Assembly (NCBI GenBank): GCA_047617785.1
Contig: JBLGBK010000007.1
Coordinates: 1-47,501 of the forward strand
Source: Colwellia polaris
Lineage (GTDB): Archaea; Nanohalarchaeota; Nanosalinia; Nanosalinales; Nanosalinaceae
Reading direction: 5' to 3'
DNA length: 47,501 nucleotides
In this document: one piece after another, positions 1-47,501 of the stretch
How positions within the stretch are numbered: position 1 is the stretch's first letter
Layout: every line of letters starts with the position of its first letter
Made by a program: the position numbers and the translations under genes
The notes under the pieces: model-generated
Told to the model about the DNA's origin: nothing
The model's database searches: none
The model's input: only the letters and a program-made list of their open reading frames with translations

Positions 1-11
1 AGCTCTGGGAG

Positions 12-704
12 ATGAACTACAATACGGACGAAACTCCTGCCAAAGTTGGCCCTCTTGATGGTTACGTAGACGATACTGAAGATTACCTCAGTAGACTAGG
101 TATATTCTTTGAAGATGATGGCGAAGACCCAGATCACTTCGGCGATGCGATAGGAGAACACTGGAAAGACGTTAGAATAAAAGTAGAAGAGGAAGAACAG
201 CCGGGAGGGACGAAAGAGCATTATATTGTAACTGAAATACGACCGCTATCCATGCAGCCATCAGTGGCTGAAGAAACAGCAGTACACGGCTTCATGATAG
301 GAAGAATAGCCTATGCACAGGAAAACGAAGAGGAGCTCACGCCGTACGACGAAGTCCTAGAGAACAGAGAGAAAGCAATGAAACAGGGCCTATCTGCAGA
401 TCAGATGGTTTACAATAAAAACGGACAAGTAGTAAGAGCAGATACAGATACAGTTCTACGTGAAGAGATCGATAAGGCAAGAAAGGGGCTTGAAGAACTG
501 AGTATAGACGATCCCGGATACATGGACTTGCTGGAAGAAAGAATAGAGTACGGAACACCAGCCGACCGCTCCGCAGAAATCTACAACCGGCTCTCATCAA
601 ACGGATCAACACAGGAAGAAGCATTAAAACAAGCACTGGCGATAGATGATAGCGCAGTTTGGGACTCGCAAAATCCTATGGAAACACACTACTCATCACA
701 ATGA
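12..704 (+). CDS. Hypothetical acidic protein
   Basis: 230-aa D/E-rich ORF matching host composition; its stop overlaps the next start (ATGA at 701-704); no family recognised. Confidence 0.7.
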   Translation: MNYNTDETPAKVGPLDGYVDDTEDYLSRLGIFFEDDGEDPDHFGDAIGEHWKDVRIKVEEEEQPGGTKEHYIVTEIRPLSMQPSVAEETAVHGFMIGRIAYAQENEEELTPYDEVLENREKAMKQGLSADQMVYNKNGQVVRADTDTVLREEIDKARKGLEELSIDDPGYMDLLEERIEYGTPADRSAEIYNRLSSNGSTQEEALKQALAIDDSAVWDSQNPMETHYSSQ

Positions 705-1480
705 AGGCGGAAATAATCGGTGAAGGAAAACCAGAAGTAGCCGTAGTGGGGTTGGTGCATGGTGATGAAGCATGTGGGCTCCGTGCTATACGCAGATTTA
801 AAGAAGAAGTGAAGAATGGAAATTACAGCCTTGAAAAATCGGTGAAATTGGTTCTAGCCAATGAAAAAGCATTCAATCAGGGAAAGCGCTATGTAGACAA
901 AGATCTCAATCGCAGTTTCCCAGGCAGTCATGAAAGCGATCAGTATGAGGAAAGGCTAGCTGCACGTCTAAGGGGCGAACTTGAAGGATTGAAAGTTCTT
1001 GATCTGCACGCCTCAGAATCTCCAAAGACTCCGTTCGCAATAATATCTGGGATGGAAAAAGGAGGGATTGAGGTAGCAGAAACCACTTGTATGGAAAATC
1101 TTGTAGAGATATCATTTGTGAAAGGGAGCTTGATAGATGATCTTGATGCTGCAGTAGTCGAATGTGGTTTCCATAACGAACAGGAATCGGCAGAAGTAGC
1201 ATACAACGTTACAGTCAACTTCCTTGCAGCACATGATGTGATAGAACAAAAACATGATACAGTACAGCCCGAAATCTATAAGGTGACGGGTAAAGAGGAG
1301 GGAGAAAAATTTGAGTTCGTTGCAGAGAACTTTGCGCCTGTAGAAAAAGGTGAAATATATGCAAAGAAATCAGGTGAAGAGAGAAAAGCTGAAGAAAAAT
1401 TCTGGCCGATACTCATGTCAACAAATGGCTACAATGAGATGATAGGTTTCAGAGGTCAGAAAGTAGAAAAAGAATTATAA
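701..1480 (+). CDS. Succinylglutamate desuccinylase/aspartoacylase family (M14-like Zn hydrolase)
   Basis: Motifs HGDE, DLNRSFPG and LDLH; start placed at ATG 701 (MKAEIIG), coupled to the upstream stop. Confidence 0.88.
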   Translation: MKAEIIGEGKPEVAVVGLVHGDEACGLRAIRRFKEEVKNGNYSLEKSVKLVLANEKAFNQGKRYVDKDLNRSFPGSHESDQYEERLAARLRGELEGLKVLDLHASESPKTPFAIISGMEKGGIEVAETTCMENLVEISFVKGSLIDDLDAAVVECGFHNEQESAEVAYNVTVNFLAAHDVIEQKHDTVQPEIYKVTGKEEGEKFEFVAENFAPVEKGEIYAKKSGEERKAEEKFWPILMSTNGYNEMIGFRGQKVEKEL

Positions 1481-1490
1481 CAGTCAGTCT

Positions 1491-1574
1491 CTAGAATTAG
1501 GATATGTCAACAGCCGGTGGACGCGTTTGGCAGCACGTTTTCTACTAGCCCCGGCTTTACAATTTCTAATTTAG
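1491..1574 (-). ncRNA. Candidate structured small RNA (long imperfect hairpin)
   Basis: Nested inverted repeats ctagaattag/ctaatttag and agccgg/ccggct, plus inner ACGUG/CGCGU (G-U compatible on the minus strand); GC-rich patch in an AT-rich intergenic region; TATA-like TTTATT on the minus strand near 1600. Confidence 0.35.
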
Positions 1575-1769
1575 TTCGAAAGTACAGTTCTATATCAGCA
1601 ATAAAGAATGTTTCGTGGCATAAAAATCTCTTGTTTTTAATTACAGAACTTCTATATCGCTAAAAACGTTTTTGGAGACTTAAATATATCTTAGAATCCG
1701 TATAGAAGATGTTAAGGTTTTTTAAACTTTTATCTCGTGTGTAAAGTTACGTGATAAAAATGCAAAGTA

Positions 1770-2186
1770 ATGCAGAAACGTTTAATGCAGAAGCTCAGCA
1801 GAAGGGTGGATGTTTTTGGAAACATATACGCAAAACCTATAGATAATTCTACGGCTCTTTCCCCGCAGTATCAGGGTGCCAAAGAGTTTTCTCTTTATCA
1901 TGAAGGTCTCGACAAGGAGGTAGGAACTGTGGAAGTTGCGCCTTACGATGCAATGCTAGGCGAAGAGTTCATAGAGCTCGAACTTGATGAGGAGATGCTT
2001 GAGGAGGATGAATCTGAGGTCTATCTCTCGATGGAGCACGCTGAAGAGGCGATAAACGAATTCTACCGCGAGAATTTTCCTTCGATGGAAAATGCTCGGG
2101 CCTCGAACCTAGGTCTTGTGGAAAAAGCCGAACAGATACTGGAAGGAAACCGTCAGAAACAAAGTTCTGGGATGTATGAATTCTAG
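1770..2186 (+). CDS. Hypothetical acidic protein
   Basis: 138-aa E-rich ORF (start may be 1785); TATA-like TTTTTAAA near 1718; ends 11 bp before trpB. Confidence 0.65.
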
Positions 2187-2197
2187 GTGAAAGAATA

Positions 2198-3352
2198 ATG
2201 GAACAGAACTCAGAGTTCGGCGGAAAGTTCGTACCAGAACTCCTCGTACCGGTTCTCCAAGAACTGGAACAGGAGTTCGAAAAAGCAAAGAACAGTGAAG
2301 AATTCGAACGAGAGTTCGAAAAACACCTCAAAGAGTTTGCAGGAAGACCTACTTCAGTCTACTATGCAGAGAATCTCTCCGAACGTTACGGGGCAGAGAT
2401 CTACCTCAAACGAGAGGATTTACTTCACGGAGGAGCGCACAAGATTAACAATACTCTTGGTCAGGCCTTGCTCGCGAAGAAGATGGGTAAGGAGCGATTA
2501 ATCGCAGAGACAGGAGCAGGACAGCACGGTATCGCAACTGCAATGGCTGGTGCATACTTTGGCATGGATGTAGAAATATACATGGGGAGAAAGGATGTCG
2601 AACGCCAGAAGATGAATGCTCTTAGGATTGAGAAATGTGGTGCAGAGGTCAAACCGGTTGATCAGGGAGGAAAAACTCTCAAGGACGCGGTCAACGCAGC
2701 GATACAGGATTATGTCGCAAATTCGGAAGATACACATTACCTGATTGGAAGCGTCGTAGGCCCTGAACCGTTCCCAGAGATCGTACGTTACTTCCAGCAG
2801 GTGATTGGTGAAGAAGCACGGGAACAGTTCCTAGAAAAAGAAGGAGAACTGCCAGACGCACTTGTTGCATGTGTTGGAGGGGGAAGCAACGCGATAGGTC
2901 TCTTCCATGAATTTATTGAAGATGAAGAGGTCGCGATGTACGGAGCAGAGGCCGGAGGTAACGAAGAAGGTAACGCGGCCAGTATCTCTCAGGGAGAAGT
3001 TGGGATATTTCAGGGTTTCAAATCTTACTTCCTGCAGGATGATAACGGCAACATAGAAGAAGCAGAATCTGTCTCTGCAGGCCTAGACTACCCGGGTGTA
3101 GGTCCTCAGCACTCAGAACTCGACAAGATGAAACGTGCCAACTACTTCGCTGTCAACGACAACGCAGCCATGCAGGCCTTTACAGATCTCTCCGAGACAG
3201 AAGGTATCGTGCCGGCGTTGGAATCTGCTCATGCAGTAGCTCTCGCAAAAGAGCTCGCTGAAGACCATGATAAGATACTGGTGAATCTCTCAGGACGTGG
3301 AGACAAGGATATGCATACTGTAGCGGAGGTGGAAGGTCTTGAATTCGATTAA
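2198..3352 (+). CDS. trpB: Tryptophan synthase beta subunit (TrpB1 type)
   Basis: [23 protein letters not shown] (PLP lysine), [29 protein letters not shown]; AGGTGA RBS upstream. Confidence 0.97.
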
Positions 3353-4094
3353 AGAAGTATTTGAAAACGGAAAGGCCTTCATGCCTTTCACAGTCGGAGG
3401 ATACCCTGATAAGGAGATCTCGAAGCAGATAGTACAGACCTTGATCGACAGTGGAGCAGATATCGTCGAGCTAGGAGTTCCTTTCAGCGATCCGATGGCT
3501 GATGGCCCAACCATCACAGAAGCGGATATGGAGGCTCTGGAGCACGATGTAGGTGCAGATGATGTGCTTGAAGTCGCCTCAGAGTTCCCTGATACGCCGA
3601 TAGTATTGATGGCGTATGCAAATACGGTTAGAAGGTATGGCTATGAGGCGTTCTTTGATGCACTTGAGGACGCTGGTGTAAACGGGTTGATTATTCCGGA
3701 TATGCCTCCTGGCGAGTATAGAGATGAAATTGGAGAGATCGACACTAAAGTGAAGAAAATCTTTTTGGTAGCTCAAAATACGCCTGAGGATCGTCTTCAG
3801 GAGATTGGTGAGATGACAGAAGGATTTGCCTATCTTGTCTCTGTAAAAGGTACGACTGGAGCTAGAGATAGCTTTGAAAGACAGGCTGAAGAACTGATAG
3901 AGAAGACTTCAAGTCTTGAAGTGCCTAGAGCAATAGGTTTCGGCATATCCAGCAGAGATCATGTTGAAGCATCCATTAATACGGGTGCAGACGGCGTGAT
4001 TGTTGGAAGCGCACTGATTGACGCTTATGAAGAGGGAGGTCTAGAAGAGATGAAAGATCTCGCCGAGGAGCTGGAGGGAGGGGTGGAGAGATGA
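3339..4094 (+). CDS. trpA: Tryptophan synthase alpha subunit
   Basis: [16 protein letters not shown] with catalytic Glu and Asp, [20 protein letters not shown]; TTG start overlapping trpB, GGAGG upstream. Confidence 0.96.
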
Positions 4095-4149
4095 CACCCG
4101 CTTCCTATTTCAAAATCATTCCCAAAGAATCGCTTAGAGGACGATAAAA

Positions 4150-5259
4150 ATGCCAGATATTGACCCTTGGGGCGACGTAGAAGCTGGAAAATACAAAGAA
4201 AAAATGGATAAGTTCGGAATCGAACCGATTGAAGATGTAGAAGACAGACTTCCTGATCACAGGTTCATCCGAAGAGGGATAGTATTTGGTCATAGAGGTC
4301 TTGACGACTTTCTGGATGCGCGACAGGAAGGCGATGAGTTCGCGATGATGACGGGTATAATGCCGTCAGGAGTATTCCACTTTGGTCACAAATGTGTCGT
4401 CGACCAGATCAAAATTTACCAAGAAATGGGGGCGCAGGTAACAATCGCCGCAGCAGACATCGAGGCCTATAACACGCGCGATATGAGCCTGGAAGAAGCC
4501 CGGAAACTTGTAATAGAAGAATACCTCAAAAACTACGTAGCGCTTGGTATCGATCTGGAAGAGGTTGATTTCTACTTTCAGTCCAAGGCGGGCAACAATC
4601 ATCTCGCACGTGCAGCGACTTTCGGCCGTTACCTGACGCAGAACGAGATGGAAGCAACATACGGAAGTGCAAATCCTGGGAAAATGTCGGCAGCACAGAT
4701 ACAGTACGCAGATATTCTTAGGCCTCAGTTCCCGGAGAACGGCGGCCCTAAACCAACTGTTGTGCCTGTAGGAGTCGATCAAGATCCTCATATCCGGTTA
4801 ACTAGGGAAGTGGCCCGGAAGTACAGAGATCAGGAGTTCCAGAAGCCTGCGTCAACTTACAACAAGTTTATGAGAGGTCTTCAAGGCGGGAAGATGAGCT
4901 CTTCCAAACCGAAGAGTTACATCGCATTAACTGATAGTATAGAAGATGCGAAGAAGAAGATTGATCAGGCAAAAACTGGTGGAAAAGACTCCTTAGAGGA
5001 GCATAGGGAAAAAGGTGCGGATGTAGAGGAAGATATGGTATTTGAGCTTCTAGCTTTCCACTTAATAAAAGACGATGATGAGCTTCAGAGGATCCGTGAA
5101 GAGTATGAATCTGGAGAGATGCTTTCCGGTGAACTGAAGCAGATTGCGAAGGATAAGCTGGAGGAGTTCATGGAAGAGCATCAGAGGAAACGTGAAGAGG
5201 CATCTGAAGAGGTCGAGCAATATATTGAGAAAAACTTTGAATTCGACATTAATCCTTGA
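4150..5259 (+). CDS. trpS: Tryptophanyl-tRNA synthetase (archaeal type)
   Basis: RRGIVFGHR, HIGH-like PSGVFHFGH, VGVDQDPH, KMSSS. Confidence 0.95.
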   Translation: MPDIDPWGDVEAGKYKEKMDKFGIEPIEDVEDRLPDHRFIRRGIVFGHRGLDDFLDARQEGDEFAMMTGIMPSGVFHFGHKCVVDQIKIYQEMGAQVTIAAADIEAYNTRDMSLEEARKLVIEEYLKNYVALGIDLEEVDFYFQSKAGNNHLARAATFGRYLTQNEMEATYGSANPGKMSAAQIQYADILRPQFPENGGPKPTVVPVGVDQDPHIRLTREVARKYRDQEFQKPASTYNKFMRGLQGGKMSSSKPKSYIALTDSIEDAKKKIDQAKTGGKDSLEEHREKGADVEEDMVFELLAFHLIKDDDELQRIREEYESGEMLSGELKQIAKDKLEEFMEEHQRKREEASEEVEQYIEKNFEFDINP

Positions 5260-5302
5260 TCGAGGATGAACTGTTAAAGGCGTCTAATTCTATTTTTTCT
5301 TT

Positions 5303-6085
5303 ATGTTGTCGGAGTTTATCTTAAGAGAGGAGAACCTTGGTCGCTATGACTTGCTTTTTCTTACCGGTCTCCTATCTGCATTAGGCGGCTTCGTTGTGGC
5401 TATTCTTGTTCAATTTCAGGTTTCTATCTCTACAGTGGTTTTTGCCGCTCTACCTCTAGTATATCCTCTCATGTCAAAGTTCCTAAATGATGAAGATGAT
5501 GGTAGACCGCACCGTTCTGAGATAGCTAGCTATTTTTCGTTGTTCGCAGGTCAAGCTTCTGCATTTTTGATACTTGGTATGTTGGCGCGGGAAAAATTTA
5601 CCGCGCAGCTAAGTGCTATTGGAGCCACTGGTAGCTTTGTTAATATGGACTCGCTTTTCATCCAGATATTGTCCAACAATATGACTGTGTTCGCTGTAAT
5701 ATTCTTTGCCTCGGTATTTATTGGTTCTGCAGGCGCCTTTATACTTACATGGAATGCCTCGGTTCTTGGGGTTTTCTTCTCTCGGCTGCTTTCTTTTAGA
5801 GGCACTTCTGATTATGTAAGTCCTATACTGTACGTTCCTCACGCTACCTTGGAGATATCTGGATTTATCTTAGCGGGCGTAACCGGTTCTTTGGTTTCGG
5901 CAGCGCTTTATAGAAAACATTTTGACTATGATACGTGGCAAGATTATGGGCTTCTTACAGGTCTTGGTATTTCTTTGGTGATTACAGGCGCGTTCCTAGA
6001 GACAGGGATACTATATGGTTTCCTTGCTGGTCTTTTGTCGGTAATGGCCTTTGCGTACAAGCTTTACACGCTTGGCGATCTCTAG
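5303..6085 (+). CDS. SpoIIM-family multi-pass membrane protein
   Basis: About 7-8 TM segments; IxxNN, WNASVLG and PHATLE motifs. Confidence 0.75.
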   Translation: MLSEFILREENLGRYDLLFLTGLLSALGGFVVAILVQFQVSISTVVFAALPLVYPLMSKFLNDEDDGRPHRSEIASYFSLFAGQASAFLILGMLAREKFTAQLSAIGATGSFVNMDSLFIQILSNNMTVFAVIFFASVFIGSAGAFILTWNASVLGVFFSRLLSFRGTSDYVSPILYVPHATLEISGFILAGVTGSLVSAALYRKHFDYDTWQDYGLLTGLGISLVITGAFLETGILYGFLAGLLSVMAFAYKLYTLGDL

Positions 6086-6807
6086 AAAGCAGTCTGGTTT
6101 GGATAGGTCATTATGCCGTTATTCGTAATACGTAACGGGTGTATGTCTGAGGAGTGGTCTGTACGACGCATTTTGAAAACTTCAATTGTACGGGTGCGTG
6201 AAGACTCAACTCTCTCGTATCCTAGCATGATTACGCCATCAACGATAAACTCGATAATCTGGTAACGGCTGACTTGCTGAGATTGCTCGCTGTAAGGTAC
6301 CTCGGATAGAAGGCAGGCGGTAACATCGTGATCTCGTAGGAAGTCTGCTAATTCATTTACGTACTCTCTACGTACGGGGGAGGAATCAAATACCATAGCA
6401 AACTTTGTAATGGAGTCTAGTACTAGTCGGTCTGCGTCAACTTCTTCTACTTTGCGTTTTAGTTTCTCAAGGAATCTTTGTGGTTCGAAAACTTCGCCTC
6501 CAGATCCTGACTTCATTAGATTGTTTACTTCTTCGAAATGTACTTTGTCCTTGATTTCGTCGTCGTCGAAATCCATTCCGAAGTGCTTACTAGTTTCCTT
6601 AATGTTATCTACGGGTTCAGATATTGAGAAATATACACCGGTTTCGTCGTGGTTTTTTGCACCTTTGTAGAGGTATTCGGTGGTTAGCGTTGTTTTACCG
6701 CTTCCGGAGGTACCGCTGACTAGTACAATATGTCCGCTAGGTATGCCTCCTTTCAGAAGTTGGTCTAATCCTTGTACGCCGGTAACTGTCCTCTCTACTT
6801 CAGGCAT
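6082..6807 (-). CDS. KaiC/RAD55-family single-domain ATPase (intact motifs)
   Basis: TGVQGLDQLLKGGIP, Walker A GTSGSGKT, Walker B LVLDS, EFIVDGVI, KMR finger. Confidence 0.92.
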   Translation of the reverse strand: MPEVERTVTGVQGLDQLLKGGIPSGHIVLVSGTSGSGKTTLTTEYLYKGAKNHDETGVYFSISEPVDNIKETSKHFGMDFDDDEIKDKVHFEEVNNLMKSGSGGEVFEPQRFLEKLKRKVEEVDADRLVLDSITKFAMVFDSSPVRREYVNELADFLRDHDVTACLLSEVPYSEQSQQVSRYQIIEFIVDGVIMLGYERVESSRTRTIEVFKMRRTDHSSDIHPLRITNNGIMTYPNQTAF

Positions 6808-6937
6808 GCTTTAGTAATTGACAACTTTGGTTATTAAAACTAGCTCGTTTTGGTTCTTGAAAGAATATTATAAACAGCTGTCTAAAAACAATATGTAGAG
6901 GGATATGTTCTCTCTAAAAATGGAGGTATATTAATTA

Positions 6938-7636
6938 ATGCCAGATAGACTAAGCACAGGAATAGATAACCTAGACGACATGCTGGAAGGAGGAATACCG
7001 GCAAACTCAACAGTAATCATAATGGGAGACAAAGGAACGGGTAAAGGGCCTTTAGTCAACAAACTGATGCAGCAAGGATTAAATGAAGATCAAGAAGGAC
7101 TTTACCTCACGCTGGATGGGTCTCCTGACGATGTAGTGGAGGATGCTGACTACTATGGGTGGGATTTCTCAGAATACAAAGATGATCAACTTGTATTCAT
7201 AGATGGATACTCCTGGCAGGCAGGAGGTTCAGACTCAATGTACGCTCTTGACGGTTTATCTGACATGAACCAGATGAATATGACCTTTACTGACGCAATG
7301 AACGCTTTAGGAGATGAAAGAAAACGTGTAGTGGTCAACTCGGCATCAACGCTACTTCTATACACTGACTCACAGTCTACAGTAAAGCTACTCCAGGTTA
7401 TAGGAGCAAAAAGCTCGGCATCAGGAGGCGCGCTCTTCATAACAATAGAAGAAAGCACCCACGATGAACAGACACTATCAACAATTAACCACGTTGCGGA
7501 TGGAGTTATCAAGCTGAAAATGGATGGAGATGACAAGAAAATCTCTGTCTCAAGAATGGATAAAACAGATCACACGCGTGACTGGAAGACAATGACTGTT
7601 GACAAGGACGCAGGAGAGATAGATATAGAGGAATAA
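6938..7636 (+). CDS. KaiC/RAD55-family ATPase, probably catalytically degenerate
   Basis: TGIDNLDDMLEGGIP; Walker A GDKGTGKG (G replaces S/T); Walker B VVVNS (N replaces D); ADGVIKL; GGAGG RBS. Confidence 0.85.
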   Translation: MPDRLSTGIDNLDDMLEGGIPANSTVIIMGDKGTGKGPLVNKLMQQGLNEDQEGLYLTLDGSPDDVVEDADYYGWDFSEYKDDQLVFIDGYSWQAGGSDSMYALDGLSDMNQMNMTFTDAMNALGDERKRVVVNSASTLLLYTDSQSTVKLLQVIGAKSSASGGALFITIEESTHDEQTLSTINHVADGVIKLKMDGDDKKISVSRMDKTDHTRDWKTMTVDKDAGEIDIEE

Positions 7637-7717
7637 ACTCTTCTCTCACCAATCTCTTATTTTGGCGCTTAACACCTAGATAAACCCGCTTATGCCTCTT
7701 AACTCCTTCTAACCTAG

Positions 7718-7726
7718 TTTTATAAA
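7718..7726 (+). promoter_or_regulatory. TATA box of the KaiC-GTPase fusion gene (leaderless-type spacing)
   Basis: TTTTATAAA about 23 nt upstream of ATG 7749. Confidence 0.55.
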
Positions 7727-7748
7727 CAAGTAAAACATACTCATTGAT

Positions 7749-8912
7749 ATGTCCAAGATTGAACTTCCTCTAGATCGACTGAACGAGGCATTGGATGGAG
7801 GAGTAGAAGACGGATCAAACGTCCTATTCCTCGCCGACCTTGCAGTAGACAAGTCAAAATTCGCATCGGCGCTAGTAAACTATAGAATGGAGCAAGAAGA
7901 CAATGTAATATACTTCATCAATAATAAGATGCCGCAATACGTAAAGGAAAGAGTGGATAATCCGGAAAGCGAAAACTTTGCAGTAATAGATGGGTTTTCG
8001 TCTACTCTGGGGAAAGAGTCTAATGAACGCTTCCAAATCGATACTAATCTGAAAGCAGATAGAAAGGATTATATTGAAGAATCAAAGGATGTCGCAATTG
8101 ATGCAATGGAAGAAATGGAAAGTTGGGGATCGACTTTTATCTTGGACTCTCTAGACGCCTTTGTTGGCCAATGGGATGAAATGCAGGATTTCGCAGAATC
8201 TCTTAGACCAGTAGCCGGGAGAACAAGCACTGTAAATTATTTCTTACTTCCAAACCTTGGCTTTGAAGACGAAGGTGACGAACTAGAAGAATTAGAAGAA
8301 ATATTTGACTATGTAATACATCTAAAAGGCATAGAAAGATCTGGTATCATCCTCAAGTTTATCGAGATCAGAAAGCCAGACGTGGAAACACGAGTACCTT
8401 TCGACATAACTCCAAGAGGCCTCGTAATGTATGTTCCAAAACTCTTAGTTACAGGACCTTACGATGCTGGAAAGTCGACAACTGTTCAGAGTATGTCAGA
8501 GGAATCAGTATCCGTCGACCGTTTAGGAACCACGGTTGCACTGGACCACGGACAGGTTGAGAAGAAAGGATTGAAGGCAGAACTGTTCGGAACCCCGGGT
8601 CAGAAACGTTTCGACTGGGCGCTGGATTTCCTAGGACAGTCAATGTTTGGATGCTTTATTGTAGTTGACTCCCGTGATCCGAACTATGATAGAGTAGAGG
8701 AACTGAAGCAGGATCTCACAGCAGAAGAACTACCCTTTATCATACTAGCTAACTTCCAAAACAAGGATGATGCTCTCAGCCCAGAAGAGATTGAAGAAGA
8801 AACAGGAATTGAGACACTGGGAGTAGATGCTAAGAACGGTGAGAATCTAGATCAATCTCTAGAAAGGCTTATGGACAAAATCATGGATCAACACTCCTGG
8901 TACTACGCATAA
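7749..8912 (+). CDS. Fusion of an inactive KaiC/RAD55 domain and an MglA/CvnD-like small GTPase
   Basis: N-terminal LDRLNEALDGG, degenerate P-loop ADLAVDKS, FILDSL, FDYVIHL; C-terminal G1 GPYDAGKS, TTVALDHG, G3 FGTPGQ, G4-like ANFQN. Confidence 0.88.
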   Translation: MSKIELPLDRLNEALDGGVEDGSNVLFLADLAVDKSKFASALVNYRMEQEDNVIYFINNKMPQYVKERVDNPESENFAVIDGFSSTLGKESNERFQIDTNLKADRKDYIEESKDVAIDAMEEMESWGSTFILDSLDAFVGQWDEMQDFAESLRPVAGRTSTVNYFLLPNLGFEDEGDELEELEEIFDYVIHLKGIERSGIILKFIEIRKPDVETRVPFDITPRGLVMYVPKLLVTGPYDAGKSTTVQSMSEESVSVDRLGTTVALDHGQVEKKGLKAELFGTPGQKRFDWALDFLGQSMFGCFIVVDSRDPNYDRVEELKQDLTAEELPFIILANFQNKDDALSPEEIEEETGIETLGVDAKNGENLDQSLERLMDKIMDQHSWYYA

Positions 8913-8968
8913 AAGCTAGAAAAACCAGGAAAATTTAAAAATACTTAGAGATTAATGGTTTAACAAAG

Positions 8969-9334
8969 ATGGCAAGTAAAGAGAAAAAACTCCAAGAACC
9001 CTTAGATGACTTAGACGATGTTCAAAGTGTTAAAGGTGCTGCAGTTGTCCGGCGAGACGGATTATTAATCGCTTCTAACCTGAGTTCTGATATTAATGAT
9101 GATCAGGTTGGTGCTATGACGGCATCTACAGTAGGGTCTGGAGAGACGGCAAGTGAATCACTGGAAATGGGAGATGTAGAAGCAGTAACAATCGAAGCAA
9201 AAAACGGAAAACTAGTCGCTACAGGAGCAGGAGACGAAGGAATCCTAGCAATACTAACAGACGACGACGTCAACATGGGACTAGTAAAAGTCGAAATGGA
9301 AAAAGCAACAGACAAAATCAAAAGAGTACTTTGA
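8969..9334 (+). CDS. Roadblock/LC7 (MglB-like) protein
   Basis: GAAVVRRDGLLIAS, GAMTAS and NMGLVKVEM pattern; 121 aa; follows the GTPase. Confidence 0.93.
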   Translation: MASKEKKLQEPLDDLDDVQSVKGAAVVRRDGLLIASNLSSDINDDQVGAMTASTVGSGETASESLEMGDVEAVTIEAKNGKLVATGAGDEGILAILTDDDVNMGLVKVEMEKATDKIKRVL

Positions 9335-9436
9335 TTTTTCTTCACATTCTTCTAACCTTTCCTTAGTCCACTTTCCCAGTTTTACGCCTTCAGAGTTCTA
9401 TATGTTTAAAAATTTCTATCTACAAACGGTGTTTTT

Positions 9437-10816
9437 GTGAAACTTACATCTCAAGCCCGTGAAATCTACAAGGAGCTATACCAAAAAGACCAGTTAACAG
9501 TTGAGCAACTTGAGAGACAGGGATTCGACCAGAGCATGGTCAACCGTGCAGCAATAGAACTTGAAGAAAAAGGACTTGTAGAAATCCAGGAAGATGAGGA
9601 AATAGAGAGAAAACTAACAGAGAAAGGAGAACAGGTAATAGAAAAAGGAGCGCCGGAACACAGACTTCTGAAGAATCTGGAACAAGGACCTTCCGAAATA
9701 TCGGATCTAGATGTAGATAATCTTGATGTAGCTCTAGGAAAAGCACGGGAAAAAGGATGGGTTGACATAAGTGCTGGAAAAGCCTCAATAACTGATGAAG
9801 GCCATAAAAATCTGGAAAGAGATAGCCTTCAATCGCGGCTTGAAACCGGCAACTATACAGACGAACACGAAGACCGAAGTCTTATTGAAACAATAGAAAA
9901 CACGGTAAGAACACTGCAACTAGCAGAAAAGGCAGAAGTTGAGCCTGAGGACATAAAAGTCGACTTCAACGTTGAAGCAAAAGTCAAAACTCCTCGGACA
10001 GGTAAAAAACACTTTTACAAGGAAATAATATCAGAAGCCCGAAAGAACTGGATCGAAATGGGATTCCAGGAAATGCAGGGAGAATACGTAGTATCAAGCC
10101 TTCTCAACTTCGACGCATTATACACTCCGCAGGATCACCCAGCTAGAGAACTACATGACACCTTCTTCCTATCACAGCCAGAAGCATCAGATCTCTCCAA
10201 TATCAATGAAATAGCGCAAAGAATCAAAGAAACGCATGAAGACGGTTGGACAACCGGGAGTAAAGGATGGGGATATGACTGGAGCGAGGAAGAAGCTGCT
10301 CGAAACGTAATCAGGACACATACAACAGCAGTATCAGCAAAAAAACTGGCAGAACTTGAGAAAGACGATTTACCTGTCAAATACTTCACGGTAGCACGAA
10401 ACTTTAGAAACGAGACTATCGATCGTTTCCATCTACCCGAGTTCTTCCAGACAGACGGAATTGTAGTAGGAGAAGACCTCAGCTTCTCACACCTCAAAGC
10501 ATACATCAGCGAATTCTTCCACAAAATGGGGTACGAAGAATTCCGTCTAATACCTTCATACTACCCATATACTGAGATGAGCGTAGAAGTACAGGTATAC
10601 GATGAGGAAGAAGACGAATGGCTCGGACTTGGAGGAGCAGGAATGTTCCGGCCAGAAGTAGTAAAACCATTACTAGGATTCGAAGCACGTGTCCTCGCGT
10701 GGGGACTAGGAGTCGGAAGAATAGCAGCCAAAGCCGCAGGAATCGAAGACATCAGAGAGCTCTACAGAAATGACATAGGACTTCTAGAAAAGACACCAAA
10801 ATGGAGGTCTGAATAA
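9437..10816 (+). CDS. pheS: Phenylalanyl-tRNA synthetase alpha subunit (archaeal)
   Basis: NFDALYTPQDHPARELHDTF, RTHTT, FRNETID, YYPYTE, GAGMFRPEV; N-terminal winged-helix extension; GTG start. Confidence 0.96.
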   Translation: MKLTSQAREIYKELYQKDQLTVEQLERQGFDQSMVNRAAIELEEKGLVEIQEDEEIERKLTEKGEQVIEKGAPEHRLLKNLEQGPSEISDLDVDNLDVALGKAREKGWVDISAGKASITDEGHKNLERDSLQSRLETGNYTDEHEDRSLIETIENTVRTLQLAEKAEVEPEDIKVDFNVEAKVKTPRTGKKHFYKEIISEARKNWIEMGFQEMQGEYVVSSLLNFDALYTPQDHPARELHDTFFLSQPEASDLSNINEIAQRIKETHEDGWTTGSKGWGYDWSEEEAARNVIRTHTTAVSAKKLAELEKDDLPVKYFTVARNFRNETIDRFHLPEFFQTDGIVVGEDLSFSHLKAYISEFFHKMGYEEFRLIPSYYPYTEMSVEVQVYDEEEDEWLGLGGAGMFRPEVVKPLLGFEARVLAWGLGVGRIAAKAAGIEDIRELYRNDIGLLEKTPKWRSE

Positions 10817-10818
10817 CA

Positions 10819-12456
10819 ATGCCAACACTAAAGATCAATAAAGAAGAATTCGAAGACCTTTTAGGAGAAGAAATCAGCGAAGAACAGCTACACGAAGAAG
10901 CCTCATACCTAGGCGCACATTGGAATCATGAAGACGGCAAGAAATGGGAAGTAGAAACATATCCGAACCGACCAGACCTCCTAAGCGTTGAAGGGCTGGC
11001 AAGAGCGTACAAAGGATTCTTTGATGTCGAAACAGGTCTTAGGGATTATAGGACAAGACAAGGAATCACCGAAGTTAATGTAGATGAGTCCGTAGAACAG
11101 GTACGACCTTACATTGGCGGTGCAGTAATCAGAGATGTCGAACTAACGCCGCGCATAATCAACGGTCTTATCCAGCTCCAGGAAAAGCTTCACCAAACTG
11201 TTGGTCGTAGAAGAGATAAGATCGCGATCGGTCTCCACGACCTTGACTCGGTTGAACCTCCTTTCACTTACAAAGCAGTTGAACCAGAACAAGTCAGTTT
11301 CACTCCGCTTGAATATGGAGAAGAGATACATCTAGAAGAGATACTGAATGAACACGATAAAGGACAGGAATACGCCTGGATACTAGAAGATGAGGAAAAA
11401 TTCCCGATCATCTCTGACAGTGATGGCAAGATTCTTAGCTTCCCGCCAATTATCAACAACCAACTGACGGAAGTTACTTCCGAAACAACTGATATTTTCA
11501 TCGACGTAACAGGAAAGCACAAGGAAACAGTTCTTAAGGTGGTTAACATCTTGGTTACTGCTCTTGCAGAACGAGATGGTAAAATTGAGACTGTAAGGAT
11601 TGATAATGACCATATGCCTCTACTTGAACCAGAAGAGGTAGAGCTAGATGTAGAATATTTCCGATCCGTATCAGGTCTTGAACTGGAGAAAGAAGAAATA
11701 GTTGACCGGCTGGAACAGATGCGTTTCAAAGCCAAGAAAAAGAAAGACAAAATCAAAGTTGGAGTACCGTCCTACCGGACAGATGTAATGCACCAGTACG
11801 ATATAATAGAAGATATCGTCATAGCACACCGCTACAACAATATTGAACCGGAAATGCCTGAACTGGATACGCCAGCAAATGAAAAACAGATAGAAGAGCA
11901 TACAGAGGAACTAAGAGATATCCTACAAGGAACGGGAGCTCTTGAAAGCCATACTTTTACTCTTTCCAGTAAGGAAAAACTCTTTGACAGAATGAATAGG
12001 AAAGCTGAAGATGAAGTAGTTGAGATGAGCAACGCACTCACAGAAGACTACACAGTTGTCAGAAACCAGATGCTTCCCACAATGATGGAGGTGCTACAGA
12101 ATAACAGACAGCACAGCTATCCACAGCGCTTCTACGAAATTGAAGATGTGGCGCTACCGCGTGAAAACGATGCAGAAAACAGGAGAAAACTCGCATACGC
12201 TATCTCAGGTCCAGAAACCGACTTCACCGATATTAAACAAGTGCTTCAGGTTATTGAACGAGATACCGGATTCGACCTGGAAGTTGAAGAAGCCGAGAAA
12301 CGCTTCTACAGAGAAGACCGTGCTGCAAAGATAATCTACAAAGGAGAAACTGTCGGACACATCGGCGAGCTTGGTGAGGAAGTGCTTGCGAACTGGGAGC
12401 TTGAACAAAGAACAGCAGCGCTCGAGCTTGATGTAGAAAAACTATATCAGAACTGA
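10819..12456 (+). CDS. pheT: Phenylalanyl-tRNA synthetase beta subunit (archaeal)
   Basis: PNRPDLLSVEGLAR, QEKLH, LSFPPIIN, YRTDVMHQYDIIED. Confidence 0.96.
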   Translation: MPTLKINKEEFEDLLGEEISEEQLHEEASYLGAHWNHEDGKKWEVETYPNRPDLLSVEGLARAYKGFFDVETGLRDYRTRQGITEVNVDESVEQVRPYIGGAVIRDVELTPRIINGLIQLQEKLHQTVGRRRDKIAIGLHDLDSVEPPFTYKAVEPEQVSFTPLEYGEEIHLEEILNEHDKGQEYAWILEDEEKFPIISDSDGKILSFPPIINNQLTEVTSETTDIFIDVTGKHKETVLKVVNILVTALAERDGKIETVRIDNDHMPLLEPEEVELDVEYFRSVSGLELEKEEIVDRLEQMRFKAKKKKDKIKVGVPSYRTDVMHQYDIIEDIVIAHRYNNIEPEMPELDTPANEKQIEEHTEELRDILQGTGALESHTFTLSSKEKLFDRMNRKAEDEVVEMSNALTEDYTVVRNQMLPTMMEVLQNNRQHSYPQRFYEIEDVALPRENDAENRRKLAYAISGPETDFTDIKQVLQVIERDTGFDLEVEEAEKRFYREDRAAKIIYKGETVGHIGELGEEVLANWELEQRTAALELDVEKLYQN

Positions 12457-12459
12457 TGG

Positions 12460-12539
12460 TTCCAAGGTAATGATGAACCCTGCGGGAACGTGCAGATCCG
12501 CAAATGGTTCTGCAATATATTAAGTGCTGAACCTTGGAA
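12460..12539 (+). ncRNA. Probable box C/D sRNA
   Basis: Perfect 9-bp terminal stem TTCCAAGGT (12460-68)/ACCTTGGAA (12531-39) enclosing box C ATGATGA (12470-76) and box D CTGA (12527-30); D'-like CAGA at 12493-96. Confidence 0.65.
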
Positions 12540-12596
12540 AATCGGTTAAAATAAATTAAGAAGAAAGGAAGATGTTTTTCCCCCCCTTCAATCTTT

Positions 12597-12788
12597 TTAC
12601 TTAACTTCGCTTTCTGTGGGGATAATGATCCATGCCAGGAGGTAGACAAGTAGCCCTGAACCAGCACCAAGCACTAGAAGTGCTGCTACAAGACGGACAA
12701 GCGAAGGATCAACATCGTATTTCTCAGCTAAACCTCCACATACACCTCCCAGAATTCTATCGGATTCGGAGCGGTAAAGACGTGTCAT
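12597..12788 (-). CDS. pspC: PspC domain protein
   Basis: LYRSESDRILGGVCGGLAEKYDVDPSLVR...YLLAWIIIP. Confidence 0.92.
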   Translation of the reverse strand: MTRLYRSESDRILGGVCGGLAEKYDVDPSLVRLVAALLVLGAGSGLLVYLLAWIIIPTESEVK

Positions 12789-12791
12789 AAT

Positions 12792-13274
12792 TTATCTCAC
12801 CTGTTCTTCGTCTGTGTGTGCGTAATCGTGAAGTTCGTTGTCTTCAAACCAGATTTCAATCTCTCTTTGGGCTTCCTCTGGCTCTGATGCATGAATCAGA
12901 TTCTTATACTTGGTATCATTTTCATCCGCGTGCTCCATAGACATGTGTCCGTACTGGCCTCGAATGGTTGATGGATGTGCGTCTCGGGCGCTTGTATCGC
13001 CTACAATCTTCCGAACGTTTTCAGCAGCATGAACTCCTTCCAAGACCATTGCAACGACAGGTCCCTGCTTCATATAATCAGCAAGATCGTCGTAGAATGG
13101 TTTGTCAACATGCTCTTCGTAGTGTTTTTCCAGAAGCTGATCAGTTGCCTGAACCATCTTCATACCCATGATTTTGAATCCCGCATCTTCAAACCGGGAT
13201 GTGATTTTTCCGACAAGCCCTCTCTTAACTGCGTCAGGCTTAATCGCTACAAAAGTTCGTTCTACATAGCTCAT
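12792..13274 (-). CDS. ndk: Nucleoside diphosphate kinase
   Basis: ERTFVAIKPDAVKRGLVG, TIRG, NLIHAS (catalytic His). Confidence 0.97.
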   Translation of the reverse strand: MSYVERTFVAIKPDAVKRGLVGKITSRFEDAGFKIMGMKMVQATDQLLEKHYEEHVDKPFYDDLADYMKQGPVVAMVLEGVHAAENVRKIVGDTSARDAHPSTIRGQYGHMSMEHADENDTKYKNLIHASEPEEAQREIEIWFEDNELHDYAHTDEEQVR

Positions 13275-13333
13275 AGTATTTTCGTACCTCTTAACTAATC
13301 AGAAGTTCTTGAAAACTTTTAAAACTGGATTAT

Positions 13334-13786
13334 TTACTCTCCTAGACTGTAACGAAAAGTATCCTCGCAAGGTAGAAGCTGAATATTCTCATTCTCCAGC
13401 CATTCTTCAGCAGTCTTATTATCGTACTCTGCTTCAGAAGTCCAATCCATGCCTGTCATATCCTTGTTGTTCCTACATACTCCGTAAGCGTCAAGCATCA
13501 ACTCGGACTCAACAAGTCGGTAGTAATTCTCACTTCCTTCTTCAGGATTGGTATAATTTGCGTAGTTATGAGTAGTGTGGGTTACTTGTTCAATCCCGAT
13601 ACAGAAGCCTGCTTCTACACCTATGCACTCTGTTTCAAGCTCTACAAAACCAACTTTAGACTGATCCTCAGACGTCTGCACATTGTTTACTGCAACTACT
13701 GAGGCAGCAAGTACAAGAGTAACGCCGAGGAAGAAAACGTCCTTCTGAAGTCCTTCAAGATTTCGGGGATTGAACATAATGCACAA
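13334..13786 (-). CDS. Membrane-anchored/secreted Cys-containing protein (paralog of 23754-24140)
   Basis: N-terminal hydrophobic helix, CxG..CIGIE motif, NxT sequons; start may be 13777. Confidence 0.75.
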   Translation of the reverse strand: MCIMFNPRNLEGLQKDVFFLGVTLVLAASVVAVNNVQTSEDQSKVGFVELETECIGVEAGFCIGIEQVTHTTHNYANYTNPEEGSENYYRLVESELMLDAYGVCRNNKDMTGMDWTSEAEYDNKTAEEWLENENIQLLPCEDTFRYSLGE

Positions 13787-13880
13787 GTATGCGGCGAATC
13801 TTCAAAAAAGAACTCCCTGATCTTTCATCTTTCAAGGTCAGTTATTTTATCAATCTCACTTCTCTAAAACAGGTATACAG

Positions 13881-15740
13881 ATGCAGCTAGGAACAGTAGA
13901 GGGAAAGGTAAACACCTCAAGTTTTGAATTTAGAGCGGTTGAAGAAGTCAAAAAATTCGATTTTGTATCTATCAAGAGCAACAATCAATGGATACTGTGT
14001 CAGGTTGATGAAGTAACCAAGCATCCGGACGGGGAAACTATAGCCAACGCTAATATTATAGGATATAGGGAAAAAGGACTTACTAAAGCACCCCGAACAG
14101 TAATCGAACCAGACTCAATAGTATATCAGGCAGATCAAGAACTTATTTCTGATACGCTCGGTCTCGATGATGAAGGGCTGCAGATAGGATCACTGGAAAC
14201 AAATCCAGAGATCGATATTCATGTTAATGCGGAGGACTTCTACAAGCATTTTGCCGTCCTAGCACAGACAGGAGCAGGAAAAAGCTACCTTACAGGAGTA
14301 ATAATTGAAGAACTGCTGGAAAACGACTTCCCTGTGCTTATAGTTGATCCACACGGAGAATACCACTCTCTAGGAAGCGCTAATCCGGATAGCGACAATC
14401 CAGATAGCTACCCGGTTACAGAATACTCTCCGAATACTGATATCAACAATGAAGCTATGCCGCTAAGATTTTCCTCGCTCAACATGGACAAAAAGGAACT
14501 TACAACACTCATACCTGATTCTCTGACTAACTCTCAGATGGGAGTTCTTTACAACGCACTTAAACGTTTGAAGGAGAAGGACGACGGCGACTACAGTCTT
14601 ATCGATATAGAAGATGCGGTTACGCAGGAAGATTCAACTGCAAAGTGGAATCTTCTGAACTATCTAGAACAACTGGAGGAGACCAATCTTTTCAGCAAAG
14701 ACCCAATCGACTTGGAGAACTTGGTTGAACCCGGGGAGGCATCGATAATCAACCTGAAAGCAGTGGAGCCGGATGCATCTGAGATGACAGTATACATGCT
14801 TGCGCAGAAGCTGTTTAATATGAGGAAGGAAAACAAAATCCCGCCGTTCATAATGATACTAGAAGAGGCACACAATTATGTGCCTGAGAAAGGCTTTGGT
14901 CAGGCACTCTCCAATCCGATAATGCGAAAAATCGCATCGGAAGGAAGAAAGTTCGGAGTTGGTATTGGCGTTATCAGCCAAAGACCGGCACGTATCGATA
15001 AAAACGTGCTATCTCAAGCAAATACTCAGTTTATACTTCGTGTAACCAATCCAAACGATTTGAAAGCAATATCTAAGAGCTTTGAAGGTATTACCTCCGA
15101 GATTGAAGATATGATTACATCGCTTCCGCCAGGTGTTGCTTTTTCACTGGGTAACGAATATCCGGTTATGACGGATGTGCGTACACGTAAGTCGCTTCAC
15201 GGCGGAGAGACTCAGACTAATGAATCCTACGTCCCTCAGGAAACTATTGAGATATTTAAGCCGAATGAGGATATTCAGAAAGTTCGTAGCAATACAGGGA
15301 AAGATTATGATGAGGCTTATTATCCGATTTACTGGGTAGAGGATGATGAAGGGATTAAGCTTGTAGACGGTGTGAATGGAAAGGTTAAAGCCGAAAGAGA
15401 TAAGCTTTCGGGCAAGCATGAGATGGTTTTCCAGCATCTGAAGGAGGATAGGTCAAAACAGGAAATCATGGAGGAGATGGATGTTGGTATATCTCGTATT
15501 GCATCGATAATTGAAGAACTTCAGAGTAGAGGGTTTTTAGACTCCGATAAGAATGCTGAGGAGAGCATAATAGATCATGAGAAAGAAGAAAAGCAAGTTG
15601 AAGAAGAAGCGCTTATTGATATAGAGGTTGATGAGCGTGATATTGAAGGCGCAGAAAATGCAGATGTGAAGCTAGTCAGGTATCCTTACTTCTCGAAGGG
15701 TGACGAAGTTTACGATCCTATACTTGAGAAGCACCTGTAG
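13881..15740 (+). CDS. HerA-like (DUF87) ATPase with HAS barrel and C-terminal winged-helix-like extension
   Basis: HFAVLAQTGAGKS, VDPHGEY, LEEAHNY, EGRKFGVG, SQRPA; tail SKQEIMEEMDVGISRIASIIEELQSRGFL resembles a wHTH. Confidence 0.88.
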   Translation: MQLGTVEGKVNTSSFEFRAVEEVKKFDFVSIKSNNQWILCQVDEVTKHPDGETIANANIIGYREKGLTKAPRTVIEPDSIVYQADQELISDTLGLDDEGLQIGSLETNPEIDIHVNAEDFYKHFAVLAQTGAGKSYLTGVIIEELLENDFPVLIVDPHGEYHSLGSANPDSDNPDSYPVTEYSPNTDINNEAMPLRFSSLNMDKKELTTLIPDSLTNSQMGVLYNALKRLKEKDDGDYSLIDIEDAVTQEDSTAKWNLLNYLEQLEETNLFSKDPIDLENLVEPGEASIINLKAVEPDASEMTVYMLAQKLFNMRKENKIPPFIMILEEAHNYVPEKGFGQALSNPIMRKIASEGRKFGVGIGVISQRPARIDKNVLSQANTQFILRVTNPNDLKAISKSFEGITSEIEDMITSLPPGVAFSLGNEYPVMTDVRTRKSLHGGETQTNESYVPQETIEIFKPNEDIQKVRSNTGKDYDEAYYPIYWVEDDEGIKLVDGVNGKVKAERDKLSGKHEMVFQHLKEDRSKQEIMEEMDVGISRIASIIEELQSRGFLDSDKNAEESIIDHEKEEKQVEEEALIDIEVDERDIEGAENADVKLVRYPYFSKGDEVYDPILEKHL

Positions 15741-15815
15741 CGGATTACTGAACTAGGCGTTACCGCCCCTGTTTTAAGAATTTACTTATACATCATTATT
15801 ACACGCGTAAGGCAA

Positions 15816-15889
15816 GGGTTCGTGGTCTAGTTGGTTATGACGTCGCCCTTACAAGGCGAAGATCCCCAGTTCGAATCTGGGCGAACCCA
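15816..15889 (+). tRNA. tRNA-Val(TAC)
   Basis: Acceptor GGGTTCG/CGAACCC, anticodon arm TCGCC-CTTACAA-GGCGA, TTCGAAT T-loop; CCA not encoded. Confidence 0.97.
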
Positions 15890-16068
15890 CTGCTATTGAT
15901 TTAACGATTCGCCTCGTAACTTGTAAGGTATCCCTTCCGATTTAGCCTGCCTGAACTCAATACCGTTGTCACCGACAAGTACTTAAAATTCTGGTAGGTT
16001 ATTTACTGATTGTAGACTATAGTCTATTGGGCACAGGGATTAAAACATCAGATAACACAAGAATGATT

Positions 16069-16416
16069 ATGACTGCCTACAAACAAGCAATACTCCTGAG
16101 AAAGGATTTGAATATGTCAAAAGGTAAAATGGTTGCACAAGGCAGTCACGCGTCTCTTGGAGCCTATCAAAAAGCAGATAGCGACGCTGTAGCCGAATGG
16201 AAACAGCAAGGTCAGAAGAAAATAATACTAGAAGCGACTGAGTCGGAACTTCAGGAAAAACTGGAGAAAGCCGAGCAGATGAATGTAACATACTTCAGAG
16301 TCAAGGATGCAGGCCATACGGAAGTCGAACCGGGGACAGTAACCGCATTAGGATTAGGTCCTGTAGAGGAACAACGATTAGATCGAATTACAAGCGATCT
16401 ACCGCTACTAAAATAA
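16069..16416 (+). CDS. pth2: Peptidyl-tRNA hydrolase Pth2
   Basis: RKDLNMSKGKMVAQGSHA, GQKKIIL, DAGHTEVEPGTVT; start at 16063 or 16069. Confidence 0.95.
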   Translation: MTAYKQAILLRKDLNMSKGKMVAQGSHASLGAYQKADSDAVAEWKQQGQKKIILEATESELQEKLEKAEQMNVTYFRVKDAGHTEVEPGTVTALGLGPVEEQRLDRITSDLPLLK

Positions 16417-16444
16417 ACGAGTTAACAACGAGGTTTAATGTCAC

Positions 16445-17623
16445 ATGGAAGAAGAAACGGAAACAATTGAAATGAAGAAAATGGATTGGGAGTACTATAC
16501 GGATACTATAGGGATAAAGGGAAGTATAAAAGAGCAAGTAAACGATTTTGTAGTTAGAGAGCTCGCTAGACATGAAACAAGCGAAGAAGGAGAACATCTG
16601 ATTATCAAGCTCCATAAGCAGAACATGACAACAATGGAAGCTGTATCTAAGCTTTCCAACATGCTTCATATTTCTAAAGACCGTATAGGATATGCAGGAA
16701 ATAAGGATAAGCGAGCGGTAACCGAACAGTACATTTCTGTCCAAGGAATAGATGCAGAAGACATCAACCAGATCTTTACAGATGAATTTGAGCTTGAAGT
16801 AATCGGTAAAAACGGCTATATCGGACTGGGCAACTTGATGGCTAACCGGTTCGAAATCAAGATCAGGAATCTCAACCTGCAGATCGAGGATATCCGAGAT
16901 CGAACACTGAAAACAGCAGACAAACTGGGCTCAAAGTTTCCTAACTATTTCGGCGAGCAGCGTTTTGGAAGCCCACGACCTATAACACATCAAGTTGGTC
17001 GTCATATTCTACGAGGCAATTTTGAAGAGGCAGTATGGACCTATATAGCAAAGCCCTACGATGCAGAATACAAGAGCATACGTAAAGTAAGAGATGAACT
17101 ATGGGAGACTAGAGATCCAGAAGATAAAGCCGAAAAATTCCCGGAAACATATAGATACGAAAAGACACTCCTCTACCATCTTAACAAGAATCCGGAGGAC
17201 TACAAAGGTGCTCTCAAGAGACTTCCAGAGGACCTTCAGATGCTTTTCATCCACGCATACCAGTCATGGGTCTTCAACCGCGCGCTATCCCAATTAATCG
17301 AAGACGAATGGCATGAACCAGAATATGAGATTCCTCTAGTAGGATACAAGACTGATCTGAAAGACAATAAACCGGAACAGATTATCCAAGAAATACTTGA
17401 AGAAGAAGGTGTATCACAGGAAGACTTCCGACTTCAAGAATTCCCTGAGCTGAGAAGCGAAGGAAGCTACCGCCGAGCATTCGCAGACTACAGAAACTTC
17501 GAAATTATGGATATCGGCGACGACGACCTGAATATGACCAAAAACGCCATGACTGTTAGATTTGACCTTCCAAAGGGTTGTTATGCAACTGTGTTCTTGA
17601 GAGAAATTATGAAGAACAAGTAA
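16445..17623 (+). CDS. truD: tRNA pseudouridine(13) synthase
   Basis: DFVVRE, YAGNKDKRAVTEQ, PNYFGEQRFG, FDLPKGCYAT. Confidence 0.95.
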   Translation: MEEETETIEMKKMDWEYYTDTIGIKGSIKEQVNDFVVRELARHETSEEGEHLIIKLHKQNMTTMEAVSKLSNMLHISKDRIGYAGNKDKRAVTEQYISVQGIDAEDINQIFTDEFELEVIGKNGYIGLGNLMANRFEIKIRNLNLQIEDIRDRTLKTADKLGSKFPNYFGEQRFGSPRPITHQVGRHILRGNFEEAVWTYIAKPYDAEYKSIRKVRDELWETRDPEDKAEKFPETYRYEKTLLYHLNKNPEDYKGALKRLPEDLQMLFIHAYQSWVFNRALSQLIEDEWHEPEYEIPLVGYKTDLKDNKPEQIIQEILEEEGVSQEDFRLQEFPELRSEGSYRRAFADYRNFEIMDIGDDDLNMTKNAMTVRFDLPKGCYATVFLREIMKNK

Positions 17624-17656
17624 AACAAAAAGGCTTCTGTCCTATATTATTTTTCT

Positions 17657-18925
17657 ATGCTGACGGCAATAGTCTGGGTGCTCTACGCAGCAGTACTCTT
17701 CATATCATTCTTCTTGTTAATTGTATTGCTAGAGCATGGAGGCATCAAAAAACCGGTTGAATGGCTCGATGAGTGGCCTAAACTTACACTAATCATCCCG
17801 GCCTACAACGAAGAAGAAACAATACAGATGACTATTGAATCGATTCTGGCCGCAGACTATCCCTCAGACAAACTTAACATAATCGTAGTAAACGATGGAA
17901 GCCAGGACGAGACAGCCGAAAAAGTAGAGCCCTACACTGATCGGGTGGACCTCATCAATCAAGAGAACCAGGGTAAAGGCGCAGCACTCAATACAGGACT
18001 AGACAAGGTAGAAACAGAACTATTCGGCTGCGTAGACGCTGATTCGCGTTTAAAGGATGATTCTCTGAAGAACATTGTCTCAGAACTTGAGGAGGGTTCA
18101 GGGGGCATAGCTTCTGCAATGAAAGTATATCAGCCTCAGAACATGCTACAGAAGCTTCAATGGGTTGAATATCTGATGGGAATCTTCCTTAGAAACATTA
18201 TGTCCTTTATAGATTCTATCCATGTTACACCGGGGCCTCTAAGTATCTATAGAACAGAACCGGTCAAGGAATTAGGAGGTTTTGATGAAGATTCTATTGT
18301 AGAAGATCAGGAGATATGCTTTAAATTACAGAATAATGGGTGGGATATTTCACATTCGCGTAGAGGAGAAGTTTTCACGGTTGCTCCTGAAACAGTTAGA
18401 GAATTCTACGATCAACGATATCGCTGGTACAAGGGAGCTCTTCAGAATATAGTCAAATACAAGCACATGATATTCAATAGAGAGTACGGGGATTTCGGTA
18501 TGTTCAGCATACCAACTAAAATTGCACAATCTATTCTCTCTGTAACAGCCTTGTTTATCATTTCATATTACATACTTGACCCTGTTTACAACCTATTTTT
18601 GAGCGTTAATAGAATAGGTATAGAAGCTTATTTAACTGCTTTAGAAATGCTAAGTGTTTCAGAGGTCATTACAACGCTATACTGGATTTTAGTGAGTATA
18701 GATGTGGTATCAATCACTTTACTTGGGTCTTTGGTCTTTTTGACCTTTATTCTGTATTTCATGACTATTCAGCACACTGAAGAGGACATGTTTGCGCAAG
18801 GGTTGCTTCCTATGCTCATCTACATTTTTTGGTATTTCCTGTTTGTCGGCGCAATTTGGCTTATAGTCTATATAGACTCTATTAAAGACCACCTTACAAA
18901 AGGTGAAACAGAATGGCATTGGTAG
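17657..18925 (+). CDS. Membrane GT2 glycosyltransferase, processive synthase-like (cellulose synthase/PgaC type)
   Basis: IPAYNEE, NDGS, DAD, VEDQE and QRYRW (D,D,D,QxxRW set); N- and C-terminal TM helices. Confidence 0.88.
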   Translation: MLTAIVWVLYAAVLFISFFLLIVLLEHGGIKKPVEWLDEWPKLTLIIPAYNEEETIQMTIESILAADYPSDKLNIIVVNDGSQDETAEKVEPYTDRVDLINQENQGKGAALNTGLDKVETELFGCVDADSRLKDDSLKNIVSELEEGSGGIASAMKVYQPQNMLQKLQWVEYLMGIFLRNIMSFIDSIHVTPGPLSIYRTEPVKELGGFDEDSIVEDQEICFKLQNNGWDISHSRRGEVFTVAPETVREFYDQRYRWYKGALQNIVKYKHMIFNREYGDFGMFSIPTKIAQSILSVTALFIISYYILDPVYNLFLSVNRIGIEAYLTALEMLSVSEVITTLYWILVSIDVVSITLLGSLVFLTFILYFMTIQHTEEDMFAQGLLPMLIYIFWYFLFVGAIWLIVYIDSIKDHLTKGETEWHW

Positions 18926-20280
18926 AGAATATTCGAGATAGGGTAACTAAACAGAAAGAAGCCTTCTTAATAATAGGTATTTTTGCTTTAATACAGCTTG
19001 TTATCTATTCTGCTGTTTGGAATAAGCCAATGGGGTGGGATTCGTCGATATATGTTGCAATGGGCAAGCACCTATTTAGTATGGGCGAGGTAGGCTTATG
19101 GGAGGTTTTCAGACCTCCGCTTATACCGGCAGTTGTGGGCGTCATATGGAAGACAAGTCTACCAGTAATACCTTTCTCACGTCTTATGCACCTGACTTTA
19201 ACATTAGCAGGTACAACTGTGGCATACAAGCAACTTAAACAGATATTTGATTACAGAACTGCTGTTTACGCAGTTTCAGTGATGCTTGCAACTTCTGTAT
19301 TTATTGAAAACACTACTAACTTGTTAACAGGCATAATATCTGCATTAATGGTTCTAATATCTCTTAACATGTACTTACAGGATAAGTATATATTCTCTGG
19401 ATTTCTTTCAGGACTTGCGTTTTTGACAAGATTTCCTGCTATACTTATGTCGCCTGCTATAGCAATTTATGAAACAGCTGAAAATTATGGGGCTCCAAGA
19501 GAAGTGTTTACAAGGCTGTTCAAATACGCGATACCTGTAGCAGCATTAATAGGAGCCTATCTAGGGCTGAATGCGTATTTATTTGGCGATCCTCTTACAC
19601 CTATTACTTCAGGTCTCTCTGTACCGCCTTCAGATGCAACATCTATTTTCGGAACTTATTATCTAACTAAGCTAGCTGTAAATCCGTTAACTATCTTATT
19701 TATACCAAGTTTAATACTGATATTTAGAAAACGTGCGGAGAAGTTCTACCCATATATTGCGGCCTTTGCAGTTTATTTCATTTTCTTCGAATCATATCCG
19801 CATAAAGAAGTAAGATATTCTCTTCTATTCCTGCCGTTCATATCTGTGGTTTCGGCTTATGGTTTGAAAGAGATACAAGACCGGCTGTCGTTAAAGAAAG
19901 AGGTCATAGTCGTGGCTGCGACAATAGTAATGATAATTTCTGCTATACCAGTATACAATGCTTCGTCATATCAGAATCCTAACGCAAAACAATTCTATCA
20001 ACAGTTTGAGAGCCTAAATGGAACTATAGCAACTAATACGCCTGGCCCTATACAATACGGTGATTTCAATTATCGAGCGCTTCCACAGGGCTATCTTGAT
20101 TCTGCATTTGGAAGGCCAGGAACCGACTATTACGGGATCAACAGCTGTGCCTGGTACAATACTGAAGGACAGGCTGCTGAGGAAATTAATCAGCTGAACT
20201 CAAATCTCTCTCAATATGGAAGCATTTACAATGATAGCGATCAAAACTGTAACTACATGATTTACAAGGTGGAAAATTAG
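18913..20280 (+). CDS. GT-C (PMT/ArnT-like) polytopic glycosyltransferase
   Basis: WDSSIY first-loop acidic motif, RPPLIP, GLAFLTRF, KEVRY; about 11 TM helices. Confidence 0.82.
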   Translation: MALVENIRDRVTKQKEAFLIIGIFALIQLVIYSAVWNKPMGWDSSIYVAMGKHLFSMGEVGLWEVFRPPLIPAVVGVIWKTSLPVIPFSRLMHLTLTLAGTTVAYKQLKQIFDYRTAVYAVSVMLATSVFIENTTNLLTGIISALMVLISLNMYLQDKYIFSGFLSGLAFLTRFPAILMSPAIAIYETAENYGAPREVFTRLFKYAIPVAALIGAYLGLNAYLFGDPLTPITSGLSVPPSDATSIFGTYYLTKLAVNPLTILFIPSLILIFRKRAEKFYPYIAAFAVYFIFFESYPHKEVRYSLLFLPFISVVSAYGLKEIQDRLSLKKEVIVVAATIVMIISAIPVYNASSYQNPNAKQFYQQFESLNGTIATNTPGPIQYGDFNYRALPQGYLDSAFGRPGTDYYGINSCAWYNTEGQAAEEINQLNSNLSQYGSIYNDSDQNCNYMIYKVEN

Positions 20281-20933
20281 TGACTGAGATAAAGAAATAC
20301 CGTTACGGCGCTGCAATAGGCCTTACGATGCTTATATTTCTCCTAGGTGTTTTTGCAAGTAACTTGGCTGATGATAAAAGACAGTCTGACCTTCAGGATA
20401 CCTTGCGAGATGACAGTACAGATATTCAGAGCAAGCAGATATTAATGAGATATCTTGAAGGCGAAGAATCATGCGAACTCCGACAGGAAGGGTTAAATCA
20501 GATAGTTGAAGGTTATAATAATAGATTAGAGAGAGTACAGTCTTATGAAGAGAAAAGCTTTTTCCAAGAAACTGAATTTCGAAGTCTCAGACGCAGCTAT
20601 GTTCTTTCCGGTATAGAGTACTGGATGTTTGCTGAAGAAACTGATGAAAGATGTGACAGCTACAATACTAATACGATTCTTTTCTTCACGGAAGAACAAT
20701 GTGAATTATGTGACAAACAGGGTGAAACACTTTCCGATATTAAACGTCTATATGGAGATGAGGTGCTTGTTTTCTCGGTATATACTGATTTAGATGATAG
20801 TATGATTAATCTTCTCCGAGAGCAATATGATATTTCGAAACCCCCGGCGCTTGTAATAAACCAGAATAAGACTTTGGAAGGTGTTCATACACGTGAAAAT
20901 ATTACACAGCATCTAGAGATGAGCGAGGATTAG
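20280..20933 (+). CDS. Membrane-anchored thioredoxin-fold protein (CxxC)
   Basis: N-terminal TM helix, ILFFTEEQCELCDKQG, cis-Pro-like KPPALVIN; GTG start. Confidence 0.7.
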   Translation: MTEIKKYRYGAAIGLTMLIFLLGVFASNLADDKRQSDLQDTLRDDSTDIQSKQILMRYLEGEESCELRQEGLNQIVEGYNNRLERVQSYEEKSFFQETEFRSLRRSYVLSGIEYWMFAEETDERCDSYNTNTILFFTEEQCELCDKQGETLSDIKRLYGDEVLVFSVYTDLDDSMINLLREQYDISKPPALVINQNKTLEGVHTRENITQHLEMSED

Positions 20934-20939
20934 TGATCA

Positions 20940-22025
20940 ATGCTTGAAGATGTATCTGTCATAATACCGGCAATAAATGAAGAAAAGTTCTTGGAAGAGA
21001 CTATAGAGGATACTCTAGACTATATTGGATCTGGTTCTGAAATTGTTCTAGTTACTGATCCCTCTACGGACCGCACACAGGAAATAGCAAAACAGTTGGC
21101 GGAAAAGCATGATCAAGTAGTTCATGTTCAGAAGAATCAAAGACACGGTAAAGGGAGAGCAATTGAAGAGGGAGTTAGACATTCAAAAAACCAGAAAATA
21201 GCCTTCATGGATGCAGACAGTGCAACAACTCCTGATCAGCTTGAGAAAATAATTAAGCCGCTTAAAGACGGTTACGATATCGCTGTTGGATCGCGCTACC
21301 TTCCTGAAAGCGATACAGAGAGAAAAAAGCTAAGAGAAATCCCTAGTCGTCTCTTCAATATTGCTACCTCTAACATACTTGATACTGGTATAAAGGATCA
21401 TCAATGCGGCTTTAAGGCTTTCAAAAAGAATGATGTGGAAGAAATGATGTCTCTGGAGGATGGTGGATTTCCATGGGATCTTGAATTCCTGTATAAAGCC
21501 AATAAAAAGGGTTTGAAAATTGCCGAGATCCCTGTCCGTTGGAGAACACGTGAAGGCTCAGAGGTCAATTCATCTACCTATCTAAGTTTTATAGATCGTA
21601 TATATTTTCTAGCTCTAGATAAGTACTTTGGAGATAGATCTGAGTCGATGCACAACTATGGAAAATTTGCATTTGTGGGGGGTCTTGGAGCAATAGTTAA
21701 TACTATTTTGCTCTATATTTTTACTGATATAGTTGGCATACATTATATTATAAGCGGAGCCCTATCTATAGAGGCTGCTATAATAGCAATGTTCTTTCTG
21801 AATAACAGATTTACATTTACGCCTGTTAAGCAAGGTATAAAACAAGTTATAGATGGTTTAATAGTCTCGAACGTTGTTAGATCTGTAGGGATTGTAGCTC
21901 AGTTAGCTATCCTCTACTTATTAACCGACATGCTAAATATCTACTATCTACTATCTAATATAGTGGCTATATTTGTGTCTTCTATTCTAACTTTTCTAGG
22001 TGAGAGCCGATATAATTGGAATTAG
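20940..22025 (+). CDS. Dolichol-phosphate glycosyltransferase (GT2) fused to a GtrA-like flippase
   Basis: SVIIPAINEE, GKGRA, FMDAD, GSRY, DHQCGFKAF; C-terminal 4-TM domain KFAFVGGLGAIVN...NNRFTF. Confidence 0.9.
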   Translation: MLEDVSVIIPAINEEKFLEETIEDTLDYIGSGSEIVLVTDPSTDRTQEIAKQLAEKHDQVVHVQKNQRHGKGRAIEEGVRHSKNQKIAFMDADSATTPDQLEKIIKPLKDGYDIAVGSRYLPESDTERKKLREIPSRLFNIATSNILDTGIKDHQCGFKAFKKNDVEEMMSLEDGGFPWDLEFLYKANKKGLKIAEIPVRWRTREGSEVNSSTYLSFIDRIYFLALDKYFGDRSESMHNYGKFAFVGGLGAIVNTILLYIFTDIVGIHYIISGALSIEAAIIAMFFLNNRFTFTPVKQGIKQVIDGLIVSNVVRSVGIVAQLAILYLLTDMLNIYYLLSNIVAIFVSSILTFLGESRYNWN

Positions 22026-22056
22026 AAATAATAAGCTACTGGAAGAAAAGGGCACT

Positions 22057-22374
22057 ATGGATATAGATCAAATCAATGATATTGTGTCTGCAAATAAAAT
22101 TGTCGTGCTAGGTTTGACACTGATCTTAGGAACTGCCGTAGGCTATGCACTTTCTGTAGTAATGCAGCCTAGCCAAGATAAACCTTACTGTCAGAGTCTT
22201 GAAGAAGATCTTCAGAATGAGCACAATACCACTTCAATTAATTGTCATGAACCGGGATGGGTAGCCCTCTCATCTGAGAGCACAGAAATTGAGAACCAGA
22301 CTGATATGCGATGTACGTGTACAAGAGTAGAAAACGGAGATCTAACTATATTTCCTATAAGAGCTGCAGAATAA
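22057..22374 (+). CDS. Small membrane-anchored protein with 4 Cys
   Basis: One TM helix followed by C...C...CTC; start set at ATG 22057. Confidence 0.65.
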   Translation: MDIDQINDIVSANKIVVLGLTLILGTAVGYALSVVMQPSQDKPYCQSLEEDLQNEHNTTSINCHEPGWVALSSESTEIENQTDMRCTCTRVENGDLTIFPIRAAE

Positions 22375-22381
22375 CCAAATT

Positions 22382-23257
22382 CTACTTGACTTTTTTCTCC
22401 AGAACCAATTTATTACTTCTACCCTCTTTCTCCTTACTAACAACTTCCTTATCCACAAGAGAGCTGACTACGCCAGAAATCTTGGCTTTAGAGTACTCTG
22501 ATTCTGAGACGACATCCTTCTGAAGCATCTCCCCATTATTCTCTAACAGAATATCTACAACCTTCTGTTCATCATCTTCAAGATCTATTGATTCTCCTTT
22601 AGGCTCTCGAGTAAGGATGTATGCTACTGCTAGACTTCCAATAATTAGCAGTCCTGCAAGAAGATAAGAAAAATTGCTTTTAGATTGGCTAGTGTCTTCC
22701 TCATATATTGCTCTAAAGCTTAGAACCTGGCCTAATTGGGGCTGCAAATCCCAGGTAATACTTGTTCGGTCGCCTGAACTATCAATTTCTGCACTCTCAG
22801 GAATAACAGTTTCCTCAGAACGATTAGAATTATCTGCTATAGCGCTATCCTCAGGCAATAACACAGTTAATTGGTAATTATCCGTTGGTCGGTACACAGA
22901 ATGGCTGTACTGGAAAAGACTGTAACCATTCCTCTGTTCAACCAGATTACTGGCCGTAAAATCCAGTTTTAGAGACACATTATTTTTTTCAGGTGCTTCG
23001 CACTGTATCTCAGATCCTATCTGAAATTCTGAAGCATTACATTCGATAGTTTCTCCATTCATCTCTCCTTCAACATTTGTTACAGGAACTGTAGTTACAT
23101 AGGAGAACTTGGAGCTTGTAATCGTCTCTATTTCAGATTCTATACTTACCGAGTTATCTGCAAGATCTATAGTAATATCTTCACTTTGAATACTTGTAGC
23201 TGCTCCTGAGGAAGCCATCAGGGCTATCAAGAGAACTATTCCGATTTTCCAGTGCAT
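22382..23257 (-). CDS. Membrane-tethered winged-helix transcription regulator (COG2512-like)
   Basis: Signal peptide, extracellular beta domain, TM helix, then DEQKVVDILLENNGEMLQKDVVSESEYSKAKISGVVSSLVDKEVVSKEKEGRSN. Confidence 0.82.
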   Translation of the reverse strand: MHWKIGIVLLIALMASSGAATSIQSEDITIDLADNSVSIESEIETITSSKFSYVTTVPVTNVEGEMNGETIECNASEFQIGSEIQCEAPEKNNVSLKLDFTASNLVEQRNGYSLFQYSHSVYRPTDNYQLTVLLPEDSAIADNSNRSEETVIPESAEIDSSGDRTSITWDLQPQLGQVLSFRAIYEEDTSQSKSNFSYLLAGLLIIGSLAVAYILTREPKGESIDLEDDEQKVVDILLENNGEMLQKDVVSESEYSKAKISGVVSSLVDKEVVSKEKEGRSNKLVLEKKVK

Positions 23258-23303
23258 AACAGTAAGAAATATTTTTCTGTAAGGTTAAATATTATTTCCA
23301 AAT

Positions 23304-23705
23304 CTACTCCTCATTACCTCTTGAGATAAGAACTCCACCCGCACCCATCTCGGCATAGCTCTGCATAGTATTAGCCATAAATTGAAGGCTTTCCTGAGAA
23401 TCCTTTAAATCTAGTTCGAAACTATCAGGGCCTTCAACCTGAACGTAAGTCGGTCCATAATTAACTACGGTCCGTACAGCGCGTTCAAAAGTCTCGCATT
23501 CAACACTAACCTCTACAACATGCGAATAACCCTGATCAATATCAGGGTGAGGATTTTTCATCTCTGAAACTTCATCAAAATTAGCTTCAATAACTTTAAG
23601 ATCCTTTTCGTCTCTTAATCCCTGGATGTGTTCATCCATAGATTCTCTTACTGCGTCTTCCTGATTCGATATCGCCTCAAAAACCATCCAAAGCTTAATC
23701 CCCAT
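23304..23705 (-). CDS. Hypothetical protein, conserved-looking
   Basis: 133-aa acidic alpha/beta ORF with YGPTYVQVEGP; no function recognised. Confidence 0.7.
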   Translation of the reverse strand: MGIKLWMVFEAISNQEDAVRESMDEHIQGLRDEKDLKVIEANFDEVSEMKNPHPDIDQGYSHVVEVSVECETFERAVRTVVNYGPTYVQVEGPDSFELDLKDSQESLQFMANTMQSYAEMGAGGVLISRGNEE

Positions 23706-23753
23706 TCTAGGTTACACCTTACAGTTAAAGCTGTAGTTGAAACAGTTATAAAC

Positions 23754-24140
23754 ATGAGGAAACCTGATATCGGGAAGAAAAAGGCAGCGATAGCTCTGGG
23801 CGCACCGATTTTAGCATTAACAATCTATATGGCCACGGGAGTAAACTACATAGAAGCAAAAGGAACATGTCATACCGAAGTAAGAAGCTGCCATGGGATT
23901 CCACTAAAAAACCAGTGTATAGGTATAGAGTCATCGACTATACAATTCCAAGATTCAAACCAGTGCTCTGAACTATCGGAAATAGAACAAAGATGCCATA
24001 CTGCTAGAAACACGCTCTGCAACTCAACAGAATACTCGGGTGACGAATGGAAGGAAACACCAGTCAAAGGGTTTTCATGCGCTGAATGGGAAAACCAGTA
24101 TAGCAACGCTATAAACTTGAAAAGCTGCGGCGCCAATTAA
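23754..24140 (+). CDS. Membrane-anchored Cys-rich protein (8 Cys; paralog of 13334-13786)
   Basis: Basic N-terminus plus hydrophobic helix from ATG 23754; CHG...CIGIE motif. Confidence 0.75.
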   Translation: MRKPDIGKKKAAIALGAPILALTIYMATGVNYIEAKGTCHTEVRSCHGIPLKNQCIGIESSTIQFQDSNQCSELSEIEQRCHTARNTLCNSTEYSGDEWKETPVKGFSCAEWENQYSNAINLKSCGAN

Positions 24141-24164
24141 CAAATAGAAGAGGGAAGCCAGAAA

Positions 24165-24584
24165 ATGGATCTAAAACAGAAAATCCAGGAAGTAGAATAC
24201 GAATACACTCTGGACCAGAACGAGCTCGGAAAAATACTGGCAATAGTATCTCTCACAATTACCCTGTTCTCTGTATACTCGATAATGAGTCTTCAACCAG
24301 CAATGGAAGAAGCACAGACTGCTGAAGATAGGCTAAGCCAACTTGATGAAGTAATAAACTCGCAACAGTTCAACCAAAGCCTAAACGCGATGGAAGACCT
24401 TCAAACCACGTCCGTAGGGGAGGACATAGATTATGCATTGCAAACCTTCCAGGGTATGCAGACCACGGTTAACGACCAACAGAAGATATACGAAAACCTG
24501 GAGAACGCAAATACTCGCTACCAGTGGCTCTTCCTGATCGGCCTACTGGGTCTTGTATCGGGTGTATCGATCAGATATGTATAA
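24165..24584 (+). CDS. Two-TM protein with a helical external loop
   Basis: Hydrophobic helices near both ends; overlaps the next start. Confidence 0.7.
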   Translation: MDLKQKIQEVEYEYTLDQNELGKILAIVSLTITLFSVYSIMSLQPAMEEAQTAEDRLSQLDEVINSQQFNQSLNAMEDLQTTSVGEDIDYALQTFQGMQTTVNDQQKIYENLENANTRYQWLFLIGLLGLVSGVSIRYV

Positions 24585-26370
24585 GAAAACCCTTCTATTC
24601 TTCTTCACGGTTTTTCTGATCATTTCAGCTGCAGCAGAATCAGAACTAACTTTACAAACCAAAAATTCAGAAGGACAAACTGTAGACACACTATTCCAAG
24701 TAAGCAACAGCTCAGGGATAGTAGCCGAATCAGAAAACAGCCTCCAGACCAACCTAACGACAGATAATACTTACAAAGTCAAACAGATAATTAAAAATGG
24801 GGAGACAAACGTAACGCTCTACGACCTGAATATAACGCAAGATCTCTCTCCAAGAATAAGGTATACGAACAGAACTGAAAAAACACCTTACCTGGAAAGA
24901 CCAGAGAAAATATATGCTTTTGACGGCTCGGATCTTGATTACAGTAACGCAGAAATCGCTTATACCAGAAATAATGCGCCGGACAATATTCTAAACTGCC
25001 AAGATTACCTGTTCGACACAAATTCATGCAGCGACTGGAGCATAAACTCATCAACCGACTACAGCATAGATCAACAGGAAGGTATTTTCAGCTATAACGT
25101 AACAGGCTTCTCAGCATACACAGCAGGAGATACAGCACCAAGACTGAACGTAACAAATATTCGGGTATACAACGTAACCGGTCTGTCAAGCACAGATCAG
25201 AAGTACGAGGGCGCAAAGATAGAGGAAGGTTTGAACAAGACTTTCCAGACCGAACAGAAAGATGAAAGCGCATCATTCCGATTCACTTTCTCTATAGAGA
25301 ATACAGGCACTGAAGACTGGAGCCTAGCCTCTGCTGATACATTAAAGCATTCAGGAATTGATACAGGCTGGACGGTAGACGATATATGGTACAATATAGA
25401 TCAAGAATACACGGGAGGAAGCTTTTCCTCCGGACAGGTTACCTGGGATACTGAACAGGGTCTACTGGCTAACGGAAGCGCGATGAATGCAAGCTACGTA
25501 ACGGATACATCTCTCCAAGACACACAGACCTATAATCAAAATTTCAAAGTCCAAGATAGCTCTACAAATGCAGAAGACACCGACCTACATATACTTGAAG
25601 CCATAAAATACGGTCGACTATCAGCTGAGATCGTAACTCCTCCAAACAATACGCTCCTAACGCAAGATAAGATCTTCAATATGACGGCCAACTTGACATG
25701 CTCTAACGGGGACTGTGGTGATGTAGAATCTCAGCCGCGTTACAATACTACCGATGGCCAGTCAGTTCTTCCAGGTTCAGGAGGAACGCCATTCGCACTT
25801 CAGGAATCCGCAACCTCCTCATGCACACTTTCTTCAAGTGAAGAATGTACAGTTGAATGGCGAGTCAACGCCACAGGAGCAATGGATACATACCATAAAC
25901 TGGACGCAAATGTTTACAGTCTCAGTTATCCCGAGATTCCGGAGAACAGCTCTGAGCGTAACAAGGTGGAGATATCGATTCCTATAGATTTCAGCCTTGG
26001 CTGGGATACCATAGACTTTGGAGCTCTCAATCCAGGTTCAGAAAATAGATCTGCAGAGGGGAATCAAAACGAAGAGTACAATATAACAGTAAGTGAGGAT
26101 AGCAGACCTATAGACAATCTATGGGTGAAAGGAGAAGATCTGACTTCCACAGAGAACACCAACTACAGTATCGGCATCAGCAACGTTTCATATAGTCTAG
26201 AAAACGATATATCAACAGAAGAATCTTTGAATAAGACATATCAGCACGTGGTATCTGATTTGAGTCCGGGAGATATACTTACTACTTTTTATTGGATTGA
26301 TGTACCGTATGGAATGACTGAAGGCGGCTACAACGGCACAATAACCTTCAAGGCGAACGTAACGGAGTGA
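24577..26370 (+). CDS. Secreted multidomain beta-rich glycoprotein with a C-terminal pilin-like domain (candidate tip/minor subunit)
   Basis: Signal peptide from ATG 24577, many NxS/T sequons, no C-terminal TM; ends IDFGALNPG...IDVPYGMTEGGYNGTITF. Confidence 0.75.
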   Translation: MYKKTLLFFFTVFLIISAAAESELTLQTKNSEGQTVDTLFQVSNSSGIVAESENSLQTNLTTDNTYKVKQIIKNGETNVTLYDLNITQDLSPRIRYTNRTEKTPYLERPEKIYAFDGSDLDYSNAEIAYTRNNAPDNILNCQDYLFDTNSCSDWSINSSTDYSIDQQEGIFSYNVTGFSAYTAGDTAPRLNVTNIRVYNVTGLSSTDQKYEGAKIEEGLNKTFQTEQKDESASFRFTFSIENTGTEDWSLASADTLKHSGIDTGWTVDDIWYNIDQEYTGGSFSSGQVTWDTEQGLLANGSAMNASYVTDTSLQDTQTYNQNFKVQDSSTNAEDTDLHILEAIKYGRLSAEIVTPPNNTLLTQDKIFNMTANLTCSNGDCGDVESQPRYNTTDGQSVLPGSGGTPFALQESATSSCTLSSSEECTVEWRVNATGAMDTYHKLDANVYSLSYPEIPENSSERNKVEISIPIDFSLGWDTIDFGALNPGSENRSAEGNQNEEYNITVSEDSRPIDNLWVKGEDLTSTENTNYSIGISNVSYSLENDISTEESLNKTYQHVVSDLSPGDILTTFYWIDVPYGMTEGGYNGTITFKANVTE

Positions 26371-26377
26371 AAAAATC

Positions 26378-27076
26378 ATGGATAAAAAAACATTTCTACT
26401 CGTATCGGCACTTCTTCTAGCTCCTTTATCCTCGGCAACTGTATTGATTGAACCTCCTGAAACAGAAGTGAACATTAACGGTCTTGAGACGAGTTTTGAC
26501 ATCGGGTTTGTTAACACGGGCGAAAAGCTGAATCTAAGCCTTGATTCACAGCCGCAGACAGATATACAGGTCGATCACTCTCAAGATATTGTTTTAGATT
26601 CCTCAGAGATAACTTCGCAACCCGAGGGCAGCAACTGGTACTATCTAGGAGAAGGAGATTATGCAAAGATACAGTACATAACTGTAGATACATCTATACC
26701 CCGAGATACAGGTACGAGAAGACATAATTTCGATTTATCAATTTCTCGGGAGTATAAGACTTCCAGATCAAGACCAAACGTTGAACAGGTTCAGGAATTT
26801 AACTTCGAGATTTTCTCAACGTCGGACTTGATTAACACTGGCTTTGAATCTCCTGAGGAATCAAACCCGGAAGAAGTCCGAGATCAGAGGGAACAGAATT
26901 CCACAGAAACTAATCAACAGGAAACACGGTCACCAGATAGTACTGTTGATGACGGCTCCAACACCTCTAGTACCGAGGAGGACACAGCAGCTAGTGGTAT
27001 TGACGGCGTTACTATTTTACTCGTGTCAGGTCTATTACTAACTGTGGGATGGCTACTCAAGGAGGTAATGCTGTGA
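26378..27076 (+). CDS. Single-pass surface protein (Ig-like domain, S/T/E linker, C-terminal TM)
   Basis: Signal peptide, FVNTG beta pattern, low-complexity linker, terminal hydrophobic helix. Confidence 0.75.
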   Translation: MDKKTFLLVSALLLAPLSSATVLIEPPETEVNINGLETSFDIGFVNTGEKLNLSLDSQPQTDIQVDHSQDIVLDSSEITSQPEGSNWYYLGEGDYAKIQYITVDTSIPRDTGTRRHNFDLSISREYKTSRSRPNVEQVQEFNFEIFSTSDLINTGFESPEESNPEEVRDQREQNSTETNQQETRSPDSTVDDGSNTSSTEEDTAASGIDGVTILLVSGLLLTVGWLLKEVML

Positions 27077-29232
27077 GAAAGAAAATAGCTCTAATGGCTC
27101 TTACAGCGCTTATAATACCCTCTGCACTTGCTTCATACCAGGTAACGGAAGTCACCGGCGATGAAGAGATAGCTGCCGGTGATGCGCTCAACTTCAAATT
27201 AAATACTACAGAAGAAGCAAACTATACTGCCGATCTTATAGACAGCAGCGGCGACGTAGTTTTCTCCAACAGCGAACTTCCATTCCTGAAAAATCAATCA
27301 GTTCAGAACGAAACACATTACATATATGGCTTCAACTACACTCTGAGCGAAGACGCCCGTGTAGGTAGCTGGAAATCATCGGCCTACAACGGATTTTCAC
27401 AAGTCAGCGAATATCGGTTTGAGGTGGTTGCTCAAGAACTAAGAATAGTAGAGACCGAATCATTCCCCTTCTTCAAGAATACGGATGATAATGTAATAAT
27501 CCAAACTAATGTAACGAACGCCGAGGAAGAAGTAGATAGCATATCTCTAACAGTTTCAAATACTTCAATTCAAGACTCAGAGATGCAGAAGGTACAAAGC
27601 ACAGACGCTATAGATACATATCAGTACAATACAGGAGAACTAGGCCAGGGAAGCTACAGTTATGACGTGAACTTACAAGGAAGCGAGGGAACGCAAAAAT
27701 CCGTCTCAAAAAACTTTGAAGTATACTCCAGCAACAGAGACGCGGATCATTCAGATATCAATGTAGGTATAGCCAGCCTCTGTGGAACCTCAGTTACACA
27801 GTTCAGACCACCTGGTGGAGGAATCCTACCTACCGGAAGAGAAGGATCTTTCCTACTAAGCTTCACAAACAACGCCAGCTCGACTTCCAACGTAACTGCA
27901 AGCCTCAACGTCACCTTTCAGAACGAAACAGAATGGAGTCCTGAAGACGGTCTTGAGGAGATAGGAAACCAGACAAACAAAACTTATGAGGCCATGAATG
28001 AGACAGATCTAACTCCCGCTAGCTCATTTTCCGCAGCTCGTACTTTTCCAAAGACTAATCAGACAGGTTACTACTTGGGTAGGCTTAAAGTCAATACAGA
28101 ATGCCGTATAACTGATGGAGCTATTCAGGATCCTATAGTCTATGGTACGCAGACAGCCAATACGACCGATTACGTCAATTTCCGAGTGCTAGTAGCTGGA
28201 GGAGATACAGGCGGAAGTGGAGAGCCAATAGAAGAACCTATTCCGAGAGACGCTAACCAGACAGGGGAAGAATCAAACGAAACTGTGGAAGGAGATAACG
28301 ATAATCCGGGGCAAACGCCGGTACCTGAGCCTGAACCGGTACCTGAGCCTGTACCTGACCCTATACCGGCGTTAAGCCTTAATATTGAAGCGGTGAACAG
28401 CAGTGTTTCCACGCCGAGAGGAGGATTTCAAGAAGTAGAACTAAGGCTAGAAAATCTTGCTAACGCATCTATAGAGAACCTAACCATAAGTCCTCAAATC
28501 AGCAATCTACCTGGTGATTGGGCATCTCAACAGGCTTCTGTATCAGAATTAAGCCCTAATGAAACCGCTAAAAGATCAATATTCCTTAATCCTTCCCAAA
28601 ATGTGCGGCCAGGTACGTACAGAGTAAGTATTTACGGTGGAAACGGCGAAAGACTTCTGGATGTTGAGCGAATAGACTTTACTGTATTTGAAAATACTAC
28701 GGAGTCCAGTATACGTATCTCGGAGGCGCCAGAAGTCGTCAGGATAAGCAGCGGTGAATCACAGACAATACCTTTACTTGTCGAAAACCTCGGGGAGGAG
28801 GCGGTAGAGAACTCTACATTGACAGTTCAGAACTTGGAGGACTGTGGTGAAGCCTCAGGAAGCTACAGCACAAGCATACAACCGAACTCTTCAGAATCTA
28901 TCAGTCTAAACATCACTTCTGTATCTGAACTACGCGAGTGTGATGCAACAATCATCGTTTCGACGCCTGAAGGATCTTACTCATTCGCTGATATGCGTGT
29001 AGAGGTTGTGCCTGATGAAGGTTTTGTACCTCCTGAACTCAGGTTTCCGATCTTTGCTACGGCATGGACGGTACTACTTATCCTTTACTCAGTTGTTATG
29101 ACTCGCTACAACCTGAACTCGCTGCGCTTAAAGATCCCATACCTAGTCTTGATTGTTGTAGAAGCAGTGATATTCCTGTACATAGCAACAGAGTTCTACG
29201 GAATAATACCACCGGAACTATTACCTTTCTAG
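27073..29232 (+). CDS. Large membrane-anchored multi-Ig (CARDB/NEW3-like) surface protein
   Basis: GTG start after GGAGG; signal peptide; LENLAN/VENLG and RPGTY Ig patterns; Pro-rich hinge; 2 C-terminal TM helices. Confidence 0.8.
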   Translation: MRKKIALMALTALIIPSALASYQVTEVTGDEEIAAGDALNFKLNTTEEANYTADLIDSSGDVVFSNSELPFLKNQSVQNETHYIYGFNYTLSEDARVGSWKSSAYNGFSQVSEYRFEVVAQELRIVETESFPFFKNTDDNVIIQTNVTNAEEEVDSISLTVSNTSIQDSEMQKVQSTDAIDTYQYNTGELGQGSYSYDVNLQGSEGTQKSVSKNFEVYSSNRDADHSDINVGIASLCGTSVTQFRPPGGGILPTGREGSFLLSFTNNASSTSNVTASLNVTFQNETEWSPEDGLEEIGNQTNKTYEAMNETDLTPASSFSAARTFPKTNQTGYYLGRLKVNTECRITDGAIQDPIVYGTQTANTTDYVNFRVLVAGGDTGGSGEPIEEPIPRDANQTGEESNETVEGDNDNPGQTPVPEPEPVPEPVPDPIPALSLNIEAVNSSVSTPRGGFQEVELRLENLANASIENLTISPQISNLPGDWASQQASVSELSPNETAKRSIFLNPSQNVRPGTYRVSIYGGNGERLLDVERIDFTVFENTTESSIRISEAPEVVRISSGESQTIPLLVENLGEEAVENSTLTVQNLEDCGEASGSYSTSIQPNSSESISLNITSVSELRECDATIIVSTPEGSYSFADMRVEVVPDEGFVPPELRFPIFATAWTVLLILYSVVMTRYNLNSLRLKIPYLVLIVVEAVIFLYIATEFYGIIPPELLPF
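28318..28368 (+). repeat. Coding tandem repeat for the PVPEPEPVPEPVPDPIP hinge
   Basis: CCGGTACCTGAGCCTG at 28318 and 28336, plus a degenerate third unit. Confidence 0.8.
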
Positions 29233-30669
29233 GCTTTTAACTGCTTCTTTACAGTTATCGATAAATTCATCTCTTTCAATATCTATTTTCTGGGTGTACT
29301 GCTGCTTGTTCAGCTTATTGAAAGAAGAAGCAATATTTTCCAGGCTTTCAGTATCTTCAGGTATTCTTTCAGCTAGTTCACTATATGTAAGCTCTTTTTT
29401 AATACCTAGCTCTCTTTCAAGATAGCCTTTCATTATATGAGCGGTTTTTACAACTGCCTCTTCACGATCCAGCTCCCGGTACTCTGAAAGAACATCCTCG
29501 AGCTTTTTCTCATCTAGATCCTGACTGGCCTCCTCTCCCTCTTCCTCATCGCTTTCAATCCGGGACTTCAGTTTATCCTTCATATCTGACAGTTTGTTGG
29601 AAGAGTCTTCTTCCTCTTCTTCGTCTTCTCCTTTTCCAGCTCCCATAAGCATCTGTAGATCTTCTTCAGCTTCTTCCTTTATCTCTTCCTGAGACTTCTC
29701 ATCTTCATCATCGCTTGTCTCTGTTATCTCAGATGTTTCCGCTTCTTCATCACTTTGATCCCGAAGTTCGCTGTTTATCTTCTTCAAATCCTCAGTGCTC
29801 GCTTCTCTAAGCCCCTCTTCATCCATACCTTCTGACTTGAGAAAGCTGATTATCTCGTCTCGTTCCTCCTTCTCATCTCTTATCTTCTTTAGTTCATTCA
29901 GAGATATATTCTGTAAATCCGAATCTGAGAAATCTCCGTCCAGAGATGCAGCCACCTCTCTTTTCTCCTTAAGATCTTCGCTAATATCATCTTCTTTGTT
30001 TTCAGCATCTTCATCTTCATCATTCTCTTCCTGAGACTTTTCCTCACTGGTTTCATCTGTCTCTTCATTATCTGTTTCGTTATCCTCTTCTGCGGGAGGT
30101 TCTGTCTGCTCACTGTGACTCTGTAGCCGGTTGATATCTTTTTCCAGCTCTTCTATATTCTCTTCAGCTTCCTCCATGTCTTTTTCCAGCTCTTCCCTAT
30201 TGATAGTACGTTTTATAAGAGAGATAGCCTCTTCTCTGTCGTTGATCTTTCTTTCTGCTTCCAGAAGCTTCTTCAAACCTTCTTTCTTAGGATGATGCTT
30301 CTCCAAAAAATCTTCCATTTCTGATACGCTACCTGCCATCAGATCAATAATATCTTCGCTATCCAGTTTATCGAAGCCAGAATTTGTATAATCGAGATCC
30401 TCGATATCCTGAACTCTTTTTAATGCCTTCTCTAGATCTTCTACATCTTTTTCTGCAGCGCTTAATTCAGTGGAAACCTTTGAACGCTTGATTTCTCTTT
30501 CAAAAAGTTTAACCACTTCTTCTCTGTCCTGACTTCCTTCTTCTGCGCCTTTCAGTTCTTCAAGTTCTTTATCTGAGAAATCTCTGCTTTTAACTTCGTC
30601 CTCTATATTTTCTGCGGACTGGTTCAGCAATGAAACCGCTTCTGTAATATCAAGTTTTTCGTTGCTCAT
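29221..30669 (-). CDS. Very acidic helical/coiled-coil protein with internal repeats; last gene of the MoxR operon
   Basis: Duplicated helical units; C-terminal KGYLERELGIKKELTYSEL domain reminiscent of DUF4129/Bat-operon accessory domains. Confidence 0.7.
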   Translation of the reverse strand: MSNEKLDITEAVSLLNQSAENIEDEVKSRDFSDKELEELKGAEEGSQDREEVVKLFEREIKRSKVSTELSAAEKDVEDLEKALKRVQDIEDLDYTNSGFDKLDSEDIIDLMAGSVSEMEDFLEKHHPKKEGLKKLLEAERKINDREEAISLIKRTINREELEKDMEEAEENIEELEKDINRLQSHSEQTEPPAEEDNETDNEETDETSEEKSQEENDEDEDAENKEDDISEDLKEKREVAASLDGDFSDSDLQNISLNELKKIRDEKEERDEIISFLKSEGMDEEGLREASTEDLKKINSELRDQSDEEAETSEITETSDDEDEKSQEEIKEEAEEDLQMLMGAGKGEDEEEEEDSSNKLSDMKDKLKSRIESDEEEGEEASQDLDEKKLEDVLSEYRELDREEAVVKTAHIMKGYLERELGIKKELTYSELAERIPEDTESLENIASSFNKLNKQQYTQKIDIERDEFIDNCKEAVKSLER

Positions 30670-30695
30670 ACAGTTTACTTATTCTCCCCCCGGTA

Positions 30696-31643
30696 TTAAG
30701 GTATTACCTCGACCCCGGTACTCTTCAGAAGCCATTCTATCAACAGGAGTACACAGCCCGCCAAGATAAAGAAGTTTGAAAGATTTGTTCTCACATCTTC
30801 TTGCTCTATACCTACAAATTCTGGATCTACTTTGGTGCTCTCTGTTACTAGAATAGATTCTCCTCCAGTCTGGTTAGAAAGCCGATTAAGCTCTTCTATA
30901 TCCAGATTGTCGAAACCAGCTCTTGTAGCGTTATTACCTTCTATAATGCCGTATTCATCCTGTTCCTCGCTTGTACCTAGGCCGATAGTGTAAACAGATA
31001 TGTTTGACTCCTGAGCATAACGGATTGATTTATTTATAGAGCTACCTACGTTGTTTGCGCCGTCGGTAAGTAGTATAACCTTTTTATCTCCTTCTCTGCT
31101 GTCGAGTAATGAACCGGAGCTTATAATTGCGTCGCCAATAGCTGTGCCAGCAGTTTCACCGATTGTAATATTTTCAATAACTCTTCTTTTCTGTTCAAGG
31201 TCCTGCGAAATCTCTGACTCTGTCTGAACGCTACCGGAATACGAAATAATGCCAAGAGAGGTTTCATTGGTCATATCGTCGATAACTCCCTGGCTGATCT
31301 GCTTGGCTGCATCGAAACGCGTCGGCTCTATATCTGTAGTAAACATTGAGGACGAAGAATCAAGCGCTATAACATAGTTTGCATCCGCCACCATATCCTC
31401 CTGCACAAGCTGTGGGCCAGAAATACCGGCTATCAGAGAGGTGACGGCAAGAAGTTTCACTACTGTAAGAATATTGCTTGAACGGATGAACTTGCCGCCA
31501 GCAACTTTCTGAAGAGTATCATAGTTTCCGAAAGTCATTGCACGAGCCTTTTTTGACTGGCGAGCGTAGATAGTTACAGCAATAATTAAACCAAGTATTA
31601 AACCGAGTAATCCTGCGTACTGGTTGGAAAAAACTACGTCCAT
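30696..31643 (-). CDS. BatA-like membrane vWA domain protein
   Basis: N-terminal double TM, MIDAS DSSSS, PTRF, GTAIGDA, LLTDG, C-terminal TM LLLIEW. Confidence 0.9.
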   Translation of the reverse strand: MDVVFSNQYAGLLGLILGLIIAVTIYARQSKKARAMTFGNYDTLQKVAGGKFIRSSNILTVVKLLAVTSLIAGISGPQLVQEDMVADANYVIALDSSSSMFTTDIEPTRFDAAKQISQGVIDDMTNETSLGIISYSGSVQTESEISQDLEQKRRVIENITIGETAGTAIGDAIISSGSLLDSREGDKKVILLTDGANNVGSSINKSIRYAQESNISVYTIGLGTSEEQDEYGIIEGNNATRAGFDNLDIEELNRLSNQTGGESILVTESTKVDPEFVGIEQEDVRTNLSNFFILAGCVLLLIEWLLKSTGVEVIP

Positions 31644-31645
31644 CT

Positions 31646-32533
31646 CTACCAGCCACCCCCACTCTCATCGAAGAACTCTGCGAACGCAGCTGAGAACTCG
31701 TCTCGCGTATCTACTTTGATGAAGCTGCTTCCGCCACCTTCAATGTTCGCTTTGACCTCTTCTTCCTGCTTCTTGGCTTCTTTCTCGTACTTTTCTTTAA
31801 TCTTTGAAGTATTTACAACCATCTGTTGGTCTCCGTTAGGTGACTGGAAGCGCATATTACCATTCTCTGGAAGCTTGTAGTCTCTGAGGTCTTTCACCAT
31901 GATTGACATGACGTGGCGGAATTTCTGTGATGCGATTTGCATCTTTGCCTTCCATTCTCCTTTGGTATCTATGAAATCCGATATTATGAATATAGCTGTG
32001 TTCGCCTTGATCTGGCCAACAGTAGCCTCTAATGCTTCTTCTAGGTTGAATTTCCCACCGTAGTTCTCGAATTTGGTGACTTCATTCAGTACTTTTTGGT
32101 ATTGTCCCTGTCCTCCGTCAGGAGTCATAGTGATCTCGTCCTCGCCAAACATTCCGAATCCCGCGTTAATACCGTTGTCGATGGAGGCATATGCGAGTGC
32201 GGCGGCGACTACAGCTGCGTATTCTGACTTCAGTTTTTCAGAAGTACCGAACATCATTGAGTCGGAAGCATCTAGGACGATGAAAACATCCATGTCGTGT
32301 TCCTCTTCGTATTCTTTTACGTAGAGTTCCTGTGTAGAAGCTGAGTTTTTCCAGTCAATCCTTGATGCATCGTCGGTCACCATGTACTGCCGGAGGTCTG
32401 AGAACTCGATTCCGGAGGCCTGAAACTGTTCCTTGTACTTCATGGCGAACCGGAACATCTCCGATACTCGCTTCACCTGTGCATCCACCTTTGAGGTAAG
32501 GTCTTCCTCTCCGATGAATTCTTTCCTCTTCAT
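31646..32533 (-). CDS. DUF58 family protein
   Basis: GIEFSDLRQY..DDASRIDWK, VKEYEEE, LDASDSM.FG, IISDF. Confidence 0.93.
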   Translation of the reverse strand: MKRKEFIGEEDLTSKVDAQVKRVSEMFRFAMKYKEQFQASGIEFSDLRQYMVTDDASRIDWKNSASTQELYVKEYEEEHDMDVFIVLDASDSMMFGTSEKLKSEYAAVVAAALAYASIDNGINAGFGMFGEDEITMTPDGGQGQYQKVLNEVTKFENYGGKFNLEEALEATVGQIKANTAIFIISDFIDTKGEWKAKMQIASQKFRHVMSIMVKDLRDYKLPENGNMRFQSPNGDQQMVVNTSKIKEKYEKEAKKQEEEVKANIEGGGSSFIKVDTRDEFSAAFAEFFDESGGGW

Positions 32534-33544
32534 CTATCTCACCGGCACAGTCCCGACAATATCATCTATAATATCTTTAACATCAATACCCTGCGCCTCG
32601 CCCTCATAGTTTAACAGAATTCTGTGGATGAAAACAGGTTCAATAACTGCACGGATGTCCTCCGGTGTTACATAGTGGCGTTTGTTGTAAAGTGCGTGTG
32701 CACGAGCACCTAAAGCAAGGTTAATACTGGCTCTAGGTGTACAGCCCCATTCAATATACTTACCATAATCCAGTCCGTAATCTTCAGGATTCCTTGAACA
32801 GTCAACTAGGTCAACAATATATTCCTTGATTTCTTGGCTTACCGTAACCTGCTTCGAAAACTCCTGAATATCTAATACATCCTGCTTAGAAACAACCGGG
32901 TGAACATCGAAGTCCTCATCATCCATGATATTGGCATTCATATCGATAATCTTCTGCTCATTAACCTTCTTCGGATAGTCAAGATATATCTTGAACAGGA
33001 AACGGTCGATCTGCGCCTCAGGAAGCGGATAAGTACCTCCCTGCTCAGTAGGATTCTGAGTGGCCAGTGTAAAGAACGGTTCAGGTAGATGGAACGTCTC
33101 ATCACCGATCGATACTTTGTGCTCCTGCATAGCTTCAAGCATAGCACTCTGAACCTTTGGGGGTGCACGGTTAATTTCATCTGCGAGAATGAAGTTTGCG
33201 AAGATTGGTCCTTTCTCAACGTAAAATCCTTTGTCTTCGTTGTATGCTTCTACTCCGACAATATCTGAAGGTAGTAGGTCTGGTGTGAACTGGACTCTGT
33301 GAAATTCTGTTCCCTCAACAACTCGTCCTAATTGTTCTACAAGTAAAGATTTACCAAGTCCGGGAACTCCTTCCAAGAGAACGTTTCCTCCAGCTACGAC
33401 AGTCAATAGTACTTTGTTAATGACATCTTCCTGTCCGATGTAGCCTTTCTGAATCTCTTTCTCCATAGTTCGGATCATCTCACCGAACTTATCGGCCTTC
33501 TCACTCATCTCCTCATCCGACAAATCTGCATACTTACTAACCAT
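32534..33544 (-). CDS. moxR: MoxR-family AAA+ ATPase
   Basis: LLEGVPGLGKS, QFTPDLLPSD, LADEINRAPPKVQSA, ATQNP.EQ.GTYPLPEAQIDRF; start set at 33544. Confidence 0.95.
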   Translation of the reverse strand: MVSKYADLSDEEMSEKADKFGEMIRTMEKEIQKGYIGQEDVINKVLLTVVAGGNVLLEGVPGLGKSLLVEQLGRVVEGTEFHRVQFTPDLLPSDIVGVEAYNEDKGFYVEKGPIFANFILADEINRAPPKVQSAMLEAMQEHKVSIGDETFHLPEPFFTLATQNPTEQGGTYPLPEAQIDRFLFKIYLDYPKKVNEQKIIDMNANIMDDEDFDVHPVVSKQDVLDIQEFSKQVTVSQEIKEYIVDLVDCSRNPEDYGLDYGKYIEWGCTPRASINLALGARAHALYNKRHYVTPEDIRAVIEPVFIHRILLNYEGEAQGIDVKDIIDDIVGTVPVR

Positions 33545-33655
33545 ACAAACAATAGATGTTCTGTCTCTGAATAAAAAGACTATCAACGTATGAATTCTAG
33601 GTTCTAGTTTAGTTGTTCAAGAAAAGAAAAAAGAGAAATAAATGAAGTTTAGGAT

Positions 33656-34795
33656 TCAGTAGTTTGTAACATCGTAATCTGATGTTACGTGGAAGGTAAG
33701 ATCTCCTGTCTGTACTGATCCCTGTGGTACTCCCTGTGGTACTTCGATTGCTGTATCAACGATGAACTGTTCTCCTGGGAGAAGCATGTCGTCAGCTGTT
33801 GCCGTACTTAGTAGGAACTGTGTCTGACTTCCTGCGCTGTCTCCACTGTCTGCTGCTGCAGCTGTTATATCTGGAACATCTCCAGCTCTAACGTTGTAAC
33901 GCGTTCTGATGAGATGTGGGTCTTCTCCTGAAGTTCCCATCTCACATCTTGTTAGAAGATCGTAGGTTCGAGTCACTGTTGATCCGTCTACTTCGAAGTC
34001 TAGACTTACTGCTGATTGTGTAAGTCCGTATTCTCCGTTTGTTGGCTCAAGCTGGTATGTTGAGTAGTCTCCGCTGTTGTCTGATGTGAAGTCTACTGTT
34101 CCAAAGCTGCTTGAGCTGTGAACGCTGTTTCCTATACGAAGTTCTGCGTTCTGTGAACCGTCACAGACGTCGTTTGATGAACCGGTTACGACTGTGTAGA
34201 AGTACCATTCGTCTCCTGCTCTGATTCTTCCTACGTAAGTGTCTGCTGCGGTATCTCCGCTTAGAGATTCACTTGGTGATGCTCTAATGTAGGATGGAAT
34301 CTGGTTCGTAGAGTTGGACCATGATGCTGAGAACTCGTGTCGGTTGACGTAGTGATAAACTTGATCGTCTCCGTTGATTCCTGATGGTGTAGCGTTGTTT
34401 GGCTTAACCTGTAGGAAGTTCGCAGCATTGTAGTTGTTAGGGTTTCCTGTACCGAATGGATCATTACTCATGTCGGTTGCTTCTACCCAAACTCTATCGA
34501 TGTACTCGGAACCGATGTTCTCAAGTGTGAATGAACCGAAGATATTGTCTCCTGTTGTTTCTTCAGTTACCTGTCCTCCAACTTCCAAACTTGGGAAGTT
34601 TAGAGAATTAGGCTTTACGTCGATAGCGGTAGTGCTTGCAATTCCTACATCTATTGATGAGCCTTCGCTTGTAGTGTTGTCATTATCACTACTGTTGATC
34701 TGGCTGTCTTGTTCAAGAGTTTGTGCGGCTCCTGAGAAGGTCATTCCTAGTACGAGCAGTGCGAGTACTGTGGTTGTTGCTAGTTGTTTTTTCAT
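33656..34795 (-). CDS. Secreted, probably abundant structural subunit (candidate major pilin/surface protein)
   Basis: Signal peptide, no C-terminal TM, perfect GGAGGTGA RBS, long leader, T-rich terminator; codon usage looks like the ribosomal protein genes by eye. Confidence 0.7.
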   Translation of the reverse strand: MKKQLATTTVLALLVLGMTFSGAAQTLEQDSQINSSDNDNTTSEGSSIDVGIASTTAIDVKPNSLNFPSLEVGGQVTEETTGDNIFGSFTLENIGSEYIDRVWVEATDMSNDPFGTGNPNNYNAANFLQVKPNNATPSGINGDDQVYHYVNRHEFSASWSNSTNQIPSYIRASPSESLSGDTAADTYVGRIRAGDEWYFYTVVTGSSNDVCDGSQNAELRIGNSVHSSSSFGTVDFTSDNSGDYSTYQLEPTNGEYGLTQSAVSLDFEVDGSTVTRTYDLLTRCEMGTSGEDPHLIRTRYNVRAGDVPDITAAAADSGDSAGSQTQFLLSTATADDMLLPGEQFIVDTAIEVPQGVPQGSVQTGDLTFHVTSDYDVTNY

Positions 34796-35049
34796 ATTGT
34801 CACCTCCATGTCATCGATTGGGGATTTTGAGTTACCAGCCCTATAGGGTTGGGATTTGTCAGTCTCAAAAGCTTTCTGATCTGTAATCCCGGGAAATGCT
34901 GGTTGAAGAATAGAAATAGAGCTGTGAAGGGAGCGTACGAATTCAATGGTTGGTGTAAGTTGCGTCATAGATGGTTACACTTAATTTTTGTACTTGTCAA
35001 CCCGATGCTCCCCCTTGTAGAAAACAGTTTCCGGAAGCTTGTATAAAAA
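34796..35049 (-). promoter_or_regulatory. Promoter plus ~220-nt structured 5' leader of the 379-aa subunit gene
   Basis: TTTTTATA on the minus strand at 35049-35042; stems GGGAGC/GCTCCC, GTGTAA/TTACAC, TTTTGAG/CTCAAAA; RBS at 34800-34807. Confidence 0.55.
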
Positions 35050-35133
35050 GCTTCATGTCTGAAACCTGGTTTTAATCCCTGTTCTTTACCCGTTAAAACC
35101 TATTAAATACGGGTCCACCCCAATAATATAGTT

Positions 35134-36246
35134 ATGAGAAAGCTAGTAATTGCGCTGTTACTGATAGGCATGATTTCAAGCGTTTCAGCACAATCAACAG
35201 GGGCTGCGCCTAGTTTACAGAGTTTAGGCGATGTTCAACCAGGCCAAACTGTTCAAGCTACTATTTATGTAACAGGAACTAGCTATGAAGAACCTTATGC
35301 TATTAAACCTGAAGCAGTTGAACCTTTGGCAAGCAAATTCCTCGATGCTTCTAGTTCTCCAATACCTGTACAAAGTTATTCGGAGGAATCTACTGTAGAA
35401 TGGGTATCTTTCGATCAAGAAACATATACTATCGATCCGACTAACTCCACTCCGTACGTACTTCCTAATGGAGCAGAAGTCAACGCTAACGGGGAGCTTA
35501 CATTAACAGTAAGAATTCCTAATGATGCAGAACCAGGATGGCACTCGGGAGCTGTGCAGCTAAACCCTCAAACAGGAGGAGGCACTGGGTTCGGAGCTTC
35601 TGCAAGAACAGTGTCTCAACCAACATTCGTATTTAATGTACAGACAGCGGAAGAACCAGAAAGGCTGCTCGAAGTGGTAGATGCGAGAGGAATACGTACT
35701 GGTGAAAATACAGCCCGAATAGATATGAGAATAGCAAATAGAGGAACGGTCACAACCACTATAAGGAACTCAGATATCGATGTCCTCGACCGTATAAATA
35801 ATCAAAAGATTGGAGAGCTTTCTTTAGGCTTTCAGTCTTTGGAACCCGGACGCAGCCAAGTAGTATCTACAAGCTTTAATTCTGAGGCTATAAGCCAAGG
35901 AAGCTACGTTTTGAATGGTTCAATAGATTATAGTTCATCTAGGGCTTTCGCAGGACAACAAACTTTTGCTCTTTCAAGCCAGATTCAAGAAGATCCGGAA
36001 AGCCCAGATAGCTTCAATGACGAGAATAACAGCAATGCAGAAGGATCCGGAACGCCGATGTGGCTTGTAGGACTTTTCATACTCGTAATATCAGCAGTTA
36101 TGTACTCATTTGGATTTGACCTTTTCTGGATACTGGTAGCGGCTGGTTTCCTAGGTATCGCATTGTTCATAGTCTTGACGCCAGTTCCAATCTGGATGCT
36201 TATAGTACTTTTAACAACGCCGGTGATAATTCTATACTATGCTTGA
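35134..36246 (+). CDS. Two-Ig-domain membrane-anchored protein, DUF916/WxLIP-like
   Basis: Signal peptide; VQPGQT...EWVSF...TVRIPNDAEPGWHSGAV; second domain IANRGTV...LEPG...GSY; C-terminal TM bundle. Confidence 0.6.
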   Translation: MRKLVIALLLIGMISSVSAQSTGAAPSLQSLGDVQPGQTVQATIYVTGTSYEEPYAIKPEAVEPLASKFLDASSSPIPVQSYSEESTVEWVSFDQETYTIDPTNSTPYVLPNGAEVNANGELTLTVRIPNDAEPGWHSGAVQLNPQTGGGTGFGASARTVSQPTFVFNVQTAEEPERLLEVVDARGIRTGENTARIDMRIANRGTVTTTIRNSDIDVLDRINNQKIGELSLGFQSLEPGRSQVVSTSFNSEAISQGSYVLNGSIDYSSSRAFAGQQTFALSSQIQEDPESPDSFNDENNSNAEGSGTPMWLVGLFILVISAVMYSFGFDLFWILVAAGFLGIALFIVLTPVPIWMLIVLLTTPVIILYYA

Positions 36247-36736
36247 AGACGAAAAGATTAACTCCGACTGGGAATCAGACTTTCCTGTAGAACCAAAATA
36301 CATGCTGGTCGGAGCGGCCGCGCTACTAGCAGTAACGCTATTTGCATTACCTTTCGTCATGGATGCATACCTTCTAGAAAAGAAGCAAGCATCGTTTAAT
36401 ACTTCTGCAGAAGTAATACCAAACGGTTCTCCAGGTGTAAATACTGAAAATAACTCTCTTGACTTTGGCCGTATGATTGAAGACAAAATGAACTTCACAA
36501 GAAGTATTCCTGTTGAAACAGGCAGAGACACCTTAGTACTACTGGATATAAGCGGCAATATAACAGATCATCTTGATTACCAACGAATACATCGATTCAA
36601 CAACTCCAAGTCTATAGATATACGTATGATAGCCAACGAATCAGGCAATTATACTGGAACAATCAATGTAAACATTCAGGCAGCAAACAGGACAGGAGGT
36701 TCAGCATGGCTAGATATAAAGCAGGAATTCTACTAA
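36239..36736 (+). CDS. Membrane-anchored small pilin-like/Ig protein
   Basis: Uncleaved N-terminal TM; SLDFGRM and SGNYTGTINV motifs. Confidence 0.65.
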   Translation: MLEDEKINSDWESDFPVEPKYMLVGAAALLAVTLFALPFVMDAYLLEKKQASFNTSAEVIPNGSPGVNTENNSLDFGRMIEDKMNFTRSIPVETGRDTLVLLDISGNITDHLDYQRIHRFNNSKSIDIRMIANESGNYTGTINVNIQAANRTGGSAWLDIKQEFY

Positions 36737-37488
36737 CTTCACTTCTTTTCATTTCGGTTATACCAGCTTCAGCCTTCACAGTACAAGTTTCTATAGCTGA
36801 TATGACTTCTGCATCTGTTAAGGATGTTCAGTATCAGGAAAACGTGTCGACTGTTCAGAACATGAATGCTTCTATTGAGAATACAGGTTCTATTGGCTGT
36901 GGCTACAGACTTAAGGCAGACTACAGCTATGGCAATCAGAGCTTTGAACGGTACTCGGGAGAACATCAGCTTTGGCAGGGGGATTCAGATAGAGCCACGC
37001 TTCATCTTCTGGCTACAAACTATACCGGAACAGTTAGAGGCAACCTATCTGTCCAGTACTGTGGACAGGAAAAACAGGTAGAGAGATTCAACTTTACTAC
37101 AGAAAATGTTACGTTGCCAAATGCAACAGAAGTTAGAACTCTGAAAGCTGATGAAAAATCTGCAGAGATCAGGTCCTCACAATACAAAAGCGGACGACTT
37201 GTACCTATAGAAGCACCTTCTTACTGGAAAGCTTCTGCCGCTGAACTTGAGGAAGGCAAGGCAACGCTGGAGTACGAAGCACCGATTTTCGACCCAAGAG
37301 AAACCATAACCTATGCTTTGGTACAGAATCAGTCGGTTGAAGCAACAGTAGAAACAAGCTTGGAGGAAAACCCGACTCTTCTAAATCAGATTATGAATGC
37401 AAATCCAGCGCTTCTCTACATGGTAATCCTTTTACTCGCAGCGCTTAACGTCGCTCAAATACTTAGAACCCGCAGAAACAAGGATTAA
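36706..37488 (+). CDS. Single-pass surface protein (Ig-like, C-terminal TM and basic tail)
   Basis: Signal peptide, IENTGS, Cys pair, TM followed by RTRRNKD. Confidence 0.75.
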   Translation: MARYKAGILLTSLLFISVIPASAFTVQVSIADMTSASVKDVQYQENVSTVQNMNASIENTGSIGCGYRLKADYSYGNQSFERYSGEHQLWQGDSDRATLHLLATNYTGTVRGNLSVQYCGQEKQVERFNFTTENVTLPNATEVRTLKADEKSAEIRSSQYKSGRLVPIEAPSYWKASAAELEEGKATLEYEAPIFDPRETITYALVQNQSVEATVETSLEENPTLLNQIMNANPALLYMVILLLAALNVAQILRTRRNKD

Positions 37489-37524
37489 AGCTTTAAAGTA
37501 GTCAAGCACCAAATACATAACCAG

Positions 37525-40200
37525 ATGCCTAGCCATAACAAAAAGACAATACTGTTTCTAGCACTCATGTTTCTCACAGGTTTTGCAACAGCATCCTCAC
37601 ATGTAGATATGAGGGTTGCTCAAGAAGGTACAGGTTTTGTAGGCGGACAGCTTATCGAAGATAGTGATGGGCTGGAAACAACTGAATCGATGAAAGTTTC
37701 TCTATCTGTAAATAATACTTCAAAATATGATTTTTCTCAGGTACAAGCATCTGACTTTGAATTCGGTCAGGGCTTAAGCAATCCAGACATAGTTGATAGA
37801 GAAAAGGCAGAGTCAGCTAATACTACAGTATTCACATTAACTCCTTCCGTTGATTCATACGTTGAGGAAAGCATAGAATTAACATTCAACAAATCTGAGT
37901 TTGATAACGCAACTGTAACAGCGTCTTTCAATCCGCTTATCTACGAATGGAGCGCCTCCAAAGTTGGCGACACAAACCCTGGAAGAGACCTTAGCTATGA
38001 GCAAGTTGAAGATGGCGATTACCGTTTCTACCTGGATGTTGATCATATGGGAGATTCAAGTCTTCCTTCTTCTCCGCTCGATGATGAAAACTTCCGGTTA
38101 ACAATTCACGCGCTTAGAGATAAAAATGAGGACGGGTTTTCAGAAAGAGTTGATATCGATGAACTAGAGGACTTTGATGCAGATACCAACGAGTATGAGC
38201 GCCGAGAATGGTTAGAGCAATCACAGCCAGAGAGCGATTCAAATTACAACTACAAAGTTTCTCTGGATAACATGAATAGCTTGGACAGGCTTCCTGCTGG
38301 AAAATACATGTTTACAATGGAAGTGGCTTATGAAGCAGAATATGAGAGCCAGAGTCCAGTATATTTTGCAGTAGATGAGACTCGTGTAGATAAAAGCACA
38401 GAATTCTCAGGAGCGGTAAGGGATTCTACAGGAAGCGGAGTACGTACAGAGATGCTCTTGAACGGTAAAAAGAATACTAGAATCAATACTGGAGAGGACG
38501 GAACCTTTTCCACAACAATTGATCAAAGCAAGTTTGATTCAATTACGGCGGATTTCTATGATCGAGGTCAGGAATCGCCTGATTCCAGCGTAACACTTAA
38601 CGGTCCTGAAATATCTGAGAACTCAGATCTTGGCCTAGGAAGCTCAGCTATAAGATACCAGTACTGGAACAATCCTGACAACAGAATCGATGGATTGGAA
38701 TCGGTTAACATGATGGCGACAAAGTTCGCCTATCCTATTGACGGTGTGGACAGCCTCAGTATGGCATTCGATTCAGGCGAAGTAAATCTTGAGAAAATAC
38801 AGGTTTACAAGTGTAACTTCTGGAACTTTGACGGTGTAGAATGTATGGAGAACTGGGAAGAGGTTAGTGGTTCAAACGTTAACGTCAACTTCGCAGCTCT
38901 TAACGCAAATATTGAAGGCGTCAAACCGTACACCACTCCAACAGGCGAACCAATTCTAATGCATGCTTTCATCGTAGGTAAAAAATCTGATCTTCAGCTT
39001 CAAGAGTCTATCAGTGTTGAGTCCACAGACTTGACTTACAACAGCGAACTAGGTGTTTCAGGAGTGCTTGTTGATGAAAGTGGTGACCGCGTTGAGGATG
39101 CTGTGGTTACTCTAGGCCTGAAGGATACTGACCAGGCGTGGAATGCTACTACTGATTCTACAGGAACTTTCCGTTTCAACGATAGAGTGAGCGCTGAGCC
39201 TGGTAACTATGTGATGACTCTGGAAGCAGAGAAATCTCCTTACAACCCATTCACTATGGAAAGTGATGCAACTCTGAATGTGGAGTACGAGAAGGGTATA
39301 GAGACTGAGGCTCCTGCTGATCAGACTATAAGACAGGGGGAAAACAGTCAAATACAGTTTGAAGTTACTAATACAGGTCAGACAGCTGTTGAGAATATAG
39401 AGGTCTCTACTGAAGGAGTGAAAAGTCAGTACATAAAGTCGGTTGATAGTCCCGAAAGCATAGCTAGTGGTGAGACAGAAGCAGTTACAATTACCTTGGC
39501 TCTATCTGATGACTACTGTAGTGATACATGCTATCCTGAACTGAATGCGGATGTTGAAGGTTCTGCTGAAGGCGAAAAAGTTACCGCTTCAGCTTTACTA
39601 ACTACAACTCTGGAAGTGGAGCAGGACCAAGATGAGGGCGGTTCTGGCCAAAAGGAAACAGAGAATCAGGGACAGCAGCAAGAACCGAATAATACTAACT
39701 CCTCGCAGCAACCTGAGAATGAAACAGACAGTATTTCAGGTGCGTTCACTGAAGCGCAAAGAATGACTGGCGAGTTTGTTGAGCAGCAGAGTGATCTAAA
39801 TATTGCTCTCGGTTTGATTATGATCTTCACTCTGATTCTGGCGGCTGCTGTCAAGAAGAAAAAGGATCAGGGAGATAACGGTAGAGGCGGAAGGATGAAT
39901 AATCGATCTCGTCCTAACATTTCAGGAGGATCAACATCTTCTGAGTCAAGGGTTCAGAAGCCGGATGTCAGCTCAAAGAACAGAGGGTCTGATGTCGCTT
40001 CCGAGGATGATAGCTCTATGGTAGAAGAAGAGTCAGAAGTCGAACAGGAAGATATGGAAGCTGATGAGGAGGATGTTGAAGAAGACGAAGAAGTTGAACG
40101 GGAAGAGGGTTCCGAGTCAGGACCTGAGGTATGCGATGTCTGTGGTGAGGAATTTGAGAATGCTACAGGAGTGAAGATTCACAGACAAGCAGTTCACTAA
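37525..40200 (+). CDS. Large single-pass surface protein with an acidic cytoplasmic tail ending in a C2H2 zinc finger
   Basis: Signal peptide; carboxypeptidase-regulatory-like repeats (TGEDGTF, TDSTGTF); CARDB-like VTNTG; TM followed by KKKK; CDVCGEEFENATGVKIHRQAVH. Confidence 0.82.
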   Translation: MPSHNKKTILFLALMFLTGFATASSHVDMRVAQEGTGFVGGQLIEDSDGLETTESMKVSLSVNNTSKYDFSQVQASDFEFGQGLSNPDIVDREKAESANTTVFTLTPSVDSYVEESIELTFNKSEFDNATVTASFNPLIYEWSASKVGDTNPGRDLSYEQVEDGDYRFYLDVDHMGDSSLPSSPLDDENFRLTIHALRDKNEDGFSERVDIDELEDFDADTNEYERREWLEQSQPESDSNYNYKVSLDNMNSLDRLPAGKYMFTMEVAYEAEYESQSPVYFAVDETRVDKSTEFSGAVRDSTGSGVRTEMLLNGKKNTRINTGEDGTFSTTIDQSKFDSITADFYDRGQESPDSSVTLNGPEISENSDLGLGSSAIRYQYWNNPDNRIDGLESVNMMATKFAYPIDGVDSLSMAFDSGEVNLEKIQVYKCNFWNFDGVECMENWEEVSGSNVNVNFAALNANIEGVKPYTTPTGEPILMHAFIVGKKSDLQLQESISVESTDLTYNSELGVSGVLVDESGDRVEDAVVTLGLKDTDQAWNATTDSTGTFRFNDRVSAEPGNYVMTLEAEKSPYNPFTMESDATLNVEYEKGIETEAPADQTIRQGENSQIQFEVTNTGQTAVENIEVSTEGVKSQYIKSVDSPESIASGETEAVTITLALSDDYCSDTCYPELNADVEGSAEGEKVTASALLTTTLEVEQDQDEGGSGQKETENQGQQQEPNNTNSSQQPENETDSISGAFTEAQRMTGEFVEQQSDLNIALGLIMIFTLILAAAVKKKKDQGDNGRGGRMNNRSRPNISGGSTSSESRVQKPDVSSKNRGSDVASEDDSSMVEEESEVEQEDMEADEEDVEEDEEVEREEGSESGPEVCDVCGEEFENATGVKIHRQAVH

Positions 40201-40221
40201 AAAAGTAAGTTCTCTCTATTC

Positions 40222-41004
40222 TTAGTTTCCGAAGTTCTTCTTCAGGTTGTTCAGTTTACGTTTGAAACTGGCAAACTTCGGTCTTTCGAACTCTTTGCCT
40301 TCTAGATCGGCTGCTAGTTCTCTTATTTCAAGTGCGGCTTCTGCTAGTGGTTCGTGTTTTACTACGGGTGTTGATTCAAACAGGCTTTCACGCATTGTCT
40401 CATCATGAGGGATTTGTTTCAGTATATGGCTTTCTGTCATCATCTCTATCTCCCGTTCTACCAGTTCGATTTCTGGGTTGCCTGATGTCTTGTTGACTAC
40501 TGTTCCTAGTATAGGTATTCTGAGTTCTTTGGCTTTCTCTATTATCTGAGCTGCGTTAACTCCAGAGGTCTGTGTTGGCATGGTTACAATCATGAGTTCG
40601 TCGCAGGCCATCATTATGTTTTCCACTGTCTGGTTCAGTCCTGGAGGACAGTCGACAAGTACGTAGTCTGATTCTTCGGCTGCTGCTTCCAGTACTTCTG
40701 CTAGGTTCTGTGTATCAGGTTCTACGTAGTCGATTTCGTTTGAAGAAGTGATTGCTTTCACGCCGGTGGGGTGTCTGAATATTGCGGATTCCGGTTTGGC
40801 GTTGCCGTGTAGAACTTGTTGTATTTTGACAGGGTGGTCGTATCGGCCGAGGAATACTCCTAGGTTGGATGCGGAGAAGTCTGCGTCTACTATGGTTACT
40901 TCTTTGCCGTGTTCTCGGAGTGAAACTCCTAGGTTGGCTGTGAGGCTTGTCTTTCCTACGCCACCTTTTCCTGATATGAGGCCGATAATTCTGCCTTTAG
41001 ACAT
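40222..41004 (-). CDS. minD: Archaeal MinD-family ATPase
   Basis: SGKGGVGKT deviant Walker A, VDAD, DCPPG; amphipathic C-terminal helix. Confidence 0.9.
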   Translation of the reverse strand: MSKGRIIGLISGKGGVGKTSLTANLGVSLREHGKEVTIVDADFSASNLGVFLGRYDHPVKIQQVLHGNAKPESAIFRHPTGVKAITSSNEIDYVEPDTQNLAEVLEAAAEESDYVLVDCPPGLNQTVENIMMACDELMIVTMPTQTSGVNAAQIIEKAKELRIPILGTVVNKTSGNPEIELVEREIEMMTESHILKQIPHDETMRESLFESTPVVKHEPLAEAALEIRELAADLEGKEFERPKFASFKRKLNNLKKNFGN

Positions 41005-41093
41005 GTATAATATGGGATTGGGTGTTGAGAACTTAATAAATTCACGGACTTTTGGCCGACACTATAATAAGTTTTTACTCACACATAGTAAAT

Positions 41094-41507
41094 ATGGAAA
41101 GTTTTTGGACAGGCCTTGCAGCTCTAGCAGTACTGATAGTAGTATTGCTGGTAAGTGTATCAGGACAGGCTCAAGGTTTAGAACTTAGAGATTTTGAGAC
41201 AGAGTGCAAGTACGATAGAACTGCAGACACAGATATCTCCTTGACTAATGACAACAGACTTATTTTCAAAGGTATTTTCGATGTAGACAGCCCAGATAGC
41301 GATTTAACCTATGACTATAAGTCAGGGAAGAACATCGTACTGAACTTGAAGTCAACAGAGAATCCGCCGACACCTACCTTTGTAGATGACTGTAACGGAG
41401 TAGGAATTTACCACTTCAAAACAGGTGAGCTACAATCAGGTACCTACAATGTAGAGGTAAAGGTTAACGGCGAAAGACAGGAGAAACAGATAATCACTGT
41501 CAAATAA
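41094..41507 (+). CDS. Secreted/anchored hypothetical beta-rich protein
   Basis: Hydrophobic N-terminus from ATG 41094, Cys pair, GTYNVEVKVNG. Confidence 0.7.
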   Translation: MESFWTGLAALAVLIVVLLVSVSGQAQGLELRDFETECKYDRTADTDISLTNDNRLIFKGIFDVDSPDSDLTYDYKSGKNIVLNLKSTENPPTPTFVDDCNGVGIYHFKTGELQSGTYNVEVKVNGERQEKQIITVK

Positions 41508-41615
41508 ACTAAATTTTTTCTCTTCTCTTTCTATTTATATTTCTCAAAGATATAGCAGAGCTAGCTTATAGCAATTCAGACTAAATAGGTAGAAGTTTAG
41601 AAAAGAAGAATAATT

Positions 41616-42179
41616 CTACAGAAGCTGATCTTCAGCTTCTTCAAGCTCGTCCTGTATCTGTTCTAGTGCTTTCTCAACTAGCTCTTCGTTGCTGTACCCT
41701 GAGCTTGATTCGATTCGGAACTCATATTCGCCTTCACCTGTCTTCTCATATCCTACTGTTCCTCCTTGGTGCTTGGCGTGTTCGTCTCCATAACCTAGTT
41801 CTGCTTCAGCTTCAAACTCGAGATCTTGTCCTTCTTTCAGTTTTACAAGAAGAACATCGTTGACTGGTTCGGCCTCCTCGTTGTCGGTCTGGAGGTCCTC
41901 TCCTGTGACTCGTGCTGGTCCTTCCTTCTTAACTGCGACGTGGAGAGTGTCTTCTTCGTTGAACTTCTGTGGTACTGTAAACGGTACCTGTCCTACACGG
42001 TTCGCGAGCGTTTCATCGAAAAGACCTGAACCATTTTTGGTAATCTGTAGAGTTTGAACGGCAAGTGTAGGTACCTTTACCATAATACCTCTCCGCAGAG
42101 CGTTTGCTACTGCGTCGTTTGCATCTTCAAGTTTTAGCTTCAGTACATCGCCGTCTTCTTCTACTTTTTCAAGATTCAC
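41616..42179 (-). CDS. rpoD: DNA-directed RNA polymerase subunit D (Rpo3), short form
   Basis: ANALRR, VPTLAV, DETLANRVGQVP, G.G.EHAK; position after rps11. Confidence 0.93.
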   Translation of the reverse strand: MNLEKVEEDGDVLKLKLEDANDAVANALRRGIMVKVPTLAVQTLQITKNGSGLFDETLANRVGQVPFTVPQKFNEEDTLHVAVKKEGPARVTGEDLQTDNEEAEPVNDVLLVKLKEGQDLEFEAEAELGYGDEHAKHQGGTVGYEKTGEGEYEFRIESSSGYSNEELVEKALEQIQDELEEAEDQLL

Positions 42180-42197
42180 AGATTAATAACCTCTAAA

Positions 42198-42578
42198 TTA
42201 TACTCTTCTTCCACGTTTTCCGCCTTTCTCTCGGCAGCTGTCGTGTGGGATAGGTGTTACGTCTTCAATGTTTCCGACGTCAAGTTCAGATCGTGAGATT
42301 GCACGGATTGCTGGCTGTGCGCCTTTACCCGGGATCTTCATCTTCTGACCACCGGGAGCTCTTACCTGGATATCAACTTTCTCAATTCCTTTCTCCATTG
42401 CTTCTTCAACAGCCTGCTTTGCTGCCTTCATAGCCGGGAAAGGCTGACCCTGTAGTCGGCCTTTGTCTGTTACCATTCCTGCTGATACTCGTGCAAGGGT
42501 TTCTGCTCCTGTGCCGTCGGTGATATGTACCATTGTGTTGTTGAAACTGGAGTAGATGTGTACGATTCCTTTCTTCAT
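42198..42578 (-). CDS. rps11: 30S ribosomal protein uS11
   Basis: [38 protein letters not shown]. Confidence 0.97.
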
Positions 42579-43132
42579 TATTCTTCACCTTCTTCGTCTT
42601 CGTTTTCTTCTGAAGCTTCAGCTTCCTGAGACTCGCCTGAGTCCTCTGCTTCTTCTGTCTCTTCTTCGGTTGGTTCAGGTAGCTCTACTTCGATTTTCTT
42701 TTCTTCTGTTGTTGTGAGTAGATATCCGGGGACTGTTACTTTCTGTCCGTCTACGTAGACGTGTCCATGGCTTACAAGCTGTCGTGCTTCGTTGATTGTG
42801 TCGCTGTAACCTCTTCGATTAACAGCTGTCTGTAGTCTTCTGTCTAGGAAGTCTTCTACCCTTAGTGTTAGTATGTCTTCTAGCTGTGCATCGCTTTTTG
42901 TTAGACCTAGTCTTTGAACTTTGTTAAGTAGGTCTTCTCTCTGTTCTTCGTCTTCGGATGCGTTTAGCTTACGTGCTTCTCTTCGAATGCTTCGAAGTTG
43001 GCTCTGTGCCTTGTAAACTTCTCTCTTGTTTTTAAGTCCGTATTCCTCGATTAGGTTGTGTTCGTTCTGGATGCGTTCTTCGTCCCATCCTTCGTTCGGT
43101 GTCTCGTATTGTTTCTTTAGTTTCTTTACCAT
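42578..43132 (-). CDS. rps4: 30S ribosomal protein uS4
   Basis: [29 protein letters not shown]; start set at 43132; acidic tail. Confidence 0.96.
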
Positions 43133-43146
43133 GATAATCACCTAGT

Positions 43147-43632
43147 TTATTCGTCTCCACCGTCAGGAGATGCTTCTTCCTGGATACGTGCTCGGGATAC
43201 TCCGATTTTGCTTCCAGATCTGAATGAGGACTGTGTCTTCTGTCCACGTACAGGTAGTCCCTGTTCGTGTCTCCAGCCTTTGTAGCTGTCGATTTCCTTC
43301 ATTCTTCTGATATCGAACTCTTCCTTTAGTTCAAGGTCGGATTCAATTAGGTGGATGTTGTCTCCTGTTTCTAGATCTTTACGTCGGTTTCTGATCCAGT
43401 CAGGTAATTCGAGTTCTTCCGGGTTCTGAAGTTTATCTTCAATATTATCAATTTTTTCATCATCAAGTGTTCCGATTTTTGTTTCTTCTAGTTCCATCGA
43501 CGTTGCAACTGCATTAGCGTACATATCTCCTACGCCTTTTAGTGCAGTTAGTGCTTTTCCTACTGGCTGTGTTCCGTCGATACCTGTTCTTGCTATTCTT
43601 ACAACTTCTTTGATCTGCTGTTCTTCAGACAT
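43147..43632 (-). CDS. rps13: 30S ribosomal protein uS13
   Basis: ALTALKGVG, NRRKD, SYKGWRH..GLPVRGQKT. Confidence 0.97.
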   Translation of the reverse strand: MSEEQQIKEVVRIARTGIDGTQPVGKALTALKGVGDMYANAVATSMELEETKIGTLDDEKIDNIEDKLQNPEELELPDWIRNRRKDLETGDNIHLIESDLELKEEFDIRRMKEIDSYKGWRHEQGLPVRGQKTQSSFRSGSKIGVSRARIQEEASPDGGDE

Positions 43633-43703
43633 GTTTTGAACCCGTACAACTGATTTCTTCTCTTAAATTTTATAAAGGTGTAATAGAAGGGTGAAAAACC
43701 GGT

Positions 43704-43988
43704 TTACTTCTCACCGGTTTTCTTGATAATATGCCATCCAAACTCTGTTTCTACAGGATCGCTGACTTCTCCTTCGTCTAGGTCGAATGCTACTTTTTCG
43801 AATGCAGGAACCATTTTTCCTCTTCCGAACCATCCAAGGTCTCCACCGTTGTCGCCGGAAGGTCCTGTACTTTTCTCCTTCGCAAGCTCTGCGAAGCTTT
43901 TGTCGGTTCTTTCTAGATCTAGTTTGACTTGTTTAGCATGTTCTTCGTTGTCTAAAAGGATGTGTGATGCACGTATCTCGTCGCTCAT
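43704..43988 (-). CDS. ppiC: Single-domain parvulin peptidyl-prolyl isomerase
   Basis: ASHIL, FAELAKEKS, GGDLGWF, MVPAFE, TEFGWHII. Confidence 0.93.
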   Translation of the reverse strand: MSDEIRASHILLDNEEHAKQVKLDLERTDKSFAELAKEKSTGPSGDNGGDLGWFGRGKMVPAFEKVAFDLDEGEVSDPVETEFGWHIIKKTGEK

Positions 43989-44028
43989 AATCTACCAGTT
44001 GGTTGGAAAAAGATAAGAAAAAGAGGGG

Positions 44029-44808
44029 TTATGATAGCAGGCCTTCGAGAATTGAGATGATGTTCTGAATTACTCCATCATTGCTCCTTTCTGAACTGTC
44101 GCGTTCCCTAGTTGTTGAGTCGCCCGTTGAACTGCTGTCGCTGTTTGAGGTGTCTTCCTGATTGTTGGTTTCTTCATCTTGATTGTCCGTTGTTTCGTCT
44201 TCAGTCTGATCAGCAGTGTCTTTGGAGTTCTCGTTTGTTGTGTCGTCACTGGTGTCGGTTTTCTCATCGTTGGTAGAATCACTGTCCTGTGTGTCATCTG
44301 AAGTTTCTTCACTGCTTGAAATGTCTTCTGCGTTGACAACGTTCAGTGTGGTTGTTGATTCTCCGTTACTGCTGTCGTTGATAGTTACTTCTACAGGGAA
44401 GCTGTCGAACTGTTCCGGATAGGTGATTCCTATGTCCAGTGTGATGTTGCCTGTGACAGATCCTTCTCCATCACGGCTGAGACCGACTTTAACACTCTCC
44501 TTTACTCCATCGTTATCGCTGTCTACCAGTGTTTTACTGCTGGAAATAGAGATATTGGACTGGACATCATTAGGTGAGAGACTTTCGTTCAGAAAATGAG
44601 GGAACTCGAAGTAAGCCTCGTCTGTATCTCCGTCTGCGCTCAGGTTGTCAACTACAACGTTGAATTCCTGATTACTTACTGTGGTGTTCGGTTCAACCTC
44701 TTCGGGGTTGACATAACCGGCTTCTGCATCTACGGTCTGCGCGGAAGCAGCTCCAAATAGAGAAACTGCTACGAGTGATACTGCCAGAATCTTGGTCTTC
44801 GTGTTCAT
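44029..44808 (-). CDS. Secreted protein with a D/T/S-rich stalk and amphipathic C-terminus
   Basis: Signal peptide from ATG 44808, beta domain with DSDNDG, low-complexity linker, VIQNIISILEGLLS. Confidence 0.75.
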   Translation of the reverse strand: MNTKTKILAVSLVAVSLFGAASAQTVDAEAGYVNPEEVEPNTTVSNQEFNVVVDNLSADGDTDEAYFEFPHFLNESLSPNDVQSNISISSSKTLVDSDNDGVKESVKVGLSRDGEGSVTGNITLDIGITYPEQFDSFPVEVTINDSSNGESTTTLNVVNAEDISSSEETSDDTQDSDSTNDEKTDTSDDTTNENSKDTADQTEDETTDNQDEETNNQEDTSNSDSSSTGDSTTRERDSSERSNDGVIQNIISILEGLLS

Positions 44809-44891
44809 AAAGTGTTTTTTCACCTGTGTGGGCGGTTCTTATCAGCTTTTAAACTAGTTGTCCGATTATAGAATTTTTTGGTAAAAAAAGG

Positions 44892-45887
44892 TTATTCTAG
44901 CTGGTCGTAGTGTTCGGTGTATACTTTCAGAAGCGACTTTGCTATACCAAACATTACCGGTCCAACAAATATTCCGATCGGTCCGAAAACACCAATACCT
45001 CCTATTACCCCGAAGATGATGAACAAAGGATGTATGTCGGCTTCTTCGTCTACAAGGAATGGTCGGAGGAAATTGTCTACTGATCCGACTATTACAAGTC
45101 CATAGGCTAGCAGGAGTCCTCCGGCGTAGATCTGTCCGTTTATCAACAGGTAGATTCCGGCTGGCGCCCATATAAGGGCTGTTCCTATAAGCGGTATCAG
45201 ACCAAGGATTATCATCATGAATGTCCAGAACGCAAGGTTGGAGATACCTGCCAGAAAGAGTCCAAGTCCAGCTACAATTCCTGAGACTAGTGCTGTTATG
45301 ACGTGTCCTTCTATTACGGTGCGGGTTGTTCGGGCTGTTTTTCTGTAAAGCTGTTCCTGGATCTTATTTGGGAGTACATCCAGCTTTTTGCTCCATTTTA
45401 CAACCGTCTTCCCTTCTTTCAGTGCGTAGTACTGCGTAAATAGCAGGATTGAGACCCCGATTGCGAATCCACTCGCAAAGTCAACTATCTGTGAGGTGCT
45501 GCTAAGGACTGTGCTTCCGATGGTTTCAATCGATGATTTCAGTTGTTCTTCAAGTGAGAACTCCGAGCCGGTCAGGGCAGAGAGCTGTTGCTCGATCAAT
45601 CCCAGATCTATATTCTGTTCCTGTATAGATTCTACGACTGCTGCTGCGTCGTTAGCGACGACACTCAATAAGAGGATAAGCGGCATTAACGCAAGTACAA
45701 TTGTTAATAAAACTGTCAGCGACGAACTGTACCGAAGATGCTTAGCTATCCTTTCCTGAACTGGTTTCAGAACAAATGCCAGAACTACTCCAGTAAGGAT
45801 ATATCCTAGATAAGGTAGAACCATAAGTGAGCAAACCGCTAGCACGGTTCCAAGGAGCAGGAGTAGAAATGTTTTCTTCCGGTTCAT
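44892..45887 (-). CDS. AI-2E family transporter
   Basis: LAFVLKP, LIPLIGTALIWAP, DNFLRP, IHP...GGIGVFGPIGIFVGP. Confidence 0.92.
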   Translation of the reverse strand: MNRKKTFLLLLLGTVLAVCSLMVLPYLGYILTGVVLAFVLKPVQERIAKHLRYSSSLTVLLTIVLALMPLILLLSVVANDAAAVVESIQEQNIDLGLIEQQLSALTGSEFSLEEQLKSSIETIGSTVLSSTSQIVDFASGFAIGVSILLFTQYYALKEGKTVVKWSKKLDVLPNKIQEQLYRKTARTTRTVIEGHVITALVSGIVAGLGLFLAGISNLAFWTFMMIILGLIPLIGTALIWAPAGIYLLINGQIYAGGLLLAYGLVIVGSVDNFLRPFLVDEEADIHPLFIIFGVIGGIGVFGPIGIFVGPVMFGIAKSLLKVYTEHYDQLE

Positions 45888-45919
45888 ATTTCCCTAGTTT
45901 GTTCTTGTCTATAGTTTTT

Positions 45920-45992
45920 TAGCCCCACCCGGATTCGAACCGGGGTCGCCGGCTCCAAAGGCCGGTGCACTTGACCACTATGCTATGGGGCT
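45920..45992 (-). tRNA. tRNA-Gln(TTG)
   Basis: AGCCCCA/TGGGGCT acceptor (A1-U72), CCGGC-CTTTGGA-GCCGG anticodon arm, TTCGAAT T-loop. Confidence 0.96.
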
Positions 45993-46184
45993 GCTACCGT
46001 ATTTTTCAGGTGTTAATTGAACACTTAAGAAAGGGATAGGAAATTTTTCAAATATAGGGTTAAATTATTCTTTGAGATAGGTAGTGTCGTTTATTTGGAT
46101 TATATTGGAGGTGTTTCTCACTGTATTCAAGTCCTGTAAGCTATGTATTAGTTGACTGAGTTTGTCATACTGGTCATATCTAAT

Positions 46185-47366
46185 TTAATGGTTGTCTAGG
46201 TACTGTGTTACGATAAAATGTAACGTGCCTATTGTGGCTGAAATTGTAACGATGTAAAGCCATATTTCGCTTCCTAAGAAGAATAGGCTCCCGACCACTA
46301 CAGGAGCTGTTGTGGCGCCGATATTTTGCATCATTGAATTTGTAGTTGCGGCTCCTGCTCTATTTTTACCTTCTACGCTTTGGTTGATTAAGCTTTTTTG
46401 TATGGGTGCAAAAATTGAGTCCAGTATTCCATATAAGAGCATAGCCAGTAATACTAGATGTATTGAACTTGTGAACGCTATTAATAAAGTGGATAAACCT
46501 ATAAGAATTAAGGAAAAGGGTAGAGATTTGCTTCCTAATTTTTCATCAATGAGACCTGCGGAAATAGCAGGTATTATGCCTCCTAAACCTAACAAAGAAA
46601 TGTATAATCCTACTGTTCCTGAACTTATTGAGTAACGGGAAACTAAAAGCAATGGGACGTATGTAATTATGCTGAACTTAATGAACATTCTGATAAATCC
46701 TAGAAATAGGTAGGAATTGATATTTGGTCTTTTGATTACTGTTTTCATTTCTCTTAAATACTCAGATACATCTCGCCTCTCCGCATTATTTTGATAAGAG
46801 GGTACTTTGTAGTAGAAAATGATGCCTATAGGAATGAAAACTATGTAAGCAAGGAATGGCGTATTCCAACCTAATACTGCAAGAAGACCTCCTGCTATAG
46901 GCCAGATAACGTCTCCTATTTTGTTAGAGACGTCTCTAAAACCTTGAGCTTGTGACTGCTTAGATCCTGGATAAAGATCTCCTAAAACTGTAACTGTAAG
47001 AGGCATTACTCCTGCAAATCCGATACCCTGAATTACTCTTAAAACAAGTACTTGAATCAGGCTATTAGCGAAAAAGGTGAAGGTCCCTGATAAACCCATT
47101 AATAAAGATCCTAGGAGCATAATTTTCGCTCTTCCAATGTTATCGGACAAATAACCTGCAAAAGGCAAAATAAAGATGGAGGGAAGTGTAAATAAAGTTA
47201 TCACTAAACCAATCTGGCTATCAGATACTGCTAATCCTTCAGCTATCGTTGGTAAAGCGGGAGAAATCAGATTTATTCCAGATATACAAAGAAAGCTTCC
47301 AGCTGCTAAAAGAACAAGTATTCTGTCGTTTAGGAGTTCTTTAGTGTCTGAAATCCACTTTTCCAT
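46185..47366 (-). CDS. MFS transporter (drug:H+ antiporter-like, ~12 TM)
   Basis: PALPTI, motif A GYLSDNIGR, RVIQGIG; start set at 47366 because the longer ORF overlaps the tRNA. Confidence 0.92.
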   Translation of the reverse strand: MEKWISDTKELLNDRILVLLAAGSFLCISGINLISPALPTIAEGLAVSDSQIGLVITLFTLPSIFILPFAGYLSDNIGRAKIMLLGSLLMGLSGTFTFFANSLIQVLVLRVIQGIGFAGVMPLTVTVLGDLYPGSKQSQAQGFRDVSNKIGDVIWPIAGGLLAVLGWNTPFLAYIVFIPIGIIFYYKVPSYQNNAERRDVSEYLREMKTVIKRPNINSYLFLGFIRMFIKFSIITYVPLLLVSRYSISSGTVGLYISLLGLGGIIPAISAGLIDEKLGSKSLPFSLILIGLSTLLIAFTSSIHLVLLAMLLYGILDSIFAPIQKSLINQSVEGKNRAGAATTNSMMQNIGATTAPVVVGSLFFLGSEIWLYIVTISATIGTLHFIVTQYLDNH

Positions 47367-47374
47367 GATATATT

Positions 47375-47447
47375 TAGCCCCCGCAGGATTCGAACCTGCG
47401 TCGAGAGGGCCAGGGCCTCTCATGATTGACCACTACACCAGGGGGCT
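47375..47447 (-). tRNA. tRNA-Gln(CTG) with atypical C33
   Basis: AGCCCCC/GGGGGCT acceptor (A1-U72), AGAGG-CCCTGGC-CCTCT anticodon arm, GCAGG-TTCGAAT-CCTGC T arm. Confidence 0.9.
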
Positions 47448-47501
47448 GTCTCCTGTATAGTTCTTATAGAAGGCTAATTTTTTTATTGAGAAAGGGTGAG
47501 A

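Follow-up and report, generated by a model that had tools for sequence, protein, structure and literature searches.

A Roadblock-linked fusion of a small G domain to an inactivated KaiC domain as a candidate archaeal signaling module

What does an archaeal locus do that sets three KaiC-type domains beside a Ras-like G domain and a Roadblock gene? We addressed this question in a 47,501-nucleotide stretch of contig JBLGBK010000007.1 (the window), from a salt-loving archaeon with a 787 kb genome. An ORF read-out returned four ORFs across 6082..9334, exactly where the original prediction had put them. This four-gene arrangement is real: all coordinates and domain identities matched, and the proposed grading of the three KaiC domains as active, degenerate, and dead agreed with their Walker motifs.

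The gene on the minus strand, kaiC1 (6082..6807), encodes a 241-residue single-domain KaiC-like protein that matched the Pfam KaiC family PF06745 with an E value of 1.8e-60 (204.6 bits, cut-off 26.6). Its Walker motifs, GTSGSGKT (A) and RLVLDS (B), are intact, and a single catalytic glutamate of the usual pair remains (ISEP versus the consensus FEEP); from these motifs, KaiC1 is predicted to be an active ATPase. In a tree, KaiC1 fell within a 16-row clade (support 100) of mostly Walker-A-intact KaiC proteins that are encoded beside the fusion in other phyla. The divergent gene kaiC2 (6938..7636, plus strand) encodes a degenerate paralog of 232 residues, which matched PF06745 (E = 1.2e-28) and DUF7504 (9.3e-10). 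Its Walker A motif reads GDKGTGKG, with the Lys retained and the Ser/Thr gone, the catalytic EE pair has become LD, and Walker B is VVVNS; the "GKG" and "VVVNS" signatures read earlier in this paralog are thus both present, and KaiC2 is probably a pseudo-ATPase. The motifs F-I-D-x-Y-S-W, S-D-x-N, and S-T-L-L-L-Y are common to KaiC2 and to the KaiC2-type neighbors of the fusion in other phyla. Between the two genes lies a 130 bp A/T-rich intergenic region (6808..6937), read directly from the sequence, with a GGAGGT 10 nt upstream of the kaiC2 ATG, and we infer a promoter role for it. An A/T-rich stretch precedes each of the genes individually, so they need not form a single operon. The genome also carries a second divergent KaiC pair (on C2), unconnected with any GTPase.

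The third KaiC-type domain is found in the 387-residue fusion protein (7749..8912, plus strand), of which residues 1-225 (7749..8423) form an inactivated KaiC domain (iKaiC) and residues 226-387 (8424..8912) a Ras-superfamily small G domain. A single-sequence search with the N-terminal part found it weakly KaiC-like (ArlH, 1.7e-4; thermo_KaiC_1, 1.9e-4), and a family profile of this domain searched against the PDB matched the KaiC-like protein PH0284 (2dr3, 5.2e-29) and KaiC (8.3e-29). The AlphaFold model of the fusion (pLDDT 86.2, pTM 0.79) superposed on 2dr3 over 214 residues with a Z score of 24.2 and an rmsd of 2.3 Å (VIA alignment), and Foldseek of iKaiC returned 2dr3 at E = 2.3e-15 (TM 0.78-0.80). 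A motif check of the N-terminal domains found no GxxGxGK[ST] Walker A in any of the 69 family members, and only 33 of these 69 have K at the Walker Lys position. The fusion belongs to one old family of archaeal proteins with a single origin, its N-terminal domains grouping together in one FastTree clade (support 95). When the fusion-family profile was run on the genome itself, the top non-fusion match was KaiC2 (1.4e-28).

The G domain joins iKaiC directly, without a linker. Residues ~228-380 matched small GTPases (TIGR00231, 3.1e-10; Arf PF00025, 3.1e-7), with GPYDAGKS as the P-loop and FGTPGQ as the G3 motif. The G1 motif GxxxxGK[ST] and the G3 motif GT[PIT]GQ were present in 69/69 members, and the switch-I TT pair is invariant. 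The original prediction had assigned an MglA-type GTPase; it was right about the MglA-like G3 motif, but the domain as a whole resembles Arf, Arl, or Rab at least as closely as it does bacterial MglA. By structure (G-domain model pLDDT 86.4), Arl3 (Z = 18.2, the best match) and MglA (Z = 17.4) were tied, and by sequence the domain was nearer Arf, Arl, and Rab, with MglA absent from the best 60 matches.

The word "GTPase" is itself uncertain in this lineage, because the G4 motif NKxD reads NFQN. It is the Asp of NKxD that recognizes guanine; Ras and EF-Tu in which this Asp is changed to Asn favor xanthine nucleotides, and ATP is favored by proteins of the YchF type, whose G4 is altered. NFQN was found in the window protein and in all 18 rows at least 53% identical to it, the nanohaloarchaeal-type copies, with NKxD in 47 other rows of the 69-member alignment and NKxN in 4. 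G5 differs as well (G[VI]DA in nanohaloarchaeal-type copies versus T[VS]A elsewhere), and an NKDD lies three residues past NFQN in the window protein, where close relatives have NKEG, NKEE, or NMDD. It is therefore possible, if doubtful, that the nanohaloarchaeal G domain has lost its role as a guanine-nucleotide switch and either binds another nucleotide or serves as a constitutive, structural pseudo-GTPase. Against this, the same 18 rows strictly retain G1, both switch-I Thr residues, and the GTPGQ motif including its Gln, and a Roadblock gene is kept beside the nanohaloarchaeal-type fusions, which together argue for a working hydrolytic switch.

That Roadblock gene (8969..9334, plus strand) encodes a Roadblock/LC7 (MglB-family) protein of 121 residues, which matched PF03259 with an E value of 5.4e-17 (61.8 bits, cut-off 23). 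In the PDB it matched the Roadblock proteins 7f8m (5.2e-14), CvnB5 (7.7e-6), and MglB (0.004). Its linkage to the fusion is conserved across phyla, as a neighborhood survey confirmed: of the 72 loci with 450 nt or more of downstream DNA, 65 had Roadblock no farther than 1.5 kb from the fusion. In a survey of the phylum (70 genomes), both genes were found in 19, the fusion alone in 2, Roadblock alone in 1, and neither in 48; the two genomes with the fusion alone both have it at the end of a contig, on the side where Roadblock would be expected.

The fusion is not the local oddity that it could seem from one locus. In a species-level genome collection, fusion relatives were encoded in 425 of 441 pattern-matched stretches from many archaeal phyla and, going by the record titles, occur in Nanohaloarchaeota, Aenigmatarchaeota, Micrarchaeota, Altiarchaeota, and Woesearchaeota as well as in Bathyarchaeia, Methanosarcinales, Methanoperedens, Methanocellales, and Halobacteria. 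Within the phylum it is patchy (fusion in 21/70 genomes, Roadblock in 20/70). The module had been called elaborate for a reduced genome, which is true of this 787-kb genome; but 49 of the 70 genomes, several of them complete, lack the fusion, so the module is dispensable for the lifestyle.

For synteny, 79 loci were retained, 53 of them with full context (at least 1.5 kb on each side). Of these 53, 48 had a Roadblock gene, 36 a KaiC2-type gene, 21 a KaiC1-type gene, and 16 both KaiC types, where KaiC types were called within 1.6 kb using HMMs trained on those loci themselves. Recurrence across phyla puts the arrangement far beyond chance, and no further neighbor family recurred across lineages in the 79 loci. 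A role in DNA repair or recombination, akin to RadB/RAD55, would account for weak RadA, RadB, and Rad51 matches of KaiC1 and KaiC2 (E values from 1e-3 to 1e-11) and for an XPD-type helicase and an Nre protein that flank fusion-Roadblock in 9 to 11 other nanohaloarchaeal loci. We consider it highly improbable: KaiC outscored RadA and RadB by tens of orders of magnitude, and the XPD and Nre genes lie on the opposite strand in a single lineage, where their synteny says little because tRNA synthetase genes are equally conserved neighbors at the same depth.

We also weighed whether the locus holds two independent units: a self-contained fusion-Roadblock switch, with iKaiC for homo-oligomerization or as a scaffold, and KaiC1-KaiC2 as a separate neighboring pair. 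Most other Nanohaloarchaeota (L007-L019, L024) encode the fusion and Roadblock without an adjoining KaiC paralog, and 11 of the 53 full-context loci had no KaiC-like gene within 1.5 kb; KaiC docking would therefore be non-obligatory or would proceed via unlinked genes. A two-unit arrangement would also suit the lack of a GTPase tie in the genome's other divergent pair and the homo-hexameric habit of KaiC-like proteins (2dr3 has six chains). We nevertheless find it unlikely, since the KaiC2-type neighbors noted above span several phyla and 21 of 48 KaiC2-type genes abut the fusion ORF or overlap it by at most 2 nt, although such overlaps may be overstated with ORF starts set at the first ATG, GTG, or TTG. 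KaiC1 orthologs (at least 64% identity) were found only in 8 of 50 family genomes, all 8 with the fusion, and KaiC1 orthologs together with KaiC2 matches occurred in 8 of 9 fusion-bearing genomes and in 0 of 41 others, these genomes being relatives rather than independent samples, whose block-wise presence may mirror one clade.

A model of the fusion in complex with KaiC2 speaks against two separate units as well, as it passed its controls. It gave ipSAE values of 0.72, 0.67, and 0.63 (median 0.67) with a best control of 0.00, judged by a mark that 116 of 157 solved complexes attained, as did 2 of 215 mismatched pairs; at least 89% of contacts were common to the runs, with a partner pLDDT of at least 88. 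The interface comprises fusion residues 29-36 (the dead P-loop), 58-64, 134-140, and 168-171, and KaiC2 residues 93-122 and 141-154, so that in the model KaiC2 would sit on the dead P-loop face of iKaiC. Of the hetero-oligomeric KaiC ring proposed originally, this recovers one contact, in which KaiC2 meets the fused dead domain at a ring-type interface, with clean controls; the pass may only echo known ring interfaces, because KaiC and PH0284 homo-hexamers have been solved.

The original prediction had also offered polarity, host attachment, or filament placement as the output. This was not supported, with a PilB-type neighbor in only 5 of 79 loci and none in the window. In those five (L020-L023, L036), the next gene after the module's KaiC1-type gene encodes a PilB/T2SSE ATPase, and the window KaiC1 groups in the tree with these KaiC1-type genes. 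The genome has four T2SSE-type ATPase genes, and the available part of one report describes KaiC family ATPases and Roadblock (arCOG02603) as frequent in archaeal pilus loci (PMC4858521). The module might accordingly control a type IV pilus or archaellum-like motor, through MglA-like pilus control in which the KaiC paralogs would play the part of ArlH toward an ArlI/PilB ATPase. We regard this as quite unlikely: the four T2SSE genes all lie on contigs other than the window's, 74 of 79 loci lack a pilus ATPase within 4 kb, and neighbors elsewhere include PAS/GAF (5 loci) or V4R (4 loci), which a general-purpose switch fits better.

Overall, we lean slightly toward reading the locus as a member of an old, widespread archaeal signaling module, in which a G-protein switch and its Roadblock regulator are docked on a KaiC-type assembly. 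The core would be the G domain, fused without a linker to the dead iKaiC, plus Roadblock. With its P-loop, switch-I Thr, and G3 Gln intact, the G domain could act as a nucleotide-driven switch, for which a Roadblock dimer may be the GAP and/or a platform, as MglB is on MglA, given their homology, adjacency, and co-occurrence. Without ATP hydrolysis of its own, iKaiC may be a docking subunit, to which the pseudo-ATPase KaiC2 would bind at the canonical ring interface of KaiC proteins, as in the model. The switch would thereby be brought onto an assembly that includes the active ATPase KaiC1 or is in communication with it, and the ATP or autophosphorylation state of KaiC1 might be coupled with the nucleotide state of the G domain. 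We found no experimental work on any family member in the literature, and as far as we found the module is uncharacterized.

Several known systems share parts of this arrangement. MglA/MglB of Myxococcus xanthus and Thermus thermophilus has the Ras-superfamily G domain, the G3 Thr in place of Asp (TxxGQ), and the adjoining Roadblock/MglB gene in common with it, whereas the window protein is 387 residues long with an N-terminal dead KaiC domain and NFQN for G4, and no RomR/RomX-type partner was seen at the locus. The MglA survey of Wuichet and Sogaard-Andersen (2014) dropped sequences longer than 240 residues; its available portion describes archaeal Group 4 as without conserved neighbors and does not mention KaiC (PMC4316618). 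The actinobacterial conservon (CvnA sensor kinase, CvnB Roadblock, CvnC, and CvnD GTPase) is likewise a signaling cassette of G domain and Roadblock, and the window G domain shares 30-36% identity with bacterial "ATP/GTP-binding protein" homologs; unlike the conservon, the locus has KaiC-type partners instead of a sensor-kinase or CvnC-type gene, by Pfam scan. Cyanobacterial KaiC, the CI-CII clock ATPase, also has two P-loop domains per chain; iKaiC has the fold of its CI domain, to which it aligns at Z about 22, and the predicted partner contact of the fusion is also at a ring-type interface. In contrast to that protein, the second domain of the fusion is Ras-like rather than RecA-like and the first lacks Walker A; KaiC1 scored 110.9 bits against the circadian KaiC model TIGR02655 (cut-off 546), and a Pfam scan identified no KaiA or KaiB in the window. 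The archaeal single-domain KaiC-like ATPases (PH0284/2dr3, PH0186/2zts, SSO2452/2w0m, and ArlH) share fold and family with KaiC1, KaiC2, and iKaiC. Inactivated KaiC domains fused to other signaling domains are a published notion, for which the accessible part of PMC5847659 cites Makarova, Galperin, and Koonin 2017 ("KaiC hubs"). At this locus the partner fused to iKaiC is a small G domain, with Roadblock and a pseudo-ATPase paralog as conserved neighbors.

The source genome spans 787,359 bp in 22 contigs and is an estimated 96.55% complete. Four ORFs had been predicted to fill positions 6082-9334 of contig C7, and our own ORF reading reproduced their coordinates exactly. KaiC1 (241 aa, 6082-6807, minus strand) and KaiC2 (232 aa, 6938-7636) matched PF06745 with E values of 1.8e-60 and 1.2e-28 (204.6 and 100.5 bits, both above the curated cut-off of 26.6). 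The two-domain fusion (387 aa) occupies 7749-8912, and a Roadblock/LC7 gene (121 aa; PF03259, E 5.4e-17, 61.8 bits, cut-off 23) occupies 8969-9334. KaiC1 retains its catalytic set: Walker A GTSGSGKT, one catalytic Glu, and Walker B RLVLDS. The Walker A motif of KaiC2 reads GDKGTGKG, with the Ser/Thr after the Walker Lys gone; its catalytic Glu pair has become LD, and the Walker B Asp is also lost (VVVNS). KaiC1, KaiC2 and the fusion each contain one KaiC domain, and none is a double CI-CII protein; KaiC1 scored below the cut-offs of both circadian KaiC models, at 110.9 bits versus 546.25 for TIGR02655 and 161.6 versus 408 for NF006799. The solved chains nearest the Roadblock protein were Roadblock 7f8m (5.2e-14), CvnB5 (7.7e-6), and MglB (0.004), and the protein reached 18.4 bits versus a cut-off of 200 with the MglB equivalog NF052242. 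By these profile scores, the product of 8969-9334 is a Roadblock protein and not an MglB ortholog as NF052242 defines one. Each module gene has an A/T-rich stretch of its own upstream, which weakens the case for co-transcription; these A/T-rich boxes merely resemble promoter elements. No RNA run was listed among the 18 runs that contain the stretch.

The genome holds further copies of both kinds of gene. A second stand-alone Roadblock gene lies on contig C3 (41561-41926; 4062-4427 of L082, another stretch of this genome), between ORFs named by eye as pyrophosphatase-like and class I tRNA synthetase-like. The homology to 8969-9334 runs from ATG to stop; the last ~245 nt of the two genes are identical, and ~20 positions differ within the first ~125 nt, a pattern that suggests gene conversion between paralogs. 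An assembly artefact was considered and rejected, as three copies exist in a relative whose genome is complete in one contig; fusion-bearing relatives carry 1-4. On contig C2 (stretch L083), there is a further divergent KaiC pair, consisting of a 331-aa protein (4000-4995, minus) whose Walker A is intact (GNPGSGKS) and whose N-terminal region resembles a C2H2 zinc finger, and a 184-aa degenerate KaiC-like ORF (5103-5657, plus). Beside this pair lie genes for two large, acidic proteins of coiled-coil or surface type.

We searched 5.8 billion proteins with the fusion and obtained 440 matches. The first series, of ~387 aa, descended from 100% to ~53% identity; a second, of 381-400 aa, showed 39-44% identity, and many of its members carried both KaiC and GTPase Pfam domains. 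A language-model atlas likewise contained six archaeal clusters (376-399 aa) that show this Pfam combination. A pattern scan over one genome per prokaryotic species returned 441 stretches, 425 of which encode a relative, and 79 loci were kept for neighborhood work. These loci belong to Nanohaloarchaeota, Aenigmatarchaeota, Micrarchaeota, Altiarchaeota, Woesearchaeota, and Nanoarchaeia, as well as to Bathyarchaeia and other Thermoproteota, Methanosarcinales, Methanoperedens, Methanocellales, Alkanophaga, and Halobacteria. A FastTree phylogeny of 78 KaiC-type domains placed the N-terminal domains of the fusions in one group (support 95), from which we conclude that the fusion arose once. On this sequence evidence, the fusion is a family and not a local accident.

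As a single sequence, residues 1-225 of the fusion are weakly KaiC-like and gave no PF06745 row at E ≤0.01. A family profile of 69 aligned members, including the window protein, matched PDB chains of PH0284 (2dr3; 5.2e-29) and KaiC (8.3e-29). The AlphaFold model of the fusion (pLDDT 86.2, pTM 0.79) had 2dr3, a KaiC-like hexamer, as its top Foldseek match (E 2.3e-15, TM 0.78-0.80). A VIA alignment to the same structure gave a Z score of 24.2 and an rmsd of 2.3 Å over 214 residues, and KaiC CI domains scored Z 21-22. Profile and predicted structure together are decisive for the KaiC identity of residues 1-225. None of the 69 members has the Walker A consensus GxxGxGK[ST] in this domain, and the Walker lysine position is Lys in only 33/69, so the fused N-terminal domain is a dead KaiC (hereafter iKaiC). 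No linker separates the two domains in the model, where the last strand of iKaiC is followed directly by the first G-domain strand.

The second part of the fusion, residues 226-387, is a small G domain of the Ras superfamily (TIGR00231, 3.1e-10; Arf, 3.1e-7). G1 (GxxxxGK[ST]), G3 (GT[PIT]GQ), and a switch-I TT pair are invariant in all 69 rows. The MglA-type G3 proposed from the original reading therefore held up: Thr, the MglA hallmark, stands in G3 in 69/69 rows, and the fusion carries the MglA-family signature of Thr for Asp in G3 (TxxGQ) together with an intact P-loop. In 61/69 rows, the residue three positions ahead of the TT pair is Arg (Lys in 5), which may correspond to MglA Arg53, the intrinsic arginine finger of bacterial Group 1. 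The whole-model VIA alignment reached residues 1-301 only, so the G domain was modeled separately (pLDDT 86.4). This model matched Arl3 and Arl2 at Z 18.2 and Myxococcus MglA (5ymx_B) at Z 17.4; as Arl3, Arl2, Rab8, Arf6, and MglA tied within one Z unit, we dropped structure as a means of telling MglA from Arf/Rab. Arf, Arl, and Rab chains made up the best 60 of 714 profile matches to the G domain. Stand-alone small GTPases of other archaea are 36-48% identical to it, and bacterial conservon-type "ATP/GTP-binding proteins" 30-36%. Apart from the G3 Thr and an altered G4, the G domain is, by profile and by model, a generic Ras-superfamily fold.

The alteration in G4 concerns nucleotide specificity. 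The Asp of the NKxD motif reads the guanine base, and the window protein does not have the NKxD of canonical guanine-specific GTPases. Its G4 is NFQN, as in all 17 other rows that share at least 53% identity with it; the remaining rows of the 69-row alignment have canonical NKxD (47) or NKxN (4). The four NKxN rows, L028, L034, L065, and L072 of the pattern scan, come from outside Nanohaloarchaeota, so Asn has replaced Asp at the base-reading position more than once in the family. Since G1 to G3 are intact, the switch of the NFQN lineage probably still hydrolyzes a nucleotide. The lineage-wide NFQN offers a natural experiment on nucleotide specificity; in every other respect, the window locus is an ordinary family member.

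We then considered gene neighborhoods. ORFs of the 79 loci were called from the first possible start codon and typed by HMMs for which the window proteins served as seeds; a motif regex for KaiC2-type genes was too strict and missed clear members, and HMM typing was used instead. The Roadblock gene adjoins the fusion in the window with a gap of 56 nt, well placed by the published MglA-family rule of a Roadblock/MglB gene within four genes (available text of PMC4316618). Among the 72 loci with at least 450 nt downstream, 65 have a Roadblock gene within 1.5 kb. Where at least 1.5 kb was available on both sides (53 loci), we found Roadblock in 48, a stand-alone KaiC-like gene in 42, and both in 38. 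The clade-specific HMMs for KaiC neighbors, built from the same 79 loci that they typed, assigned KaiC2-type genes to 36 of the 53 full-context loci (46/79 overall) and KaiC1-type genes to 21 (25/79 overall), with the two together in 16. Walker A is intact in 24/27 KaiC1-type genes and 10/48 KaiC2-type genes. With first-possible starts, 21/48 KaiC2-type genes abut the fusion ORF or overlap it by ≤2 nt.

Among stand-alone proteins, those of the KaiC2 type are most closely related to the fused domain (window KaiC2, 1.4e-28 versus the fusion profile), and their motifs common to several phyla include F-I/V-D-x-Y-S-W, G-P-S-D-L-N, S-T-L-L-L-Y, and G-M-H-D-E. Window KaiC1 groups in the tree with KaiC1-type genes of the L020/L023/L036 lineage, which has the same four components in another gene order. 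When all 748 neighboring ORFs were clustered, no further family turned up repeatedly across lineages; the cluster third in size was an antisense shadow of Roadblock. However, the fusion and Roadblock stand with no KaiC gene beside them in many nanohaloarchaeal loci, which counts against a joint KaiC-GTPase assembly. In other Nanohaloarchaeota (L007-L014, L017-L019, and L024), opposite-strand genes flank the fusion-Roadblock pair, encoding an XPD-type helicase in 9 loci and an archaeal Nre protein in 11, probably as lineage synteny. In the window, a SpoIIM-like membrane gene (5303-6085; PF01944, 2.4e-9) runs toward kaiC1 and overlaps its end by 4 nt. We rejected it as a fifth component: it is linked in the six closest loci only, where tRNA synthetase genes are equally conserved.

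A survey of 70 genomes of the phylum gave a second view of the linkage. A full-length fusion was present in 21/70, distributed over 9/50 genomes of the window's own family, 10/10 of a second, 2/8 of a third, and 0/2 in two single-genome families. Roadblock was present in 20/70, and 19 genomes share both. In both fusion-only genomes, the fusion lies at a contig end, on the expected Roadblock side; the sole Roadblock-only genome is 72% complete. KaiC1 orthologs (64-92% identity) occurred in 8/50 own-family genomes, all 8 with the fusion and 7 of them in the same cluster, every other match being ≤40% identical, and KaiC2 matches tracked the same 8 genomes. By these matching presences, the four genes come and go as a block; the surveyed genomes are kin, and a small number of evolutionary events may account for the pattern. 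The fusion is missing from several genomes assembled in one contig at 95-99% completeness, which places the module outside a minimal symbiont kit; its patchy, block-wise distribution shows it to be optional equipment of nano-archaea. Methanocaldococcus jannaschii alone among four archaeal control genomes gave a Roadblock match, and the common model organisms Haloferax, Sulfolobus, and Methanosarcina acetivorans are thus probably without the module.

Next to the linkage data stands a model of the fusion with KaiC2, predicted from the full fusion (69-row alignment) and KaiC2 (42-row alignment). The ipSAE values were 0.72, 0.67, and 0.63 (median 0.67), and the best of three controls gave 0.00; the mark applied is passed by 116/157 solved complexes and 2/215 mismatched pairs, and is a rough guide here because our own alignments were used. 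At least 89% of contacts agreed between runs, with partner pLDDT of at least 88. The predicted interface comprises the degenerate P-loop of the fusion (residues 29-36) plus 58-64, 134-140, 168-171, and 196-199, and, on the KaiC2 side, residues 93-122 (with the conserved S-D-x-N loop at 108-112) and 141-154. The predicted geometry is that of neighboring subunits of a RecA/KaiC ring. Because such rings have been solved, the pass may show likeness to them and not pair-specific binding; the model supports, but does not demonstrate, binding of iKaiC to KaiC2.

As to output, a possible link to pili is the best lead. A PilB-type ATPase follows the module in 5/79 loci: in L020-L023 and L036, a 564-aa PilB/T2SSE-type ATPase with PilB3_C lies directly after the KaiC1-type gene (e.g., L022 8353-10044), and this lineage provides the only recurrent hint of an output. 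Furthermore, archaeal pilus loci contain KaiC-family and Roadblock genes (available text of PMC4858521). However, the four T2SSE genes of the window's own genome are on other contigs, and at other loci PAS/GAF or V4R neighbors appear in place of pilus genes.

The remainder of the contig carries several other recognizable genes. Positions 2198-5259 hold tryptophan synthase beta-like (PALP) and alpha genes and, after them, a class I Trp/Tyr-type tRNA synthetase gene: a partial amino-acid pathway kept in a reduced 0.79-Mb genome. A 619-aa HerA-type (DUF87) ATPase (13881-15740) stands alone after a nucleoside diphosphate kinase gene. Within 23300-40200, minus-strand genes at 30696-33586 for MoxR (AAA ATPase), DUF58, and vWA proteins sit among ~ten ORFs of 133-891 aa that have no Pfam match or, in two cases, a small domain match only; a MinD/ParA-type ATPase is encoded at 40222-41004. 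MoxR/vWA and MinD-like proteins are given as pilus-associated regulators in the available part of a published pili survey (PMC4858521).

We infer a mechanism that starts from the domain make-up, surviving catalytic motifs, conserved adjacency, and co-occurrence that we observed. The G domain would be the switch, and a Roadblock dimer its predicted GAP or platform, by analogy with MglA-MglB. iKaiC would anchor this switch on an assembly with KaiC2, a contact seen in the model, and with active KaiC1, and the ATP or phosphorylation state of KaiC could be coupled to the G-domain state through the shared assembly. In its fullest form, this reading would describe a widespread archaeal hybrid with a Ras-like G domain on a KaiC-type ring of dead, pseudo-active, and active subunits, where a KaiC cycle driven by ATP, and possibly timed by phosphorylation, would gate a G-protein/Roadblock switch and be gated by it, and where the change from NKxD to NFQN rewired the nanohaloarchaeal members to a non-GTP nucleotide. 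We consider that full form rather unlikely to be correct. If the coupling is real, it would show, in a prokaryote, a Ras-like switch under the control of an ATPase ring. Makarova, Galperin and Koonin (2017, mBio) reportedly proposed KaiC-type ATPases as main archaeal signaling hubs, and the module would then be a concrete, testable case of such hubs passing information on.

The module members appear to be unstudied so far. In its available text, the 2014 survey of prokaryotic small GTPases nowhere mentions KaiC; it left out sequences >240 aa, a single-domain filter for the MglA family that excludes the 387-aa fusion with its iKaiC domain, and it described archaeal "Group 4" MglA as mostly from methanogens, with no conserved neighbors reported (PMC4316618). 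Within the portions available, KaiC is not mentioned in a 2024 paper on Asgard GTPases and Roadblock proteins (PMC10933270), nor is the fusion described in the archaeal pili paper (PMC4858521). The term iKaiC appears in the accessible part of a 2018 paper, credited to Makarova et al. 2017 (PMC5847659). Full-text searches, as far as the matching papers were examined, gave no description of the KaiC, small GTPase, and Roadblock combination in archaea; Makarova et al. 2017 quite possibly lists the fusion. The papers examined on Nanohaloarchaeota and KaiC yielded no GTPase link.

Among known systems, the bacterial conservon CvnABCD was sought in a Pfam scan of the window ORFs, which found neither the CvnA sensor kinase nor CvnC (DUF742); unlike the module, the conservon includes both. 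The G-protein/Roadblock pair is ancestral to eukaryotic Rag-Ragulator and to MglA-MglB. Overall, we regard the locus as linking KaiC-type partners to a G-protein/Roadblock switch. Two signaling principles, the G-protein/Roadblock pair and KaiC-type ATPases, meet in one conserved unit.

Follow-up and report, generated by a model that had tools for sequence, protein, structure and literature searches.

Two genes in the window (the whole 47,501-nucleotide stretch of DNA that was analysed, which comes from a member of Nanohaloarchaeota) bear on how secreted proteins that carry no membrane anchor might be held on the envelope of a nanohaloarchaeal cell. Nanohaloarchaeota are attached to haloarchaeal hosts, with secreted LamG/PKD proteins and giant surface proteins as the likely mediators of attachment (PMC10266531, PMC7443923). 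The available portions of these two papers give no account of how anchorless proteins remain on the cell, and the literature searched, those portions included, mentions neither a conserved C-terminal domain nor MoxR. The gene cluster described here encodes 11 extracytoplasmic or membrane proteins, of which only two, a 597-aa and a 379-aa protein, lack any hydrophobic segment besides the N-terminal signal peptide; neither has a membrane anchor. The first-pass annotation had proposed that the C-terminal domain (hereafter, CTD) of the 597-aa protein is a homologue of the core of the 379-aa protein, in a passenger-plus-pilin-domain layout like that of fimbrial tip adhesins. The features of the locus are listed in Table 1.

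Table 1. Features of the locus, with positions in the window.
Feature	Position	Strand	Remarks
139-aa protein	24165..24584	+	two hydrophobic segments; immediately upstream of the 597-aa gene, which it overlaps
597-aa protein gene	24577..26370	+	secreted; signal peptide, about four Ig-like passenger domains, CTD
CTD (C-terminal domain)	25942..26367	+	residues 456-597 of the 597-aa protein
Gene pair (232 aa, 727 aa)	26378..29232	+	downstream of the 597-aa gene; signal peptides, C-terminal membrane anchors
482-aa protein	29221..30669	-	very acidic (34% D+E); last gene of the operon; no hydrophobic segment
BatA-like membrane protein with VWA domain	30696..31643	-	VWA E 9.9e-18
DUF58 protein (VWA-like)	31646..32533	-	DUF58 E 1.6e-43; no hydrophobic segment
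MoxR-type AAA+ ATPase	32534..33586	-	AAA_3 E 3.2e-57, AAA_lid_2 E 5.4e-18
379-aa protein gene	33656..34795	-	secreted; first gene of the 379/MoxR/DUF58/VWA/482-aa transcription unit
C-terminal core segment, 379-aa protein	33677..33805	-	residues 331-373; by profile comparison homologous to the second half of the CTD
Inserted beta-rich domain, 379-aa protein	33806..34462	-	residues 112-330; conserved
N-terminal core segment, 379-aa protein	34463..34663	-	residues 45-111; by profile comparison homologous to the first half of the CTD
Divergent operon, four envelope proteins (370, 165, 260 and 891 aa)	35134..40200	+	all membrane-anchored
165-aa ORF (ORF 36239)	36239-36736	+	member of the divergent envelope operon

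The start of the 597-aa gene in the ORF list is a TTG at 24553 (605 aa), and its homologues begin at the ATG at 24577 (P0032 of the homologue set being 597 aa). The model of the whole protein, whose sole hydrophobic segment is N-terminal, has a pLDDT of 80.5; residues 187-344 resemble Gram-positive pilin/adhesin domains (Z 9-11) and residues 346-468 resemble CARDB/MG/FN3 domains (Z 10-11.6), and in a wide VIA-align search the matches listed all fall on residues 187-470, upstream of most of the CTD. The model shows residues 456-597 as a beta-sandwich domain, within which residues 471-500, containing the first of the motifs discussed below, have a pLDDT of 32-38 in the whole-protein model. The CTD has about 30 invariant columns and ends in FKANVTE, which includes an N-x-T sequon kept in 26 of 27 aligned CTDs. 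Neither the 597-aa nor the 379-aa protein was assigned to a family in Pfam or NCBIfam, and neither protein family is covered by any model there.

Homology between the CTD and the 379-aa core had been proposed from three collinear pairs of strings, all of which lie where reported: IDFGALNPG (26011-26037, + strand) and LNFPSLEVG (34577-34603, - strand); IDNLWVKGEDL (26110-26142, +) and IDRVWVEATDM (34469-34501, -); and LSPGDIL...GTITF (26260-26349, +) and LLPGEQF...DLTF (33692-33784, -). Pairwise BLASTP among the three proteins in question, ORF 36239 being the third, gave nothing significant (best E 1.2-1.9), so single sequences are unable to show more than chance, whereas family profiles can. 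With hhalign profiles built for separate slices from 14 homologues of the 597-aa protein and 31 of the 379-aa protein, the N-terminal half of the CTD matched the N-terminal core segment at a probability of 93% (E 2.7e-7, 68 columns) and the C-terminal half matched the C-terminal core segment at 64% (E 6.4e-5, 47 columns), while four crossed controls gave E 0.13-0.37. Deeper profiles (27 CTDs and 170 members of the 379-aa family) gave 93.3% (E 2.8e-7) and 95.5% (E 1.5e-8) for the same two comparisons, with crossed controls at E of at least 0.0039; controls against 11 other families or segments of the cluster reached E 0.0034 at best. In an all-against-all hhalign comparison of shallow, locus-only alignments the link between the two proteins did not rise above 20% probability, and deeper alignments or slices were needed.

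Searches within the genome gave the same pairing. The best non-self match of the CTD HMM among the 1,782 ORFs was the 379-aa ORF (E 2.3e-5; next 0.33), and the reverse search with the C-core HMM returned the 605-aa ORF (E 0.01; next 0.22), making the two proteins reciprocal best matches. In HMMER, the CTD HMM picked up 63 of the 170 sequences in the 379-aa family (E <= 1e-3) and not one of the 1,780 other ORFs of the genome. Invariant columns of the two families coincide (597-aa/379-aa numbering: Gly487/73, Ser509/96, Trp516/103, Val-Pro-x-Gly 576-579/352-355 and Gly587/364), and all five strands that are present in both models and lie within the aligned region are in register. Taken together, two collinear profile matches, with all controls at E of at least 0.003, bear out the proposed homology and show at the level of sequence profiles that the CTD and the split core of the 379-aa protein are truly related.

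The same does not hold for ORF 36239, which had been put forward as a further relative. It does contain LDFG and GNYTGTI, the strings that had been cited, but profile comparison gave a probability of at most 2.2% (E at least 0.02), with an alignment of 12-13 columns around GNYTG. Its only Pfam/NCBIfam match is DUF4402 (E 0.026), and a 911-aa ORF on contig C5 contains a paralogue of its domain (E 5.2e-9). By these comparisons, ORF 36239 is not detectably related to the CTD family.

The 379-aa model joins the N- and C-terminal core segments in a single Ig-like sandwich that is broken by a beta-rich insert of ~215 aa; structural alignments stretch over residues 55-376 with only 88-104 residues aligned, which argues for a single domain with an insert. 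The insertion of ~200 aa described between the second and third string pairs is right, since the 597-aa protein has about 21 residues at the place where the 379-aa protein has about 211. The suggestion that this insert is an exposed variable domain finds no support in its conservation, which averages 0.58 compared to 0.62 and 0.67 in the core segments: 47 of the 74 columns that are at least 90% conserved in insert and core segments lie within the insert, and two Cys residues (211 and 284) are nearly invariant. Although the insert is mostly modelled at a pLDDT of 80-92, it had no match above Z 5.9 to known structures when searched within the full 379-aa model, its weak matches being to flavivirus E domain I and to lipocalin and fHbp-type barrels (Z <= 4.5). 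Foldseek with the 379-aa model found nothing in the PDB at E <= 0.001 (GH16 rows at TM about 0.1), a second VIA-align search with this model gave nothing above Z 5.2, an ESM Atlas search with the insert gave no feature match (TM <= 0.42, with a poor Atlas model of pLDDT 0.45), and the A1 profile reached a best E of 0.013 against PDB sequences, over a short stretch. A complex prediction for two copies (residues 40-379) reached a score of 0.02, the mark being 0.42, and decides neither way. An identity as S-layer protein was set aside because the 379-aa family occurs in only 33 of the 70 genomes of the phylum and because, in the available part of PMC10266531, the S-layer glycoproteins annotated for cultivated strains are products of other genes. 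The 379-like form counts 288 cluster representatives, and one LamG protein (P0087), which the CTD HMM matches as two collinear pieces, ends in a 379-like module, insert included.

The CTD family was defined as a domain of ~140-155 aa with a full-length HMM match at the extreme C-terminus of a signal-peptide protein that lacks an anchor. The domain occupies the extreme C-terminus in all 14 homologues and in 7 of 7 further ORFs examined, the latter with full-length matches at E 1e-20 to 1e-53 (the window protein, 9e-78). Upstream of it lie passengers of ~300 to >6,000 residues with LamG, CBM_3, PKD, Big and DUF2341 domains, and these passenger parts differ among CTD homologues or lack the first ~175 residues. 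Giant CTD-ended ORFs in other Nanohaloarchaeota range from 2,413 to 6,292 aa (frames include 2,561, 2,874 and 6,292 aa), and among the homologues of the two window proteins, P0016 and P0041 belong to the cultivated Ca. Nanohalovita haloferacivicina. Across the sequences compared, the CTD is a lineage-specific module that is always found at the extreme C-terminus of anchorless signal-peptide proteins. Of the layout proposed in the first-pass annotation, a passenger with a conserved C-terminal module stands, as the CTD ends giant adhesin-like ORFs; the pilin part is taken up below.

Of the phylum's 70 genomes, 43 bear the CTD and 27 lack it. A MoxR-DUF58-BatA-like VWA operon, which in the window opens with the 379-aa gene, is located within a few kb of CTD genes. 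A BatA-like gene was found in 36 of the 43 CTD-bearing genomes, on the same contig and within 7 kb of the CTD gene in 29 of these 36, compared to only 3 matches, all weak, among the 27 CTD-lacking genomes, a co-occurrence confounded by common ancestry in that nearly all positives belong to one family (f1). In the seven remaining CTD-bearing genomes, which are 71-94% complete, no BatA-like gene was found. The cluster is syntenic across eight related loci, with the 379-aa gene immediately upstream of MoxR in all eight, the 482-aa gene kept in seven and the 139-aa gene in five.

With MoxR (AAA_3), DUF58 and a membrane VWA protein encoded together, the operon is of the Bat type. The BatA-like protein has hydrophobic segments at residues 3-30, 56-77 and 284-311, with the VWA domain between segments, and its BatA N-terminal domain scores 22 bits against a cut-off of 25.9. 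The VWA domain contains DSSSSM, which we take to be a MIDAS-type motif (D-x-S-x-S), and is predicted to face outward because the loop joining the first two hydrophobic segments holds 7 Lys/Arg, read by the positive-inside rule. The DUF58 protein is presumably cytoplasmic, since it lacks a hydrophobic segment, and MoxR and the acidic 482-aa protein, which had no family in a Pfam scan, are likewise cytoplasmic by prediction. The 232-aa/727-aa gene pair scores 23.2 bits for NPCBM_assoc, slightly under the cut-off.

What might the shared module do? The reading we favour, giving it nearly even odds, is that the CTD serves for docking or retention and would keep surface proteins that lack an anchor non-covalently attached to the cell envelope. 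Since giant adhesin-like proteins of related genomes also end in this domain, docking is its probable role, rather than that of a pilus subunit. The 379-aa protein would use the same module to fill the same envelope site, with its insert as the working part. The likeliest receptors would be the membrane-anchored proteins of the cluster, including the BatA-like protein with its predicted outward VWA domain and the TM-anchored Ig-like proteins, while MoxR and DUF58 would act from the cytoplasmic side. Against docking, MoxR, DUF58 and the 482-aa protein are predicted to be cytoplasmic, whereas the CTD proteins are secreted.

It is unlikely that the two proteins are linked by paralogy alone, with the CTD as another Ig-like spacer and the 379-aa protein as a product of duplication and domain insertion that shares no partner with it. 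The cluster is rich in Ig-like domains, and the C-terminal hairpin resembles NPCBM_assoc/DUF11-type domains, where 3 of the 58 family members scanned have Pfam scores that stay below the cut-offs (NPCBM_assoc, 22.1 and 16.7 bits against 24.4; DUF11, 19.4 bits against 24.6). A spacer, however, sits poorly with a domain that keeps its extreme C-terminal position while the passengers vary, that preserves its invariant columns and terminal N-x-T, and that does not detectably resemble any other Ig-like domain in these proteins or elsewhere in the cluster.

A pilus or fibre, in which the 379-aa protein would polymerise via its Ig-like core and the 597-aa protein and its giant relatives would be tip or accessory adhesins joined by a 'pilin' domain, strikes us as distinctly improbable. 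The 379-aa core does align to FimA (4dwh_D; Z 5.6, rmsd 3.2, 106 residues), to a Pyrobaculum bundling pilin (7ueg_A; Z 5.5, rmsd 3.4, 118 residues), to the TasA fibre (8aur_A; Z 5.4, rmsd 4.7, 150 residues) and to CfaE/CfaB (Z 4.5-4.7), but these values are below those of ASH/PapD-like/MSP domains (Z 6-6.9) and below Z 8, the level that the tool calls common and under which all core matches lie. In both families an extra strand (x-V-x-I-x), potentially a donor strand, precedes the first one of the sandwich; however, neither predicted model is missing the last strand, as donor-strand complementation would have it, since each protein has its own (residues 364-373 of the 379-aa protein, pLDDT about 76-82; residues 589-594 of the 597-aa protein, pLDDT about 60). 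Tandem duplicates of the 379-like gene, which are usual for pilin genes, occur in five genomes (G013, G028, G036, G037 and G069), yet the family is confined to fewer than half of the phylum genomes, and the 379-like gene was not found in 11 of the 43 CTD-bearing genomes, three of them near-complete (G021, 96%; G023, 92%; G031, 93%), where the CTD gene still adjoins the VWA operon. Chaperone and usher families were absent from the 22 window ORFs scanned (Pfam, NCBIfam), as were sortase and TasA/camelysin (Peptidase_M73) families from the window. With a sandwich that is complete in the models and no chaperone or usher among the ORFs scanned, the fimbrial tip adhesin reading is not supported, and neither is the pilin part of the earlier layout.

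More of a long shot is a display system resembling integrins, in which the shared Ig-like module would plug into the outward VWA domain of the BatA-like protein, and this receptor would be switched by the cytoplasmic MoxR AAA+ ATPase with DUF58. If so, the tiny symbiont could load, exchange or release both the 379-aa protein with its inserted domain and giant LamG/PKD adhesins where it touches its haloarchaeal host. Finally, the two proteins might resemble each other by chance, in short beta-strand motifs that many Ig-like domains share. This would be in keeping with the BLASTP result and with the occurrence of 'L-x-F-G' and 'P-G-x...V-P-x-G' in many beta-sandwich families (the ORF 36239 match being of this kind), but it is highly improbable given two independent collinear profile matches that are stronger with deeper profiles, the failure of crossed and other-family controls, and the reciprocal and family-wide HMM matches within and beyond the genome.

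Should the CTD be a docking module, an unannotated C-terminal module and its insert-bearing, stand-alone paralogue would give a concrete handle on the retention of anchorless proteins. The module is genetically tied to the MoxR-DUF58-BatA operon, predicts which proteins would be displayed together and constitutes a searchable family.

Among known structures, the best matches of the 379-aa split core are ASH/PapD-like/MSP domains (Z 6.0-6.9, rmsd 1.9-3.6 A, 88-104 residues), including the CEP192 PapD-like domain (6fvi_A), HYDIN-type entries (7sqc, 7n6g and 9ijj) and C. elegans MSP (1grw_A), to which the core aligns over model residues 55-378; 7sqc, 7n6g, 9ijj and 7ptb are also among the Foldseek matches of the 597-aa model. 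There is no sequence tie to these domains in Pfam, NCBIfam or PDB sequence matches, and they are cytoplasmic or ciliary in eukaryotes or periplasmic chaperones in bacteria, none with a 215-aa insert. CARDB, NPCBM_assoc (NEW3) and DUF11 domains, cell-surface beta-sandwiches that archaeal envelope proteins often carry (the 727-aa and 891-aa neighbours among them), have a like C-terminal hairpin pattern (P-G-x ... V-P-x-G ... G-x-h-x-h). As for membership in these families, the window proteins gave no match, none of the 58 members scanned rose above a gathering cut-off, and hhalign against the neighbours that carry such domains gave E of at least 0.005.

In fimbrial and donor-strand systems (FimH/FimA, CfaE/CfaB, TasA and AbpA), as here, the passenger is followed by a C-terminal domain whose homologue is a small protein with a gene of its own, and their structural likeness to the 379-aa core is weak (Z 4.5-5.6: FimA 5.6, FimI complex 5.3, CsuE complex 4.7, CfaE 4.5). 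Unlike in those systems, the sandwich of the nanohaloarchaeal pair is complete in the models, and the separately encoded 379-aa protein is dispensable in several lineages.

In function, the proposed docking resembles anchoring by WxL, SLH and Ig-like T9SS C-terminal domains, although the CTD belongs to none of those families. WxL, SLH and Ig-like T9SS CTD proteins combine varied, often giant, anchorless passengers with one conserved C-terminal module, an architecture that matches that of the nanohaloarchaeal CTD proteins, and Ig-like partner proteins with a membrane anchor are likewise encoded in WxL loci. WxLIP (9i1y_A) matches the 379-aa core at Z 5.1, and there is no sequence match to WxL, SLH or T9SS C-terminal families in Pfam or NCBIfam. 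The likeness to T9SS is one of architecture only, because the family model of its C-terminal domain (Por secretion tail) is not matched in these databases, while the extreme C-terminal position and the Ig-like fold are shared. A link to a MoxR/DUF58/BatA operon is not among the known features of the WxL, SLH and T9SS systems, and the receptor of the CTD must differ from the bacterial ones because the organism is an archaeon with neither peptidoglycan nor an outer membrane.

Bat-type operons of Bacteroides, Leptospira and Borrelia (BB0170-0176) have the same gene order of MoxR AAA_3, DUF58 and BatA-like VWA genes. To our knowledge, no link of bacterial Bat operons to CTD-like adhesin genes or anchored Ig-like genes has been described. 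In Borrelia, the VWFA domain of the BatA-type protein BB0173 is exposed outside the cytoplasmic membrane, according to the available part of PMC5700661, and nanohaloarchaea are unmentioned among the matches listed in the literature on Bat-type MoxR operons. The nanohaloarchaeal operon differs from the bacterial type in that it opens with the gene for the secreted 379-aa protein and has genes for CTD adhesin-like and anchored Ig-like proteins on its flanks; if the CTD docks as we suggest, the proteins that carry the module would provide the long-unexplained Bat-type MoxR/VWA operons with candidate client proteins in one lineage.

The C-terminal domain (CTD, residues 456-597) of a secreted 597-aa protein was proposed in the first-pass annotation to be homologous to the core of a 379-aa protein, whose N-terminal (N-core, residues 45-111) and C-terminal (C-core, residues 331-373) segments flank a long insert, and each sequence string quoted there was found in its place. 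The start of the 597-aa form is the ATG at which homologues such as P0032 begin, and residues are numbered on this form unless stated otherwise. Homologues of both proteins come almost exclusively from Nanohaloarchaeota (source names such as 'Candidatus Nanohaloarchaea archaeon' and 'Ca. Nanohalovita haloferacivicina').

Because BLASTP among the proteins gave no match (E > 1), alignments were built from 31 relatives of the 379-aa protein (A1) and 14 relatives of the 597-aa protein (A2). Comparison of the whole alignments with hhalign returned a single match (probability 59%, E 9.1e-5) of residues 456-524 to residues 42-111, which covers the first two of the motifs originally noted. When each alignment was cut into independent slices, none of them joined, the first half of the CTD matched the N-core (93%, E 2.7e-7, 68 columns) and the second half matched the C-core (64%, E 6.4e-5, 47 columns), while four crossed or insert comparisons gave E-values of 0.13-0.37. 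Against 11 other families or segments from the same cluster, among them the Ig-like domains of neighbouring proteins and residues 1-455 of the 597-aa family, the best E-value was 0.0034, two high scores in this set being trivial since the slices overlap by 11 and 16 residues. Deeper profiles, from 27 C-terminal domains and 170 members of the 379-aa family, gave 93.3% and E 2.8e-7 for the first half and 95.5% and E 1.5e-8 for the second, with crossed controls at E 0.0039 or above.

The relationship is also detected by plain HMMER. Among the 1,782 ORFs of the same assembly, the best non-self match of the CTD HMM is the 379-aa ORF (E 2.3e-5; next 0.33), and the top match of a C-core HMM is the 605-aa ORF that includes the 597-aa form (E 0.01; next 0.22). 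At E <= 1e-3 the deeper CTD HMM picked up 63 of the 170 proteins in the 379-aa family without hitting any unrelated ORF. Moreover, the alignment lines up residues that are invariant within each family (Ser, Trp, Gly, Val-Pro-x-Gly, Gly). These profile and HMMER matches and shared invariant residues show that the homology is real, as first suggested. A 165-aa ORF had been named as a third relative; it does contain the strings LDFG and GNYTGTI, but against the CTD and 379-aa profiles it reached a probability of at most 2.2% over 12-13 columns, which does not confirm it as a relative. Its domain has a separate paralogue elsewhere in the assembly, within a 911-aa ORF of a different contig.

The AlphaFold model of the 379-aa protein (mean pLDDT 73.6, pTM 0.74) aligns with small Ig-like domains from residue ~55 to ~376, yet only 88-104 residues are aligned; the N- and C-segments therefore form one sandwich in this model, from which residues ~112-330 are looped out. 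Strands modelled in both proteins and lying inside the profile alignment are in register, pairing residues 462-467, 501-504, 512-519, 567-574 and 589-594 of the 597-aa protein with residues 46-54, 88-93, 98-106, 343-352 and 364-373, respectively, of the 379-aa protein; the CTD was modelled within the whole 597-aa protein, where residues 471-500 have pLDDT 32-38. The insert, to which structure searches of the 379-aa model gave no clear match, had been thought an exposed variable domain. It is not variable: its top-residue frequency averages 0.58, close to the 0.62 and 0.67 of the two core segments, and 47 of the 74 columns in the three segments that are at least 90% conserved lie within it, two Cys among them.

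The 597-aa protein is predicted, from its model and structure matches, to be a row of beta-sandwich domains, with residues 187-344 resembling Gram-positive pilin/adhesin domains (Z 9-11) and residues 346-468 resembling CARDB/MG/FN3 domains (Z 10-11.6). A search of the phylum with the A2 profile found matches in 43 of 70 genomes. Many orthologues are missing the first ~175 residues, and in several genomes the match is confined to the last ~270 residues, within open frames of 1,104-6,292 aa. Four regions with such frames were retrieved, and in all seven ORFs examined (among them frames of 2,413+, 2,561, 2,874 and 6,292 aa) the CTD HMM matched at full length and finished at the frame's last residue (E 1e-20 to 1e-53). 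Laminin_G_3, CBM_3, PKD, Big_1, Big_3_5 and DUF2341 domains were found across the three large frames scanned (2,413+, 2,561 and 2,874 aa). The proposed layout of a passenger followed by a conserved C-terminal domain therefore holds.

At E <= 1e-3 the 379-like family takes in 288 of 1.84 billion cluster representatives, more than a first search suggested, and no Pfam family scored above cut-off for the 379-like part in the 58 members scanned. One homologue, P0087, consists of a signal peptide, LamG and, at its extreme C-terminus, a 379-like module with insert, which the CTD HMM matches in two collinear pieces. Together with the CTD frames, this shows that both forms of the module serve as C-terminal ends of lectin-type passengers. 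Tandem pairs of 379-like genes occur in five related genomes, the second copy often covering only profile positions ~3-340.

At its end the CTD has the nearly invariant motif [FI]-K-[AV]-N-x-T followed by a single residue, which places an N-glycosylation sequon (N-x-T) three residues from the end of the protein in 26 of the 27 different CTDs aligned; the 379-aa family is without this ending. There are 25 N-x-S/T sequons in the 605-aa ORF and 26 in a 727-aa protein of the cluster. Just upstream, three glycosyltransferases are encoded, one Alg9/PMT-like and two of GT2 type, of which one bears a GtrA-type membrane domain; this fits the many sequons of the cluster proteins.

Both genes lie in a 16-kb cluster whose synteny is kept, to contig limits, in eight related loci, the 379-aa gene being immediately upstream of MoxR in all eight. 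MoxR, DUF58 and VWA have clear Pfam matches. A scan for hydrophobic segments covered the 11 proteins of the cluster that are extracytoplasmic or lie in the membrane; two of them, the 597-aa and 379-aa proteins, have none besides the N-terminal signal peptide and so no membrane anchor, in contrast to the other nine. Elsewhere in the cluster, the 232-aa protein appears related to the N-terminal half of the 370-aa protein (hhalign 82%, E 1.1e-5, 137 columns, in an alignment that begins at residue 1 and includes the signal peptides). The 891-aa protein has, after its membrane segment, a ~110-residue acidic tail (~780-891), cytoplasmic by position, that ends in a zinc-finger-like C-x2-C ... H-x4-H, unusual in a surface protein. 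The cluster ends with a MinD/ParA-type ATPase gene that is syntenic in four of the eight loci. In one related locus (L001) the MoxR match lies within a 932-aa ORF, against the usual ~350 aa, possibly through gene fusion or because the frame was extended in error.

Coordinates of the features discussed (positions in the window unless a contig or locus is named)
Feature	Location	Strand	Remarks
Glycosyltransferases, followed by TrmB/DUF7343-type regulator	17657-22025; 22382-23257	+; -	
Surface-protein cluster	24165-40200		
Cluster part 1		+	139-aa membrane hairpin, 597-aa protein, then anchored 232-aa and 727-aa proteins
Cluster part 2		-	379-aa protein, MoxR, DUF58, BatA-like VWA, then 482-aa acidic protein
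Cluster part 3		+	anchored 370-, 165-, 260- and 891-aa proteins
ORF first described as a 600-aa protein	24553-26370	+	605 aa from TTG
Start of 597-aa form	24577	+	ATG
CTD terminal motif (last 10 residues of 597-aa protein)	26338-26367	+	
232-aa gene	26378-27076	+	
379-aa 'subunit' gene	33656-34795	-	
370-aa gene	35134-36246	+	
165-aa ORF	36239-36736	+	third protein
891-aa gene	37525-40200	+	
MinD/ParA-type ATPase gene	40222-41004	-	
911-aa ORF with domain of 165-aa ORF	C5:4261-6996	-	residues 552-656, E 5.2e-9
Tandem 379-like genes, G013	C61:472-2688		
Tandem 379-like genes, G028	C1:41555-43657		
Tandem 379-like genes, G036	C13:14095-16164		
Tandem 379-like genes, G037	C113:10947-13005		
Tandem 379-like genes, G069	C2:39494-41572		
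932-aa ORF with MoxR match	L001:3993-6791	+	

Among the 70 genomes, which are related so that the counts are not independent, the 379-like family is present in 33 and the BatA-like protein in 39; 32 of those 33 also carry a CTD gene. A BatA-like gene occurs in 36 of the 43 CTD genomes, within 7 kb of the CTD gene on the same contig in 29 and on a different contig in the other seven, and only three of the 27 CTD-less genomes have a match, in each case weak (E 1e-26 to 1e-33). No 379-like match was found in 11 of the 43 CTD genomes; three of these (G021, G023, G031) are 92-96% complete, and their CTD gene still adjoins the VWA operon. In G026 a 108-aa fragment with a stop remains.

The 379-aa protein had been read as a pilus subunit and the CTD as a pilin domain. 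Pilins, TasA and the Pyrobaculum bundling pilin do appear among the structural matches of the 379-aa model, at a low Z of 4.5-5.6, ranking after ASH/PapD-like/MSP domains (Z 6.0-6.9), with all matches below Z 8, a value termed common by the alignment tool. This reading, while possible, is further weakened by a sandwich that appears complete in both models, by the absence of pilus assembly genes among the 22 window ORFs scanned and by the dispensability of the 'subunit' in several lineages; a pilin identity is thus not supported.

Secreted LamG/PKD and giant surface proteins have been described as likely host-interaction factors of nanohaloarchaea, with other genes given as S-layer glycoproteins (PMC10266531, PMC11291902, PMC7443923); in the passages of these papers that were examined, we saw no conserved C-terminal domain or MoxR link. 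Our literature search found no report joining nanohaloarchaea with MoxR, BatA or DUF58. The CTD, an Ig-like C-terminal module that is specific to this lineage and has no annotation, is paralogous to a stand-alone protein that carries an insert; both belong to a conserved cluster of envelope genes built on a Bat-type MoxR operon, to which the module is tightly linked. We infer that the module, found strictly at the C-terminus of varied adhesin-like passengers, serves to dock or retain them at the cell envelope; the same device would carry the inserted domain of the 379-aa protein to the same place, and the membrane-anchored proteins of the cluster are candidate receptors. The VWA domain of the BatA-like protein should lie outside, because the loop joining hydrophobic segments 1 and 2 contains seven Lys/Arg and because the VWFA domain of a Borrelia BatA-type protein is reported as exposed to the periplasm (PMC5700661).
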